Shown: in pieces, positions 1 through 47,391 of the stretch | Numbering within the stretch: the first letter of the stretch is position 1 | How the letters are laid out: each line of letters opens with the position of its first letter | Source: a virus | Virus record (IMG/VR): IMGVR_UViG_3300034069_000585 | Span: 1-47,391 of that record | Length of the DNA stretch: 47,391 nt | Strand: one strand, 5' to 3' | Notes under the pieces: generated by a model | Told to the model about the DNA's origin: nothing | The model's database searches: none | What the model saw: the letters and a program-made list of their open reading frames with translations, nothing else | Program-made: the position numbers and the translations under genes

Positions 1-141
1 ACCTCCCAATCCCGCGACGTGATCGCAAGCCGGCGCTGTTGCAGCGTCGAGAACACGGTATCGTCGGACAGAAGCTGCTCGTACAGCTTCAAGCCCTCCG
101 CGCCCTTGAGCAACATCGGATCGTCGTTCTGCGCCAGCGCG
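1..141. repeat. terminal overlap copy A, identical to 47251-47391; marks circular closure of a 47,250-bp unit genome
   Basis: Compared base by base. acctcccaatcccgcgacgtgatcgcaagc...gttctgcgccagcgcg occurs at both window ends in the same orientation. Confidence 0.95.
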
Positions 142-335
142 TCCATCCAATAGGACGGCAGGAACGACAGCGCATCGGGCCGCGACTGCATCTGCGCCAG
201 CGTCGGCGTTGCGTCGTCGTCGGACGGTGAGCCGGCCTTCGTCGGCACCGGGAAGCCGACCACGTTGCTTGCCAAGAACTCCGTCCCGCGCGCGCTGCTG
301 CGGCGGCCGGTGCGATACTGGTCGGGAGAAGCCAT
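1..335 (-). CDS. portal protein, N-terminal 111 codons; the gene crosses the circular junction and continues at 47250->45438
   Basis: ATG at 335-333 shares one base with the terL stop (TGATG). The frame is open to base 1 and in phase with ORF 45438..47366 (the Met at 47366 equals position 116). N-terminus reads MASPDQYRTGRRSSARGTEF... Confidence 0.8.
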   Translation of the reverse strand, partial: MASPDQYRTGRRSSARGTEFLASNVVGFPVPTKAGSPSDDDATPTLAQMQSRPDALSFLPSYWMDALAQNDDPMLLKGAEGLKLYEQLLSDDTVFSTLQQRRLAITSRDWE

Positions 336-1729
336 CAGAACGCGAACCCCTGCGATGTTGAGCCGATAGAGCCGAAGCCCGCGCCGCCATTATCGCGCGT
401 GTCGGGTTCCCTGTCACGCTCCACCACGCCGAGCGTTTCGCGGCGGCCGATGCTGGCATGACTGAACCCGCCTGACCCGCTCTTGCGCACCGCCTCCAAG
501 CCGTAGCGCAGCGCGTCGATGACGTGGTTGTCCTTGTCGGCGAGGATCGGCAGAACCTTCTTCGTCTTCTCGTCCACCTTGTAGCTGTACGTCCGCATCT
601 CGGCCGCCGCATGGATACAGCGCGGGTGTATCGCCACGTCATACGACTTGAGGAAGTCGACGCCATCTTCGACCGATCCAGCCCCCTTGATGGCCGGCTC
701 AATGCGAAAGCCCCGCGCCTTCATATACGCGATCAGCTCGGGTCGCGCGCCGTCTGCTACGATCGGCCATGTCGTCGCGCCAGGGATGCCCCGATACAGC
801 AGCGGGTTGGGCCATCGCACCGGTTCCGAGGCATCCGTGCCGCCGAATAGGGCCGGCGTGTTGTCGATGGTGCAGCCAATTTGATACGCTTCGAAATCAA
901 CGAACAGCACATCGCCATCTGGATCGGCCACCGCCTCGCCGCGCACCCATCGGCCCATGAAGCATCGCACCAGCACAGTCGGATCGACGGCGAAGCCCCA
1001 GTCCGCCCCGAACCGGAAGATGGCGTCGGCTGGCGTCTCGAAATTGACCACTGACCAGTTGCGAAACACGCGCGCCTCGCTGTTCTGCTGATATTGCCCG
1101 AGCCATATGTGCGCGTGTTTGTCGGGGTCGCGGCGCTTGTCGCGCTCCATATCCTGCCGAAGTTCGGTCGGAAACCATGGGTTCTGATCATAATTGACGG
1201 TCAGGTGCAGGCAGAACGGATCGCCCTCCATTTCTCGCGACATGGCATCCACCGGATCGTCAGCCTCCAGCGGGTTCCATGTCAGCCAAATTTCCGATCC
1301 AGGCGTTCGGATCGTCGGCGTTACCGTGTCGATCGACGCTTGACTGACCGCCTGTGCTTCGTCCGCCCAAAAGCGGGTGATGCCCTCCATTGATCGCACC
1401 GACGCTGCACCGTTGCGCAAGCCGCCAAACATGAACAGCGATCCGGTGACTGTGTTGCGGATTTCGTTATCCGTGCTGTCGTACATGCCGCGCAGGCCAA
1501 GCCGGTCAATCTCGTCGTCGATCATGCGTTTCGACGAGTCGCGGATGCTCCGTTGCACCTCGCGCGCGCACAGGATGCGGTGCGGTTCCTGCGCGGCCTG
1601 AATGACCAAGGCGGTCGCGACAGAGCGGCTTTTCGCGCTGCCTCGACCGCCCTTGATGAACTTGTATCGGCGGGGGTGCCAAAGCGCCTCCGCCCATGCC
1701 GGCAGCTTCGCGTCAATCTTCGGCAGCAT
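335..1729 (-). CDS. terL: terminase large subunit (PBSX/Terminase_3-like)
   Basis: 464 aa. Walker A KGGRGSAKS, Walker B-like RFWADEAQ, and ILCAREVQRSIRDS typical of this terminase family. The ATG at 1729 overlaps the end of the small subunit gene. Confidence 0.9.
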   Translation of the reverse strand: MLPKIDAKLPAWAEALWHPRRYKFIKGGRGSAKSRSVATALVIQAAQEPHRILCAREVQRSIRDSSKRMIDDEIDRLGLRGMYDSTDNEIRNTVTGSLFMFGGLRNGAASVRSMEGITRFWADEAQAVSQASIDTVTPTIRTPGSEIWLTWNPLEADDPVDAMSREMEGDPFCLHLTVNYDQNPWFPTELRQDMERDKRRDPDKHAHIWLGQYQQNSEARVFRNWSVVNFETPADAIFRFGADWGFAVDPTVLVRCFMGRWVRGEAVADPDGDVLFVDFEAYQIGCTIDNTPALFGGTDASEPVRWPNPLLYRGIPGATTWPIVADGARPELIAYMKARGFRIEPAIKGAGSVEDGVDFLKSYDVAIHPRCIHAAAEMRTYSYKVDEKTKKVLPILADKDNHVIDALRYGLEAVRKSGSGGFSHASIGRRETLGVVERDREPDTRDNGGAGFGSIGSTSQGFAF

Positions 1730-2093
1730 CGCCAGCCTTTACGAACGTGACAGCAATGCCGGGAAGCGCCGCGCCACCGGGGGCACTATGCTCAATCTCG
1801 CGCTTGTCGCGCCACTCGATCGGGTCCGCGTTCTTGAGTGCGTAAGCTCGGGATCGCACGACGGCCGGGTTCTGCGCGGAGAGCAAGTCCACTTCCAGCT
1901 TGTAGGTTCGCGCGGCCTGCCCGATTTTCATGGCCTCGTCGAAATCGGGGTGATCCTCCCGCCACCGATACAGCGTCGCACGGTGTACAAGGATGCTGCC
2001 GGCGAACGCCCCGATTGAGTAGCCTTGCTGCATGAAGGCGACAATCTCATCGCAATATTTCGGATCATAGAGGGTCGGGTTCGGCATCGTCAT
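1713..2093 (-). CDS. terS: terminase small subunit (HTH type)
   Basis: 126 aa. The segment RATLYRWREDHPDFDEAMK resembles the small-terminase HTH. It lies directly upstream of terL and overlaps it. The start may be ATG 2093 or ATG 2087. Confidence 0.7.
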   Translation of the reverse strand: MTMPNPTLYDPKYCDEIVAFMQQGYSIGAFAGSILVHRATLYRWREDHPDFDEAMKIGQAARTYKLEVDLLSAQNPAVVRSRAYALKNADPIEWRDKREIEHSAPGGAALPGIAVTFVKAGDAAED

Positions 2094-2253
2094 ATCCTGT
2101 TCGCAAGGCTATCTCGATACCATGTAGGGCGGCCTCAAGCCAAACGTTGCTGTATGAGCCGGCGCGCACTGACGCGGCGGTGTTTGCCCAGGCGGGGCCT
2201 TGCGCGTCGATCGCATCGGCGAGGATGCGGCGCGCGGTGGGGGAGGGTTTCAC
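2065..2253 (-). CDS. hypothetical protein (62 aa)
   Basis: GTG start; overlaps the terS start by 29 nt; no motif recognised. Confidence 0.3.
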   Translation of the reverse strand: MKPSPTARRILADAIDAQGPAWANTAASVRAGSYSNVWLEAALHGIEIALRTGYDDAEPDPL

Positions 2254-2280
2254 TCCGCCCCCTGCGTCGGCTGCACCATT

Positions 2281-2691
2281 TCACTGTTCGACATGGGCGG
2301 TTCCTTGGTGGGCGCGGGCGCGGAGGGCGGCGGCGGTGAGGGCGCGCTCTGGTGAGGTGCCGGCACCGGATTGATACCAGTCATCCCCGCCTTCGCGGCT
2401 GCCATCTTCGTGAGTGATCCACGTCAGCTTAGGTCCGCACAACATCCAGACGAAGCGGCCTTCAATCGAGAAGTCTGCGGTCCAGATGCGCCACCCCTCA
2501 GGCACCAGCGACGTAGCATCGTCGAGTGACGCGAGGTAATTCGGCACATGCGTGACCCGCTCACCTTTCGGGTTTAGCGCGTAGCCTTCATCTCGGCCCC
2601 AACCGGTCGCCATGAGGATTGCATAGTTCAGATCGCGGTCATTACTCTCCCCCGCCTCCACGCGCGAGGCCAGCTCCATCAGATCAGTCAT
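2281..2691 (-). CDS. hypothetical early/middle protein (136 aa)
   Basis: ATG 2691 overlaps the upstream stop by 8 nt. Composition looks coding. No secure family assignment. Confidence 0.6.
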   Translation of the reverse strand: MTDLMELASRVEAGESNDRDLNYAILMATGWGRDEGYALNPKGERVTHVPNYLASLDDATSLVPEGWRIWTADFSIEGRFVWMLCGPKLTWITHEDGSREGGDDWYQSGAGTSPERALTAAALRARAHQGTAHVEQ

Positions 2692-2962
2692 GGGAATTTC
2701 CTTTGAGGTGGGCGCGAACGGCTAGGCCTGTGACGGTGAGGACGTAGATGCGCCGTGATTTGCCGGTAATGCTTCGGAACGCCCATTCTCGGATCAGGCC
2801 CTTCTTGCACATGGCCACGGTCGCCCCGCCTGCCCTGACCTCGTAAATGTCAGGGCCGTACATGAAGGAGTTCATTTTCGCTGCGCCGGCAATTGCCTCC
2901 CGCTGCGCCTTGCTCAAGCGCCCCGCGATCTCGGCTACCTGCTGGGGGTCTGGCGGGGTCAT
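2684..2962 (-). CDS. hypothetical protein (92 aa, possible winged-helix)
   Basis: ATG 2962 forms an ATGA overlap with the upstream stop. The 150-aa track ORF has an R/P-rich N-terminal extension that overlaps the neighbouring gene and was discarded. Confidence 0.6.
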   Translation of the reverse strand: MTPPDPQQVAEIAGRLSKAQREAIAGAAKMNSFMYGPDIYEVRAGGATVAMCKKGLIREWAFRSITGKSRRIYVLTVTGLAVRAHLKGNSHD

Positions 2963-3081
2963 GCGAGGAACCAGATCAGCAGGACGATGATCAGCACGAC
3001 AGCCGTATCGCTGCTGAAGATCAGGCTCGGCACCATGCGGCGGCGGTGGATGCGCGCAATCTCGCGGTCGAAGTCGTCCAT
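2959..3081 (-). CDS. small membrane protein (40 aa)
   Basis: MDDFDREIARIHRRRMVPSLIFSSDTAVVLIIVLLIWFLA has one C-terminal TM helix. There are ATGA overlaps at both ends. Confidence 0.55.
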   Translation of the reverse strand: MDDFDREIARIHRRRMVPSLIFSSDTAVVLIIVLLIWFLA

Positions 3082-3908
3082 CACGCCCCCTCCCCCTCGG
3101 TCGCTGCATGGCCGGTAGCTGGGATGGGAGGTGCACCAGCAGCGAGCCATGCCCTGCCGGCTTTTGTCCAGCCGCCCTCCCCCGTAGCTGGGATGGTCGG
3201 GGCGGCTGGGAGGGCGGCGCGGGCTTGAGCGATGGCCGTATCCATCAGCCCCGTGTTCAACGCCTCCGCGACGCTGTCAGCACAGTCGGCAAGGTTTTTC
3301 AGCGCTAGCATCGCGGGGTCAGTCGCGGGCGGGAGGGAGGCGAGCGGACCAGCAAAGTCACGAGCGCGCTGCGCATCGCCGGACCATGTGACCGTCTCGC
3401 CAGCTTTGCGCCGAAGAAAATCCGATTGGTACAGCCGCAACGCCTGCCGCATAACGGCTTGGGGTGATAGCTCCTGCTCTTCGGATAGTTGCGCAACGAC
3501 TTTCGCCTCGCGCGTGTCAGGAGTGAAGCTCCACTCCTCCCGCTCCCCCGCCCCGCTCGCGGCGGTAAGTACGATGTCAGCAAATTCCAACCACCTCTCC
3601 TTGCTGCTCGCCGTCGCGTCCCAGGGCAATCCGACCTTCCGCCCGTCATCTGACAACGCAGCATAATATCCCGCTGCTGCGATTGTGATGCGCTTCCCCG
3701 CCCCGCTCGCGGCTTCGGCGGTGGCGGGCAGATAGCGCATGGCGGCTCGAAATGCCGGCAGCCATGTTTCCCAGTATTGTTGTCCGGTATTGAAAAACCA
3801 ATAAGGGTCTTCGCCCCGATGGCTCAACAACTCGGTCACGGCGTCCTTAAGCTGCGCATCTGTCAGCGCCCGCGCCTCTGCGGCATCGGTGGTCGTGTCG
3901 TCAGCCAT
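3081..3908 (-). CDS. hypothetical protein (275 aa)
   Basis: Starts MADDTTTD at ATG 3908, overlapping the upstream gene by 8 nt. The C-terminus holds a short internal duplication (IPATG twice; gtagctgggatgg twice in the DNA). Confidence 0.65.
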   Translation of the reverse strand: MADDTTTDAAEARALTDAQLKDAVTELLSHRGEDPYWFFNTGQQYWETWLPAFRAAMRYLPATAEAASGAGKRITIAAAGYYAALSDDGRKVGLPWDATASSKERWLEFADIVLTAASGAGEREEWSFTPDTREAKVVAQLSEEQELSPQAVMRQALRLYQSDFLRRKAGETVTWSGDAQRARDFAGPLASLPPATDPAMLALKNLADCADSVAEALNTGLMDTAIAQARAALPAAPTIPATGEGGWTKAGRAWLAAGAPPIPATGHAATEGEGA

Positions 3909-4269
3909 TGGCCTGATCCTTCTTGGAGCGCGCATCGCTGATCACTTGATGCAGCGTCTCGATTGGGCTGGCGGTGCGCTCGTCCGAGCCGCACTCGACC
4001 TCGACGGTCGGACCGAACATGGCGAGCAACTCGGTCGTCTTCTCGCGAAAGTTCTCGCTGGTGATGTCGAGCGGCATAGCCGGGAACTGCGCCTGGACGC
4101 GCTCGCGCACCTTGGGCAGCATCGCGCTAAATTCATGCGTCCAGACGGGATGGCCCATGATCGCTTCCATGGCCTCCTGCCAGCGCCCACCACCCTGTTC
4201 GAGCGCGATGCCACTGGCTGCGGTTGCGACTGCCAGCGTCGGCAGCGTCTTCTTGGTCGTGCGGGTCAT
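3901..4269 (-). CDS. hypothetical protein (122 aa)
   Basis: ATG 4269 forms an ATGA overlap with the upstream stop. No family recognised. Confidence 0.65.
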   Translation of the reverse strand: MTRTTKKTLPTLAVATAASGIALEQGGGRWQEAMEAIMGHPVWTHEFSAMLPKVRERVQAQFPAMPLDITSENFREKTTELLAMFGPTVEVECGSDERTASPIETLHQVISDARSKKDQANG

Positions 4270-4619
4270 GCTGCGGGCTCCTTGGTCAGGGCGAGGGCGG
4301 CTCGGTATGCCGCTAAGATGCGCTGCTGTTTGCGGAGGTCATTGGCATCCGCTTTGAGCGCTTTCCAAACGGCAGCCATGAAGGCTTGGTCCCGCTCGAT
4401 CGTCTCCGCCTCCAGCGCCGACCGCAGATCAGCCGGTGCGCGGGTGTTCCAGGCGGCGTTCGCTTTCTCCTGGCTTTCGTCATCCCCGACTTCGACGCCG
4501 CAGAAAGAGCACTCGACCGACCAGAACGCGAAGGTCTCGGTTGCTTGGGTGAACGCCTGCACAAGATACTTGTCGCCCGCCCCGCAGAACGGGCACGGCA
4601 GCAGCTTCTCACTCACCAT
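4266..4619 (-). CDS. Lar-family (restriction alleviation-like) zinc-ribbon protein with a helical C-terminal extension
   Basis: From ATG 4619: MVSEKLLPCPFCGAGD...VECSFCGVEV...EKANAAWNTRA. This shows the CPFCG...C..CG...AWNTR signature of the Lar family. Confidence 0.65.
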   Translation of the reverse strand: MVSEKLLPCPFCGAGDKYLVQAFTQATETFAFWSVECSFCGVEVGDDESQEKANAAWNTRAPADLRSALEAETIERDQAFMAAVWKALKADANDLRKQQRILAAYRAALALTKEPAA

Positions 4620-4878
4620 GTCGGGTCTCCTGACGGGCGGAGAGCATGGCGTCGGCATAATCGTATGCACCGCCAGCGATTGCCGCGTGACCATCAGTTT
4701 CGCCGACCTCCCGGCACGCTTGCGCGATCATCAGCATAAGGTCCTTGTTTGCCAGCATTCCCGCCAGCGCCTGCCCCGCGAAATAGTCGCGCAGGGTCAT
4801 GCCGGGCTGAACTTCGCCAGCGCGCGGCTGCATCCCGTGCGAAGGCTTTGACGGAAACGCGCTCGGGTTCTCTGTCAC
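4609..4878 (-). CDS. hypothetical protein (89 aa)
   Basis: GTG start in a GTGA overlap with the upstream stop. The core MTLRDYFAGQALAGMLAN is a pattern common in small prophage proteins. Confidence 0.55.
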   Translation of the reverse strand: MTENPSAFPSKPSHGMQPRAGEVQPGMTLRDYFAGQALAGMLANKDLMLMIAQACREVGETDGHAAIAGGAYDYADAMLSARQETRHGE

Positions 4879-5261
4879 TTCGTCTCTCCCTGACGGGCGG
4901 AGGTGGCGGCTGCGCGAAGGGCGGCGACTACCTCTTCTTGCTGGCGATTGGGGGCATCGTTGAAGCCGACTATTGTGCGGCCCAAGCTCAAGCCCAGAAT
5001 GCCGACAGCACGATCAAAGAGCGGGGTCATAAACCCGCCGGCGATGGATGCGATCGCGCCAACGGTGCACCAGCAAACCGCATCATCCGCCGTGGTCTGT
5101 GTTGCGCTTCCATCAGCGCGCCTCGCGTAGGCGTCTTTCGTCCACGCGTTGTGTTGCTCCAACCGCGTTGCCGCAGCATCCAGCACATCGGCCACAGTCT
5201 GAGGGGCGGTCACGACCGCGCTTGCCGCTTTGCCGGAACCGTCTATATCGTTGTCTTGCAT
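4875..5261 (-). CDS. hypothetical protein (128 aa), DUF6197-like pattern
   Basis: ATG 5261 follows AAGGA. Contains AVCWCTVGAI and a DAPNRQQEEV motif arrangement. Confidence 0.6.
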   Translation of the reverse strand: MQDNDIDGSGKAASAVVTAPQTVADVLDAAATRLEQHNAWTKDAYARRADGSATQTTADDAVCWCTVGAIASIAGGFMTPLFDRAVGILGLSLGRTIVGFNDAPNRQQEEVVAALRAAATSARQGETK

Positions 5262-5289
5262 GATCGTCCTTTCGCTCGCGATCGTGTCA

Positions 5290-5325
5290 GGGCCACGGAG
5301 GGTTTGCGCTTCCCTTCCGTGGCCC
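5290..5325. other. strong intergenic hairpin (13 bp with one bulge)
   Basis: GGGCCACGGAGGG ... CCCTTCCGTGGCCC. There is no T-run on the coding (minus) strand and only TTTA on the plus strand. Confidence 0.6.
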
Positions 5326-5360
5326 TTTACGTAGCTGGTGTGATAGGGTTGCGCAAGGGG

Positions 5361-5831
5361 CTATCCGCGCTGCTCCAGACCCAAATCTTGCGCTATGTCG
5401 GCGATGACAACTGATAGGGGCGTCTCCGTGTCGTAGGCCGACGTACCTGACCGCTGCCATAGCGCCATAACCGCTTCGTCCAACTGCGCGGCGGTATAGA
5501 ACCGTGGCGACATCACCACCGCTACCCTCGGCTTGGGCGTATGCTCGTCGATCGCCACGTCGAGGAAATCGATCACCTCGGCCGGTGCCATGCTTGATTG
5601 TAGCGCAAGTCGCGCGCCTGCGATCCGTTCGCCGAGCATGTCCGACCGCTTCGCTTCCCGCCGGGCGTTCTCCGCAGCCGCATCGCGTTGCTGGAGCGCA
5701 TCGGCGAGCTGGCGGGTCAGGGTCGCGACCTGTTCGGACAGCATCTGCGCTTCCGTGCGGGGGGCGTCGTCGAGAATGCGTTGAACTGCCGCGATCAGAG
5801 CCGCGTCATTGTGTGCCGGTGCCGTCGTCAT
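5361..5831 (-). CDS. hypothetical protein (156 aa)
   Basis: Starts MTTAPAHND at ATG 5831 in an ATGA overlap with the upstream stop. Contains a central coiled-coil-like segment. Confidence 0.6.
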   Translation of the reverse strand: MTTAPAHNDAALIAAVQRILDDAPRTEAQMLSEQVATLTRQLADALQQRDAAAENARREAKRSDMLGERIAGARLALQSSMAPAEVIDFLDVAIDEHTPKPRVAVVMSPRFYTAAQLDEAVMALWQRSGTSAYDTETPLSVVIADIAQDLGLEQRG

Positions 5832-6073
5832 ATGCCTATCTCCCGATAGCTTCCTGTCATGCGCCACTGTCCCTTGAGCAGAACAGCGCACTGACCATCA
5901 TCATAATCCGCGACCAGCATCCGCATCATGCCCCGGTCCGGATCGAACCAGCCGACCGCTTTGACGGGCTGGCCTAGCGTGTCGGGTGCGCCGTGTCGGC
6001 GTAGCGTTTCGCTGACGGTGTGGAAGGGGATGGGGATGCGGTTCCAGCCTGCGAGGGCGTCAACGGTCGTCAT
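5828..6073 (-). CDS. hypothetical protein (81 aa)
   Basis: ATG 6073 forms an ATGA overlap with the upstream stop. Confidence 0.55.
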   Translation of the reverse strand: MTTVDALAGWNRIPIPFHTVSETLRRHGAPDTLGQPVKAVGWFDPDRGMMRMLVADYDDGQCAVLLKGQWRMTGSYREIGI

Positions 6074-6309
6074 CCCTTCCTCCCTTCATGATTGCGGAAA
6101 GCGGTGAGGGCGGCGGCAGCCATGTCGAGGTAGTCGCTCTGATACGGCTCGTTGATGTCGCGATACCGTCCGCCGCTCATGCCTCGCTTGGCGATCCACT
6201 GCGTCTTGTTGACGAAGGCGTTGGCGAACTCATCGCCGTTTGCCCGCGCGATGGCCTTGGCGACTTCCAGCCGCAGCGCCTCATCATCCTGTGTCTGGGG
6301 GTGGGTCAT
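6070..6309 (-). CDS. hypothetical protein (79 aa)
   Basis: In-frame ATG at 6309 (MTHPQTQDDE). The track ORF start at 6345 is a TTG. Confidence 0.5.
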   Translation of the reverse strand: MTHPQTQDDEALRLEVAKAIARANGDEFANAFVNKTQWIAKRGMSGGRYRDINEPYQSDYLDMAAAALTAFRNHEGRKG

Positions 6310-6439
6310 GGGCGGGGCTTCCAAAGTTTCGGGTCCATGAGGCAATCCTCGTTGAGACGCGCCTTAGAAAAAACTGACCCGCACCGCTCACAGCGGCTTT
6401 GTATTGTCCGGCCGGGGGCTACGGGCACCCACTGATGGC

Positions 6440-6784
6440 TCACTTCCCCGTCTCCCCGGCAAGGGCGGTCCCAAAATCGCCCTCGTAATCCTTGACGTGC
6501 TCTACCGCCAAACGGCCAACAGCCGCGAATATAGCGGACAGGCGGTTGATATCCTCGACCTCGCATAGATGGGCGTAGACGTTCGGATTGGTCATCCAAT
6601 TCAAGCACCCGTCCCATTTCAGGTGGCCTTTGAAATCCCAACCTTCATCTGCCCCGCCATGCTCGATTGCGTAGAAGCCAATCGACAACCTGTTTTCGTG
6701 AAGTCGTGCGATGACCCGATGATGGTCTGTTCTGGCGAACAGCGTTGGCACAAACTGGTCGATATCGTCGTTCGAATTGCTCAT
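6440..6784 (-). CDS. hypothetical protein (114 aa)
   Basis: ATG 6784 forms an ATGA overlap with the upstream stop. Confidence 0.6.
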   Translation of the reverse strand: MSNSNDDIDQFVPTLFARTDHHRVIARLHENRLSIGFYAIEHGGADEGWDFKGHLKWDGCLNWMTNPNVYAHLCEVEDINRLSAIFAAVGRLAVEHVKDYEGDFGTALAGETGK

Positions 6785-7830
6785 TTTGCTTTCTCCCCGG
6801 CAAGGGCGAGTTCACGGCCGCGAGCGATGGCTGCGACCATGCCGCGCACCTCGGCGCTGTCGTCCATGTGCCCATCCAGATAATGGGAATGGCTCACGTC
6901 TTGGCTTTCGCTCCACACCGCCGCCAGCTTGCGCGCCTCGATCAGGTCAGGGTCCACCGGCTCGGGCAGCAGGGCGACGATGGCGCGGGCTTCGGCATAA
7001 TCACCGTCTGATGCAGCGATTAGCTGTCTTCCCGGCTCTCCCGCCATCCGCCGTACCAGCGCCTCCATCCGCGCCGTCACATCAGGCTTGGTGCCTGCCT
7101 GGGGGGTGGGCTGGGGGGTGACGTTGCGGATGCGCCAAGGGCCGCCGACCCACGAAGAACCATCTTTCCGATAAACATGAAGCCCGCCGATTGGCCCGAT
7201 TTTCAAGGTGTAACCACCATAACGACTGCACTCGGGACGATCATAAGACAGCTTAACGCGCACCACCCGGCCATCCTCATGGACCGCCTCAAGCTCGCCG
7301 CTCCAGTCGATCGGCGCAGGCTGACGGTAATGCGGGTGGTCGACGGGCAAAACGATAGAAACCTTGTCATCCCAACTGGTGGTTTCTCCGGCTAGCCAAG
7401 GCACATCAGGATCATGCGTCCATCCGTTTTGGTCCGTCCATCCAATCCTGTCACCATCCCCCAGCCACCCCGGCCGCTTACCATCCACGGCGATGGCGGG
7501 GCCCCATTCGATGTCGGTTGAGCGCGAGCCGCGATAGTGAGGATGGTCCGCCGGCAACCTGATCGACGTGATTTTCGACCAAATCCAGTCGTCGAACTCC
7601 CCGTTGATTTGAGGGTCGATCCATCGCCCTTCATAGGTTCCGATCATCACCCGCTTAGGATCGCCACTTAGCCATTCAGGCCGGCGGCCGGCAACGCCGA
7701 TTTCGATGCCCCAGCCACGGAAGCCGTCAGGGCCATATCCTCGCCCCAACCCTTCCCGACCTACCTCGGAACCCGAAATCGCGCCACAGACCCCGTTTCC
7801 GCCCAAATTTTCGCTATTATGATCGCTCAT
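6781..7830 (-). CDS. hypothetical early protein (349 aa) with an internal tandem domain repeat
   Basis: Two ~65-aa units each end in a HPHYR motif: ...GRRPEWLSGD...IRLPADHPHYR and ...GKRPGWLGDGD...IVLPVDHPHYR. Confidence 0.7.
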   Translation of the reverse strand: MSDHNSENLGGNGVCGAISGSEVGREGLGRGYGPDGFRGWGIEIGVAGRRPEWLSGDPKRVMIGTYEGRWIDPQINGEFDDWIWSKITSIRLPADHPHYRGSRSTDIEWGPAIAVDGKRPGWLGDGDRIGWTDQNGWTHDPDVPWLAGETTSWDDKVSIVLPVDHPHYRQPAPIDWSGELEAVHEDGRVVRVKLSYDRPECSRYGGYTLKIGPIGGLHVYRKDGSSWVGGPWRIRNVTPQPTPQAGTKPDVTARMEALVRRMAGEPGRQLIAASDGDYAEARAIVALLPEPVDPDLIEARKLAAVWSESQDVSHSHYLDGHMDDSAEVRGMVAAIARGRELALAGEKAK

Positions 7831-7855
7831 TGTCCGTCTCGCTTCGCTCGCCCGC

Positions 7856-8215
7856 TTAAATCTGGCCCTGAACCGACGCGCGGGCTTTGCGCCGGATCGA
7901 CCTAACCGTGTTCTTCGAGCATCCGAGGCTTCGCGCGATGCCGGCGGCCGACTGCCCCGCCTCGGTCATGCGCTGCACCTCGCCATGATCAACCGTGCCC
8001 CAGCGCAGGGGATGCAGCACCGGGACGTAAATCCGCTCCCCGCCGAAGTGCATCACCAGCCGCGCCGCCAGCCTTTCCCCGAACTGCCGGGCCAACCGCT
8101 GCGCCCGTGCTGTCTCCGCTGGGACGTGCATCAGGGTTCCGCCATGGACCGCCGACACGCGGGCCGCGTCATCCGCGCCCAGGCGTTCGATCAGGACGGA
8201 AACCTTGCGCTTCAA
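7856..8215 (-). CDS. Mor/C-like transcriptional activator (candidate middle/late activator)
   Basis: 119 aa with HFGGERIYVP plus a C-terminal HTH (GQSAAGIARSLGCSKNTVRSI), as in the Mu Mor family. The start is a TTG at 8215 after GAAGGGG. Confidence 0.55.
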   Translation of the reverse strand: MKRKVSVLIERLGADDAARVSAVHGGTLMHVPAETARAQRLARQFGERLAARLVMHFGGERIYVPVLHPLRWGTVDHGEVQRMTEAGQSAAGIARSLGCSKNTVRSIRRKARASVQGQI

Positions 8216-8244
8216 CCGTTCAACCCCTTCACAACCCTATTACG

Positions 8245-8271
8245 AGTATATCATGTAGTGTCGCACTTCAA
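8245..8271 (-). promoter_or_regulatory. candidate sigma70-like promoter upstream of the Mor-like gene
   Basis: Minus strand reads TTGAAG-15 nt-TATACT in the only AT-rich patch of this region. The spacer is suboptimal. Confidence 0.3.
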
Positions 8272-8891
8272 GGTTCCATCTGATCCAGAACCGCCGGGTC
8301 AACGCCTAGCCGAATATAATCCTCGCGTGTTGGCTTTCGGCATTCCCGATCCGGATTGAGGTTCAGCGCCTCGCCCTTGTAGCCCGGCACATGCTGATCC
8401 ATCGTCGGCCAGACCCGCTTGAGGATTTCGGCGGTCGTCTCCCCCTCTTCCTCGTTTTGCGGCAGGTGCAGCGTTGCGTTCTTCGCCGCCTGTTCCTGCA
8501 ACGCAAGCCAAGTCGCCGCCGATCGATCTTCCAGCGCCTGCCGGTTGATCCACCGTTGCCCAACTGCCTTGACGATGGCTGGGACAATCTTCGACGGGTG
8601 ATCCGCCGTGAGCATTGCTTCCCGTGCGCCATCGCGGATCAGGTCGGCCGGGTAGCCTTCCAGCGCCAGATAGGCAGCGTGAAACCACAAGCGGCGTTCA
8701 TCCTCGCCCATTCCGATGCCCGCCGCGAGCGTCAGGCAGGGCGTGAGCGCCGTTACGAACGTTCGCTTGTCGCAGCCCGTCTTGTCCAGATATTCCGGCG
8801 AAATCCGCGAGGAAGCCGAGCGCAGCTCGTTCGGTTGTGGATTGCCCTCGCTCACCGTCACCTCCTCGACGATCCGACGATACGGTCCCAT
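8268..8891 (-). CDS. hypothetical replication-module protein (207 aa)
   Basis: Starts at ATG 8891 (MGPYRRIVEE). A hand count of third-position G+C over 8701-8880 gave about 80 percent in this frame and about 50 percent in the overlapping upstream frame. Confidence 0.6.
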   Translation of the reverse strand: MGPYRRIVEEVTVSEGNPQPNELRSASSRISPEYLDKTGCDKRTFVTALTPCLTLAAGIGMGEDERRLWFHAAYLALEGYPADLIRDGAREAMLTADHPSKIVPAIVKAVGQRWINRQALEDRSAATWLALQEQAAKNATLHLPQNEEEGETTAEILKRVWPTMDQHVPGYKGEALNLNPDRECRKPTREDYIRLGVDPAVLDQMEP

Positions 8892-9645
8892 TTGCCTTTG
8901 CCTCCCTTCGTGCTGCCATGTCGGCGAGCATTGGTGTGAAATATGCGAGCGAGTGCCGCTCGCCTGGATTGTCCATGACCTTGCGTTGCAGGGCCGGAAT
9001 GATGTCGTCGGTCGGGTCAAGCCCCAACGTCAGCCATTCGCGGATCACGTCGAGTTGGTCGGCGAAATGCCGTGCCCGATTGGGGAAGATCGACACCCCT
9101 GCTGCCCGTGCAAAAACCGGAGCGAGCGAGACAGCATCAACAGCAACCCCTCCTACCTCTGCGTCGAGTGCTGCCGCTGCTATTCTCTTCTTCTCTTCTG
9201 TATCTGTATCTAACTCTGCTTCTGACGCGCGCGCGTACAGCGGCAAATCCGAAGCGTTTGCTTCACCTGATTGGCGGTTTTCTGCCGCTTTGCGCCGCGT
9301 CTCGCCGGATTTTTCTCCGCCACTCGCGCCGCTTTCGCTACGTTTTCGAGACAAACTCGCGGCGTTTTCGCGCTCTTTTCGATACCTGAAATTTGAAATT
9401 TGCCCGTCGATGATGTCGATTTTGCCTGCTGCGATCAGCTCGTCGCGGAGCCCGCGCCAGCGCCGAACGGACACGTTGAGATGGCCGGCGATCCAGCGTT
9501 CGCGATCGGGAATGCCGACCTCCCAGCCGCTATCATACAGCAGGTCGAGGATGGTCGTGTACGCGCCGCGCTGCTCAAGCGTCAGGCCCATGTAGCCGTT
9601 CAGGGCATCGCCATGGTAGCGTTTGTGCCAGACGTTTCCGGTCAT
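8698..9645 (-). CDS. DUF1376 (YdaU-like) replication/primosome-associated protein
   Basis: From ATG 9645 (ATGA overlap): MTGNVWHKRYHGDALNGYMGLTLEQRGAYTTILDLLYD is the DUF1376 signature. The last ~64 codons overlap the next gene out of frame. Confidence 0.7.
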   Translation of the reverse strand: MTGNVWHKRYHGDALNGYMGLTLEQRGAYTTILDLLYDSGWEVGIPDRERWIAGHLNVSVRRWRGLRDELIAAGKIDIIDGQISNFRYRKERENAASLSRKRSESGASGGEKSGETRRKAAENRQSGEANASDLPLYARASEAELDTDTEEKKRIAAAALDAEVGGVAVDAVSLAPVFARAAGVSIFPNRARHFADQLDVIREWLTLGLDPTDDIIPALQRKVMDNPGERHSLAYFTPMLADMAARREAKANGTVSSDRRGGDGERGQSTTERAALGFLADFAGISGQDGLRQANVRNGAHALPDARGGHRNGRG

Positions 9646-10139
9646 GCGAGCATATCCGCCACGACGCGAGCGACGTAAGGGGTAAACGTGAACCACTCCC
9701 CCGCGCATCGTTCGACCGCTAGGATTTGATGATATTCACGCTCGAAATTTTCATTGCCGCGAACCGCGCCCATAAGGCGCATGGGCAGAGGATTGCCGGT
9801 CTGCAACGCCTTGAGGCGCGCGGCGGGCTGGTGTCGAGTATAGCCGATCTTTACGTGCGTTGTCGGATCACCAACCGCGATCACATAGACGAAGCCATGC
9901 AGCGGCCCGTAGCAATCTCGGCGATATTCTTCGTCTGGGGAAAGCGTAACAGGCTTGTCCCCGCGCACAGTGGCGGGTAGTTCAATCACGTCGATCGCCT
10001 CCATTCCAGGCGGTTGAATGGGCGGGCCGACGTTGGAAGCGTCGCCCGCCCGCCCCCTCATGCTCCCGAACAGATTATGGTGCAAGGTCACGCGGCTTTC
10101 CTTTCGAGGGCGTCGGCATAGTCCGCGACGCCGCGCCAT
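9642..10139 (-). CDS. T5orf172 / GIY-YIG-like domain protein
   Basis: GFVYVIAVGDPTTHVKIGYT...RLKALQTGNPLPMRL...EREYHQILAVERCAGEWF. The start is uncertain (10139, 10061 or 10004). Confidence 0.6.
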   Translation of the reverse strand: MARRRGLCRRPRKESRVTLHHNLFGSMRGRAGDASNVGPPIQPPGMEAIDVIELPATVRGDKPVTLSPDEEYRRDCYGPLHGFVYVIAVGDPTTHVKIGYTRHQPAARLKALQTGNPLPMRLMGAVRGNENFEREYHQILAVERCAGEWFTFTPYVARVVADMLA

Positions 10140-10786
10140 TCCTCTGGCGTGCCGGCGAATAAGCGCAGCCGGTAGCGATGATGGTTCTGCGCAAGGCTGG
10201 TGCTGTCGCAGGTGGCGAACGGGTAGTCGCCGCCAACGGCCACCCCGCGTAGCATGTGGAGCGGGTGCCAGCGGTTGCCCATCAGCGCCGCGACTTCATC
10301 CATCCGCGCACGGTAGGCGCTACAGCCGACAGGCTCGCGCTTCGGATCGCCGATCCATCCGAGGCAAACGCGATCGTAGCGGTCGCATAGCCGGGCCAGA
10401 CGGTCTATTGGGCCATCCATGTGCCACACTGGAGCGCCGCGCGATCGGCCATGCGGCCACTCATTCAGCAAGCCGTCGTTGAGCTGGGACGGCGCGGCGG
10501 GCTTGTCGGGGATGACAGCCCATCGCCCTGGTTCGAATAATCTGACCTCAAGCCACTCATAGTATGGCGACCAGTCTAGCCGTCCCGCGTCCATCGGATC
10601 GACACCCGCGCGTACGGCCTGCATCCAGTAGGAGAACGCCCCGTTGTCGTACATGATGAAAGGCGATTGCGCCTCAACATCGACCACGCTGTCGGGTCTG
10701 AAATAACTTACACAGAACGCACGCGGGCCGGCGGCGACAAGCGCCTCGCGCGGGGTTAGCGGGGTGCCGTGATAGACGAGCGCCAT
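10088..10786 (-). CDS. TGT-fold protein, possible DpdA-like DNA transglycosylase (hypothesis)
   Basis: 232 aa. FIMYDNGAFSYW resembles the TGT DSGGFQ strand. HMLRGVAV resembles LMGVG. FATCDSTS resembles the archaeal/DpdA FDS.S motif. The ATG at 10786 forms a TAATG overlap. Confidence 0.45.
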   Translation of the reverse strand: MALVYHGTPLTPREALVAAGPRAFCVSYFRPDSVVDVEAQSPFIMYDNGAFSYWMQAVRAGVDPMDAGRLDWSPYYEWLEVRLFEPGRWAVIPDKPAAPSQLNDGLLNEWPHGRSRGAPVWHMDGPIDRLARLCDRYDRVCLGWIGDPKREPVGCSAYRARMDEVAALMGNRWHPLHMLRGVAVGGDYPFATCDSTSLAQNHHRYRLRLFAGTPEEWRGVADYADALERKAA

Positions 10787-11280
10787 TAGCCCGGCACCAC
10801 CCGACGCCTGCGCCGCGCGCCATGATCCACCTCGGGCGCAGGGAGCGCCTTCACCCGCTTCGCCGGCGGCGGCACCACGGATTTGTCCCGCAGCCCCGGC
10901 AACAACGGCGCATCATCCTTGCTGAAATCGATCACCTGCCACCCGCCACCGCGCGATTTCGGCACGGTCTGGATCGCGAGGAACCGGAACGGAAACTGGT
11001 CGGCCGCCAGTCGGATTTTCAGCTTGGCGTCGCCCTCCCAATTGCCCTTCGTTTCGTGAATTTCGACCACGCCATCGGCGAGCATAACGGCGAAATCCGG
11101 GGTGTAGAATGCGCCGTCGCACAGCCGGAACTTCATGCCCTCGAAGCGCCACCACAGCACCTCGCCAGACAGTTGCAGGCGGGTCAGGTGCTCAGCATAG
11201 CCCTTCTCCGTGTCGTTCATCTCGCCGCGCTTGAGCCGGCCCTTTGCCAGCATCGCAAGCCGCGCTTTGTTGGGCTGCAT
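10786..11280 (-). CDS. PD-(D/E)XK nuclease, DUF1064-like
   Basis: From ATG 11280, preceded by AGGAG. Contains the YTPDFAV...VVEIHETKG motif (D...E.K). Confidence 0.6.
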   Translation of the reverse strand: MQPNKARLAMLAKGRLKRGEMNDTEKGYAEHLTRLQLSGEVLWWRFEGMKFRLCDGAFYTPDFAVMLADGVVEIHETKGNWEGDAKLKIRLAADQFPFRFLAIQTVPKSRGGGWQVIDFSKDDAPLLPGLRDKSVVPPPAKRVKALPAPEVDHGARRRRRVVPG

Positions 11281-11337
11281 CGTCCGCTCCTGATTGGCTA
11301 TCCTCGCCCCGCATCGCACGCGGGGTCAGGTAGCCGA

Positions 11338-11574
11338 TCAGAGCAAGCCGAGCTGCGTCGAATAGACCTCCAACGCGTTCTGGAAATCGCGACGCTTATC
11401 CGCGTCCATCTTGCGAAGTCGCAGCATCTCGCGAAACGCCAGCATATCGTGACCTTGGCTCTTTGCCTCCGCCATCACATCCTTGATATCCTCGCCAATA
11501 CCACGCTGTTCTTCACGCAGGCGCTCCACCCGCAACAACAGCCCTTCAAGCTGCTCGCCTCCGCTTTCGCTCAT
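11338..11574 (-). CDS. GapR-like nucleoid-associated protein (DUF2312/UPF0335)
   Basis: 78 aa: LLLRVERLREEQRGIGEDIKDVMAEAKSQGHDMLAFREMLRLRKMD...ALEVYSTQLGLL matches the DUF2312 pattern. AGGAGA Shine-Dalgarno. Confidence 0.75.
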   Translation of the reverse strand: MSESGGEQLEGLLLRVERLREEQRGIGEDIKDVMAEAKSQGHDMLAFREMLRLRKMDADKRRDFQNALEVYSTQLGLL

Positions 11575-11616
11575 TTTCGTCTCCTGTGGGGCGATGACGC
11601 CCGCCCCGTTGCGATC

Positions 11617-12288
11617 TTAGAAAAGGTTGCCCTGACGCTGCGCCTGTTCAATGCGGCGACAGGCTATGTCGAAATAGGCGGGGTCGCGCTCAATGCCCGT
11701 GAACTGTCGGCTATCCTGTACCGTAGCGACGCCAGTGCTTCCCGAACCCATGAAAGGGTCGCAGACCGTGCGGGCATCGGCAACAAACGACAGTGACCAG
11801 CGCATGACATTGACAGGTTTTTGCGTTGGGTGAACGCGTTCGCCATCACGGAGGGAGGCAAGGCCGTTGTTACATTGCGTAAACTTTTTAACGGACGCGC
11901 CGGGCACATTTGTCCAAGCCATCTCACCATCTGAGTATGATGGCATAGAGTTGAGTTTATCCCAGAAAAGCCACCGGCCTCCACGGGGTAAAATATCAGC
12001 GAAATAATTTCCGCCCCAGATAATTGCGCGCTTTGCTGCGCCAACCACAAGCGCCAACAACTCAGCATCAGGGCGTTCAGCATCCCACCCGCCTTCATAT
12101 TGTTTCGGCCTGCGCGCGTAGCGGCCGCTTGCATCAGTACCACCGACCGCTGCACCTTTGTCAGCGCCAATTCCATAAGGCGGATCAGTCGCGACCAGAT
12201 CAGCGAGCGCCAGCGTCGGCAGAACCTCCCGGCAATCCCCCAAATACAGCGTAGCCGCCCCAATCACTTCCTTGCGCTGGTACGTCAC
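11617..12288 (-). CDS. orphan DNA methyltransferase, beta-class N6A/N4C (CcrM-like architecture)
   Basis: Motif IV VATDPPYG precedes motif I DPFMGSGSTG. No nuclease partner lies next to it. GTG start in a GTGA overlap. Confidence 0.85.
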   Translation of the reverse strand: MTYQRKEVIGAATLYLGDCREVLPTLALADLVATDPPYGIGADKGAAVGGTDASGRYARRPKQYEGGWDAERPDAELLALVVGAAKRAIIWGGNYFADILPRGGRWLFWDKLNSMPSYSDGEMAWTNVPGASVKKFTQCNNGLASLRDGERVHPTQKPVNVMRWSLSFVADARTVCDPFMGSGSTGVATVQDSRQFTGIERDPAYFDIACRRIEQAQRQGNLF

Positions 12289-12515
12289 GCCGCCACCGCC
12301 CGCGCCTCAATCTCCCCCATAGCCTTCTCCAGCGCAACGATGGTCGCCGGCATCGCCTTGCCGGTCTTGATGGCGCGCCAGATCGTTGGCTCCGATATGC
12401 CCGAATGCCGCGACAGCCCGGCCAGACTGGAGCAAGCGCGGTACAGCCGCATCTTGTAATCGGCCAGCTTCGCGCGGTTATCGGCGGCCGTTTCGCTCGG
12501 CGTTTTCAAGGGCAT
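12285..12515 (-). CDS. HTH DNA-binding protein, first gene of the leftward operon (Cro-like by position)
   Basis: 76 aa with HTH LAGLSRHSGISEPTIWRAIKTG. GGAGA lies 7 nt before the ATG at 12515. Confidence 0.65.
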   Translation of the reverse strand: MPLKTPSETAADNRAKLADYKMRLYRACSSLAGLSRHSGISEPTIWRAIKTGKAMPATIVALEKAMGEIEARAVAA

Positions 12516-12606
12516 TGTGAAATCTCCGCGTTATGGTGTTGCAACTAACGTAATATGGTCATAAGAGGGTTTCGCAACACATGCAACCCCATAGGAGCGC
12601 AAACCG
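12516..12606. promoter_or_regulatory. divergent control region with face-to-face promoter candidates and GTTGC-type repeats
   Basis: Leftward: TTGCAT (12586-12581), 17 nt, TATGAC (12563-12558). Rightward: TTGCAA (12539-12544), 16 nt, ATAAGA. Also the palindrome GTTGCAAC plus GTTTCGCAAC and ATGCAAC. Confidence 0.4.
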
Positions 12607-13788
12607 ATGGCATCTAAACCCGACGATCTGCCGATGCTGGCACTGATCGAAACCCCGAACATTCCGACCCCGACCGTTGACGATCAGGCGCGTGTCGTGC
12701 TGCTCGACGGCGAGGCGTTCGACGCCTTCTACGCTCGCATGAAGGCCGAGACGGACAAGCACGTCCCCGACGTGACGACGGACAAGGGGCGCAAGGCGGT
12801 GATCGCGCTCGCCCGGCGCGTGACAACGACCAAGACGGCCATCACGGCGGCGGCGAAGGGCCTGACCGAAGCGTGGCGTCAGCAGACGGCGACGGTGAAC
12901 GCGGCGCGCAAGCCGATCGAGGAGAAGCTAGCGGAACTGGCGGCCGAGGTGCGCCGGCCGGTGACGGAGTGGGAGAACGCGGAAGCGGCGCGCATCAAGC
13001 GCAACTTTGACGTGGTGGACGACATGCGGCAGGCCGCTATCGTCACGCTCGACGACACGGCTGTTTCGGTCGAGGAGCGCGGCCGGCGCATCCATGGGAT
13101 TGTGATCGGCGAAGGTTGGCTCGACGGCGAAGCTGCTGAGGCTGTCGCGGTCAAGGCGGCCACGGTGCAGGCGCTGGTTGCCGCGCGCAACCGCTTGCGG
13201 CAGGAGGAAGCCGACAAGGCGGAACTCGCGCGGCTGCGGCAGGAAGCCGAGGAGCGCGCCGCGCGCGAGGCGGAGGCCCAGGCGGCACGCGAAGCCGAGG
13301 AAGCGGCCCGGCGTGCGGAGGAAGAGCGCCTTGCTGCGATCGAGCGCGAGAACGAGCGCCAGCGTCAGGCGGAGGCAGCGGAGGCCGAGCGGCTGGAGCG
13401 CGAGCGGGAACAGGCAGCAGAGCGGGCGCGGATCGCCGCCGAACAGGCCGCCGAGGCTGCGCAGCGCGAGCGTGACGCGGAACACGAACGCCAGCTCGCC
13501 GCCGAGCGCGCAGAGCGCCAGCGGATCGAGCGGGAGGCGCAGGAGGAGCGCGATCGGGCTGCACAGGCCGAGCGTCAGCGGCAGGAGGCGGAGGCCGCCG
13601 CGCAACGTGAGCGCGAGCGCATCGCCGCCGAGGACGCGAAGCGCGCCGCTAACCGCGCGCACGTCAGCAAGGTCATGGGCTCGGCGAAAGAGGCGATCAT
13701 GACGTGCGGAGTCACTGAGGATCAGGCGCGGTCGATCGTGACGGCGATCAAGGCCGGGTTGGTGCCCGCCGTGACTATTCAGTTCTAA
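12607..13788 (+). CDS. hypothetical protein of the recombination module with a ~155-aa E/R/A-rich helix
   Basis: 393 aa with AGGAG before the ATG. It occupies the position taken by DUF1351-type accessory proteins next to RecT. Residues ~195-350 are almost only E, R, A and Q. Confidence 0.7.
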   Translation: MASKPDDLPMLALIETPNIPTPTVDDQARVVLLDGEAFDAFYARMKAETDKHVPDVTTDKGRKAVIALARRVTTTKTAITAAAKGLTEAWRQQTATVNAARKPIEEKLAELAAEVRRPVTEWENAEAARIKRNFDVVDDMRQAAIVTLDDTAVSVEERGRRIHGIVIGEGWLDGEAAEAVAVKAATVQALVAARNRLRQEEADKAELARLRQEAEERAAREAEAQAAREAEEAARRAEEERLAAIERENERQRQAEAAEAERLEREREQAAERARIAAEQAAEAAQRERDAEHERQLAAERAERQRIEREAQEERDRAAQAERQRQEAEAAAQRERERIAAEDAKRAANRAHVSKVMGSAKEAIMTCGVTEDQARSIVTAIKAGLVPAVTIQF

Positions 13789-13798
13789 GGGCGAAGCG

Positions 13799-14887
13799 AT
13801 GACCAATCCATTCGACGATACCGCTACGGTCGCAGACAGCGAGTTTTTTGACGACTTCAACCTGTCCGGTGAGAAGCGCGAGCGGCCCATCCCCCCAGGC
13901 TTCAAGGTCTGGGACGGGGGGCTGATCACGGAGCCGGGCGCGTACATCGGCGTGCCGATGGACATGTACCACGGCAAGGAATGCTGCGCCGGCCCGTCGA
14001 TCAGTTCCACCGGCCTGAAAAAGCTGTCTGGCGACAAGGGTCCGCGCATCAAGGGCCGGACGCCGCGCCACTTCTGGAACGAGTCATCGCTGAACCCGAA
14101 CCGGAAGAAGATCGACACGGTTGCTCTGCGCATGGGCCGCGCCTTCCATGACGCCCTGTTGCAGCCCGACCTTATACCCGACCTGTACCATTTTACCCCC
14201 AAGGGCTTTTCTCGCGCGTCCACCGTCAAGCAAGCGATGGCGATCGCCGAGGCGGATGCTGCGATCAAGGCTGGCCTGTGCATCATGGGCCATGAGGAGA
14301 TGCAGCGCATCAATGCCATGGTCGACGCCGCCCGCGCTGACCCGCTGTTTGCAGCCCTGCTCGGCAAGGGTGAGCCGGAAGTGACGATGGCATGGCAGGA
14401 CAAGGAAACGGGCGTATGGGTCCGCGCCCGGCCCGACTTCATGCTCGCCAACCGCAAGTTCGCCCTCAATGTCAAGAAAGCGGCTGACGCCAGCTATGAC
14501 GGCTTCTCCCGTGCGATCGGCAAGTTCGGCTACGCGCAGTCCGCCGCGCTGGAAATGGACGGCTACGCGGCTGTGTTCGGCAATGCCCCCTCCGCCTTTC
14601 TACATCCGGTGATCGAGGAGCCGGCAAAGGGGCAATGGGAGGAGGGCGACTATATCGCGACGGCGGTGTGGGAACTGCCTGCCGAGGATATCGAGCGCGG
14701 CCGTTGGCTCAATCGCATGGCGCTCCGCACGTTCGCGGATTGCCTCGCCGCCGATAAGTGGGACGGCTACACGCCTGATCCTGAACCGTGCGGCCTGCCT
14801 GGATACCTGCGCAAGCTGATCGACGAGGGTGGGCAGGCAGAAGCCGCGAACGACGCACCTACTGGCAACAAATGGATGGAGAATTGA
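13799..14887 (+). CDS. PD-(D/E)XK exonuclease (RecE/DUF3799-like), partner of RecT
   Basis: 362 aa. Contains GRAFHDALL and RPDFML...ALNVKKA (D...K motif block). It lies directly upstream of the RecT module. Confidence 0.7.
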   Translation: MTNPFDDTATVADSEFFDDFNLSGEKRERPIPPGFKVWDGGLITEPGAYIGVPMDMYHGKECCAGPSISSTGLKKLSGDKGPRIKGRTPRHFWNESSLNPNRKKIDTVALRMGRAFHDALLQPDLIPDLYHFTPKGFSRASTVKQAMAIAEADAAIKAGLCIMGHEEMQRINAMVDAARADPLFAALLGKGEPEVTMAWQDKETGVWVRARPDFMLANRKFALNVKKAADASYDGFSRAIGKFGYAQSAALEMDGYAAVFGNAPSAFLHPVIEEPAKGQWEEGDYIATAVWELPAEDIERGRWLNRMALRTFADCLAADKWDGYTPDPEPCGLPGYLRKLIDEGGQAEAANDAPTGNKWMEN

Positions 14888-14896
14888 TCATGGCGA
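14878..14896 (+). repeat. 19-bp junction repeat, copy 1 (GGAGAATTGATCATGGCGA)
   Basis: Exact match to 15180-15198. It spans the codons E-N-stop, the Shine-Dalgarno sequence and ATG-GCG. Confidence 0.9.
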
Positions 14897-15189
14897 ATGG
14901 CACCAGTTTTGCGATTTGCGACCGCAAAGGCTTCCATATCACCTTCGAAAATGGCTGCACTGTCTCTGTGCAGTTTGGCGGCGGCAATTATTGCGACAAC
15001 TACGATCGGCCTATCGGCCGGGGAGACGAAGTGCCGCCCTCTAGGGACGCCGAAATAGCGGGATGGCGGCCAAACGGCGATTGGATCACGATGCCCGATT
15101 GGGACGATGACGTGAGCGGCCGCAATTCGCCCGCCGCAGTTTTGGCATACATGAACCATGTCGCGGCGCTGCCCGCTGAGGAGAATTGA
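14890..15189 (+). CDS. hypothetical protein (99 aa), cassette-like insert
   Basis: MANGTSFAICDRKGFHITFENG... About one third of its codons end in A/T, visibly more than in the flanking genes. It is bounded by the 19-bp repeats. Confidence 0.6.
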   Translation: MANGTSFAICDRKGFHITFENGCTVSVQFGGGNYCDNYDRPIGRGDEVPPSRDAEIAGWRPNGDWITMPDWDDDVSGRNSPAAVLAYMNHVAALPAEEN

Positions 15190-15198
15190 TCATGGCGA
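15180..15198 (+). repeat. 19-bp junction repeat, copy 2
   Basis: Exact match to 14878-14896. Confidence 0.9.
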
Positions 15199-16079
15199 CG
15201 AACCCCGAAACCAAGGCTGTCGTGAAGGCCCCCGTCACCAGCGGCAACCAGTTGGCGGCCTTCGTGCCCCAGAGCCTGGACGAGGCGTGGCGGCTTGCTG
15301 GCGCGCTGGCAGCGTCCGGCATGTGCCCGAAGGCATACGGCACCGATCAAAACAAGGTCATGGTTGGCATTCTCGCCGGTGCCGAACTCGGCCTGACGCC
15401 GTTCGCTGCGCTCCAATCGATCGCCGTCATCGGCAACAACCCCGCCGTCTGGGGCGACGGGATGCTTGGGCTGGTCGAGGCGTCCGGCAAGTTGCAGGAC
15501 ATTGAGGAGACGGACGACGGGACAACCGCAACCTGCCGCGTCGTGCGCGTCGGCCGCCCCACGCCGATCGTTCGCACCTTCTCCGTGGAGGACGCGAAGA
15601 AAGCAGGGCTGGCAGGCAAGTCCGGCCCGTGGTCGCAGTATCCGGCGCGGATGCGGCAGATGCGCGCGCGGGCCTTCGCGCTCCGCGATGCCTTCTCCGA
15701 CGTGCTGCGCGGCATGAAGTCGGCCGAGGAGGTGCGCGACTATGCGCCGATGGACGGCGGGCAACTCAAGTCGCAGCCGGCGAAGATCAGCGCGGCGACG
15801 CTGATTGAGCAAGCGGCCGAGCCGGTGCAGGATGAGGCACAGGAAGGCCGCGCCGAAGCCGACCACGGCGACCAGCACGACGACACGCTCGACGATCACC
15901 CGATGCGCGGCAAGGCCGACGACATGATCCTGCGGCTCCAGCGTGCGGAGGTGTTCGGCGACATCATTGCGATCGAGGCGGAGTTCGCCGGTCACAAGGC
16001 GGCCACGCCCGACGAGATTGTGGCGGAGGTCGAGCGGGCTATCGATACGGCGAAGCGCCGGGTGCGGGGAGAAGCGTAA
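15192..16079 (+). CDS. recT: RecT-family single-strand annealing protein
   Basis: 295 aa: LGLTPFAALQSIAVIGNNPAVWGDGMLGLVEASGKL and WSQYPARMRQMRARAFALRDAFSDVLRG fit the RecT pattern. Confidence 0.8.
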   Translation: MATNPETKAVVKAPVTSGNQLAAFVPQSLDEAWRLAGALAASGMCPKAYGTDQNKVMVGILAGAELGLTPFAALQSIAVIGNNPAVWGDGMLGLVEASGKLQDIEETDDGTTATCRVVRVGRPTPIVRTFSVEDAKKAGLAGKSGPWSQYPARMRQMRARAFALRDAFSDVLRGMKSAEEVRDYAPMDGGQLKSQPAKISAATLIEQAAEPVQDEAQEGRAEADHGDQHDDTLDDHPMRGKADDMILRLQRAEVFGDIIAIEAEFAGHKAATPDEIVAEVERAIDTAKRRVRGEA

Positions 16080-16324
16080 TGGGCGATATGGGCGATATGT
16101 ACCGCGACATGAAGGAAATGCAGAAGCTGGAGCGCGAACGACTTGGGGTGCGCTGCTCGAAGTGCATCAGCGAACAGCCAAGGCGGCAACCGACGATCCT
16201 TTTGCCGGGTCGGGTCTGCAAGGTCCATAAGCCTTGGTATCGCGACCCTCGCCCGAAGCCGACAAACGAGGAGTGGAACAAGGCGATGGAGGGAACAGGG
16301 TGGACACAGGGGCCGACGCCATGA
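16079..16324 (+). CDS. hypothetical protein (81 aa)
   Basis: TAATG overlap with the recT stop. Starts with a 9-bp tandem repeat, atgggcgat x2 (MGDMGDM). Confidence 0.5.
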   Translation: MGDMGDMYRDMKEMQKLERERLGVRCSKCISEQPRRQPTILLPGRVCKVHKPWYRDPRPKPTNEEWNKAMEGTGWTQGPTP

Positions 16325-16593
16325 CCGACCAGTCCCCAGCGGCGCTATTCCAGCGCCGCGACCGGCTTGCGGCGGAGTTGCGCGAGGTGGACGCCTGCCT
16401 CGACGCGGCCCGCCGCAGGTGGAGCGAGCAGCAGGGCTATCTAATGCCCGTGCGATCTGAGGTGTTCAGACAGGAGGTGGAGCATGATCGGATATCTACG
16501 GCGCAAGCTGGCGCTCTGGCGGATGCATCGCCGGATCAACGCGGCGGAGGCGGCCCACGGGCCGGCAGTCGACCGCATCCTCGACGCCCGTGA
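16321..16593 (+). CDS. hypothetical protein (90 aa; only the first ~55 codons look selected)
   Basis: ATGA overlap at the start. GC3 is about 85 percent over 16321-16380 and falls to about 55 percent where it overlaps the next gene. Confidence 0.45.
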   Translation: MTDQSPAALFQRRDRLAAELREVDACLDAARRRWSEQQGYLMPVRSEVFRQEVEHDRISTAQAGALADASPDQRGGGGPRAGSRPHPRRP

Positions 16594-16717
16594 TCGGCTG
16601 GAAATGATGGCGGAGGAGCGGCGGAACAGTCCGGCGATCCGCCAGTATCGGAAGCGACGCGCGGCGGCGATCAAGAACCGGCCGCCGCGCCCGCCACGGG
16701 TCAGCCGGCGCGCTTGA
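16484..16717 (+). CDS. hypothetical basic protein (77 aa)
   Basis: Strong Shine-Dalgarno AGGAGGTGGAGC before the ATG. GC3 is about 95 percent over 16501-16560. Confidence 0.6.
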   Translation: MIGYLRRKLALWRMHRRINAAEAAHGPAVDRILDARDRLEMMAEERRNSPAIRQYRKRRAAAIKNRPPRPPRVSRRA

Positions 16718-16871
16718 CGATCTGCCGCAGGGCTTCGGCCTCCAATGCCTCCCCCAGCGCTTCCTTGGCGGACGCTGGGGTTATTTTTTCCTTCGCCGCT
16801 GCCTTTCCGAGCGCGGGCAGGACGATGCGCTTGAGGGCGAACCGGGCGATGATGCCGATGGGCAGTTTCAT
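16701..16871 (-). CDS. small protein at the end of the lysis cassette (56 aa)
   Basis: MKLPIGIIARFALKRIVLPALGKAAAKE... ATGA overlap with the upstream stop. Its 3' end overlaps the convergent plus-strand gene by 17 nt. Confidence 0.45.
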   Translation of the reverse strand: MKLPIGIIARFALKRIVLPALGKAAAKEKITPASAKEALGEALEAEALRQIVKRAG

Positions 16872-17179
16872 GCGCTCTTGCCTCCCACCACGACAGCGAT
16901 GCTGTCGTCGACGTGATCGGCGATCTGCGCCGTCGTCTGCTTGGCACGGAGCGACAGCAGCGCCCGCCAGCCGCTCGCCAAGATCGGCAAGGCGATAGCG
17001 AGGAACGTCGCGCCGTCCGACGACTGGAGCCATTGCAGGATTGCGGTGAGGTCGTGCGCTCCAATCAGCTTGATCAGGATCGGCAGCGCGGCGGCGATGA
17101 CCAGCACGTCACGCGCGAGGGTGCCGGCGATGGCCGGCCCGGCGCTGGCATTGACGACGATCGGGGTGGGTTCGGTCAT
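16868..17179 (-). CDS. membrane protein of the lysis cassette (holin-like, 2-3 TM)
   Basis: 103 aa with AAGGAA Shine-Dalgarno. Hydrophobic helices VLVIAAALPILIKLIG and FLAIALPILASGW. Immediately downstream of the endolysin. Confidence 0.6.
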   Translation of the reverse strand: MTEPTPIVVNASAGPAIAGTLARDVLVIAAALPILIKLIGAHDLTAILQWLQSSDGATFLAIALPILASGWRALLSLRAKQTTAQIADHVDDSIAVVVGGKSA

Positions 17180-17197
17180 GATCGGTTCCTTTCGCTC

Positions 17198-17803
17198 CTA
17201 TGCGCTGTATCGCGCGGCCTCTGCGGCCCGGCGTCGGGTCAGCCCCGCCATCACCTTGCCGTCATTCTTGTTCCAGGCGGCGAACTGCGCCTTGGCAGCG
17301 GCATAGTCCCCGGCGAGGTGACGGCGCAACAGAGTGCTGTCTCCCAAGCCCTCGGCCTTGCCGTTGTTGTTCATATCGAGGCCGACGTTGTAGGCGAACG
17401 ACACCAGCGCGTCGAACTGACCTTGGGTGGCAGGCTGGCCCCGCAACAGCATGTTCACGCCCACCTCGACATCGCGAAGATCGCGGGCGAACAGCCGGTC
17501 AGCCTTCTCGCGCGTCCACACAGCGCCGAGCGGGATCGGTCCACCATTCTCGTCGCGCGTCGTGCCCCAGCCGTTCGTGACCGGCTTGCCGTCCTTGCTG
17601 CCGGGGTCAGGGTAGGATTTCAGCTTGAGACTTTCGAAGCTGTGGATCAGGTCAATACCCGCTTGACTGGTCGTCATGCCCGCGCGGCTGGCGGCGGCTA
17701 CGGTAGCGCCCACAGCGCGGTTGATCAGGTCCACGTCGGCTTGCGCCAGGGCGGAGCCCTTCACCTTGCGGATTGCGTCAAACAGGGCTTTGGGGTCGGT
17801 CAT
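17198..17803 (-). CDS. endolysin, GH24 (T4-lysozyme-like) muramidase
   Basis: IDLIHSFESLKLKSYPD...TNGWGTT...QFDALVSFAYNVG is the GH24 catalytic and fold signature. Confidence 0.85.
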   Translation of the reverse strand: MTDPKALFDAIRKVKGSALAQADVDLINRAVGATVAAASRAGMTTSQAGIDLIHSFESLKLKSYPDPGSKDGKPVTNGWGTTRDENGGPIPLGAVWTREKADRLFARDLRDVEVGVNMLLRGQPATQGQFDALVSFAYNVGLDMNNNGKAEGLGDSTLLRRHLAGDYAAAKAQFAAWNKNDGKVMAGLTRRRAAEAARYSA

Positions 17804-18312
17804 TCGTTCACTCCTCGCACGTTCGCCAGCCGGGCAAGGGCATGGCTGAATGGGTCTTCCGCGCCTAGCGCAGATGCCGCCAGCCCGATCAGCTCGCGGC
17901 TCTGGCCCACCGCCGGATTGCCGGGCGCGGCGGCCTCAAGCGCATTGGTCGACGTGACGGCGGCGTTCATCAGGAACGACATGGCCTGCCCCAGGCGGGA
18001 CAGGCGCTCCTCCATTCGATCGAACCGCGCCTCGACAGCCGCTTTCTCGGTCGCGATGAACTCGGCGGCGGCGGCCTTGTCGGCTGCGTCGGCGGCTCGA
18101 TCTTCGCGCTCGGTTTCGGCTCCGGACTTCTTCGCTGCCGCCCATTCCTTGATGTATTCGGGACCGCGCTTGACGATCCAAACAGTTGCGATGGCGACCT
18201 GAATTAGCAGAATGCCCCAGATGCCATAGCTGCTCGGCGACCACCCGTGGATCGCTACCGGCACCAGTTCCTCGGCCGCCTTTGCAGCCGCTGGTTTCGC
18301 GGCCTCAAGCAC
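17800..18312 (-). CDS. TM plus coiled-coil protein (i-spanin-like architecture, unusually placed upstream of the endolysin)
   Basis: 170 aa with GTG start. One TM helix (IWGILLIQVAIATVWIV) followed by a charged helical region. Confidence 0.55.
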   Translation of the reverse strand: MLEAAKPAAAKAAEELVPVAIHGWSPSSYGIWGILLIQVAIATVWIVKRGPEYIKEWAAAKKSGAETEREDRAADAADKAAAAEFIATEKAAVEARFDRMEERLSRLGQAMSFLMNAAVTSTNALEAAAPGNPAVGQSRELIGLAASALGAEDPFSHALARLANVRGVNE

Positions 18313-18592
18313 TGCGGCGGACAGTCGAGCAGACGATCAGCATGTAGAGGCCGGCCGCGAAGGCGAACACCTGACACACCAACAGCGCGTCATTGTCGCC
18401 GGGCGCGAACGTCTGCGTCGCCGAATAGGTCAGCCGGTTCAGGCAGAGCAGCCACACCGCCGACATGACGCGCTCGCTCGGTTGCGCCGCGCTGCCCAGC
18501 CGCAGCGACTTGCGAAACGGCTTCCATAGGTACACCAGCAGCGCCACCCAGAGCAGACTAGTCAGCACCCGCATCACCTCCACTGAGTTCAT
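18305..18592 (-). CDS. small membrane protein (holin candidate)
   Basis: 95 aa with 3 predicted hydrophobic helices. ATGA overlap with the upstream stop. Confidence 0.6.
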   Translation of the reverse strand: MNSVEVMRVLTSLLWVALLVYLWKPFRKSLRLGSAAQPSERVMSAVWLLCLNRLTYSATQTFAPGDNDALLVCQVFAFAAGLYMLIVCSTVRRSA

Positions 18593-19053
18593 AGATCGCC
18601 CTTTCCAGCGCGCCCCAGCATATCAGCAGGATGTGATACGCTCCGATCAACGCTATAATAGCGCCGATGAAGCGCATAAAGGTAGCCCCCTGTTAAAACG
18701 ACGAGTTGCCCCCACGCCGTATATGACAATTGCCAGTAATAGGCCCACTGCGGCACTTCACCTTGATCAGTGAAGAACCCGTAATGCGCGTGCGCTATCA
18801 GTTGGATTGCGTAGATCGCAACGACGAAAATCTGCGTACGCGTTCGCCGCATCGCGAATATCGCAATCGCGGAAAGGTAGTCCGTGATCGTTGAGAACAG
18901 CCATGGGAAAGGATCGCCTGAGAACCATCCCATGAAAAGATTGGCGGACCAGTTGGCGAGCAGGATCGCCACTGTTCCCGTCAGCCATTTGCAGTCGGAA
19001 ACGAGGCCGACGATCAGCAGCATCAGCATGGCCGACAGGAACAGCAGCACCAT
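18589..19053 (-). CDS. polytopic membrane protein (154 aa, 4-5 TM), lower GC than surroundings
   Basis: MVLLFLSAMLMLLIVGLV... The first ATG is at 19053 and a GTG lies at 19056. The stretch is AT-richer than neighbouring genes. Confidence 0.6.
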   Translation of the reverse strand: MVLLFLSAMLMLLIVGLVSDCKWLTGTVAILLANWSANLFMGWFSGDPFPWLFSTITDYLSAIAIFAMRRTRTQIFVVAIYAIQLIAHAHYGFFTDQGEVPQWAYYWQLSYTAWGQLVVLTGGYLYALHRRYYSVDRSVSHPADMLGRAGKGDL

Positions 19054-19063
19054 CACCTACCCC

Positions 19064-19180
19064 TTACTTCGGGTCTTTCGGGGGCGGCGGGGGAGGCGGC
19101 GAGGTGTTGCCGCTGTCGGCGGTCTGGAAGCCGCCCTCCCCATTCTTCGGCTCGTGGGCCGGCTTCGGCTTGTCGGTCAT
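19064..19180 (-). CDS. small proline-rich protein (38 aa), first ORF of the lysis operon
   Basis: Not in the ORF track because it is under 60 aa. GGAGGA Shine-Dalgarno, 6 nt, then ATG. MTDKPKPAHEPKNGEGGFQTADSGNTSPPPPPPPKDPK. 35 of 38 codons end in G/C. Confidence 0.5.
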   Translation of the reverse strand: MTDKPKPAHEPKNGEGGFQTADSGNTSPPPPPPPKDPK

Positions 19181-19308
19181 GGCAGTCCTCCGTTGATGGA
19201 GGCGCAGCTATATCAGGGTTGCAGCCGTGTCGTCAGCGGGTAAAACGAGATGCGGGGGCGTTACCAGCGCCGCCCGCACTCTGACCCTCTCGTTTGGATG
19301 GAACGATC

Positions 19309-19797
19309 ATGGCTGCTCACCGCGATATTCCCCTGCTGCCTCGCGTGCAAGCGCGGTTCCATGCGCGCGTTGATAAGCGCGGGCCGGATGATTGTTGGGA
19401 GTGGCAGGGGTGCGTGGATAGCCACGGATACGGTAGGATATGCTTTCATCATGAAAAGCGACCATACAACGTAGGCTTGCATCAAATTGCCTTAATGGAC
19501 GCAGGGGTTGATAGGTCTAAGGGCGCGGGAGCGCTTCATTCGTGCGACAACCGGCTATGCTGCAATCCTGCCCACCTGAGATGGGGAACGCCCATGGACA
19601 ATCGGCGCGACGCTATGGAACGTGGACGCGTTGCGCAGGGGGAAACGCAGGCCCTAGCCGTTCTCACAGTTGATGCGGTTCGGGAAATACGGTCGGCGAG
19701 TGATAGTGTTTCCACGCTTTGCGCTCGTTATGGTGTGTGCGAGACCACAATATACAGCGTGCTTAGAAGGAAAACGTGGAAGCATATATCTGACTAG
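19309..19797 (+). CDS. free-standing HNH homing-type endonuclease
   Basis: 162 aa from ATG 19309. CWEWQG...GYGRI...HSCDNRLCCNPAHLRWGTPMDN plus a C-terminal HTH-like tail. GC is clearly lower. Opposite strand to all neighbours. Confidence 0.8.
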   Translation: MAAHRDIPLLPRVQARFHARVDKRGPDDCWEWQGCVDSHGYGRICFHHEKRPYNVGLHQIALMDAGVDRSKGAGALHSCDNRLCCNPAHLRWGTPMDNRRDAMERGRVAQGETQALAVLTVDAVREIRSASDSVSTLCARYGVCETTIYSVLRRKTWKHISD

Positions 19798-20552
19798 TTC
19801 CAGTCCCACATTGACAAAGACCACTTTGAATTGCGGGGGTCTATGCGCTCATAGGCCTCCAGCTTCCGCAGATTTCCCCAGTGTATCCGCTCGTTCAGCC
19901 CCTCCGTCTGCGCCGGGTTCTCGACCATCAGGAACGATCGCGTCGTGCGGAGTCGCTTGACGATCTGGAATAGCTGGCGGCGCTCGGCGTCCTGCAAATC
20001 GCCGAACGACCACTGATAGCCGGTCGTCGCCACGCCCTCGTCAATGCCGAAGCCGCCGCCGAACAGGCGCTCGACGCTGCCGGTGTCCTCGATCAGGCCG
20101 CCGCCGCCGCGCTCCTCGCCGTATTCGGTTTGGAAAGCGAGGCCATAGGCGAATGTGCCAACGTTGAAGCCGGCCCCGTTGCCATTGATCACCACGCGCA
20201 GGAACGCGGCGGACACGGGGGCGGCGAGCCGTGCCACGGTATGATATGGCGGGCCGTAGCCGGTCGGCTCCATCGACACGTTGCCGGTGTAATTGCCCGT
20301 TACGGTGCCGCCGATACCGTCGATTGCCTGGAACAGCGCAACCGCACCGCTACCTGCCGGTGCGCCGTGATAGCCAATGTAGAAGGTGTCGAAAGTGACG
20401 GTTCGCCCGAATGCTAAATCGAAGGATACGCCTACCTGATTGGCGGGGACGGCTATCGCCTCTTTCGGGTTCGGCGTGATCAGGCGGGACGCAGCCGCAC
20501 CGCTCGTTTGCGCTATGGGCTGCGGCTCTACAATTAGAATGCCCCGGCCCAT
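19794..20552 (-). CDS. tail-tip associated protein (252 aa)
   Basis: Last gene of the tail block, with a TAATG overlap upstream. The FLRVVINGNG...FAYG segment resembles a discoidin/galactose-binding-like sandwich. Confidence 0.55.
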   Translation of the reverse strand: MGRGILIVEPQPIAQTSGAAASRLITPNPKEAIAVPANQVGVSFDLAFGRTVTFDTFYIGYHGAPAGSGAVALFQAIDGIGGTVTGNYTGNVSMEPTGYGPPYHTVARLAAPVSAAFLRVVINGNGAGFNVGTFAYGLAFQTEYGEERGGGGLIEDTGSVERLFGGGFGIDEGVATTGYQWSFGDLQDAERRQLFQIVKRLRTTRSFLMVENPAQTEGLNERIHWGNLRKLEAYERIDPRNSKWSLSMWDWN

Positions 20553-20914
20553 TACAGCGCCTTCAAAACGGTAAGCGTAGTCACCTGTGCGCCATCGCTT
20601 TCCGACGCACCGACCACGAACACATTGGCCCCGCCCTCATAGCCGAGCCGATCGCCATCCATCCGCACGCATTGCCCGATCAGCCCGCCGAGCAGCCCCG
20701 GCACCGTCACGACATCGCGCACCAGCGGGCCTTGCAGCGCGGCGGCCTGCGCAGTCGCCACAGTCCGCGCGTCGGCCTGCGTCGCGAGCGGCGTGATCAC
20801 GTCGCTGTCGCCGGCCACTGCGGACCACTTGCCATCCGCCCCGGCGACGGTCGCGCTGACATATCGCGCATCGGATTTCAGCCATGATGCGAAGGCAGGA
20901 TCGACCGTTGCCAT
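20552..20914 (-). CDS. tail-associated hypothetical protein (120 aa)
   Basis: AAGGAG Shine-Dalgarno before ATG 20914. Confidence 0.55.
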   Translation of the reverse strand: MATVDPAFASWLKSDARYVSATVAGADGKWSAVAGDSDVITPLATQADARTVATAQAAALQGPLVRDVVTVPGLLGGLIGQCVRMDGDRLGYEGGANVFVVGASESDGAQVTTLTVLKAL

Positions 20915-20976
20915 GTCGGCTCCTTGGGCGGTTGACGATGCGCCTTAATCGCGCATTCGAGGCGGCGCGGCAATGG

Positions 20977-21576
20977 TCAGGACGTGGGCCATGTGCGCGC
21001 GTCGAAGATGGCCTTTTGCGCAGCGGGGGTCGTGGCGGCTCGCATCGTCCGTTTGAGCTTCTGCGCGCGGGCGGCGATCTTTTGTGTCAGCGCCGTCCGC
21101 TTCATCGCGTCCTCATAGCGGGTGATGACCGTTGGCAGGCTCTCGCCGGTTTCGTCGCTTTCCGCCAACGCCCAGGCGAACCGCTGCCGCGTCTCCGTGC
21201 TGGTCAGCGACGACAGGATTGATGCCACCAGCGTTGCCGACATGCTGCGGTAGTCCCGCACCTCGCGCGCCTTGTTCGCGTACTCGTATTTTATCTCCTG
21301 CCCGGTGGTAAGCAGCGGGCGCATCAGCATGGTTCGCTCGTCGTCGATCATGTCGAGCATGTTTTGCAGCACCTGCGCGGCCGTCGCGGTCGCCTGTGCC
21401 ATCGCCACGAACGCGCCGGTCGCACGATTATATTGCATCGTGCCGGGCGTGAAATTCGTGTTCGATAGCACCGTGCTTCCGCCGGGAGGCGTGTTCAGGG
21501 CAAGGTCGCGCTGATCGGACACGTCGACATAGCTGACGAGGATGTTGCTCGCGTCGAGCTGGGCATAGCGGGGCAT
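20977..21576 (-). CDS. tail-associated hypothetical protein (199 aa)
   Basis: TAATG overlap with the 900-aa gene. Possible fibre accessory or assembly role, judged by position only. Confidence 0.5.
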   Translation of the reverse strand: MPRYAQLDASNILVSYVDVSDQRDLALNTPPGGSTVLSNTNFTPGTMQYNRATGAFVAMAQATATAAQVLQNMLDMIDDERTMLMRPLLTTGQEIKYEYANKAREVRDYRSMSATLVASILSSLTSTETRQRFAWALAESDETGESLPTVITRYEDAMKRTALTQKIAARAQKLKRTMRAATTPAAQKAIFDARTWPTS

Positions 21577-24278
21577 TATTTTTTGAACTCCGACACGAAG
21601 ATGGTTCCGTATTCGATCAGGTGCGGGTCGCCGCTGCCATAGCCATTGTTCGCGCCGATGCTAGCAGTAAACGTCATCTGACCAGACCCCAAATCTTGCC
21701 GCGCTATCAGGAAACTGAACCCGATCGGGCTTCCGCGCTGCCCTGACACTTTGACGTTAGTCGCAAGCACAGTCTGGCCTACCGCGACGGTCAGCAGGGC
21801 TTGTGTGCCGGCTGGCGCGAGTGATCCAAGCGTGACGATACCGCCAACGTCGACGCGCACCATGCCGCCGCCGTACAGGTTGATGCCAACGTATGCGAAC
21901 TGCACAGATTGCGTCGAGAACGTCGCGCTGCCGTTGGTCTGCCCGACCGTGCCAGTGATCGCGTTGTTCTTGACCTTGATCGTGTCGACTTCAAGGTTGC
22001 CAATATTGGCATTCAGAACCACCAGCTCAGCGATCTGCGCGCTTCGAGTGATTAGATTTTCCGAAAACAGGTCGCCGCCAACCTTATTCCACTGCCCGTT
22101 GAGCCAATACCAGTAGACCTTAGACGTAGGCTGATACCACGTCTGGCGGTCGAACTGACCGGGGCCGGGGTTGGTGTCCTGCACGAAGCCGAAGGGTGGA
22201 GGCCCCGGCGGCCCGGTCACGCTCGCGCCCTTCGCCCCCGTTGGCCCAAAAGCGATGTTGCTTACCTGTGCGCCCGGCGTCGTAAACGCGCTGTCGATGA
22301 ACAGGGTTAGGCCGGGGGTGGCGGCGTGTTCGAAAACCACCGTGCCGTTATAGAGATAGCGGACCTTTTCGTTATCGTAGTGTATCTGGAAAAGGCCGCC
22401 CGAGGTCTTGTCGATGGCAGTGTAATTCGAACCCTCACGAATGCCGAACGTGGCCTTATTCGGCTCGAATATGTCGAACTGAAAAGCGAAAGTCAGGCTC
22501 GACGCCAGCGGATCGAAGTTAGGGTTTGTGCTTAGGCCGAAGGCGAATGAACTGTTGCCGTTGGGGACCGTGAACGAGACGATTGCCCCGCTGTTGTAGG
22601 AGTTGGTGCTGACGACAGAGGCATAATCGCCCGGCGCGGCGGTGGCCGATTTCCCGGCCGTATTGCCCGAGGTCACGCCGGCGAACTGTGTCACCAGCGT
22701 AAAAGCGTTTGTGCCGTCCGCGCCCTTGCGACCGGTGATCGCTGCCGTGAAGCCCTCCAGCGCCGCCAATGCATCGCGCCACTTCTGGCGATAGGTCGGC
22801 CCGTCAATCGGCGTATCAACGGTCGTGTCGTTCCATACCGGTGACAAGCCGCCGAGATACGTATCGAGCGCGGAGACAGCCGCATTGGCGCTATCGCGCG
22901 TCGCGGTCAGGTCGGACGGCGAGCCGAGCGCCACGTATTTCTGATTGAGCGCGTTCAACTGGTCGTGCGACTGCTGCCAGCGGATAATTTCGGGCGGCTT
23001 TTCACCACGCGACAGGATGCCGTCGCTGACGATCGCGTCGATCGTAGACAGGATGTTGCCGACCGTAATCTTGAGGTCCGCGCCAGTCGTGCCGTCAGGG
23101 AACAGCACATCGGTCGCGAGGATCGCGGCGCTGATTTCGGACGGCGAATGAATGCGGTTGTTCCGCTGGAAGCCGACGCGCCGGGTGCGCAGCGGCGGAA
23201 ACATCACCTCGCGCTTGATGGTGTCGGCGGTCAGATTGGCGGTGGGCGTGTCAAGGTTGAAGCGGCGGAACGTCAGCGCGCCGGCCCCGTCGACCGTCCA
23301 AGAGATCAGCAGCGGGTTGAGCAGCCGGTCGATCGCCTGCGCGGCGGTTTCGTTGCTGTCGGATACGAGGATGCCGGATGCATAGTTTGCCCAGCCGGTC
23401 GCGACCGGGAGATTGGCGACGGTGATGCCGGTTGCATATTTGCCGGCGATCAGGGCGGCGAGGTCGGCGGGCGACAGGTTGTTGCCATAGCTGCCGATCA
23501 AGTCGGCCGTCAGCGGCCCCACAGGCGTCGTCCACCACTTCACGCACGCAATCGACGGTGCGACGACCGCGCCCCCCTGCGGTGCGGTAGCGTTGCGAAG
23601 GGCGGTCAGCGTTGCCGCCGCCGATCCTTGCCACGGGACGGAGGTCAGCGGCCCCGCGAGGCCCTTGTCGCGCACGGCGTCTATCGTCGTGACAGCGTTC
23701 GGTGCGGTCGGATCGCCGAACTCATAGATGCTGTTCGCCTTGTCGAGCAGGAAGCCCTCGACGTTGAACACGCGCCCGAACGCGACGCGTTTGACGCGGC
23801 CTGTGGCATCGTCGCCGCCTTCCAGATCACCCGTGCCGGCGAACGTCTTGGAAGCGATCGGCGTATCGAGTGACACGGACAGGTCAGAAACAGTCAACGT
23901 GATCGCGCCGCCTTCCGACACCGCCGAGGATACGGTGCCCGCCAGCACGACAGGATATGTCGTAGCCGTCTCGTCATCGCCCATGCGGACGGTGATCGCG
24001 GCCTTGTCCCACACCAGCCCGCCGAGATACGACGCATAGGCTTTGTCGCTGGGGAAGATGCGCAGGCTGGCAGTCGAGGGGAGCGTGCGGCTGGTGAACC
24101 CGCCGGCGTCGAAGCCGATCGCTGCCGACATGCGCGGCACCGTAGCCACGCCGCCCCGCCAATCGCCAAACCCAAGTTGATCGTAGGCGCGCGATCCGCC
24201 ACCCGCCACCCGTACGTCCACCGTCGCTCCTGTCGCGGCGATGCGGGGTTTCGCTTGGACAAGAACGACGGTGGTCAA
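21576..24278 (-). CDS. tail tip / host-specificity protein (900 aa)
   Basis: Follows the tape measure directly. TTG start with AGGAGA 7 nt upstream. The C-terminal half contains a lectin-like block and a GPPGPPP stretch. Confidence 0.7.
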   Translation of the reverse strand: MTTVVLVQAKPRIAATGATVDVRVAGGGSRAYDQLGFGDWRGGVATVPRMSAAIGFDAGGFTSRTLPSTASLRIFPSDKAYASYLGGLVWDKAAITVRMGDDETATTYPVVLAGTVSSAVSEGGAITLTVSDLSVSLDTPIASKTFAGTGDLEGGDDATGRVKRVAFGRVFNVEGFLLDKANSIYEFGDPTAPNAVTTIDAVRDKGLAGPLTSVPWQGSAAATLTALRNATAPQGGAVVAPSIACVKWWTTPVGPLTADLIGSYGNNLSPADLAALIAGKYATGITVANLPVATGWANYASGILVSDSNETAAQAIDRLLNPLLISWTVDGAGALTFRRFNLDTPTANLTADTIKREVMFPPLRTRRVGFQRNNRIHSPSEISAAILATDVLFPDGTTGADLKITVGNILSTIDAIVSDGILSRGEKPPEIIRWQQSHDQLNALNQKYVALGSPSDLTATRDSANAAVSALDTYLGGLSPVWNDTTVDTPIDGPTYRQKWRDALAALEGFTAAITGRKGADGTNAFTLVTQFAGVTSGNTAGKSATAAPGDYASVVSTNSYNSGAIVSFTVPNGNSSFAFGLSTNPNFDPLASSLTFAFQFDIFEPNKATFGIREGSNYTAIDKTSGGLFQIHYDNEKVRYLYNGTVVFEHAATPGLTLFIDSAFTTPGAQVSNIAFGPTGAKGASVTGPPGPPPFGFVQDTNPGPGQFDRQTWYQPTSKVYWYWLNGQWNKVGGDLFSENLITRSAQIAELVVLNANIGNLEVDTIKVKNNAITGTVGQTNGSATFSTQSVQFAYVGINLYGGGMVRVDVGGIVTLGSLAPAGTQALLTVAVGQTVLATNVKVSGQRGSPIGFSFLIARQDLGSGQMTFTASIGANNGYGSGDPHLIEYGTIFVSEFKK

Positions 24279-24289
24279 GGCGCTGTCTC

Positions 24290-27200
24290 CTATAGGCTTG
24301 AGGCCGTCCGTAGCACGGAGCCGTAATTCGGTGTAGCGCCCGAGAAACCGCCGAGACTGGTGACTGCCGCGATCAACGTGTCGATCTTCGCGTTCTGGAT
24401 CGCGATCAGGTCGTTCGTCTCATTCACCGCCGCCGTGGTGGCCGCCTGCGCCGCCGTGGTCACGCCGGCCGCTTCGTTGACCCGCTGCCGCTCCATTTCA
24501 ATGACGCGCTCTGCCGCCGTCTGCGCGCCGGCCCGGTCGCCCGAATACTGCCCGCCGGCCGTGCCGAAGCTGTCACGGGACAGCGCCACCTTCTGCGCGA
24601 GCAGGTTGGCGAGCTGGTCGGCCGCACCATCCTTGCCCGCCTCCGCGTCGGCCTGCACCGTCGCGATTTGCCGCGACAGCGCCGCCAGCCGCTCGACCGG
24701 GGAGCCTTCCGCGAGGTCGCCGAACTTGAGCGCGTCGAGAAACGACGACAGACCGCCGATGCGCGACTTGAGCGTGTCCTCGATCAGCTTCGTCCGCGTC
24801 TCCACATTGTCGCGCTCCACCGCTGCCACGTCGAGGCCATACGCCTTCGCCAGCCGCAGCCGTTCCTTGGCGCTGTTCGCCTCCGTATCGAAGATGCCCG
24901 CTAGGGTGCCGTTCAGGCCGCGTAGCCGCGTTTCGAGCGCCTTGACGCCCAAGGCTTCGCTGACCGCTTTGTTCACGTCGCTGCTTCCGCGAACGGCGCG
25001 CTGCATCGCATCGGACAGGCCAGTGATTGCACCGTCGAGGATGGCATCGCGCAGGGCGGCGTTCTGCGCCTCCTCTTGCGTGTCAAATGCCTGTACGCCG
25101 GTCAGCTTACCGCGCCCGGTGGTATCGACACGGTATGCACCGGCCTTATGGCCCGGACGGTAGCCGATCGATACATTCGCGGTGCCCAACCCACCGCCGA
25201 GTTGCGCGGCGATCTGGTTCAAGCTGTCAGCGAGGCCGCCGCCCAAGGCGTTGGCGTTGTTCTTCGCCTCACGTCCGTAGCCGGTGGCCGCGCCGGCTGA
25301 CGCAATGCCATCGGCGAAATTGAGAGTGGACGATGCCTGCTTGTCGCGCTTGAACAGGCCGCCGACGACGGAGCCAAGCACGCCCCCGATAGCCGATCCG
25401 ATCGGGCCGCCGAATGAGCCGAGCGCGCCACCGATCGCCGCGCCGGTGTTCGAAGTCTTAAGGCCGAGCGCCTTGACCAGTGGTGCGGCGATGTTGGCGG
25501 TTGCGGCCCCCGTGGCGGCCCCAGCGATGGCCTTGCCGCCATATTGCCCGAACGATGCGCCGATGCGCTTGGCGTTCTCCGGGTTGGTGAACGCGCCCGC
25601 CACCTTTGAGCCGATCCCGTTCAAGGCACGCTCGAATAGCGATCCGGAGGTGAGTGCGCCGCCCGCGCTGCCGCCGCCGCGCCGACCCACCACGACGATA
25701 TCGCCGGTGCCAGGATCGATCCCGCTTTGCGCCGATGGGCCAGTAGGACCGCGATAGCCCGCCAACAAGCTCGCCAGCGAGCCGCCGCCTGCCGCCCCGC
25801 CGCCAGTGACGGCCGACGCCGCGCCGTTCAGCGCCACCGTGAACCCGCCGAGCGCGGCCGTGGCGTCGTCTACCGGCGGCTTGAAGTTGGCGACCGCCTC
25901 CCCCGTTACGCGGGTCTGGTCAGCGGCGACCTTGACCGCATCGGCCATCCGTTCCGAAGCGTCCTTCACGACGCTCGTACCGTTCACCTGATCCTCAAGC
26001 TCGCGGAACACGTCACCGAAGATGCTGTCGAACAGCTTGCGGCCTTGCAGCGTCTGGAACGCGTCGAGCAGCTTGCCGGGCGACTTGAGCAGTTGTCCCA
26101 GGTCGCCGCGCACGAACGCCTGTGTGGCGTCCTCCACCACGCCCTTGATGCCGCCAAGCGCCTCCAGATACTTGGCGTTCTTCTCGCGCAGCACGTCCAA
26201 CTCGCGCTGTTGCGCGCGCATGGCTTGGACCGTCGCAAGCACGCTGTCCTTCTGCTGATCGGTCAGCGACCCCATCTGCGCCTGTAGCTGCTGCACGACG
26301 CGGAGGGCGTTGGCTTCGTCGATCCGTCCGGCGCTGGTCAGGCGCTGCACCGCAAGCTGTTCGTCCTGCGCCTTGAGATAGTCGCGGAACGGCTTGGTCA
26401 GGTTGTTCTCGATCAGCGGTTTCAGCGCGTTCGCGTCGTCGATCAACTGTTTGAAGTTCGGCGGCTTGCGGCGGCCGAGGTCGTCGATCAGATCGTCGAG
26501 CTGGCGCAACTGCTTGTTGACGTTAGCGATGACCGGCGGGGTGGTGTCGAACTGCTCGCGAATGGACGCGAGGCGATCGGCGGCGTCACGGCCGAACTCG
26601 TCACGCGAAGCGGTCGACTTTGGCTTTGGCGGCTTCTTCGTCCGGCCGGTCTGGCGCAGGCCGCTGGCGAGTTCGCCTTCCCGCAACGACTTGTCGGCGA
26701 GCGCGGCGATCTCGCGCAAGGCCGGCGCGCTGGCGAAATCACGCACGCCCTCAAGGAAGGATTGCCGGTCAACGCCGGTGCCGGTGAAGTCGAGCCGTTC
26801 GGCCGCCGCAATGGCATCTTCCGGCTTAATCGTGCCCGACTTGATGCCCTGCACGACGCGGCCGATGTTCTTCGCGTTGGTGCCGCCGCGCTCTGTGCCG
26901 CTGACCAGCCCCTGCGCCGCGCCGAACGCTCCGCCGAGAAACGCACCAACGCCGCCAGCCCGAGCGCGCCCCGCCAGCGAACCAGCGGCCGCGCCTTGCC
27001 CGGCGGCGGTCAGGCGATCGGTGACGGACTGCCTGCCCGCCGCGTCAAACGTCTTGTCGGCGTTCAACTGCGCCTGTGCCGCTTGGGTGCGCAGGTTGAT
27101 GCCGGCGAGGCGGGCGTTGACCCGCATCAGTTCGGCCGACGCGGCCAGTTCGGCGTTCTGCGACTTGATCTTGCCCGTCGTCAGGTCGAAGATTTGCCCA

Positions 27201-27796
27201 AGCGCACCCTGCGCCGCCGCCAGTCCATTCGAGCCGAGTTCGACTTCCTTCGCGGCCTCGCCAGCCTTAAACAGGTTCTCGACGAATGGAGCCAACACCG
27301 CTGCGCCGACCGTCAGGGCGATGCCCCACGGGCCGGTCAGGAATGCGCCGACCTTGCCCAGCCGGCCGCCCATCTCGGATAGCGCGAAGCCAAGCTGCCC
27401 AGCCTGCTGCCCAAAGGCCCGCGCGATCGATGTCCCGCCGGCCACCTGCAACCCGAAGTCGCCGAACTGCTGCCCGACGTTGCGGATCGCGTATTGCTGG
27501 CGGTTGGCGGAGGCCGTGACATCGTTGCTGGCCTTGCTGAACCCGGCGAGCGTTGCCTTGGCGCTGGCGAACCGGGCTTCGGCTGTCGCAAGGCCAGCGG
27601 TGGCGCGTAGCTGCGCCTCAGCGCTCTTGCCGACCGCCTCCGCCTGCTTGGTATGCGCGATGTCGAGGCTGGTCGCGGCGGCGGCTAGACGCTTCTCCGC
27701 CGCCTCCAGTTTAAGGAGCGCGGCTTCGCCTTCGGACGCCCCCTTGACCATACCGGAAGCGTCGGCGGTGATGCGGGCGGAAAGGTCGAAGGCCAT
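24290..27796 (-). CDS. tape measure protein (1168 aa)
   Basis: Size, A/G/L-rich helical N-terminal two thirds, glycine-rich hydrophobic segments (GGALGSFGGPIGSAIGGVLGSVVGGLF), and its position after the G/G-T chaperones. Confidence 0.85.
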   Translation of the reverse strand: MAFDLSARITADASGMVKGASEGEAALLKLEAAEKRLAAAATSLDIAHTKQAEAVGKSAEAQLRATAGLATAEARFASAKATLAGFSKASNDVTASANRQQYAIRNVGQQFGDFGLQVAGGTSIARAFGQQAGQLGFALSEMGGRLGKVGAFLTGPWGIALTVGAAVLAPFVENLFKAGEAAKEVELGSNGLAAAQGALGQIFDLTTGKIKSQNAELAASAELMRVNARLAGINLRTQAAQAQLNADKTFDAAGRQSVTDRLTAAGQGAAAGSLAGRARAGGVGAFLGGAFGAAQGLVSGTERGGTNAKNIGRVVQGIKSGTIKPEDAIAAAERLDFTGTGVDRQSFLEGVRDFASAPALREIAALADKSLREGELASGLRQTGRTKKPPKPKSTASRDEFGRDAADRLASIREQFDTTPPVIANVNKQLRQLDDLIDDLGRRKPPNFKQLIDDANALKPLIENNLTKPFRDYLKAQDEQLAVQRLTSAGRIDEANALRVVQQLQAQMGSLTDQQKDSVLATVQAMRAQQRELDVLREKNAKYLEALGGIKGVVEDATQAFVRGDLGQLLKSPGKLLDAFQTLQGRKLFDSIFGDVFRELEDQVNGTSVVKDASERMADAVKVAADQTRVTGEAVANFKPPVDDATAALGGFTVALNGAASAVTGGGAAGGGSLASLLAGYRGPTGPSAQSGIDPGTGDIVVVGRRGGGSAGGALTSGSLFERALNGIGSKVAGAFTNPENAKRIGASFGQYGGKAIAGAATGAATANIAAPLVKALGLKTSNTGAAIGGALGSFGGPIGSAIGGVLGSVVGGLFKRDKQASSTLNFADGIASAGAATGYGREAKNNANALGGGLADSLNQIAAQLGGGLGTANVSIGYRPGHKAGAYRVDTTGRGKLTGVQAFDTQEEAQNAALRDAILDGAITGLSDAMQRAVRGSSDVNKAVSEALGVKALETRLRGLNGTLAGIFDTEANSAKERLRLAKAYGLDVAAVERDNVETRTKLIEDTLKSRIGGLSSFLDALKFGDLAEGSPVERLAALSRQIATVQADAEAGKDGAADQLANLLAQKVALSRDSFGTAGGQYSGDRAGAQTAAERVIEMERQRVNEAAGVTTAAQAATTAAVNETNDLIAIQNAKIDTLIAAVTSLGGFSGATPNYGSVLRTASSL

Positions 27797-27822
27797 GCGG
27801 AACCCCTATCTAGTGGCCCCTC

Positions 27823-28224
27823 CTACCGCTTCCGCGCCCAATATTCCATTGCAGCCGCTTCCATGATCCGCACGTCAGGGAAAGCGGCGCGCAGCTTCTT
27901 CGGCTTGATGCCCAACAGTCGGGCCGATGCCTCTAGGCCGGGGCGGCTGATCCCGGCGCGGATGAAGCCCGCCATGCCCGACAGCCATACCCATTCCGCG
28001 TCACAGAGCAGGGCGAAGGCGTCGCGCATGTCGGGCCATACCGGGATGCTGTCGGGGTCGTCGCCAGTTTCGCCGAAGGCGCGCGGATCAACGTTGAACC
28101 GCGCGCACTCCTGTTCCCACTCGGTCAGTTCTGCGACGGGTTGCTCTTGCTGGTCGCGTCCTTCGGCGTCGCGTCGGAAGGCTCGACCGCCGGCCCATTG
28201 GCGGGCGAGCCTGCGGAGTTTCCC
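27823..28224 (-). CDS. tail assembly chaperone -1 frame extension (gpT-like, DUF1799-type), expressed as a G-T fusion
   Basis: The -1 frame is open from the slippery site to 27823 and encodes ...ELTEWEQECARFNVDPRAFGE...VWPDMRDAFALLCDAEWVW... It has no credible start of its own upstream of Met 28029. Confidence 0.7.
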   Translation of the reverse strand, partial: GKLRRLARQWAGGRAFRRDAEGRDQQEQPVAELTEWEQECARFNVDPRAFGETGDDPDSIPVWPDMRDAFALLCDAEWVWLSGMAGFIRAGISRPGLEASARLLGIKPKKLRAAFPDVRIMEAAAMEYWARKR

Positions 28225-28604
28225 TCCCGCAGTTCCGCTTGTCCGCTCCAGGCATTGCGATAGGCCACACCGAAACCGCTGGCGAAGTTCGGCACCTGCA
28301 ACATGCGATCGATATTGTCGTCGGTGAACGGCACGTTCTTGCCGTTGGAGGAGACGCCGCGCCAGTTCTTGGCCACCGTCTTGAACGTCTCGCGATCATG
28401 GATGCGGCGGGCGGCCGTATCGGCATCGGCCGCGATCTTGTCGCTGGCGGCAAGCCATTCGTTCAGCGGGTCCACGTCGAGCAATTCGATCTGCACGTCG
28501 ACGGTATGCTCGACTGCCACCGCGTCCCCATTGTCGTCCGCCTTCAAGCCCGGCCACTTGACCGGAATGTAAATCAGCGGCTTGTCGAGAAGGTCGAACG
28601 ACAT
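28125..28604 (-). CDS. tail assembly chaperone (gpG-like, 159 aa)
   Basis: Lies between the tail tube and tape measure genes and contains the slippery heptamer near its 3' end. Confidence 0.75.
   Translation of the reverse strand: MSFDLLDKPLIYIPVKWPGLKADDNGDAVAVEHTVDVQIELLDVDPLNEWLAASDKIAADADTAARRIHDRETFKTVAKNWRGVSSNGKNVPFTDDNIDRMLQVPNFASGFGVAYRNAWSGQAELREGNSAGSPANGPAVEPSDATPKDATSKSNPSQN
28218..28224 (-). other. programmed -1 frameshift slippery heptamer G GGA AAC
   Basis: Minus strand reads GAG GGA AAC in the G frame (X XXY YYZ). Slipping back one base joins the open T frame. Lambda uses G GGA AAG at the equivalent place. Confidence 0.7.
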
Positions 28605-28617
28605 GGGTTTCGCTCCG

Positions 28618-29571
28618 TCATTTCGTGGTGAAGATCACCTCGTCGTTACCGACATTCGGGAGCGCCGTCACGGGGATTGTCGCCATCGTCTCGCCGTCCT
28701 CGTTGGACAGCGACACGTCGCCCGTGATCTGGAGGCGGGGGCAATCTGCCTGCACGATGTTGCCGGCCGTGGTGCCATGGACGGCGGTCGCCGGCAGAGT
28801 CGCGCCGTTGCGGATCGTGGCGAACGGGTTGGCGTTGGCGACCGTGATGTCGGGCACGCGCACCACCAGCGTTCCGCTCCACGACCGGCCGCCGTAGTTG
28901 ATACGGTCCTGCGGATTGATCAGCGAACGAAGCGCGAGCTGTGCATTGTCGCTCATCGTCCACGACCGCAGCGGGAAGGCATAGCCGCCCATGGTGAACG
29001 TCGACACCTCCGTCGAGGCGATCAGCGGCGTTTGATAGCCGGTCGGCACCAGCGCCGGCGGCGTTGCCTGATCGGCGAGCGAGGCCGGCGGCCGGCCCAG
29101 CATGTTGATCGAGAACACCGGGATTTCGTCGTCTTGGAACGTGAAGCCGACGCCGCCGCGCGTGCCGATCGCCTTCAACAGCAGATCGTCGATGTACGTG
29201 TAGAAGGTGCCGGCCGCGATGCTGTCGGTCGCCGGGGAAATGGACACGCTCGACGCACCCACGACCGGCGTGCCGAAGCCGCAGAACGCCAGAACCTTCA
29301 TCCAGGGCGGGATGCCGGTGGCGGTGCCTGCGCCGATCCAGTCCATGTCGAACGACGCGCCGCGCCGGAAGCTGGCGAGCGCCACCGGGTCCGCGCCGAA
29401 GAACGCCTTTTCGAGCGTCCGAACTTTCTGGTCCGCGTTCATGAACGTCGGCGTGAAGTTGCGGACCAACAGCGCGTCGGCGGCGACACCGGGCGCGGCA
29501 TCCGTGCCCTCGGTCGTCTCCGCCTTGAGCAAGATCAGCTTCTTGTTCCAGTTCTTGATTGCGCCGGGCAT
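28618..29571 (-). CDS. major tail (tube) protein (317 aa)
   Basis: Assigned by position immediately upstream of the chaperone pair, by size, and by beta-rich composition. Confidence 0.7.
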   Translation of the reverse strand: MPGAIKNWNKKLILLKAETTEGTDAAPGVAADALLVRNFTPTFMNADQKVRTLEKAFFGADPVALASFRRGASFDMDWIGAGTATGIPPWMKVLAFCGFGTPVVGASSVSISPATDSIAAGTFYTYIDDLLLKAIGTRGGVGFTFQDDEIPVFSINMLGRPPASLADQATPPALVPTGYQTPLIASTEVSTFTMGGYAFPLRSWTMSDNAQLALRSLINPQDRINYGGRSWSGTLVVRVPDITVANANPFATIRNGATLPATAVHGTTAGNIVQADCPRLQITGDVSLSNEDGETMATIPVTALPNVGNDEVIFTTK

Positions 29572-29574
29572 CTG

Positions 29575-29937
29575 TTACGCCTCCGTGCTGGCGGGCGGAC
29601 CCGCGTTGATGGCGTCGAGGATTTGCGCCTTGTTGGCGTTGCCCTCGATCGGGATTTGACGGGTCGCCGCCTCGTCGAGCAGCCGTTCCTTCGTCCAGTC
29701 CATGGACGGAGTGGCATCCGCTTCCGCCTTCGCCGCATCGGCGCGCTCGGCGATCAGTCGCTCGCCGGTCGAAACGATCAGGTCATCGTCGACCAGCCCT
29801 TCCGGGTCGGTCGTCTTACCGGCGTCTGCCAGCGCCTCGGCGCGGAGGCGGGCGTTCAGCGGATAGCCGCCTTGCAGTGCGAAGCCGGTGGCCTCGTCGA
29901 CTGCCGGCGGTTGGGTCTGGGGGGTGTCATCTGCCAT
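29575..29937 (-). CDS. acidic protein with C-terminal HeH/SAP-like motif (120 aa)
   Basis: ATG 29937 after AGGAGC. The C-terminus WTKERLLDEAATRQIPIEGNANKAQILDAINA resembles the helix-extended-helix motif. Confidence 0.55.
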   Translation of the reverse strand: MADDTPQTQPPAVDEATGFALQGGYPLNARLRAEALADAGKTTDPEGLVDDDLIVSTGERLIAERADAAKAEADATPSMDWTKERLLDEAATRQIPIEGNANKAQILDAINAGPPASTEA

Positions 29938-30000
29938 CGCTTCGGCTCCTGTGAAGTCGTCGCGGTGATACGTCCCGCCCCCCACGGGCGAAAGGGTACA

Positions 30001-30447
30001 TTATGCCAGGGTGCTGACCACATAGCGGGTGGTGAACACCACCTCGGCCCACACGAAGCCACCGCCGATCTGGACGACACGGAAGCGTACATAATCCAGT
30101 GGTTTGCCCGCGCCGTCCGGTTGCCAGCCGATAAACTGGCGGATCAGCGCGCGCTTGGCGGTGTCCACCACGTCTTTCGTATCGCGCGCGAAACGGGCGC
30201 TGCTTTCGACGAACAGTATCGTCAGATCGCAATCCACCTCTTGCGTGTGTCCCCCAATATAGTCGTTCTTTGATCTGGCTCGTTCGTCCGATATGGCGAC
30301 GAATGCGGCGGGCGCGCTAGCGGGGATTTCTGCCTCCAGCGCCTCGGTCGCAGCGGTGATGTCGGCTACCGTGACGAAATATGACAGCGCCTCCACGCGC
30401 GCGACGACGGTGGACAGGTCAACGCCGAAGTCGAGCGGGTCAGCCAT
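30001..30447 (-). CDS. neck / tail-terminator-like protein (Mu gp37 position)
   Basis: 148 aa from MADPLDF. Assigned by position between the gpG-like protein and the tail tube region. Confidence 0.5.
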   Translation of the reverse strand: MADPLDFGVDLSTVVARVEALSYFVTVADITAATEALEAEIPASAPAAFVAISDERARSKNDYIGGHTQEVDCDLTILFVESSARFARDTKDVVDTAKRALIRQFIGWQPDGAGKPLDYVRFRVVQIGGGFVWAEVVFTTRYVVSTLA

Positions 30448-31030
30448 TGGAGCGATCCTCTGCAAAGGTGGCGATCAGGCGGCGCTCCCAGGCGCTTTCG
30501 ATGTTCGCCTCGTCGGCCTTGTCGATGCCGATGAACGGGCGAGCGGGCAGGTTGGTGATGCGGCCATGACCGCGCACGGTGGACGTGACAGGCCGGCGCA
30601 GCGGTGCGCCGAACGCGCGGGTGACGGTGCGTTCATGGCGGACGACGACCGTCTGCCGGTGCGATCCGAACTGATTGGCGAGCGCCTTGACCGGGTTCTT
30701 GAGGCCGTCCGATCCAACCTCGACGTAATCCGGCCCCACCTGCGCGCGGATGCTGGACAGGAGGTCGCCGGTATCGACGAGGATGCGCGCCTTGTTCGGG
30801 CCGGCGGGGCCAACTGCCTGTCGCACCTGCCGCTTGGTCTGCGCCCACGGGATGCCGTCAGGGCCCCGCCCGGTGCGGAAACGCTCGACGGTGCTATCGA
30901 GCAGGACGCTTTTCGCATCCTCCATGAACGGCCGGATGTTGCCGCCGAGCGCGCGCATATTGCGCAGCGCCGCCAGTGGACGCGACAGGCCGCTGCCCTC
31001 GAAGTCGATGCGGGTGGCGAAGCCCGCCAC
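30440..31030 (-). CDS. phage virion morphogenesis protein (Mu gpG / P2 gpS family)
   Basis: 196 aa. SVLLDSTVERFRTGRGPDGIPW...ILVDTGDLLSSI...LPARPFIGI fits that family. GTG start after TGGAGG. Confidence 0.7.
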   Translation of the reverse strand: MAGFATRIDFEGSGLSRPLAALRNMRALGGNIRPFMEDAKSVLLDSTVERFRTGRGPDGIPWAQTKRQVRQAVGPAGPNKARILVDTGDLLSSIRAQVGPDYVEVGSDGLKNPVKALANQFGSHRQTVVVRHERTVTRAFGAPLRRPVTSTVRGHGRITNLPARPFIGIDKADEANIESAWERRLIATFAEDRSNG

Positions 31031-31031
31031 G

Positions 31032-31529
31032 TCAGCGCCTCCAGTTGGGCAGGCAACTGCCGCCGGTGAACGCCGACGTGAAATCGTTCAGCACGTCGTT
31101 GGTGAAGGTCGGCGAAATGCGATCGCCGAGGATCACGGGTGCGCCTCCGTCGATCGGTGCCGGCGCTTCGTCGCCTTCGGGGATGGGCAGGTTCAGCTTG
31201 CGGTTGGACAGGTCGCGAAGGTCGGCGCGCGCGCGATCAGCCGCCAGCCGGATCGCTTCGGCCACGCGCCCGGTGTTCGTCGCCAGTTGCTCCCGTGCAA
31301 GCGCCGCGACCCACCCGCGCACGATCGGCGGGGCGTTCTCAAGCGGCGTGGTGTAGCGGGTGCCGATATAGGCGTCGACGGCCTGGGACTGATCCTCCAG
31401 CGCCTCGTCGATCTTGCCCTCGTCGTATTGCGCCGTCTGCCCCGGCGTGCGCGCCGCCTCATTGGTCAGGTCGATCGTCTCGCGTGCGCCGAAGCGGCGG
31501 ACGTAATCAGGGACATCGATATACGGCAT
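31032..31529 (-). CDS. head-tail connector protein, DUF1320 (Mu gp36-like)
   Basis: From ATG 31529: MPYIDVPDYVRRFGARETIDLTN...IDEALEDQSQAVDAYIGTRYTTPL is the DUF1320 signature. Confidence 0.7.
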   Translation of the reverse strand: MPYIDVPDYVRRFGARETIDLTNEAARTPGQTAQYDEGKIDEALEDQSQAVDAYIGTRYTTPLENAPPIVRGWVAALAREQLATNTGRVAEAIRLAADRARADLRDLSNRKLNLPIPEGDEAPAPIDGGAPVILGDRISPTFTNDVLNDFTSAFTGGSCLPNWRR

Positions 31530-31545
31530 GGCGGCGGCTCCAAGC

Positions 31546-31578
31546 AAAAACGGCACCCGAGCTATAGCCCAGGTGCCG
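31546..31578 (-). terminator. intrinsic terminator after the capsid sub-module
   Basis: Minus strand reads CGGCACC-loop-GGTGCCG followed by TTTTTGCTT. Located between the 164-aa acidic protein gene and the DUF1320 gene. Confidence 0.5.
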
Positions 31579-31601
31579 CCTCAATGCGATATGCGCGCCG
31601 A

Positions 31602-32096
31602 TCAGGCGGGGTTGCGGGCCGCCAAGATGGCCTGAACCTTCGCCGGGTTGGTGTCCGCGCCGTCGAGGCTGACTTCCTCGCGCTGCGCCTGTGCGACCAG
31701 CTCGTCGGTCTTCATCCGGCTGAGCGCGCGTTCGTCGGGCAAGGTGGTGTCGGCGCTGCCGCTGTCGTCGCTGTCGTCCGTTTCGCTGCCGGCTTCGACG
31801 CGCTCGCGATGCCGGGTCACGCCTTCGCGCAACGCATCGTCGCTCATATCGCGCACCTGCGAATGGAAGGCGGCGAGCGCGGCGGCCTCCAGTTCCGAAC
31901 GGGTCATGTCGCCCACGTCCTTGTCGGAACCCGACAGCGGCACGGGGAAGGTGGTCGGCGGCGTCTCGGCGATACGGCCCTGATCGCGCAGCACGCGCAG
32001 CACCTGCGGATGCGTATCATCGTCGATCTTCTCGCCGAGGGCGTACCGCTTGCCGGCGACATCCTCGCCATCGAACTGCGCGTAATAGTCGGTCAT
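31602..32096 (-). CDS. acidic protein with C-terminal HeH/SAP-like motif (164 aa)
   Basis: ATG 32096 with AGGAG upstream. The 262-aa track ORF extension overlaps the capsid gene and was rejected. The C-terminus reads MKTDELVAQAQREEVSLDGADTNPAKVQAILAA. Confidence 0.55.
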   Translation of the reverse strand: MTDYYAQFDGEDVAGKRYALGEKIDDDTHPQVLRVLRDQGRIAETPPTTFPVPLSGSDKDVGDMTRSELEAAALAAFHSQVRDMSDDALREGVTRHRERVEAGSETDDSDDSGSADTTLPDERALSRMKTDELVAQAQREEVSLDGADTNPAKVQAILAARNPA

Positions 32097-32154
32097 CGTA
32101 GCGGCTCCTGTGGTCTTATCCTCGCGGCGGGGTTGCCCCCGCCGTCCGGTAAGA

Positions 32155-33150
32155 TCACGCGGCCGGCGCGACCACGTTGCGAAACAGATAGCCCGCATAC
32201 GGGGCGACGCTGCGCTCGACAACGCTTTCGCCGGCCAGCACCTTGACGCCGCCATATAGGCCCATCGTACCAGATGCGAACTCCTCCTCCGACGAGACGT
32301 AATCGTTCCACTGGAAGGTCGCCAGAAAAGCCGGCGACCGCGAACCCTCGCCGCTTTCGAGCGACGTGACGCCATCGGACGCGACGCCATCCTGATAGTG
32401 CATGGCGAAGCTGTCCGACCAGATGTTGCCGGTCGTCAGCGTCTGCCCGCGCTTGCTGGTCTGGTACAGCGTGTCGCCGACGATGATCTCGCGCAGGTTG
32501 AACAGGCGCGCGACGCGCTGGAGGTCGTTGTATTGGCCCGACTGGAGCGAGCCGCCCAGCGCAGCCGCGACCTTCGGGTGCCGCTCCAGAATGTCCGCGA
32601 CACGACGCGAGCAGACGCCGACGTTCGGACGGATCAGCATCTTGGCCTGTGCGTCGCGCACGTCGGCGACCGGATCGCTGGTGGTGAAGTTCGACCAGCC
32701 CTGCGCGATATCACGCGTATAGTCGGCCAGATAGGAGCCCGCCGACATCGTGAGCGTCGCAACCCGGATTTCGCGGCCGAGCTGAATTTGATCGATGACG
32801 GCGCGCGCGGCACCAGCGCGAAGGTCAAACGGCAGGCCTTGCGCTTCCGCTTCCTTGAGGTCGCGATAGGGCACCGGCTCGCGGATCGCATAGTCGCGGG
32901 TGTAGTCGCTCTGGAGCGTCCACCCATGCGTCATCTCGTTCGCCTGACCCAGTCGATCAATCTGGGTGTCATAGACGGTGAACGCCTCGCCGATGTTCGA
33001 CGAATACCAGCGAAAGTGCTGACTGGGGACGCGGCGACGCGGCGCAACCCGATCGGCGATATAGCCACGGTTGGCCCGGTTGATGCCGGCATAGTCGATC
33101 GCCACGCCCGAGAGCGGAACGGAGATGATGGGGAAATTGGCGCGGGCCAT
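32155..33150 (-). CDS. major capsid protein (HK97-fold, lambda gpE-like by pattern)
   Basis: 331 aa. It sits after the protease/scaffold and DUF2190 genes, the usual order for this capsid type. Confidence 0.8.
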   Translation of the reverse strand: MARANFPIISVPLSGVAIDYAGINRANRGYIADRVAPRRRVPSQHFRWYSSNIGEAFTVYDTQIDRLGQANEMTHGWTLQSDYTRDYAIREPVPYRDLKEAEAQGLPFDLRAGAARAVIDQIQLGREIRVATLTMSAGSYLADYTRDIAQGWSNFTTSDPVADVRDAQAKMLIRPNVGVCSRRVADILERHPKVAAALGGSLQSGQYNDLQRVARLFNLREIIVGDTLYQTSKRGQTLTTGNIWSDSFAMHYQDGVASDGVTSLESGEGSRSPAFLATFQWNDYVSSEEEFASGTMGLYGGVKVLAGESVVERSVAPYAGYLFRNVVAPAA

Positions 33151-33176
33151 TGCGGTCTATCCTTGTGCCGAGAGGT

Positions 33177-33545
33177 TCAGAGAACGCCGGGGGCGACGTT
33201 GACGGTGCCGATGTCGCCGGTCACGCCGGAAACCTCCGCGAAGCCGACGTAATGCGCGCCGGTGGTGGTGGTCGTGATGGCGCGGCCCTGTGCGTCGGCC
33301 GTCAGCTTGTCGCCGCGCGCCACGGTGCCGCCATAGCGAACCTCCGCGACGTTGCCGACCATCTGAACGGAGATGCGCTCGCCGGCGACGACTTCGATTT
33401 CGGACGACACGCCGATGATCGGCTTCGTCGCGTCCACCGCGATTGCGCCGACGCCATCGGCCGCGCCTTCGGTGATGAGGGTATAGGCCGGGACCGTCCC
33501 GGTGGCGTTGCGGCTCTTGATCAGCCCGTTCGTGGTGCGGCCCAT
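33177..33545 (-). CDS. DUF2190 head decoration / cement-like protein
   Basis: 122 aa with AGGAGA Shine-Dalgarno. The G/V/A-rich beta protein ...VAGERISVQMVGNVAEVRYGGTVARGDKL... matches the DUF2190 pattern. Confidence 0.7.
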   Translation of the reverse strand: MGRTTNGLIKSRNATGTVPAYTLITEGAADGVGAIAVDATKPIIGVSSEIEVVAGERISVQMVGNVAEVRYGGTVARGDKLTADAQGRAITTTTTGAHYVGFAEVSGVTGDIGTVNVAPGVL

Positions 33546-33583
33546 GGCCTATCTCCTGTTGGTCTGCGGTGGGGTGGTAGGGG

Positions 33584-34036
33584 TCAGCCGGCGAGTTCGG
33601 CGGCGGCGGCGTCGAACGACAGGTTCTTTTCCTTCGCCAGCGCGTGCGCGGCGGCATTGAACGCGGCCGGATCGGTGAACGTCTGCTTGCCGGCGTCGCC
33701 TGCGTCACCCGCCGGGGCGGTGCGGTCGCCGAGCGGCACGCGCTTGTCGAGGCCGGCGATGAACGTCAGCAGCTTCGACGCGGCGGTCGCCTTGCTGGCC
33801 TTGTCGCCCGCGCCGAAGGTCAGCTCGTCGGCTTCCGGGTCCAGCGCGTTGAACGCGGTCTTGAGGTCGGCGGCCTCGGCGGGCAGAACCTTGCCCTCGC
33901 GCACCAGATTGTCGATCGCGGCATTGTTGCCGGCTTCGAACTGCGAGCGAATGCGGGTGGCGGCGCGCTGCTCGCGCTCGGCGAGGTCGGCTACGCGGGC
34001 ATCGAACGCGAGTTCTTCGGGCGTCTTGTCGGCCAT
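33584..34036 (-). CDS. nested in-frame scaffold protein (Mu Z / lambda Nu3 analogue), candidate
   Basis: An internal ATG at 34036 is preceded by AAGGAG with 7-nt spacing, in the same frame as the protease. It would encode MADKTPEELAFDARVADLAERE... (150 aa). Confidence 0.45.
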   Translation of the reverse strand: MADKTPEELAFDARVADLAEREQRAATRIRSQFEAGNNAAIDNLVREGKVLPAEAADLKTAFNALDPEADELTFGAGDKASKATAASKLLTFIAGLDKRVPLGDRTAPAGDAGDAGKQTFTDPAAFNAAAHALAKEKNLSFDAAAAELAG

Positions 34037-34555
34037 GGTCGGTTGCTCCTTTGCTTCGAAAACCGTGTGGGTCGTGGTCGGCTGTTCGGTGGCGTACACG
34101 ATTGCGTCGGCCGGCGCACCCTCCGCGACAAGGCCGCCGTCAGCGGTATATGCCAGCCGCGATCCCAACTCGCTTTGCAGCGATGCCATGCCGGGGATGC
34201 CGGGCGCGGCACCGCCAAGCAAGCCGACGTGGCGCGGCGACCACTTGCCAGGGCGCGGGTTCGCTTCGTGGTCGGGGTGGAAGAACGCCATGCTGCGGTC
34301 CAGCCATTCACCCGACTTGATGCCCTCGATCGCCTTTTCGGTCAGCGTCGCCACCTTGGCGAACAGGCGATTGCCCTCCGCGCGAAAGCCGCCGATGCCG
34401 CCCGCCGCCGGGGTGTCGCTGGTCGGATGGCCGAAGCACAGGGGCACCGGCTTATCGGCGCACTCATACGTCGCCACCTCCGCCAACTGCTCGGCGGTGA
34501 TGCCACGGGCGGCCGGGGTGCCGGCGCGAAATACCTCAATCTCGGTTTCGATCAT
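33584..34555 (-). CDS. prohead protease/scaffold (Mu gpI family)
   Basis: From ATG 34555 (MIETEIEVFRAG...). PLCFGHPTSD...GGIGGFRAEGNRLFAKVATLTEKAIEGIKSGEWLDRSMAF fits the Mu I family. The C-terminal half is helical and scaffold-like. Confidence 0.7.
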   Translation of the reverse strand: MIETEIEVFRAGTPAARGITAEQLAEVATYECADKPVPLCFGHPTSDTPAAGGIGGFRAEGNRLFAKVATLTEKAIEGIKSGEWLDRSMAFFHPDHEANPRPGKWSPRHVGLLGGAAPGIPGMASLQSELGSRLAYTADGGLVAEGAPADAIVYATEQPTTTHTVFEAKEQPTMADKTPEELAFDARVADLAEREQRAATRIRSQFEAGNNAAIDNLVREGKVLPAEAADLKTAFNALDPEADELTFGAGDKASKATAASKLLTFIAGLDKRVPLGDRTAPAGDAGDAGKQTFTDPAAFNAAAHALAKEKNLSFDAAAAELAG

Positions 34556-34636
34556 GGCCGCAGGATTTACCCCGCGCGCGATAGGGCGGAAAGGGTACAT
34601 TATTGGAGGTGATTGCGACATTGATGTGAAAGGGGC

Positions 34637-34664
34637 TTGCAATGGTCGTGATAGGGTGTATGTA
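34637..34664 (+). promoter_or_regulatory. candidate sigma70-like promoter of the plus-strand micro-operon
   Basis: TTGCAA (34637-34642), 16 nt, TATGTA (34659-34664), about 30 nt upstream of GGAGAA-ATG at 34693. Confidence 0.4.
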
Positions 34665-34692
34665 GAGCGGGACAACCCATGGAGAAGCGCCC

Positions 34693-34944
34693 ATGTTCGT
34701 TACCCGGAAAACATATGACGCCGCATTGCATAAATTGGAATGCGAACTTGGAGCCACGATCAAGGTGGCAAACGCCCAAATACTTGGGTGCAATTTGATG
34801 ATCCAGCGCCTGAGCCGCGAGAGGTCGCAGCAGGAAAATACCATTGCCGACCTCCGCGAAGAACTCTCCCGCGCCTACGTCCACGACGAGCGCGGCCGGA
34901 TCGCGCGGCACCCGCTCAACACTGGCGGGAAGGTGAAAGCATGA
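34693..34944 (+). CDS. micro-operon gene 1, coiled-coil protein (83 aa)
   Basis: GGAGAA Shine-Dalgarno. The first half has many A/T-ending codons, suggesting foreign composition. Confidence 0.55.
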   Translation: MFVTRKTYDAALHKLECELGATIKVANAQILGCNLMIQRLSRERSQQENTIADLREELSRAYVHDERGRIARHPLNTGGKVKA

Positions 34945-35141
34945 GCCGCCGCGTTAGGGCCGCAGCCGGTCGAGCAGTTCTAGCGTTCGTGTGCGTGTGG
35001 CTGCTCGCACTGCTCTGCAACACTTTCTACAATTGGGGCTGGCCGGACCCGTGGAATTGGCGACCCATATCACGCGGTATCACCAGTTACGTTGCGGCAC
35101 TCGTTGCTTTCATGACTTTGCCGATGACGCCGCCCCAATGA
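34941..35141 (+). CDS. micro-operon gene 2, 2-TM membrane protein (66 aa)
   Basis: ATGA overlap at the start. AVLAFVCVWLLALLC and ITSYVAALVAFMTL helices. Confidence 0.55.
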   Translation: MSRRVRAAAGRAVLAFVCVWLLALLCNTFYNWGWPDPWNWRPISRGITSYVAALVAFMTLPMTPPQ

Positions 35142-35296
35142 CCGCCGCAGAACGCGCCTATTTCACCAGCGAACCCGTCGCGCACGTCGCCCGTTATGAC
35201 GAGGTGCGCCGAATTGCGCGCAAGCAAGCGGAGTTCCGCGCTGCCCATGCGGCGCACGTTCGCCGCGATCCGAGGAGTGGGATGCAATGGCTCTGA
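35138..35296 (+). CDS. micro-operon gene 3 (52 aa)
   Basis: ATGA overlap at the start. Basic helical peptide. Confidence 0.45.
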   Translation: MTAAERAYFTSEPVAHVARYDEVRRIARKQAEFRAAHAAHVRRDPRSGMQWL

Positions 35297-35403
35297 TCAG
35301 CAAGCGTCGACGCCGGTGGGGCAGCATGTACGGGGACACGCATCGCGGGTTCGTCGTGTATCTGCTTGGCGTTCCGGTCTGGCGGCGCAAGGTGCGGCTG
35401 TGA
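35287..35403 (+). CDS. micro-operon gene 4 (38 aa, basic with a hydrophobic core), tentative
   Basis: MALISKRRRRWGSMYGDTHRGFVVYLLGVPVWRRKVRL. It fills the gap between genes 3 and 5 and its stop overlaps the next start (GTGA). Confidence 0.3.
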   Translation: MALISKRRRRWGSMYGDTHRGFVVYLLGVPVWRRKVRL

Positions 35404-35618
35404 GCGACGAAGCCCCTGCCTCGCTGGCGGCCTTGCGAGCTCTGCGCGACTGCGGCGTGGTCCGCGCGCGGTTGCAGCATCCCGGCTTCTCGTCGCTGTT
35501 CGCCCTCGGATTGGCCAAGATGCGGCCCTTCCCCCAGCATGAAGGCGATCAGCATCCGCGTCGCGACTTCATGCTTACGACTAGGGGCAAGGCCGTGGCC
35601 AATGCGGTGCTGAAATGA
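35400..35618 (+). CDS. micro-operon gene 5, possible winged-helix protein (72 aa)
   Basis: GTG start in a GTGA overlap. ...LAALRALRDCGVV...LTTRGKAVANAVLK. Confidence 0.45.
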   Translation: MSDEAPASLAALRALRDCGVVRARLQHPGFSSLFALGLAKMRPFPQHEGDQHPRRDFMLTTRGKAVANAVLK

Positions 35619-35797
35619 TCCGCTACGTGATCACCGTTTTCCCGAACAGCAAGGGCGTCAACCTGTCGCGAGAAGGCGATTGGGGCAACATGCCCTTCGC
35701 CACTGATGCGGAGGCACGGGCCTACGCCCGCCAAGACGCGGGCGACCGCGTTTACACGATCCGGCAGCACACCGCGCGCCGCAATAGGAGTGACTGA
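35615..35797 (+). CDS. micro-operon gene 6 (60 aa)
   Basis: ATGA overlap at the start. Confidence 0.5.
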   Translation: MIRYVITVFPNSKGVNLSREGDWGNMPFATDAEARAYARQDAGDRVYTIRQHTARRNRSD

Positions 35798-35798
35798 A

Positions 35799-36074
35799 AT
35801 GCTTGCGTTCCTGCTCGCGATGACCGCGCAGCCCGAGATGACCGACCTGCACGCGGCGGTTGCCCGATATCAGGCCATGGCGTCCCAGGCGATTGCGACC
35901 GGCGACACGTCATGGATGCCGAACGCCACGGTCAACGTCTGCTCGATCGCATATCGCTACACCCTGACGCGCGGCGACGGCGCGGCTGCGGATATCGTCG
36001 CGAGCTACAACGGCCCCAGCGCCGACCGGCTCAAGCTGTCGTGCATCGTGTACTTTCAGGAGCATGTGCAATGA
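35799..36074 (+). CDS. micro-operon gene 7 (91 aa)
   Basis: AGGAG, 8 nt, ATG at 35799. Hydrophobic N-terminus MLAFLLAMTA. Confidence 0.5.
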   Translation: MLAFLLAMTAQPEMTDLHAAVARYQAMASQAIATGDTSWMPNATVNVCSIAYRYTLTRGDGAAADIVASYNGPSADRLKLSCIVYFQEHVQ

Positions 36075-36220
36075 GCGATTATCGTGGCCGTGAACCCGTG
36101 GATGCGCCTCGGGTGATCAACTTCAACTGGTGGCTGTGCGCCGGCATCATCGGCGCGTGGATGACGCTCGGCGTTGCCGTGTACGCCGTCTGTGTTGCCC
36201 TCGGTCTGGCGTTCCGGTGA
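36071..36220 (+). CDS. micro-operon gene 8, small TM protein (49 aa)
   Basis: ATGA overlap at the start. WWLCAGIIGAWMTLGVAVYAVCVALGLAF. Confidence 0.45.
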   Translation: MSDYRGREPVDAPRVINFNWWLCAGIIGAWMTLGVAVYAVCVALGLAFR

Positions 36221-36369
36221 TGGCTAAGACCGTCGGGCAGCAGGTGCGGGAGGCGTTGCAGGAAGCGGCCGGGCGCAGCCTGTGCGAGCGGGAGGAGTCG
36301 GCGATGCTGATCCTGTCGGAACGGCTGACGGAAGCCGGGGCGCGGCGGTTGCGGGCGCTGATCCGATAG
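36220..36369 (+). CDS. micro-operon gene 9 (49 aa)
   Basis: TGATG junction with the upstream gene. Helical peptide. Confidence 0.45.
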   Translation: MAKTVGQQVREALQEAAGRSLCEREESAMLILSERLTEAGARRLRALIR

Positions 36370-36377
36370 GAGGAAGT

Positions 36378-36725
36378 ATGCCGATTTCACCAGAGAACCG
36401 CGCTCGCTATCCGAAGAACTGGAAAGCGATCAGCCAACGTATTCGCTTTGAGCGCGCCGAAGGCCGATGCGAGTGCGTTGGCGAATGTGACATTGACCAC
36501 GGTGGCAGATGTGACGCCCATCATGGCGAGGCGCATCCGCAGACCGGCTCGACCGTCGTGCTGACCACAGCGCACTTAGATCACACGCCAGAGAACTGCG
36601 GTGACGACAACCTCAAGGCGATGTGCCAGCGGTGCCATCTTCGGCTTGATCGGCACCATCACGCTGCGAACGCGCGCTCGACGCGTCTGCGCAAGGCGGG
36701 CCAAGACGACTTGTTCGGCGCATGA
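36378..36725 (+). CDS. small HNH endonuclease (115 aa)
   Basis: GGAGGAAGT before the ATG. RCECVGEC...TAHLDHTPENCGDDNLKAMCQRCHLRLD is an HNH/zinc-finger core. Confidence 0.75.
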   Translation: MPISPENRARYPKNWKAISQRIRFERAEGRCECVGECDIDHGGRCDAHHGEAHPQTGSTVVLTTAHLDHTPENCGDDNLKAMCQRCHLRLDRHHHAANARSTRLRKAGQDDLFGA

Positions 36726-36931
36726 TCACCACCCTCGCCTGTCGCTGCGGCTTCCGCGAGGAGGTGCGCGCCGATGTCGCCCGGCTCGACTGTACCGAAT
36801 GCCGCGCACCCGGCGGGCTGGTCGCCTATGCGCCGCGCTGGACGCCCCCAGCCGGCGCGGGCCGCCTCCTCACACCGGCGGAGGCCGAGCGCGTCGCCGG
36901 GGTCAGCCGGCGGCGACGCGTTCTAGCGTGA
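36722..36931 (+). CDS. micro-operon gene 11, zinc-ribbon-like protein (69 aa)
   Basis: ATGA overlap at the start. CRCG...CTEC cysteine pairs. Its 3' end overlaps the convergent minus-strand gene by 29 nt. Confidence 0.5.
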   Translation: MITTLACRCGFREEVRADVARLDCTECRAPGGLVAYAPRWTPPAGAGRLLTPAEAERVAGVSRRRRVLA

Positions 36932-37151
36932 CCAGCGTCATGGCGCGGACCAGCGGCGACCGCACGGCGGCGGTGATCCGCACGGCCTCGCCGTCGATCG
37001 TTCCGTCTGCCGGCAGCTTGGCGCGGGACGGCGCGGTGCCGACATACGCCCCCGCCAGCATGTCGCCCTGCTGCTCGATCGACATCAGGCCGCTGTAGAA
37101 GGGGAAATCGGCCTGCACGCGGCGGCCATTCTCGACGGTGCCCTCGATCAT
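36903..37151 (-). CDS. hypothetical virion-module protein (82 aa)
   Basis: ATGA overlap with the upstream stop. Confidence 0.5.
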   Translation of the reverse strand: MIEGTVENGRRVQADFPFYSGLMSIEQQGDMLAGAYVGTAPSRAKLPADGTIDGEAVRITAAVRSPLVRAMTLVTLERVAAG

Positions 37152-37534
37152 TTGTTCGTTACCCGGATTTTCAGCGTCCGCTGCTTGATGCGCGGAGGCG
37201 TGTTGGTGGTGGTGATGGTCAGCTCAATGGGAAGCGTCACGCCCTGCCCGTCGAACGCCGTCGACTTCTGCTGCGTCGGATTGATGTTGAGCCAAAAGGC
37301 AAGCGTGCGATCGGCAAGCCGGGTCGCATACTTGCCGTTCTCCGTTTCCTTCTCGACGATCGTCAGCCCGGCGGCCGAGGCTTCCAACGGCAACGCCAAG
37401 GTATAGCTTGCCACCTCCTCACCGGCCTGGAGAACGTCGCCCTCCAACGGCCCCTGCGATATGGCGATATAGAAGTCGAGCAGATCGACAGGCTCGATCG
37501 TGCCGAGGTCGAGCGCGGTTGATGGAATGGGCAT
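37148..37534 (-). CDS. hypothetical virion-module protein (128 aa)
   Basis: AGGAGG Shine-Dalgarno before ATG 37534. Beta-rich. Confidence 0.6.
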   Translation of the reverse strand: MPIPSTALDLGTIEPVDLLDFYIAISQGPLEGDVLQAGEEVASYTLALPLEASAAGLTIVEKETENGKYATRLADRTLAFWLNINPTQQKSTAFDGQGVTLPIELTITTTNTPPRIKQRTLKIRVTNK

Positions 37535-37548
37535 TCAAACCTCCTGCA

Positions 37549-40500
37549 TCATGCGGTGATCGCCACGCTGTCCTGATAGGCCAGGGCCTTGGTATAGCCC
37601 TTGTCGCCGACCAGAACGAGATTGACGCCCAGCTTCTTGTTCACGTTCGCGCTGGTGAGCGCCAGCGACCATCCCGATTGCCCCGAGATAGGCACGCCGT
37701 CCAACGTCCACTGAATTTGAAACGATCGCGTGTTGAAGGCCGGTGGCACGTCCAGTGTGACGGTCTGCCCGGCGGCGCGGGTGCCAAGGATGCGGATGCT
37801 CGCGCCGTAGCGAATATATGGCGGGAACACTCCATCGTAGGCGTCGAGATAGGCGTCCATCTTCGGCGCTTCGGATCGTGGCTGGCCCAGATATTCAATC
37901 AGCCCCCATGCACCGGATTGGCTCGTCGCGATCATCGAAATCCAGTGGTAGTGATAGAAGGGCACGGTGCGGCCGAACCCATGAATGCGCTGAAACTCGC
38001 CGAGATAGTAGCCGTACAGCGCCTTCATCTCGGGCGAACGCTGGCGGCGGCGGGCGTTGGTGATATCGCTGTCGAGCGCATGCTGCCCGACTTCGTATGT
38101 CTCGACGGCGATGCCCTTCGGCGTGGCGATCTGCTTGTGCGCGGCGACCACTTCCATCTGCGCGTTGATGTTCTTGTACGCGCCGTCGACATAGACCGCA
38201 TCGTCGGGCTGGTTGAAGGTCGGGTTGAAATAGGGCGCGATGAACACGGCGCTGATCACGTCCTTCGTCATGCCAGGATAGTTCAGTATCTGCGCCGTCA
38301 CCGAGGGGTTCGCGGCCATTGAGCCCATGCCGGTCCGCACCTTAGCGCCGAACGTCTGCTTGAGCGCTGCGAAGATCGGGCGGGCGCGGTAGCACGACTC
38401 GTCGATCGATTGTGCCAGAATGTTCGTCTCGGTCGTGCCGCGATAGACGGCCCACGCGCCGTACCAAAGCGAGCCGGGAAACGCCAAGTTGAAGGCTTCG
38501 TTGCCATGCTCGGCGCGGCATACCTTGCCGGTTACGTCGGTCACGATCTGGATAGCACGGGTGGCGAAATCTGGCGTGCAGTTGACGTGCAGATTGATAT
38601 ACGGCTCAAGGTTCGCCCGCTTGAACAGGTCCGCTAAGTCTTCGAACGTCACCCGCGCCGGGTCAGCGTCGACGCCATCGCGCAGGTTCGTCTTCGCCAT
38701 TGGCGGGACGGTATCTACCGTAGCCAAGGGAGGAGTGGGGATCGGTCGCGGTTCGTAATCGCCAATATCGAAAAGCTCGACAGTCTCCGGCGTCGACTTA
38801 AGCAAGTTGATGACGCTTTGCACCGTTCCGGCCGATGGCGGCGTGATGATGACGTTCTGATCATTGATAGTGATTGAGCCGCTACCCGACGCAGGCAGGA
38901 CCGTCACGCTCCAGTTGTTGCCCTTGCTGCCGTACCAGTGACGATTGGGCAGGTATTTGGCGATGAACGTATGGGAGGCATACGGCCTGATGTTGAGCGC
39001 AAGCCGCCGCGTGGAATTGCTCGTCGGGATAAAAATGCGGGCGTTACGCGGGAACAGGCCGAGCGGCTTCTGACGGCGGTTCTTCCATTCGAGAATTCCG
39101 TTATCGAAGCCGGTGTAGTAGGAGTTGACGCCCAGCAGGTCCATGAACCGCGTGAACTTCCATTGTGACACGGCAGTCACATAGGCCGGGTGCCACGTCG
39201 TCTGATCGATGTACGGGCCGCCACGGGTGGCAATCTCGGAACACCAGATGTTGCGAACCGGGTTGGCGGGGCTCCACGTCGATTTCGGTACGCTGACATA
39301 GAGCGCGTCGGCGTTCGCCTTGAGGTTGAACTCGATCGAACTTCCGTTGCGGACCAGATTGCTGGTGTTGCGCGCCAGATCGGAAATGGTGACGCTTGCC
39401 GGGTCGCCGTCCCAGCTCAAGCGGACAAGGCAATCTTCGGCAACCGGGTCCATCTTGATCAAGTACGTGTTCACGCCATCCTCGAATGAGAGGATGTCGC
39501 CGGTAAGCGTATCGATGTAGGGCGCGTTTGCGGCATCGTACCCCCCCCTTCCATACCCATCGCCGCGCCAATAGGTCGCCGCGAGGTTGTTGTAGGGCCG
39601 AGGATGGCCGGCGACGTTGATGCCCCAGGTCGTCTTGTCGGTGACGACATATTCGGTCGGCAGGGCGACGGCGCTATTCCCGCGCTGGACGATCGTCGCG
39701 GGAAGCGTCGTGCCGGCGAACTGCGTCGACACGGCGGCATCGGGGATCGTGATCTTGGCCCGACCGGGGCGCAGGTTTTCGGTAAGGCTGCACGCCACGA
39801 TTGAGCCATCCGGCAGGCGCGCGTCCCACCCCTGGATGCTTTGCCCGACTGCATTCGAATAGCCGATATGGATGTCGGCTCCGCGCCCTGCGAAGTGCGG
39901 CTCCACCGCCAGGATGCGGAGCGGAGCGCCGCCGCTGGAGGAGAACGTCGTCTTGATGTTGTCCGTACCGCCGCCCTTCACGTAGCGCGCGAAGCGGCCC
40001 GGTCCGCCGGGGAACATGGTGGCGACGACTTCGGCGACGATGCGGTGAACCTGCACGTCGTTGATGAAAAACAGGATCACTCCTTCATCATCGCGGTATT
40101 GCGCGGTGAACCGATCCTGTTTGGTCAGAGCCTTGCCGTAATTCATCACCGCGTTCGCACCGGGCAGCAACGTCCACTTGCCCCCGACCGGGTAATAGAA
40201 CTGCTTGTATTGGCTGTTGCCGATGTTGTCGACGCGCAGGCCGAACGAGGGTGTGACGCTGCCTACGTCGCAATACATGTACAGGGTGCCGGCATGGTTC
40301 AGCGCCCCGGTGTCGCCGTCGACAGCCGGCGCGGTGGCAAACGTGCCGAAGATGCTTTCCAGGTCCTGCCAACCGGTATCGGTGACGACTTGCGGGCCGA
40401 CCGTGCGGACGATCGAGGGATTGGAAATGACGGTGACAGGGGCCGGCACGCCCGCCTCAAGGGCGGTGACGCGCTTCTCGTCCGCTGTGATTTGCGCTTC

Positions 40501-40590
40501 CTGCGCCGCGATGATGGCCTCTGCGGCATCAAGTGCCGCCTTCCATGCGGCCTCGGCGGCGGTCAGGGTCGCGGAAAGATCGAGTGCCAT
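37549..40590 (-). CDS. large fibre/spike-like protein with a probable clan GH-A glycoside hydrolase domain (1013 aa)
   Basis: N-terminal coiled coil (...EKRVTALEAGVP). The C-terminal third has EHGNEAFN (acid/base-like NE) and VETYEVGQH (nucleophile-like E) in a TIM-barrel-like spacing. Confidence 0.6.
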   Translation of the reverse strand: MALDLSATLTAAEAAWKAALDAAEAIIAAQEAQITADEKRVTALEAGVPAPVTVISNPSIVRTVGPQVVTDTGWQDLESIFGTFATAPAVDGDTGALNHAGTLYMYCDVGSVTPSFGLRVDNIGNSQYKQFYYPVGGKWTLLPGANAVMNYGKALTKQDRFTAQYRDDEGVILFFINDVQVHRIVAEVVATMFPGGPGRFARYVKGGGTDNIKTTFSSSGGAPLRILAVEPHFAGRGADIHIGYSNAVGQSIQGWDARLPDGSIVACSLTENLRPGRAKITIPDAAVSTQFAGTTLPATIVQRGNSAVALPTEYVVTDKTTWGINVAGHPRPYNNLAATYWRGDGYGRGGYDAANAPYIDTLTGDILSFEDGVNTYLIKMDPVAEDCLVRLSWDGDPASVTISDLARNTSNLVRNGSSIEFNLKANADALYVSVPKSTWSPANPVRNIWCSEIATRGGPYIDQTTWHPAYVTAVSQWKFTRFMDLLGVNSYYTGFDNGILEWKNRRQKPLGLFPRNARIFIPTSNSTRRLALNIRPYASHTFIAKYLPNRHWYGSKGNNWSVTVLPASGSGSITINDQNVIITPPSAGTVQSVINLLKSTPETVELFDIGDYEPRPIPTPPLATVDTVPPMAKTNLRDGVDADPARVTFEDLADLFKRANLEPYINLHVNCTPDFATRAIQIVTDVTGKVCRAEHGNEAFNLAFPGSLWYGAWAVYRGTTETNILAQSIDESCYRARPIFAALKQTFGAKVRTGMGSMAANPSVTAQILNYPGMTKDVISAVFIAPYFNPTFNQPDDAVYVDGAYKNINAQMEVVAAHKQIATPKGIAVETYEVGQHALDSDITNARRRQRSPEMKALYGYYLGEFQRIHGFGRTVPFYHYHWISMIATSQSGAWGLIEYLGQPRSEAPKMDAYLDAYDGVFPPYIRYGASIRILGTRAAGQTVTLDVPPAFNTRSFQIQWTLDGVPISGQSGWSLALTSANVNKKLGVNLVLVGDKGYTKALAYQDSVAITA

Positions 40591-40611
40591 ATGCGGTCCT
40601 TTAGAAAGGGT

Positions 40612-40631
40612 GGGCGGCGCTAAGGCCGCCC
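40612..40631 (-). terminator. hairpin between the two giant genes (weak terminator or attenuator)
   Basis: GGGCGGC-6 nt-GCCGCCC, followed on the minus strand by ACCCTTTCT. Confidence 0.35.
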
Positions 40632-40637
40632 GTTAGG

Positions 40638-43382
40638 TCAGCGCTCGTAACAACCTGCCGCACCAGTGCCGTCAGCAAGGCGGGCTTTGCCGTCCAGATC
40701 ATAGCTGAATACAGCGCCGGATACCGTGTCGGTGAACGCCTGATTGAACGCGGCGAAGACTGCCGGCACGCGGCTCGAAAGCGTGTTGGTGGTGCTGGCA
40801 AGGTGATAGTCGCCGCCGCCCGGATAGGTGGCCGCATCGTTGCGCAGCGCCTGATAATTGACGAACAGTGCCATGATATCCGAGAACGTCGACGACACCT
40901 GATACGTCGAATAGTCCGGCTCCCAAGCCATACCGAGATAGCTTGCCGCCAGATTGGGCGCGCTGCCGCTTAGCGACCCGAACAGCGAGATATTCGACCG
41001 CAATCCGACATGATAGCCGTAGCGCCAGTTGCCCGTATTGCCGGGATAGCCGGGGCTGAAACTATCGGTCTTGAGATTGTAATTCCCATAGACCGAGCCG
41101 ATGGACACGCCTTCCTTCGGCACGCCACGCATCGCCGACGTATCCGCGTACATGCGGCTACCACGGTTGCCGACGAATGTATTGTGCATGTCCAGCAGCT
41201 CGTAAACCGATGCCGTGGTGCCGTCTGCCGCCATGTTGAAAGCGACGATGCCGGAACCATTGCCGCGTGGTTCGCCAAGATTGTTAGCGATGACGGTGGG
41301 ACGGGTCTTGGACAGCAGGCTGAGCGCCGGTCCGACCTGATAGCGCCACTCGTTGGCGACCCAGAAATAGCCATCGGTGTATGCCGGCATCGACGTAGTA
41401 GCGTCGGTTGGCGTCGACGACCGATTAGCCACGAAGATTTGCGCGGCAGACGGATCACCTCCCTGCGGCTGCACATTGCCTAGCGCCAGCGCCATGCCCT
41501 GCACCGTCGTGCCGCCCGAAACCATGTTCAGGACGTTGCCGAGGGTCGAAGTGACGTTGCTGCGATACTGGATGCTCCAGCCCCGGATGCCTTCACCGCC
41601 AGCGATGTTGAACCCGGCGGATGGGGCCTCATAGATGCAGCTTTCCAAGCTAAGCATGGACGCATTCGACGCGGCGTCGCCATCTTGGAAAGTCGTCTGG
41701 TTTGTACCGCCCGGCTTGATCGTCAGGCCGACAGCGCGGGTCATAGACGGGATATTGATCACCGTTCCCTTGCCGGTCCACTTCACGGGTGCCGTGACGG
41801 CAGGGTCAGCCAAGATTTCGCACCATGTTGCGCCCGGAGCAGAGGCATTCGAGATGTTGGCAGTCGGCCCGTACTCGATCGTGGTCCCGCTGTTGTTGCC
41901 CAGGTAGATGCGGCCGCCGGCATAGTCGTCATGACCGCGCGCAGCGTTATAGGCCCGGATGCCTGCGAATGCGGCTTGGACCGTCGAGTAGGGGGTCGAC
42001 TTCGCAGCCGCCAAGGTCGACGCGACAGCGCCCGTGCCGGTCGCGTTGGCATCCAGATACGCTACGCCGCTGTAGGTGCCTGCCTTGTCGTTGAAAAACC
42101 GCAAGCGGGTATGCGGGGTGGCGTCCACGATACGGGTCAGGCCCGTGTAGAGGCCGTCGACCGACAGGTCGTACACCGCGCTCGCGTCACCGATCCACGG
42201 ATAGACCTTGGCATTGGCATAACACAATTCGCCCTGCGCCAGCGCCGTGACAGGGATCGTCGCCTTGAACGCCTCGACCTTCGGCGCGCCGGTGGCCGTC
42301 ACGAAAGCGGAAAGGCTGGTAGCAACCGCTGTCCGCTCCGCCGACACATTGCCGGTCGTGTCCCGCGCCTGGAACTTGATGCCGGCCACTTGCCGGCCAC
42401 CCATAGCGTGGCGATGAAAGGCGATCATCTCGACCGGGAAGTCGCCGGTTGCCCGCAGATGCTGGTGGTTGAGCCAAGTTGCGGTCGGCTTGCGATAGGC
42501 ATAGGTGGACGCGTTGGTCAGCGTCGATGCCGACGACGCATTCGATACGGCGCTACCGTTGGTATAGAAGCCCGCCGCAACCTTTGCGGACACGATGGTA
42601 GTGCCGGCGTAGATCACATCGGCCAGAGCGATCAGCACCACGAAATCGCTGCCGGATTGCGTGATGAAACGGCCATTCACGTCGGTCGATGCCGTCTTGT
42701 ACTGCTTGCGCATCAAGGCGCGGCCCTTGATCTTGCGATAGACGGTGGTCGCCACGATCGCACCGCCGCTGTCGCGGAAGCCGGGGTCGCTGACCAGCAA
42801 CTCCAGCTTTTGACAGTTGAAGAACCCGTCGCTGGTGTTGTCCGCAGCGGGTGCGGTCATGCCCTTGATCGTCACTTCGGCGACCCAGCCGTTGCCGTCA
42901 ATGCCGACCGCAGGAGAGCCGCTGTCTGGGTCCATCTGGGTAGCGTCACGGACGCGGAAAGCGGTCATGTCGCCAGCGGCCGACGAAACCGACGAGATGA
43001 CAACGCTAGTCGCCATGGTGGACGCGCTGCCGCTGCTGTCCGTTACGGTGATGACAAGGCCGCTCATGGTGCCTGCGACAGTCGGCGTGCCGGTGATCGC
43101 GCCCGTGGTGGTGTTGAACGACAGGCCGCCGAGCAGCGTACCCGACGACAGCGTGAAAGCCTTGGTGCCCGAACCCTTCGCCACGGTCGGCGTGAAGCTG
43201 TAGGCGGTGCCGACCTGTCCGGTCGTCGGCGGCGTGCCGGTGATCGTCACCTTGTTCGCATTTTCCAGCGCGGAGATGCGGGCGAGCGCTGCGTTCAGGT
43301 CGTTGCGCAGCGAGGAGGTGGAAGCGCGCGCCGTGGGATCGCCGCCGATCGTGTCAATGATGGTGCTGGTAATTTCGGTCAT
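40638..43382 (-). CDS. large tailspike-like protein: N-terminal coiled coil, He_PIG-type Ig domain, beta-helix-like body (914 aa)
   Basis: ITGTPPTTGQVGTAYSFTPTV...GLSFNTTTGAITGTPTVAG is the putative-Ig (He_PIG) motif. The remainder is G/N/S/T-rich and repetitive, as in parallel beta-helix depolymerases. Confidence 0.65.
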   Translation of the reverse strand: MTEITSTIIDTIGGDPTARASTSSLRNDLNAALARISALENANKVTITGTPPTTGQVGTAYSFTPTVAKGSGTKAFTLSSGTLLGGLSFNTTTGAITGTPTVAGTMSGLVITVTDSSGSASTMATSVVISSVSSAAGDMTAFRVRDATQMDPDSGSPAVGIDGNGWVAEVTIKGMTAPAADNTSDGFFNCQKLELLVSDPGFRDSGGAIVATTVYRKIKGRALMRKQYKTASTDVNGRFITQSGSDFVVLIALADVIYAGTTIVSAKVAAGFYTNGSAVSNASSASTLTNASTYAYRKPTATWLNHQHLRATGDFPVEMIAFHRHAMGGRQVAGIKFQARDTTGNVSAERTAVATSLSAFVTATGAPKVEAFKATIPVTALAQGELCYANAKVYPWIGDASAVYDLSVDGLYTGLTRIVDATPHTRLRFFNDKAGTYSGVAYLDANATGTGAVASTLAAAKSTPYSTVQAAFAGIRAYNAARGHDDYAGGRIYLGNNSGTTIEYGPTANISNASAPGATWCEILADPAVTAPVKWTGKGTVINIPSMTRAVGLTIKPGGTNQTTFQDGDAASNASMLSLESCIYEAPSAGFNIAGGEGIRGWSIQYRSNVTSTLGNVLNMVSGGTTVQGMALALGNVQPQGGDPSAAQIFVANRSSTPTDATTSMPAYTDGYFWVANEWRYQVGPALSLLSKTRPTVIANNLGEPRGNGSGIVAFNMAADGTTASVYELLDMHNTFVGNRGSRMYADTSAMRGVPKEGVSIGSVYGNYNLKTDSFSPGYPGNTGNWRYGYHVGLRSNISLFGSLSGSAPNLAASYLGMAWEPDYSTYQVSSTFSDIMALFVNYQALRNDAATYPGGGDYHLASTTNTLSSRVPAVFAAFNQAFTDTVSGAVFSYDLDGKARLADGTGAAGCYER

Positions 43383-43615
43383 GCGTTGGCTCCATAGGTC
43401 AGCGGCTCGCCCTGATAGGTCAGGTTTTGCCCTTGATAGGTCAGGACGTTCGTGGGGGCAGGCGGATTTTCCAGATCGTCGATCCGCTTCCGCAGCGCGG
43501 CAAGGCCGGTCGTCTCGCTGCTGACAAGGCCCACCACCGCGTCCAGAAAGCCGGAGAAGCGTTGCGCGTTCACCGTTACCGTGTCGGTTGGGCCATATGC
43601 GGGATCGTCAGCCAA
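43379..43615 (-). CDS. small coiled-coil protein with C-terminal heptapeptide repeats (78 aa)
   Basis: TTG start that overlaps the upstream stop by 8 nt. ...LAALRKRIDDLEN... then LTYQGQN LTYQGEP LTYGANA. Confidence 0.5.
   Translation of the reverse strand: MADDPAYGPTDTVTVNAQRFSGFLDAVVGLVSSETTGLAALRKRIDDLENPPAPTNVLTYQGQNLTYQGEPLTYGANA
43382..43444 (-). repeat. 3 x 21-bp imperfect tandem repeat encoding LTYQGxx heptapeptides
   Basis: ataggtcag recurs at 43394, 43415 and 43436, an exact 21-nt period. Confidence 0.85.
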
Positions 43616-43889
43616 TTTGCGCCTCCAATGCTGATACTCGTTTCTCTAGGGCTATGCGCCGATCGCGAACCGCCGCGCTACGGTCGCGCAAGGCGGCCAC
43701 GCGCGGATACAGCGGCACGTAGATGGCGGGCTCGCCGGCTACGACCGCCGATGGCAGCGTCGACGACGCCAAGGTGTTCTTGACCGTGTTGATGCTTGGC
43801 AGCGGTGGAACCATGATGTCGCCGAACAGCGTTCCATCCTTGCCCACCTCGTAGAGCGTGAACGATCGGGCTTTAGGGGCAAGGGCCAT
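43608..43889 (-). CDS. small protein with C-terminal coiled coil (93 aa)
   Basis: GGAGGAACCACG before ATG 43889. Ends ...RIALEKRVSALEAQIG. Confidence 0.55.
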   Translation of the reverse strand: MALAPKARSFTLYEVGKDGTLFGDIMVPPLPSINTVKNTLASSTLPSAVVAGEPAIYVPLYPRVAALRDRSAAVRDRRIALEKRVSALEAQIG

Positions 43890-43943
43890 CGTGGTTCCTC
43901 CGTTGCGGCCTTTTCGCCTTTTCCGCGCCGCGCCGCAATGGCT

Positions 43944-44810
43944 CTATCGGCGCACGACTTGCCGCACGTTACGACCGATCTCGTCCAGCGTCCTGCCGCT
44001 GATCACGGCGTCCCATATGTCGCGGCCGGCGCGCTCGGTCTGGATCGGGTTGACCGGGGGCAGGCCGGGAAGGCGGGGCTGCGGCGTGCCGTCCGATCCG
44101 GTCGGCCGGTTCGTCTCCTCGACCATCGCCGCCAGTTGCTGCCCGATCGGCGCGGACGGCGGGGCGAACACGGGCGGGCCAAGTCGCTCGATCCGCCATG
44201 CGAGTTCATCTTCCGACGTGATGCCGTCGCGGTAGCGGGCGAGCTGAGATCGCGACATCTGCCCGACGCTGCACCGGCAACGGAAGCCGAGCGGGGGCCA
44301 GTAGGTGCGCCAGAACGGATGGCTGACCGGCAACACGATGCCGTCCCAGGCGCGGTGATCTTCCTCGCTCTTCGGGGGGTGCCGCACGCGGCTATCGCCG
44401 ACCGTGAACGCGCGCAGATACGGATACAGGCCCTCGCTTGCCTGGACGTGGTTCCAGCGCCCCGCCGCGCGCGCCAGCCGCAGGTTCGTGTCGTAGATCA
44501 GCCGCACCCGATTGCCGATCTTGCCCTCGTCGCCGCCAAGCCAACCCTTTTCCTTGAGGATCGGCATGACCAGCTTCGCGAAGTCCTGCTCGCTCCCGCT
44601 GCGCTCAACCACATCGACCATGGCGTAATACAGGTCGTCGGCGATGTCGGTCCCGGCCGTCTGCGCGGCGGTGAAGGCGCGGGCATATTCGTCGCTGCCG
44701 ATTTCGTCGAACATGCCGATCGCGCGCGGTTCCTTGCCGAGCAGCCATTCGAGGATGTCGGGTGCCGCCAGTTGCAGCGGATAGAGCGTGGCGGGTGATC
44801 GCGTGGGCAT
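43944..44810 (-). CDS. head morphogenesis protein, MuF / SPP1 gp7 family
   Basis: 288 aa. RLIYDTNLRLARAAGRWNH...HRAWDGIVLPVSHPFWRTYWPPLGFRCRCSV is the Phage_Mu_F core. Confidence 0.85.
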   Translation of the reverse strand: MPTRSPATLYPLQLAAPDILEWLLGKEPRAIGMFDEIGSDEYARAFTAAQTAGTDIADDLYYAMVDVVERSGSEQDFAKLVMPILKEKGWLGGDEGKIGNRVRLIYDTNLRLARAAGRWNHVQASEGLYPYLRAFTVGDSRVRHPPKSEEDHRAWDGIVLPVSHPFWRTYWPPLGFRCRCSVGQMSRSQLARYRDGITSEDELAWRIERLGPPVFAPPSAPIGQQLAAMVEETNRPTGSDGTPQPRLPGLPPVNPIQTERAGRDIWDAVISGRTLDEIGRNVRQVVRR

Positions 44811-44827
44811 GGCCCCAGATACAGCAA

Positions 44828-44853
44828 CGGCCGCCCTATCGCTAGGGCGGCCG
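44828..44853 (-). terminator. 11-bp GC-rich hairpin with GNRA loop directly 3' of the tRNA-like element
   Basis: Minus strand reads CGGCCGCCCTA-GCGA-TAGGGCGGCCG then TTGCTGT. It ends 17 nt before the MuF ATG. Confidence 0.45.
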
Positions 44854-44857
44854 GTGG

Positions 44858-44935
44858 TGGCGGGCCGGTCAGGACTCGAACCTGCATTTCCGGGAGTGGC
44901 CCCGGCGTCCTTATACCGTTTGAACGACGCGACCC
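44858..44935 (-). ncRNA. tRNA-like element or degenerate tRNA (non-canonical anticodon arm)
   Basis: Minus strand: GGGTCGC...GCAGGTTCGAGTCCTGA CCGGCCC G CCA. It has a perfect T-loop GGTTCGAGTCC, a 6/7 acceptor stem, a 4-bp D stem with GG in the loop and an encoded CCA. The anticodon arm is 16 nt (5-bp stem, 6-nt loop) and there are mismatches at 7:66 and 49:65. Confidence 0.4.
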
Positions 44936-45022
44936 ATTTACCCGCTGCCCTGCAATCGCATCACCGATCACCACAGGGCAGCGAGTTGCGCCGTGTTATG
45001 GGGGCGGCGTCCCCCGGTCAAG

Positions 45023-45172
45023 TCAGCAGGTTCGGTTTTCACCGGGTCGGGGCGTGCAATCGTCCTGATTGGGCGGGGAATGCGTCGGCGTCGGCGCGGG
45101 CTGGGGCCGCTTGTCGTCGCAGGCAGCGACCATCGAAACGGCGAGAATGAGGAGCGCAAAGGGGAGGCGCAT
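45023..45172 (-). CDS. small proline-rich lipoprotein (49 aa precursor), moron-like
   Basis: AGGAGA, 6 nt, ATG at 45172. MRLPFALLILAVSMVAAC has a signal peptide with lipobox VAAC. The mature 32 aa contain 9 Pro and 2 further Cys. Confidence 0.6.
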   Translation of the reverse strand: MRLPFALLILAVSMVAACDDKRPQPAPTPTHSPPNQDDCTPRPGENRTC

Positions 45173-45232
45173 CGGTCTGTCTCCTGTCGCGGGGTGCGAC
45201 GCGGTGACGATGCCTTGCCGGGATGCGATAGG

Positions 45233-45270
45233 CAAGCAAAAGGCCCCGCCATAAGGGGATGGCGAGGCCT
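45233..45270 (-). terminator. intrinsic terminator T2 downstream of the portal gene
   Basis: Minus strand reads AGGCC.CGCCAT-loop-ATGGCG.GGCCT then TTTTGCTT. Confidence 0.55.
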
Positions 45271-45352
45271 TCCGCGAGGAACACCGGGGAGGTGTTGGCA
45301 ATGGTATGCGCTCGGCGTTATGAGCCGTCAAGCGCCGTCAGAACCTGCCGGA

Positions 45353-45390
45353 CAAGAGAAAGGCGGCACCCCCTGCAAGGGATGCCGCCT
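45353..45390 (-). terminator. intrinsic terminator T1, about 50 nt after the portal stop
   Basis: Minus strand reads AGGCGGCA-(inner CCC/GGG)-TGCCGCCT then TTCTCTTG. Confidence 0.55.
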
Positions 45391-45437
45391 CAACTGGCGT
45401 TCGAAAGATGCGCGCAGCCCCTATGCGCCGGCTGCGA

Positions 45438-47391
45438 TCAGCCGTCAACCCGATCTTCCAGCCCGATCGCCGCCGCGCCGCGCTCCGCCAGCAAGGGCAG
45501 TGCCAGCGCCTTCGCCAGCGCGGACGGATCGAACCGCTCGACCGCCTCCAGCAACGCGATCCGCGCGCCTTCGATGGTTGTCACGCCCTGCATGTTGCCG
45601 CGCATCGCGTTGCCGATGGCTTCGAACAGCGGGGATGCGTCACCGGCCGACGCCTCAATCAGGCGGTCGATCGCGTCCTGATCTTCGGCGGAGAAGGCGT
45701 GGAACTCGTCGCCGGCAGGCTTGTCGATTGCCTCGAATATCTCAGGGCCGAACTTGAGTGCGCCGATGAACGGCTCGACCTTGGAAAGATCGAAGTCGGC
45801 TGGCACGTCGTAGCTGATCGTGATGTGCGGCTTGTAATCGGGATAGTCCGACGACGCGCCGCGCTCAATCATACCTTCGTGACGATACCGCAGCGATGTG
45901 TCGGTGAAGCGCAGCACGATCGCATCGCCGAACCGCTCAACGAAGCGCGGCCCGCCCTCGGCCACTTCCAGCGCCGCCCAATCCCAGCCCTCGCCGGCCA
46001 TGCCAAACCAATCGACCGCCGCTTTAGAATAGAGAACGGTGACATGCAGATCATCGGCGGGGACGGTTGGCGTCAGGCCCTGCGCCTTTGCCCAAGCGAT
46101 AAGGGGACCAGGATTGAGCAGTTTGCGATGCACGTAGAGCGGTGCAAACGAACTACCGCCTTGCGCCGCGAACTCAGCGATCTGGCGTTCGCTACGGTCG
46201 GGCCGCTGCCCGGCCTTGGCGATCACAAGCGCCGCATCCCGCTTCGCCTGTTCCTCCGTCGAGACGCGATCGACCTCGTAGCCATCGCCGTACACCTCCG
46301 CGACGCTTTCCTCAGTCCGCTTGATGCCGATGCCGTTCAGCTTCACGTCGCGCTCGGCCACCGTGGACATATCCTCCGCGTCGTCCAGCACGCGATAGAC
46401 GGTCGGCGGGGCCACGTCCGGCCCATGGTTCCAGAGCGTGACCCACCGCGCGAAGGTCCGGTTGATCGCCTCGGAAATCAGATCGCTGTCGGCCTTGACG
46501 ATTTCCGCCTTGACGCTGGCGTGTTCGGTCGCCTGATTGTTGTTCAGGCCCGACGACACGCCCTTGGTTGTGCCGGCCTGCCCCAGCACGACGCGCATGG
46601 TGGCCTCCTCGGCCCACTTGACCATTTCGTCATACGACGCGGCGCTCGATCCGCTGCGCGTCGCCTCCATGATCTTGATGCGCTCGTTCTTGATTGTGCC
46701 CTCCGGCAACAGCACGGCGCTATCCCGGCCGACCGCGACCGCCGCCTGTAGCAACTCGGCCTTGCGCTTGCCGTCGCCCTTCTCCGCCTCCGTGAACTCG
46801 ATCGCGACAGTCGGTTGCCCCAGCTTCTCAAGGAACAGGGACCAGAACTTGAGGCCAGCGCGCTTGAAGAACACGGGCCAATAGAGCCAATGCCCCAGCC
46901 CCAGGCCATAGAAGGCGAAATCGTGCGTGCCGCCGGTGCGAACGGTCAGGAACTTGTTCGGCAGCAGCGTTTCGCCCGACAGCCCACCGCCGATGCGCGA
47001 TACCATCCGCAGCTCGCCCTTGAGCGTGAAGCCGAACCAGCGGCGATCGGGGATCACCACGTCGTCCAGCCACACGATCGGACGGCCGTCGTGATCCTTT
47101 GTCGTCCAAATCGCCTCCGCCACCGCGTAGCCGAAGAACACGGCGTAATGCAGCAGGCCGGTGATGCGGTCGAACCCCACCTGCTTGAGCATGTCGCGGA
47201 ACTGCTCGGCCGCCAACACGGAGCGCGGATCATCCTTGTCGCCCGGCGCTACCTCCCAATCCCGCGACGTGATCGCAAGCCGGCGCTGTTGCAGCGTCGA
47301 GAACACGGTATCGTCGGACAGAAGCTGCTCGTACAGCTTCAAGCCCTCCGCGCCCTTGAGCAACATCGGATCGTCGTTCTGCGCCAGCGCG
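45438..47391 (-). CDS. portal protein (Mu gp29/DUF935-like) fused in frame to a C-terminal 2H phosphoesterase domain; main part of the junction-spanning gene (715 codons in total)
   Basis: The frame is open from the window end to the stop at 45438. The N-terminal ~400 aa look portal-like (position after terL, size, DUF935-like pattern). The C-terminal part is described as a separate feature. Confidence 0.8.
   Translation of the reverse strand, partial: ALAQNDDPMLLKGAEGLKLYEQLLSDDTVFSTLQQRRLAITSRDWEVAPGDKDDPRSVLAAEQFRDMLKQVGFDRITGLLHYAVFFGYAVAEAIWTTKDHDGRPIVWLDDVVIPDRRWFGFTLKGELRMVSRIGGGLSGETLLPNKFLTVRTGGTHDFAFYGLGLGHWLYWPVFFKRAGLKFWSLFLEKLGQPTVAIEFTEAEKGDGKRKAELLQAAVAVGRDSAVLLPEGTIKNERIKIMEATRSGSSAASYDEMVKWAEEATMRVVLGQAGTTKGVSSGLNNNQATEHASVKAEIVKADSDLISEAINRTFARWVTLWNHGPDVAPPTVYRVLDDAEDMSTVAERDVKLNGIGIKRTEESVAEVYGDGYEVDRVSTEEQAKRDAALVIAKAGQRPDRSERQIAEFAAQGGSSFAPLYVHRKLLNPGPLIAWAKAQGLTPTVPADDLHVTVLYSKAAVDWFGMAGEGWDWAALEVAEGGPRFVERFGDAIVLRFTDTSLRYRHEGMIERGASSDYPDYKPHITISYDVPADFDLSKVEPFIGALKFGPEIFEAIDKPAGDEFHAFSAEDQDAIDRLIEASAGDASPLFEAIGNAMRGNMQGVTTIEGARIALLEAVERFDPSALAKALALPLLAERGAAAIGLEDRVDG
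45720..46148 (-). other. 2H phosphoesterase (LigT / 2',5' RNA ligase / Acb1-type) domain inside the portal ORF
   Basis: Two H-x-T-x motifs after hydrophobic strands: ADDLHVTVLYSK (His codon 46044-46046) and YKPHITISYD (His codon 45825-45827), 73 residues apart. It begins with an APLYVHRKL strand. Confidence 0.65.
47251..47391. repeat. terminal overlap copy B, identical to 1-141
   Basis: Same 141 bases as the window start. The portal reading frame runs straight through it. Confidence 0.95.

Follow-up and report, generated by a model that had tools for sequence, protein, structure and literature searches.

A conserved 49-residue lipoprotein gene in the portal-MuF slot of an uncultured phage is inherited independently of the lysis cassette

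The window, by which we mean the whole stretch of 47,391 nucleotides analyzed here, is a viral contig from IMG/VR that is complete, its ends overlapping by 141 bp. It encodes both terminase subunits, a Mu-type portal and a MuF-like minor head protein; the portal and MuF genes are separated by a gap of 627 bp, and inside this gap lies a short ORF on the minus strand, with its ATG at 45172 and its stop codon at 45025-45023. The terminase genes, the two flanks of the slot and the elements between them are as follows:

335-1729, minus strand: terminase large subunit.
1713-2093, minus strand: terminase small subunit.
43944-44810, minus strand: MuF-like minor head protein, the downstream flank of the slot (Pfam Phage_Mu_F, phrog_220).
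44818-44859, minus strand: a hairpin (44822-44859, U-poor tail) together with the motif CCGTTSSYGTATC, directly before the MuF start (fold, motif comparison).
44861-44934, minus strand: degenerate tRNA-like element (Rfam tRNA, 20.4 bits, below the gathering score of 29).
44940-44986, minus strand: strong hairpin without a U-tract (-32.8 kcal/mol, z -6.2).
44997-45022, minus strand: 26-nt element right after the stop codon of the ORF, starting with CTTGAC, which resembles a -35 box (comparison of relatives).
45023-45172, minus strand: gene for a 49-residue prolipoprotein, stop included (ORF read, purifying selection, homologues).
45180-45185, minus strand: Shine-Dalgarno sequence AGGAGA, 7 nt from the ATG.
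45214-45236, no strand assigned: perfect 6-bp inverted repeat with an 11-bp spacer, in the interval between the second terminator and the Shine-Dalgarno sequence (sequence).
45236-45275, minus strand: second terminator of the intrinsic type, lying 64 nt before the ATG (stem of 17 bp with a UUUUG tail; -31.3 kcal/mol, z -5.4).
45360-45391, minus strand: intrinsic terminator after the portal gene (-27.5 kcal/mol, z -5.2, U-rich tail).
45438-47366, minus strand: Mu-type portal with a C-terminal Acb1 domain, the upstream flank of the slot (Pfam/PHROG profiles).

The encoded peptide divides into a signal peptide, a tether and a loop:

45119-45172, minus strand: signal peptide (residues 1-17) and lipobox V-A-A-C, with Cys18 as the predicted lipidated residue (sequence read directly).
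45059-45118, minus strand: Pro-rich tether, residues 19-38, with 6 of the 8 mature Pro (in-frame indels).
45026-45058, minus strand: C-terminal Cys39-x9-Cys49 loop, CTPRPGENRTC (alignment of homologues).

The initial annotation of this DNA had described a short ORF with the ribosome-binding site AGGAGA, a signal peptide, a lipobox and two extra cysteines, and all of these are present exactly so. In the signal peptide, called together with the lipobox by a rule-based scan, Arg2 is followed by a hydrophobic stretch of 15 residues, and the lipobox occupies residues 15-18. The part beyond the lipid Cys comprises 31 residues (about 3.4 kDa) with 8 Pro and 2 Cys, Cys39 and Cys49; the mature protein is thus Pro-rich as had been stated, but the count of 9 Pro in a 32-residue mature part is too high, 9 being the number in the whole precursor. 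Longer ORFs starting at TTG codons (45331 or 45235) were considered and rejected; they extend across the terminators and lack conservation. The diverged homologue in the related contig L015 has GGAGG at a comparable spacing from its start codon.

A strict scan for a lipobox plus a Shine-Dalgarno sequence in all six frames of the genome returned this ORF alone. Second-order Markov simulations of the window yielded a mean of 0.07 such ORFs per genome, and a genome with at least one arose in 4 of 60 simulations, so that about 7% of simulated genomes would hold a single ORF of this kind by chance. This figure lends something to the idea that the ORF is a chance reading frame without function in a structured intergenic region, as do its shortness, which places it under the cut-offs of gene callers, and its position amid hairpins. 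The comparison of relatives, all of them metagenomic, is far stronger evidence for a gene than the scan. The ORF is maintained on more than 10 contigs (IMG/VR, JGI), several of them with identical or nearly identical copies and others with variants at 54-76% identity (L006 and L014, 76%; P0002, 73%; L015, 54%). Between the window and L004, its codons differ by 6 synonymous and 0 non-synonymous changes. Across about 10 relatives, dN/dS for the mature part is 0.02-0.1, with dS saturated; it is 0.09-0.10 for the window against L006 and L015, where dS is about 1-1.8. For the last 20 codons it is 0.02-0.08 overall and 0.03-0.08 in these two comparisons. Differences in length among the homologues are all multiples of 3. 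Given this pattern of substitutions by codon position, these in-frame indels and values of dN/dS down to 0.02, the chance reading seems to us extremely improbable and, as far as sequence comparison can decide, already effectively refuted. The same data indicate that the ORF is a genuine gene, translated and under strong purifying selection.

Selection is distributed unevenly along the peptide. The signal peptide has a dN/dS of about 1, and its basic N-terminus and hydrophobic core are still kept in every variant. The lipobox is kept in all homologues as VAAC, LAAC, VTAC or LSAC. The tether varies in length from 20 to 31 residues, and the loop CTPRPGENRTC is invariant apart from an R to Q change in L005 and a T to S change in L006. 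Low dN/dS in the mature part, the retained lipobox and the in-frame indels together suggest an exported lipoprotein in which the C-terminal loop is the constrained functional part.

Searches for a wider family gave little. The lipoprotein had no significant match in Pfam, PHROGs, NCBIfam or PDB sequences; a match to TrbK-alt (E 0.09, 13 bits against a cut-off of 33) covers residues 6-36, mostly signal peptide. A word-indexed search of 5.8 billion proteins recovered near relatives alone, and a profile HMM run against 1.84 billion representatives recovered only P0002 and one spurious repeat protein, an artefact. Nothing was found by tblastn in 50,697 records of cultured phages, nor by scanning the alignment against 185,579 prokaryote species, each represented by a single genome. 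The ESM Atlas returned generic small-lipoprotein look-alikes with scores below 0.9, a range that shuffled sequences also reach. By these searches, the lipoprotein appears to be a new orphan family that lies outside every known family searched.

A 2.6-kb contig carrying the lysis cassette is binned in a Burkholderiaceae MAG, and among 301 genomes of that MAG's order the MuF homologues are only 33-41% identical; the bin therefore does not give the host. No cultured phage has a MuF protein of more than 36% identity.

The two intrinsic terminators on its upstream side isolate the lipoprotein gene from the portal transcript. The initial annotation had placed the gene between terminators; this holds for the upstream side, where both hairpins carry U-tracts, but not for the downstream side, where the hairpins lack a U-tract or have a U-poor tail. 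No sigma-70-like promoter was found between the terminators and the ORF, as judged against the sigma-70 consensus. The inverted repeat at 45214-45236 may be an operator or promoter element; when it was sought genome-wide as a regulon motif no other copy appeared, and with a single copy in the genome it gives no basis for inferring a regulon. Beyond the stop codon, the 26-nt element differs at only 1-3 positions among the window, L003-L005 and L006, a higher conservation than the ORF has at its synonymous sites. ARAGORN called no tRNA in the tRNA-like element at 44861-44934, and L006 has an intact tRNA-Met where the window has this relic. Each related genome has a single copy of the CCGTTSSYGTATC motif, and in every case this copy stands right before the gene next after the lipoprotein cassette.

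We compared the content of the slot across relatives, the distant ones being gathered by an alignment-based search with MuF. In L035-L037, whose portal is 38% identical to that of the window, the portal and MuF genes abut and the capsid module follows directly after MuF, so that the unbroken arrangement is represented. L031, with a portal of 62% identity, has a gap of 770 nt between portal and MuF without the lipoprotein. In G003 (portal 43%, MuF 56%), the slot holds a lipoprotein gene followed by an intact tRNA-Met, with only about 35 nt from the upstream hairpin to the lipoprotein ATG. The complete genomes G006 and G007 (portal 44%, MuF 55%) each have a small Pro-rich lipoprotein of their own in this slot: that of G006 has two extra Cys and is adjoined by a small secreted protein, and that of G007 has neither extra Cys nor Cys loop, its end falling at the point where the loop would start. 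Homology between the G007 protein and the L015 lipoprotein is detectable (37% over 51 residues, pairwise E 5e-6). Other small ORFs are the cargo in L031 and L033, and the contents also vary in L034 and L006; what adjoins the lipoprotein gene differs, being in some a tRNA-Met, in others the relic of a tRNA or further small exported ORFs. The whole cassette, trailing hairpin and CCGTTSSYGTATC motif included, stands in L015 before a tape-measure-like ORF and not before MuF, which argues that the cassette is mobile.

The position of the lipoprotein gene is conserved across phages with portals only 43-44% identical, and the mature head of the protein diversifies between sublineages. The slot comparisons point to an old, mobile and fast-diversifying accessory gene of a cargo hot spot, not a core gene. 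The initial annotation had likened the gene to a moron, and the adjacency of portal and MuF in L035-L037, together with the variable cargo of the slot, bears this out. Like the morons of lambdoid phages as Hendrix conceived them, the lipoprotein gene is inserted between genes that are adjacent in relatives, and it is bracketed by hairpins or terminators and accompanied by variable cargo such as a tRNA. Unlike them, it has no recognizable promoter of its own and, with a GC3 of 0.78, does not differ in composition from the genome around it. The search for a lysogeny module turned up none, so that nothing supports its expression on its own from a prophage.

Phages rarely carry lipoprotein genes, and where such a gene occurs it usually passes for a marker of spanins. 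Given that the peptide is short and Pro-rich, the question is whether it could be the outer-membrane spanin subunit (o-spanin) missing from the lysis genes, which lie elsewhere in the genome:

16868-19056, minus strand: five-gene lysis module (domain and TM calls; no lipobox ORF inside).
17800-18312, minus strand: 170-residue protein with a TM segment and a long helix, the proposed inner-membrane partner (i-spanin); no Cys.

The module encodes a multi-TM protein of 155 residues, a TM protein of 95 residues, the TM+helix protein of 170 residues, a GH24 endolysin and a 2-TM protein of 103 residues. AlphaFold2 models the 170-residue protein with a helix at 27-127 that includes the TM segment and two short C-terminal helices (pLDDT 75); in this model the protein looks like an i-spanin, and a Foldseek search of the model against BFVD was uninformative (best E 0.47). 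The annotation had seen no lipoprotein partner in the lysis cassette, and indeed loose and strict scans of every frame of the lysis region (16400-19300) revealed no lipobox ORF. It had also put the lipoprotein gene about 27 kb from the lysis cassette; our coordinates place it 27 kb from the candidate partner, and no TM protein is encoded near the slot.

In the proposal of a displaced o-spanin, the lipoprotein would be the outer-membrane subunit and the 170-residue protein its inner-membrane partner, encoded 27 kb apart; the C-terminal loop would contact the partner's C-terminal helices, and the two Cys would link the protein covalently into the homodimers that membrane fusion requires. Several observations speak for it: this is the sole convincing lipoprotein ORF in the genome, its short Pro-rich mature part resembles Rz1, and the candidate partner has the architecture of an i-spanin and is free of Cys. 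In a census of spanins, the commonest combination was 0 Cys in the i-spanin and 2 in the o-spanin, and pairs more than about 1 kb apart would have escaped detection (PMC6139136). With this combination of Cys and this blind spot in the census, the idea is a legitimate one.

The likeness to Rz1-type o-spanins extends to several features. Compared with Rz1 of phage lambda (PMC6139136), the peptide is also a SPII lipoprotein, with a mature part of 31 against 40 residues and 8 against 10 Pro; as in the Rz1 type generally, there is no predicted secondary structure, there are periplasmic Cys, and a Cys-free TM+helix protein is encoded in the lysis cassette. It differs in that its gene is not embedded in, overlapping or adjacent to the i-spanin gene, and in that it lacks a penta-proline block, matches none of the o-spanin families and has an Asp adjoining the lipid Cys. 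This Asp is found in every homologue, at +2 (window, L015, G007) or at +3 (P0002, G003, G006). In E. coli and other enterobacteria, an Asp near the lipid Cys is a signal for retention in the inner membrane through avoidance of the Lol system, which would count against an outer-membrane protein. The E. coli rule may not apply to the host of this phage and is not confidently transferable, so that the Asp is only a weak point on sorting.

For spanin subunits that interact, one expects linked genes and joint divergence, and it is on linkage and co-inheritance that the displaced o-spanin fares worst. The largest separation of spanin genes on record is about 1 kb (PMC6139136), against 27 kb here, with no type-II membrane protein near the slot. 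The genome G001 (99% complete) is collinear with the window, with 86-97% nucleotide identity over most genes, and its lipoprotein is 100% identical; the block matching 17196-19816 of the window is replaced there by an analogous cassette with an endolysin of another type. The TM+helix analogue in that cassette, the putative partner, is only 24% identical to the 170-residue protein (pairwise E 0.004), although it keeps a similar extreme C-terminus, a point in favor of the o-spanin. Conversely, G004 shares no structural gene with the window and has the whole five-gene lysis module at 35-65% identity, including a TM+helix protein 65% identical to that of the window, and no lipobox ORF or credible lipoprotein ORF was found in its 33 kb (85% complete). 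The complete genomes G006 and G007 have slot lipoproteins, and their lysis cassettes hold no TM+coiled-coil gene of the i-spanin kind. The distribution of the lipoprotein within the clade is patchy as well.

The lipoprotein and the TM+helix genes thus assort independently, which disfavors the o-spanin reading; on these comparisons, the lipoprotein is inherited independently of the lysis cassette. The initial annotation had proposed an Rz1-type o-spanin, and of this proposal the composition stands (lipobox, Pro-rich part and 2 Cys opposite a Cys-free partner) and the linkage and co-inheritance do not. All told, we judge a displaced o-spanin to be unlikely. One version of it would accommodate the unlinked inheritance: a true o-spanin, separated by 27 kb, that rides with the head module while interchangeable TM+helix partners ride mobile lysis cassettes. 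This arrangement strikes us as improbable. If it were true, it would be the first case of a two-component spanin whose genes lie physically apart; docking through the loop would have to be generic, tolerating partners only 24% identical to each other, and the linkage rule that lies behind the annotation of spanins would be broken.

A second reading of the gene as a lysis gene dispenses with the partner altogether. The lipoprotein could destabilize the outer membrane autonomously, as the colicin release (lysis) proteins do, acting as infection closes and with no inner-membrane partner. It belongs to the size class of the colicin lysis lipoproteins, its gene is oriented like the late genes, and these phages are without canonical spanins; one Atlas match to colicin lysis lipoproteins has a score of 0.84, below the reliable range and within the range of shuffled sequences. 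There is no match to the Pfam family Lysis_col, and the gene is missing in L031 as well as in G004, the phage with the same lysis cassette. We regard this possibility as highly unlikely.

A lipid anchor, a tether that is flexible and varies in length, and an invariant Cys-flanked loop together suggest a membrane-tethered constrained peptide. Our analysis makes it more likely that the lipoprotein is an accessory envelope-binding protein than that it is the missing outer-membrane spanin. Specifically, we tentatively propose, at somewhat less than an even chance, an accessory lipoprotein whose disulfide loop would be held out to a target in the host envelope, in the manner of exclusion proteins. 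After export by Sec and processing by Lgt, LspA and Lnt, Cys18 would be lipidated and the peptide anchored on a periplasm-facing leaflet. The extended Pro-rich tether of 20-31 residues would hold out the 11-residue loop, closed by a disulfide between Cys39 and Cys49, and the constrained loop would bind a conserved component of the host envelope. Infected cells and their debris would then become refractory to further adsorption or DNA entry. The outcome would be superinfection exclusion or receptor masking like that of T5 Llp, Cor or Rtp45, achieved through a much smaller and unrelated peptide.

Llp, Cor and Rtp45 are periplasmic exclusion lipoproteins; Llp and Cor have an intramolecular disulfide. 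Both Llp and Rtp45, small domains of about 60 residues in the mature form with an extensive interface to the receptor, distort outer-membrane receptors from the periplasmic side (PMC9586334, PMC12685063). Like Llp (T5), Cor (T1, phi80) and Rtp45, the window peptide would be a small periplasm-facing phage lipoprotein with a Cys pair able to form an intramolecular disulfide; like theirs, its gene is accessory, diversifying fast between lineages and conserved within them, and such genes can occur in phages without recognizable lysogeny genes. It differs in being about half the size, with a tether and an 11-residue loop, and in having no sequence similarity to them; neither sequence nor profile searches detected similarity to Cor, Llp, Rtp45 or another family.

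The neighborhood differs too. The genes of known exclusion lipoproteins adjoin the gene for the receptor-binding protein. Here, the lipoprotein gene is 21 kb from the tail-tip gene, and in G001 two giant depolymerase-like proteins encoded 1.6 kb downstream are swapped while the lipoprotein is still identical. Membership in the Cor/Llp group, which had been suggested as an alternative to the spanin, is therefore not supported, with no sequence or profile similarity, about half the size and no adjoining receptor-binding gene; the general mode of action alone stays plausible. No integrase, repressor or lysogeny genes were found in the phage. If there is exclusion, it would therefore operate in the lytic cycle, as it does in T5, and expression from a prophage cannot be assumed. 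Other observations count against the exclusion reading: the G007 homologue has no Cys loop at all, no sigma-70-like promoter was detected ahead of the ORF, and in G003 hairpin and ATG are only about 35 nt apart.

The anchor, the flexible tether and the small, extremely conserved and constrained loop could also serve to inhibit or modulate a host enzyme or a defence in the periplasm, with the loop acting as a substrate-like or inhibitor-like peptide and not in exclusion; a periplasmic protease, a cell-wall enzyme or a defence sensor located in the envelope are examples of targets. The small secreted protein beside the G006 slot lipoprotein would fit, and the phage carries other counter-defence cargo: the Acb1 domain fused to the portal, Lar, and a TGT/DpdA-like gene. 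There is no similarity to known inhibitor families, so that the architecture is the whole basis of this idea, and the loss of the loop in the G007 homologue tells against it too. We consider an inhibitor rather unlikely, and less likely than the exclusion-type lipoprotein that we prefer; a small share of the probability falls to none of the readings named here.

If the lipoprotein serves exclusion or targets the envelope in another way, its size would be below that of Llp, Cor and Rtp45, and it would be a natural ligand of the "tethered cyclic peptide" kind for an envelope protein of bacteria. Its practical value is limited for now. What the comparisons describe is a minimal lipoprotein, under strong selection, that recurs in a fixed slot of the head module across an uncultured clade and has no genetic coupling to the lysis genes. 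Whichever function proves right, it counsels caution against naming orphan phage lipoproteins o-spanins on composition alone. Orphan lipoprotein genes have been listed in 31 genomes of "spanin-less" phages (PMC6139136). Like them, the lipoprotein gene of the window has no closely linked gene for a type-II inner-membrane protein and no canonical spanin pair accompanies it; those orphans are listed only, whereas here there is evidence on selection, synteny and uncoupling from lysis.

The lysis genes of the window were compared with those of its collinear sister phage, G001, and of G004, a phage that has no structural genes in common with the window:

Window 16868-19056, five-gene lysis block encoding, in order, a multi-TM protein, a TM protein, a TM-plus-helix protein, the endolysin, and a 2-TM protein
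G004, locus L023, about 11024-13058, lysis block counterpart
G001, locus L017, 9882-12163, lysis block counterpart

The lysis blocks of the window and G004 share 35-65% amino acid identity in phages that are otherwise unrelated. In the sister phage, an analogous set replaces the first four genes of the block, including an endolysin of a different type; the gene at the end of the block (103 aa) is the sole one retained, at 98%. This block of five lysis genes behaves like a mobile unit. None of the lysis cassettes of the window, G004, and G001 contains a canonical spanin pair.

Two relatives with a small lipoprotein in the portal-MuF slot, G006 and G007, encode a second, larger lipoprotein together with a 75-79-aa protein:

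G006, locus L042, 2195-2614 and 1959-2198, second lipoprotein and 75-79-aa protein gene
G007, locus L044, 18737-19114 and 19111-19338, second lipoprotein and 75-79-aa protein gene

The mature part of this lipoprotein is Ala-rich, about 110-125 residues long, and probably helical, and the gene for the 75-79-aa protein comes next after it in both genomes. The pair lies just past the lysis cassette and a zinc-finger-like gene of divergent orientation, and may be connected with lysis. No counterpart of this pair exists in the window.

Around the window's own 49-aa lipoprotein gene, and in related phages, the portal-MuF region holds the following:

Window 44818-44859, GC-rich hairpin, then CCGTTSSYGTATC, then an ATG 6-9 nt on (one site per related genome)
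Window 44861-44934, degenerate tRNA-like element
Window 44997-45022, 26-nt element directly 3' of the lipoprotein stop codon, with CTTGAC at its start
G003, locus L006, 4221-4297, intact tRNA-Met (CAT)
L031 1382-1588, L033 about 2360-2485, and L034 2973-3185, small, very basic ORFs with RSPF at the end

The hairpin, CCGTTSSYGTATC, and ATG occur together exactly once in each genome of the clade, always preceding the gene next after the lipoprotein cassette. In most genomes this gene is MuF; L033 has a secreted ORF there, and L015 has one that is tape-measure-like. The site may represent a conserved terminator together with a context for translation initiation; alternatively, it may serve in processing. 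The 26-nt element contains a G5/C5 palindrome. When the window is compared with G003, it has diverged less than the synonymous positions of the lipoprotein ORF. It may be an RNA element, or it may act as a promoter from which the tRNA or the genes 3' of it are transcribed.

The stretch 3' of the lipoprotein gene is hypervariable: the window's degenerate tRNA-like element occupies the same place as the intact tRNA-Met of G003, is missing from L003, and has unrelated sequence in its place in L004 and L005. The RSPF-ending ORFs, found directly 3' of the portal gene in three relatives and absent from the window, are further variable cargo of the portal-MuF slot.

Other products of the window include the following:

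45438-47366, portal protein with a C-terminal Acb1 domain (anti-CBASS 2H phosphodiesterase; Pfam, E 4e-35)
37549-43382, two giant proteins (914 and 1013 aa) encoded between the MuF and capsid genes
10088-10786, 232-aa early protein matching phrog_887 (queuine tRNA-ribosyltransferase; E 6e-33)

The portal-Acb1 fusion is kept in G003, G006, and G007, where the portal alignments extend through the Acb1 domain. Between the window and G001, only N-terminal parts of the giant proteins are retained (71%, residues 40-115; 36%, residues 1-217); such divergence has the pattern expected of exchangeable receptor-binding or depolymerase modules.

What the first reader, a model, noticed from the sequence alone, without database searches (positions are those of the whole stretch)
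45438..47391. Portal protein carries an in-frame 2H phosphoesterase (LigT/Acb1-type) domain
The junction-spanning portal ORF (335->1, then 47250->45438; 715 codons) is about 200 aa longer than a plain DUF935 portal. After a linker (...AQGGSS) come about 145 residues with the diagnostic double H-x-T-x signature of the 2H superfamily: LHVTVLY and PHITISY, 73 aa apart, each after a hydrophobic beta strand. A ~90-aa helical tail follows. 2H enzymes hydrolyse 2',3'-cyclic or 2'-5' phosphodiester bonds. Phage T4 Acb1 uses this fold to destroy CBASS and other cyclic-oligonucleotide immune signals, and rotavirus and coronavirus 2H enzymes destroy 2-5A. A copy tethered to the portal would be present at about 12 per virion inside the capsid. 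If the gpI-type prohead protease releases it, it could be ejected with the DNA and act before any phage gene is expressed. RNA-repair or other roles are also possible. I am not aware of this architecture having been characterised.
Basis: partly seen in the sequence, partly recalled or inferred. Interest (0 to 1): 0.85.

Follow-up and report, generated by a model that had tools for sequence, protein, structure and literature searches.

The report
Phage portal protein carrying Acb1 nuclease
A phage portal (DNA-entry) protein carries a built-in enzyme of the Acb1 family, which destroys bacterial cyclic-nucleotide alarm signals; it probably rides into the virus head, but this design is common in databases, was noted in print in 2022, and is untested.

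Summary
The window is a circular 47,250-bp phage genome with a 141-bp assembly overlap. The junction-spanning minus-strand ORF encodes a 715-aa Mu-type portal (PF06074, E 4e-78). It contains an Acb1-family 2H phosphodiesterase (PF23474, E 4e-35) with HVTV at 514 and HITI at 587. The AlphaFold model's best PDB match is Acb1.

The domain is not a terminal fusion. It is a ~150-aa cassette inserted between the portal crown and a conserved C-terminal helical tail. That tail is weakly homologous to the C-terminus of Mu gp29, which is absent from mature Mu virions.

The cassette is facultative. Domain-less portals are scattered through the portal tree. Two ~95%-identical phages differ by having either the cassette or an Acb2/Tad1-like sponge gene just after the portal. 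In a 98%-identical relative the cassette is a divergent allele.

The architecture is not new. Iyer et al. 2022 noted 2H–portal fusions and proposed packaging and injection. Of the 75 nearest representatives, 55 are portal fusions, spread over three portal families. The solved cyanophage Pam3 portal also carries the domain in its sequence.

Most likely function: a head-packaged cyclic-oligonucleotide nuclease that counters CBASS-type signalling. Catalysis, cleavage and delivery are all untested.

The parts
45438..47391 (-). Main part of the portal ORF, up to the window end (stop codon at 45438-45440). Bases 47251-47391 repeat 1-141, so the unique part is 45438-47250.
1..335 (-). 5' part of the portal ORF across the circular junction. 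The ATG at 335-333 overlaps the terminase stop codon (TGATG). It encodes the N-terminal ~112 residues.
46287..47339 (-). Portal_Mu core (full-length residues ~83-433: clip, stem, wing and crown).
   Evidence: PF06074 E 4e-78; hhalign to Mu gp29 residues 65-353, probability 99.2%; PDB sequence hits 9KHX and 8RKA
46149..46286 (-). Post-crown helix (aa 443-457), low-confidence linker (aa 457-466, GQRPDRSERQ) and the conserved AEFAA motif that precedes the cassette.
   Evidence: AlphaFold2 pLDDT below 50 at aa 457-466; alignment
45726..46148 (-). Acb1-family 2H phosphodiesterase cassette (aa 480-620). Catalytic H514 is at 46044-46046, T516 at 46038-46040, H587 at 45825-45827 and T589 at 45819-45821. 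Y484 is the equivalent of Acb1 Y12.
45690..45725 (-). Second flexible linker (aa 621-632, DKPAGDEFHAFS), which includes the conserved F-S-A motif.
   Evidence: pLDDT below 50 at aa 624-629
45441..45689 (-). Conserved C-terminal helical tail of the portal (aa 633-715). It is also present in domain-less relatives and is weakly homologous to the C-terminus of Mu gp29.
335..1729 (-). Terminase large subunit, immediately upstream of the portal.
   Evidence: PF04466 and PF17288
43944..44810 (-). MuF-like minor head protein, downstream of the portal.
   Evidence: PF04233; phrog_220
44811..45437 (-). Variable portal-MuF gap. In the window it holds a 49-aa putative lipoprotein ORF (45023-45172). In relative L015 the equivalent gap holds an Acb2/Tad1-hairpin gene.
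33584..34675 (-). Head maturation protease, with a helical scaffold-like C-terminal half. It is the candidate enzyme for processing the portal C-terminus.
   Evidence: phrog_976 E 8e-47; no Pfam, PDB or Mu gpI similarity
32155..33150 (-). Major capsid protein.
   Evidence: phrog_1005 E 4e-54

Best explanation
The portal gene of this ~47-kb alphaproteobacterial phage carries a mobile ~150-aa cassette encoding an Acb1-family 2H phosphodiesterase. The cassette sits in the flexible stretch between the portal crown and the portal's C-terminal tail. In portal proteins this stretch faces the capsid interior, and in Mu it is absent from the mature virion portal. Because the enzyme is part of the portal, twelve copies enter every procapsid without any targeting signal. 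I infer three further steps. First, the head maturation protease trims the portal C-terminal extension as in Mu, freeing Acb1, with or without the tail, inside the head. Second, the freed enzyme leaves with the DNA at infection, or at least is present in the late cytoplasm as part of the portal. Third, it hydrolyses 3'-5' cyclic di- and trinucleotide immune signals (CBASS, possibly cA3) by the metal-independent HxT/HxT mechanism, so the effectors are never switched on. Shown here: the ORF, the family and fold, conservation of the catalytic residues, the insertion topology, the cassette's gain, loss and replacement, and its exchange with a sponge gene. Inferred: enzymatic activity, substrate, proteolytic release and ejection.
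For: Family and fold: PF23474 at 121 bits. A profile of the domain hits Acb1 7T26 at E 9e-16 and the Pam3 portal at E 7e-43. Foldseek's top PDB hits are Acb1, and the top BFVD hits are Acb1 proteins with TM 0.84-0.86. Catalytic residues: H514, T516 and H587 are invariant in the 22-sequence domain alignment; in the 56-sequence alignment H587 is invariant, and H514, T516 and T589 are at least 90% conserved. The Y12 equivalent (Y484) is also invariant. Selection: dN/dS over the domain is 0.27. Topology: there is a clean indel between conserved flanks. The flanking linkers have low pLDDT. The tail profile hits Mu gp29 residues 427-511 at 17.7 bits, against a maximum of 9.6 in 2000 shuffles. The Mu virion structure lacks the last 124 residues of gp29, which its authors attribute to cleavage by protease I (PMC11915804). 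Function by substitution: L014 and L015 are ~95% identical. One has the 510-nt cassette. The other has a PF24729 Acb2/Tad1-hairpin gene (E 1.4e-17) directly after the portal stop codon. Packaging logic: of the 75 nearest representatives, 49 are fused to Phage_portal_3, 4 to Portal_Mu, 2 to Phage_portal, 3 to the S78_2 prohead protease and 1 to MuF. All of these are head-internal carriers. Only 4 of the best 150 hits are shorter than 200 aa. The same proposal has been published (PMC9503650). There is a precedent for a virion protein that blocks CBASS (bioRxiv 2025.07.23.666291).
Against: There are no biochemical data for any portal-embedded Acb1. The lid region and some base-stacking residues of FBB1/T4 Acb1 (W74, W147, E141) cannot be mapped with confidence, so the substrate range may differ. 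The protease here is not detectably related to Mu gpI. The conserved EF[AS]A motifs flanking the cassette do not recur in other head proteins, apart from a single RAFTAA match in MuF, so no cleavage site is established. CBASS can be triggered late in infection by the prohead protease (PMC12991175), which would make early delivery unnecessary. A folded 16-27 kDa protein would have to unfold to pass through the tail, which is assumed and not shown. [quoted passage not shown] 8HDS is also absent from the Foldseek hits. The domain could therefore be disordered, cleaved, or lost from virions.
Confidence: 0.55

Rival explanations
1. Expression coupling only. The Acb1 domain works in the cell that is producing phage, late in infection, as part of free or assembled portal. 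The fusion merely guarantees synthesis when CBASS is triggered. Any copies in the capsid are incidental and are not delivered.
For: CBASS CD-NTase activation by T4 occurs 14 minutes or later after infection and is caused by the prohead protease (PMC12991175). Free-standing T4-type Acb1 acts from within the infected cell (PMC9117128). In L015 the substituting Acb2/Tad1-like gene is a separate late gene, not a virion fusion.
Against: Timing alone does not need an in-frame fusion. Yet this subfamily is fused almost exclusively to head-internal carriers: three unrelated portal families, S78 protease and MuF. The insertion also lies at the capsid-interior end of the portal, in a segment that Mu removes.
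Confidence: 0.27
2. RNA-end healing or another 2H function. The domain is a LigT-like 2',3'-cyclic phosphodiesterase or 2'-5' phosphodiesterase. It would repair tRNA cut by host anticodon nucleases, or degrade another signal such as an ADPR-derived one, rather than CBASS cyclic oligonucleotides.
For: 2H enzymes share the HxT/HxT chemistry. E. coli LigT is a significant structural match (E 5e-5). PHROG 755 is named 'RNA ligase'. The lid and some base-contact residues of Acb1 are not clearly conserved.
Against: PF13563 scores 14 bits, below its cut-off of 27, while Acb1 scores 121 bits. Acb1 structures rank first in both PDB and BFVD searches. No RNA ligase, polynucleotide kinase or Tpt1 was found among the ORFs scanned in the window. 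The cassette alternates with a cyclic-nucleotide sponge gene.
Confidence: 0.1
3. Artefact or dead domain. The fusion would come from an assembly or frameshift error, or the domain would be a decaying remnant with only a structural role.
For: This is a metagenomic contig, and reads were not available to inspect.
Against: About 100 independent clusters share the architecture. The catalytic residues are invariant or nearly so. dN/dS is 0.27. The model is confident.
Confidence: 0.02

Closest known systems
Acb1 anti-CBASS nuclease of phage T4 (gene 57B) and Erwinia phage FBB1 (PDB 7T26/7T27; Hobbs et al. 2022, PMC9117128)
   Same: Same Pfam family (PF23474) and 2H fold. It has the HxT/HxT tetrad and the N-terminal LY(V) tyrosine (Y12 equivalent), and these structures are the best structural matches.
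   Different: Identity is only about 29-36%. The domain is embedded in a structural protein instead of being a free ~150-aa protein. It has an extra Trp-rich loop (VDWFxMGxxW) and a 13-residue insertion before the GPEIFE motif. The C-terminal lid (E141/W147) cannot be aligned with confidence. Activity is untested.
Phage_portal_3 (PF06381)-Acb1 portal fusions of cultured phages: cyanophage Pam3 gp3 (PDB 8HDS), Pseudomonas phiPSA1 gp44, Rhizobium Kleczkowskavirus (RHph_Y55, RHEph04-06), Synechococcus Ssp-JY40
   Same: A portal protein carrying the same Acb1 subfamily (38-51% identity to the window domain) after the crown, behind a low-complexity linker.
   Different: The portal family is different. 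The domain is at the very C-terminus, with no tail after it. In the window it is an internal insertion in a Mu-type portal. No cultured phage in the collection covers 80% or more of the window protein.
Phage Mu portal gp29 (gpH), whose C-terminus is processed by protease I
   Same: The portal core is homologous (hhalign 99.2%). The gene order is terminase-portal-MuF. The C-terminal tail is homologous at a weak but above-shuffle level. The Mu virion structure lacks the last 124 residues.
   Different: Mu has no enzyme domain. The window's protease shows no detectable similarity to Mu gpI.
Head-packaged, injected effectors (established knowledge): T4 Alt and IPI*, P1 Dar proteins, MuF-fused toxins and polyvalent proteins. 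See also Iyer et al. 2022 (PMC9503650) on 2H, Nudix and ART fusions to MuF, portal and protease.
   Same: The logic is the same: tether a counter-defence enzyme to a head-internal protein so that it is pre-made and delivered with the DNA. This Acb1 subfamily also occurs with MuF, NUDIX, ART and PBECR3 in polyvalent proteins.
   Different: The carrier here is the portal itself, fixed at 12 copies. Release would need proteolysis, and there is no experimental evidence of delivery.
Acb2/Tad1 cyclic-nucleotide sponges
   Same: They target the same class of immune signal. An Acb2/Tad1-hairpin gene occupies the adjacent position in a ~95%-identical phage that lacks the cassette.
   Different: The fold is unrelated. 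Sponges sequester the signal rather than hydrolyse it, and the gene is separate, not an in-frame domain.

Membership tests
Acb1 (PF23474), anti-CBASS 2H phosphodiesterase | Matches the family profile above the curated threshold | tested here: met
   121 bits against a cut-off of 27, E 4.2e-35, covering profile positions 2-140 of 144.
Acb1 (PF23474), anti-CBASS 2H phosphodiesterase | Catalytic HxT/HxT tetrad (H44, T46, H113, T115 in Hobbs 2022) | tested here: met
   H514-V-T516 and H587-I-T589 align to the FBB1 motifs. H514, T516 and H587 are invariant in the 22-sequence domain alignment. In the 56-sequence alignment H587 is invariant, and H514, T516 and T589 are at least 90% conserved.
Acb1 (PF23474), anti-CBASS 2H phosphodiesterase | Compact 2H fold closest to solved Acb1 structures | tested here: met
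   The AlphaFold2 domain has pLDDT above 93. Foldseek's top PDB hits are 7T27 and 7T26 (E 5e-9, TM 0.66-0.70). The top BFVD hits are Acb1 proteins with TM 0.84-0.86.
Acb1 (PF23474), anti-CBASS 2H phosphodiesterase | Base-stacking aromatics (Y12, W74, F107, W147), the adenine-reading E141 and the C-terminal lid | tested here: inconclusive
   The Y12 equivalent Y484 is invariant. Y581 aligns with FBB1 Y108 (F107 in the Hobbs numbering). The equivalents of W74, E141 and W147 are ambiguous because of indels; candidates are E615/F617 in the GPEIFE motif and F631.
Acb1 (PF23474), anti-CBASS 2H phosphodiesterase | Hydrolysis of 3'3'-cGAMP and cyclic trinucleotides, and rescue of phage from CBASS | not testable with these tools
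   This needs biochemistry and plaque assays. The only indirect support is the exchange with an Acb2/Tad1-like gene.
Portal_Mu / DUF935 (PF06074) | Profile match and homology to Mu gp29 | tested here: met
   PF06074 E 4e-78; hhalign probability 99.2% to Mu gp29 residues 65-353; PDB sequence hits 9KHX and 8RKA.
Portal_Mu / DUF935 (PF06074) | Position in the head module: terminase large subunit, then portal, then MuF | tested here: met
   Terminase at 335-1729, portal, MuF at 43944-44810, all on the minus strand.
Portal_Mu / DUF935 (PF06074) | C-terminal extension removed by the head protease (Mu gpH to H*) | not testable with these tools
   The tail is homologous to Mu gp29 residues 427-511 at 17.7 bits, with 0 of 2000 shuffles reaching that score. 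Cleavage itself needs virion proteomics. The protease is not Mu gpI-like by sequence.
Head-packaged injected effectors | Physical presence in virions and transfer into the host cell | not testable with these tools
   This is inferred from the topology and from recurrent fusion to head-internal carriers. The Pam3 paper describes only the standard portal domains, and 8HDS is absent from the Foldseek hits.
LigT / 2'-5' RNA ligase superfamily (PF13563) | Profile match above threshold | tested here: not met
   14.3 bits against a cut-off of 27. LigT structures rank below Acb1.

The most novel reading that the evidence does not exclude
The C-terminal extension of Mu-type portals, which is removed at maturation, may be a general cargo slot. 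It would be a capsid-internal, protease-released tether into which phages recombine interchangeable counter-defence modules. The duplicated EF[AS]A motifs that bracket the Acb1 cassette would then be processing sites that free exactly one enzyme per portal subunit. Each virion would inject about 12 pre-made nucleases that disarm cyclic-oligonucleotide immunity before any phage gene is expressed.
Probability: 0.3. Interest if true: 0.7.

Novelty: new member of a known kind. Interest (0 to 1): 0.45.

Why it matters
Acb1 is known only as a free enzyme made inside the infected cell. If the portal-embedded form is packaged and delivered, that would be the first demonstrated virion-borne degrader of immune second messengers. 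It would also show that the portal itself can serve as a cargo carrier. The natural allele pairs found here make the idea directly testable in cultured relatives such as phiPSA1, the Rhizobium Kleczkowskaviruses and Pam3. These pairs are with and without the cassette, cassette versus Acb2/Tad1-like gene, and divergent cassette alleles in 98%-identical portals. For annotation, portal proteins about 150 aa too long should be checked for PF23474. The idea itself was proposed computationally in 2022, so the value lies in the test system and the added anatomy rather than in a new concept.

Tried and rejected
1. Frameshift or assembly artefact: rejected, because about 100 independent clusters share the architecture.
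2. 'gpI-type' protease: no Pfam, PDB or NCBIfam hit, and no BLASTP similarity to Mu gpI. Only PHROG 976 matches.
3. Acb1 fused to a prohead protease in roseophage DSS3P8: rejected. gp129 is a 150-aa free-standing Acb1 that was misannotated. Genuine S78_2-Acb1 fusions do exist among metagenomic representatives.
4. Nested internal start producing free Acb1: the only candidate is a GTG at codon 431 with poorly spaced Shine-Dalgarno-like sequence, so there is no convincing evidence.
5. EF[AS]A motifs as protease sites: apart from a single match in MuF (RAFTAA at residue 45), the motif does not recur in the capsid protein, the protease/scaffold or the large proteins. This stays speculative.
6. Literature searches (Acb1 + portal, Acb1 + virion, 2H phosphoesterase + portal protein, BCSR5) found no experimental study of portal-embedded Acb1. 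They found only the computational note in PMC9503650. Hobbs 2022 does not mention portals.
7. The small genes in the portal-MuF gap of other relatives (L016, L017, L018) have no Pfam hits and no similarity to the L015 Acb2-like protein. The either/or pattern therefore rests on one clean pair.
8. NCBIfam gave nothing for the portal.
Full report
**Observation**

The first 141 bases of the window are identical to the last 141. The window is therefore a circularly assembled genome of 47,250 unique bases. A close relative's contig is named k141_..., consistent with a k-mer overlap.

Reading the minus strand across the junction gives one ORF. It starts at the ATG at 335-333, which overlaps the terminase TGA, and ends at the stop codon at 45438-45440. 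The ORF listing shows only a 642-aa truncated form.

HVTV starts at residue 514 and HITI at 587.

**What the protein is**

- Pfam finds Portal_Mu (PF06074, E 4e-78) followed by Acb1 (PF23474), which scores 121 bits against a cut-off of 27 (E 4e-35).
- The generic 2'-5' RNA ligase family PF13563 scores only 14 bits, below its threshold.
- The domain sequence matches the crystallised Acb1 of phage FBB1. It matches even better residues 470-611 of the cyanophage Pam3 portal, PDB 8HDS.
- An AlphaFold2 model of residues 470-715 is confident, with pLDDT above 93 across the 2H domain.
- Its best PDB matches are Acb1 7T27/7T26, then a Burkholderia phage 'Acb1' phosphodiesterase, then E. coli LigT.
- Its best matches among predicted viral structures are Acb1 proteins with TM 0.84-0.86.
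- In the 22-sequence domain alignment, H514, T516 and H587 are invariant and T589 is at least 90% conserved. The tyrosine equivalent to Acb1 Y12 (Y484) is also invariant.
- In the larger 56-sequence alignment, H587 is invariant and H514, T516 and T589 are at least 90% conserved.
- The lid region and some base-contacting residues described by Hobbs et al. (PMC9117128) could not be mapped with confidence, because of indels.

**It is an insertion, not a terminal fusion**

I aligned the protein with relatives of 51-63% identity that lack PF23474. These relatives keep both the sequence before the domain (…AEFxA) and the ~85-residue helical tail after it (FSAxDExAIDRL…). The Acb1 domain is a clean ~150-residue indel between them.

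The near-full-length model shows four elements in order:
- the portal core with its crown;
- a helix and a low-confidence linker (aa 457-466);
- the Acb1 domain (aa 480-619), followed by a second low-confidence linker (aa 624-629);
- four tail helices.

The tail is native to this portal family. A profile of it hits the C-terminus of Mu gp29 (envelope 427-511) at 17.7 bits, against a maximum of 9.6 for 2000 composition-matched shuffles. Mu's 'ALSAEDIPQEDDIDRM' also resembles 'AFSAEDQDAIDRL'. The portal core aligns to Mu gp29 residues 65-353.

In the Mu virion cryo-EM structure the last 124 residues of gp29 are missing. The authors take this as confirming cleavage by protease I (PMC11915804). 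The cassette therefore sits inside the segment that Mu discards at maturation. By the known portal topology, that segment projects from the crown into the capsid.

**The cassette is facultative and mobile**

About 100 clusters (39-96% identity, mostly on 41-51 kb contigs) share the PF06074+PF23474 architecture. About 15 close relatives lack the domain.

On a neighbour-joining tree of the portal core, domain-less portals fall in about nine separate places among domain-bearing ones. A domain-bearing pair is nested in the otherwise domain-less outgroup. Every sequence keeps the tail.

P0009 (729 aa) and P0057 (569 aa) are 96-97% identical on both sides of the cassette. At the DNA level their contigs are ~95% identical. 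One has 510 nt where the other has 36 nt.

The phage without the cassette carries an 81-codon gene directly after the portal stop codon. That gene matches PF24729, the Acb2/Tad1 hairpin domain (E 1.4e-17, 64 bits against a cut-off of 27). The cassette-bearing phage lacks this gene. So a cyclic-nucleotide hydrolase and a cyclic-nucleotide sponge alternate within about 300 bp. This is the strongest indirect evidence here for the domain's biological role, but it rests on one clean pair. Other domain-less relatives have unrelated small genes in the gap.

Comparison of the window with its close relative L020 shows a mosaic pattern:

| Region | Amino-acid identity | dS | dN/dS |
|---|---|---|---|
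| Portal core | 98% | 0.20 | 0.05 |
| Tail | 97% | 0.24 | 0.10 |
| Acb1 cassette | 67% | 0.85 | 0.27 |

The cassette has been replaced by a divergent allele, yet it stays under purifying selection.

**How common and how known**

A full HMMER scan of 1.84 billion representative proteins with the domain gives these counts:
- 2111 hits at E ≤ 1e-3;
- 1380 hits at E ≤ 1e-10;
- 192 hits at E ≤ 1e-30.

Only 4 of the best 150 hits are shorter than 200 aa.

Pfam scanning of the 75 nearest representatives gives the following partners:
- Phage_portal_3: 49
- Portal_Mu: 4
- Phage_portal: 2
- Peptidase_S78_2 (prohead protease): 3
- MuF: 1
- several polyvalent proteins with NUDIX, ART or PBECR3 domains

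Among cultured phages, the following carry Phage_portal_3 with a C-terminal Acb1:
- Pseudomonas phiPSA1
- the Rhizobium Kleczkowskavirus group
- Synechococcus Ssp-JY40

The Pam3 portal carries the domain by sequence match. None of them has the window's Mu-type arrangement.

Prophage copies occur in Sphingomonas, Sphingobium and Rhizobiales genomes. This points to alphaproteobacterial hosts, in line with 64% G+C.

[quoted passage not shown] I found no experimental study of such a fusion.

[quoted passage not shown] 8HDS is also absent from the Foldseek hits of the 2H model. I infer that the domain is not in the deposited coordinates, either because it is disordered or because it is cleaved.

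**Mechanism**

Shown:
- a conserved, apparently catalytically competent Acb1-family enzyme, built into the capsid-interior end of the portal between two flexible linkers;
- recurrent fusion of this subfamily to head-internal proteins;
- exchange of the cassette with a sponge gene.

Inferred:
- twelve copies enter each procapsid;
- the head maturation protease (33584-34675, PHROG 976) trims the portal extension as in Mu and frees the enzyme;
- the enzyme is ejected with the DNA and hydrolyses CBASS-type cyclic di- and trinucleotides by the metal-independent two-histidine mechanism.

Weak points:
- the protease is not detectably Mu gpI-like;
- no cleavage motif is established;
- ejection would require the protein to unfold.

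The main rival is that the fusion only couples the enzyme to late expression. A 2026 preprint shows CBASS being switched on late by the prohead protease itself (PMC12991175). Against this, timing alone does not explain why the domain is fused in frame to three unrelated portal families, a prohead protease and MuF. An RNA-repair role is less likely, and an artefact is excluded.

**Verdict**

The architecture is a member of an already noted, very common but experimentally untouched class. New here are:
- the insertion topology inside the Mu-type portal's removable extension;
- the repeated gain, loss and allelic replacement of the cassette;
- the reciprocal swap with an Acb2/Tad1-like gene.

Interest is moderate. 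The idea is an attractive, testable case of virion-delivered counter-defence, but it would not surprise specialists.

Noticed in passing
window 1-141 and 47251-47391: There is an exact 141-bp terminal direct repeat. It is the overlap of a circular assembly (probably k=141), so the true genome length is 47,250 bp. Tools that do not wrap around truncate the portal ORF.
   Followed up: yes
L015 4712-4957 (Logan SRR13512917), compared with L014 5183-5196: An 81-aa Acb2/Tad1-hairpin protein (PF24729, E 1.4e-17) is encoded right after the portal stop codon in a phage ~95% identical to one that instead carries the Acb1 cassette in its portal. The portal-MuF junction looks like a hot spot for counter-defence against cyclic-nucleotide signalling.
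   Followed up: partly
window 45023-45172 (-); also L020 3809-3958 and L016 3247-3408: A 49-aa ORF with a lipoprotein signal (MRLPFALLILAVSMVAAC…) lies between the portal and MuF. It is conserved in the close relative L020. An unrelated small lipoprotein sits at the same place in L016. These could be superinfection-exclusion morons.
   Followed up: partly
window 45726-46148 compared with L020: The Acb1 cassette has dS 0.85 and 67% amino-acid identity, while the flanking portal has dS 0.20-0.24 and 97-98% identity. This mosaic pattern indicates recent allelic replacement of the cassette by recombination.
   Followed up: yes
window 40638-43382 (-) and 37549-40590 (-): Two very large ORFs (914 and 1013 aa) lie between MuF and the protease/capsid genes. 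Neither has a PHROG or NCBIfam hit, and the only Pfam hit is one Ig-like He_PIG domain in the first. They could be internal virion or ejection proteins. Two further large ORFs lie at 24290-27796 (1168 aa, only a sub-threshold Pfam hit) and 21576-24278 (900 aa, which hits only unknown-function PHROGs).
   Followed up: partly
window 10088-10786 (-) and 11617-12288 (-): One ORF hits phrog_887, 'queuine tRNA-ribosyltransferase' (DpdA-like), which suggests 7-deazaguanine DNA modification. The other is a CcrM-like N6-adenine DNA methyltransferase fragment hit. Both are probably anti-restriction functions.
   Followed up: no
window 12607-13788 (+) and 13799-14887 (+): A plus-strand pair: phrog_1376 (unknown function) followed by an exonuclease VIII (RecE-like) protein. 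This may be a recombination module.
   Followed up: no
L005 2510-2962 (Roseobacter phage DSS3P8 gp129): This gene is annotated 'prohead protease, HK97 family', but it is a 150-aa free-standing Acb1 homologue (35% identity to the window domain). The annotation is probably wrong.
   Followed up: partly
representative proteins P0121-P0195: The same Acb1 subfamily also occurs fused to Peptidase_S78_2 prohead proteases (3 representatives). It also occurs in 1.4-1.8 kaa polyvalent proteins with NUDIX, ADP-ribosyltransferase and PBECR3 nuclease domains.
   Followed up: partly
window aa 470-474 (AEFAA) and aa 627-633 (EFHAFSA); alignment: A short [A/D/E]-F-[A/S/T]-[A/E] motif is conserved after the Pro/Ala-rich linker in all portals of this family. 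It is present on both sides of the Acb1 cassette. Its role is unknown: it could be a processing site, a docking motif or a recombination scar.
   Followed up: partly
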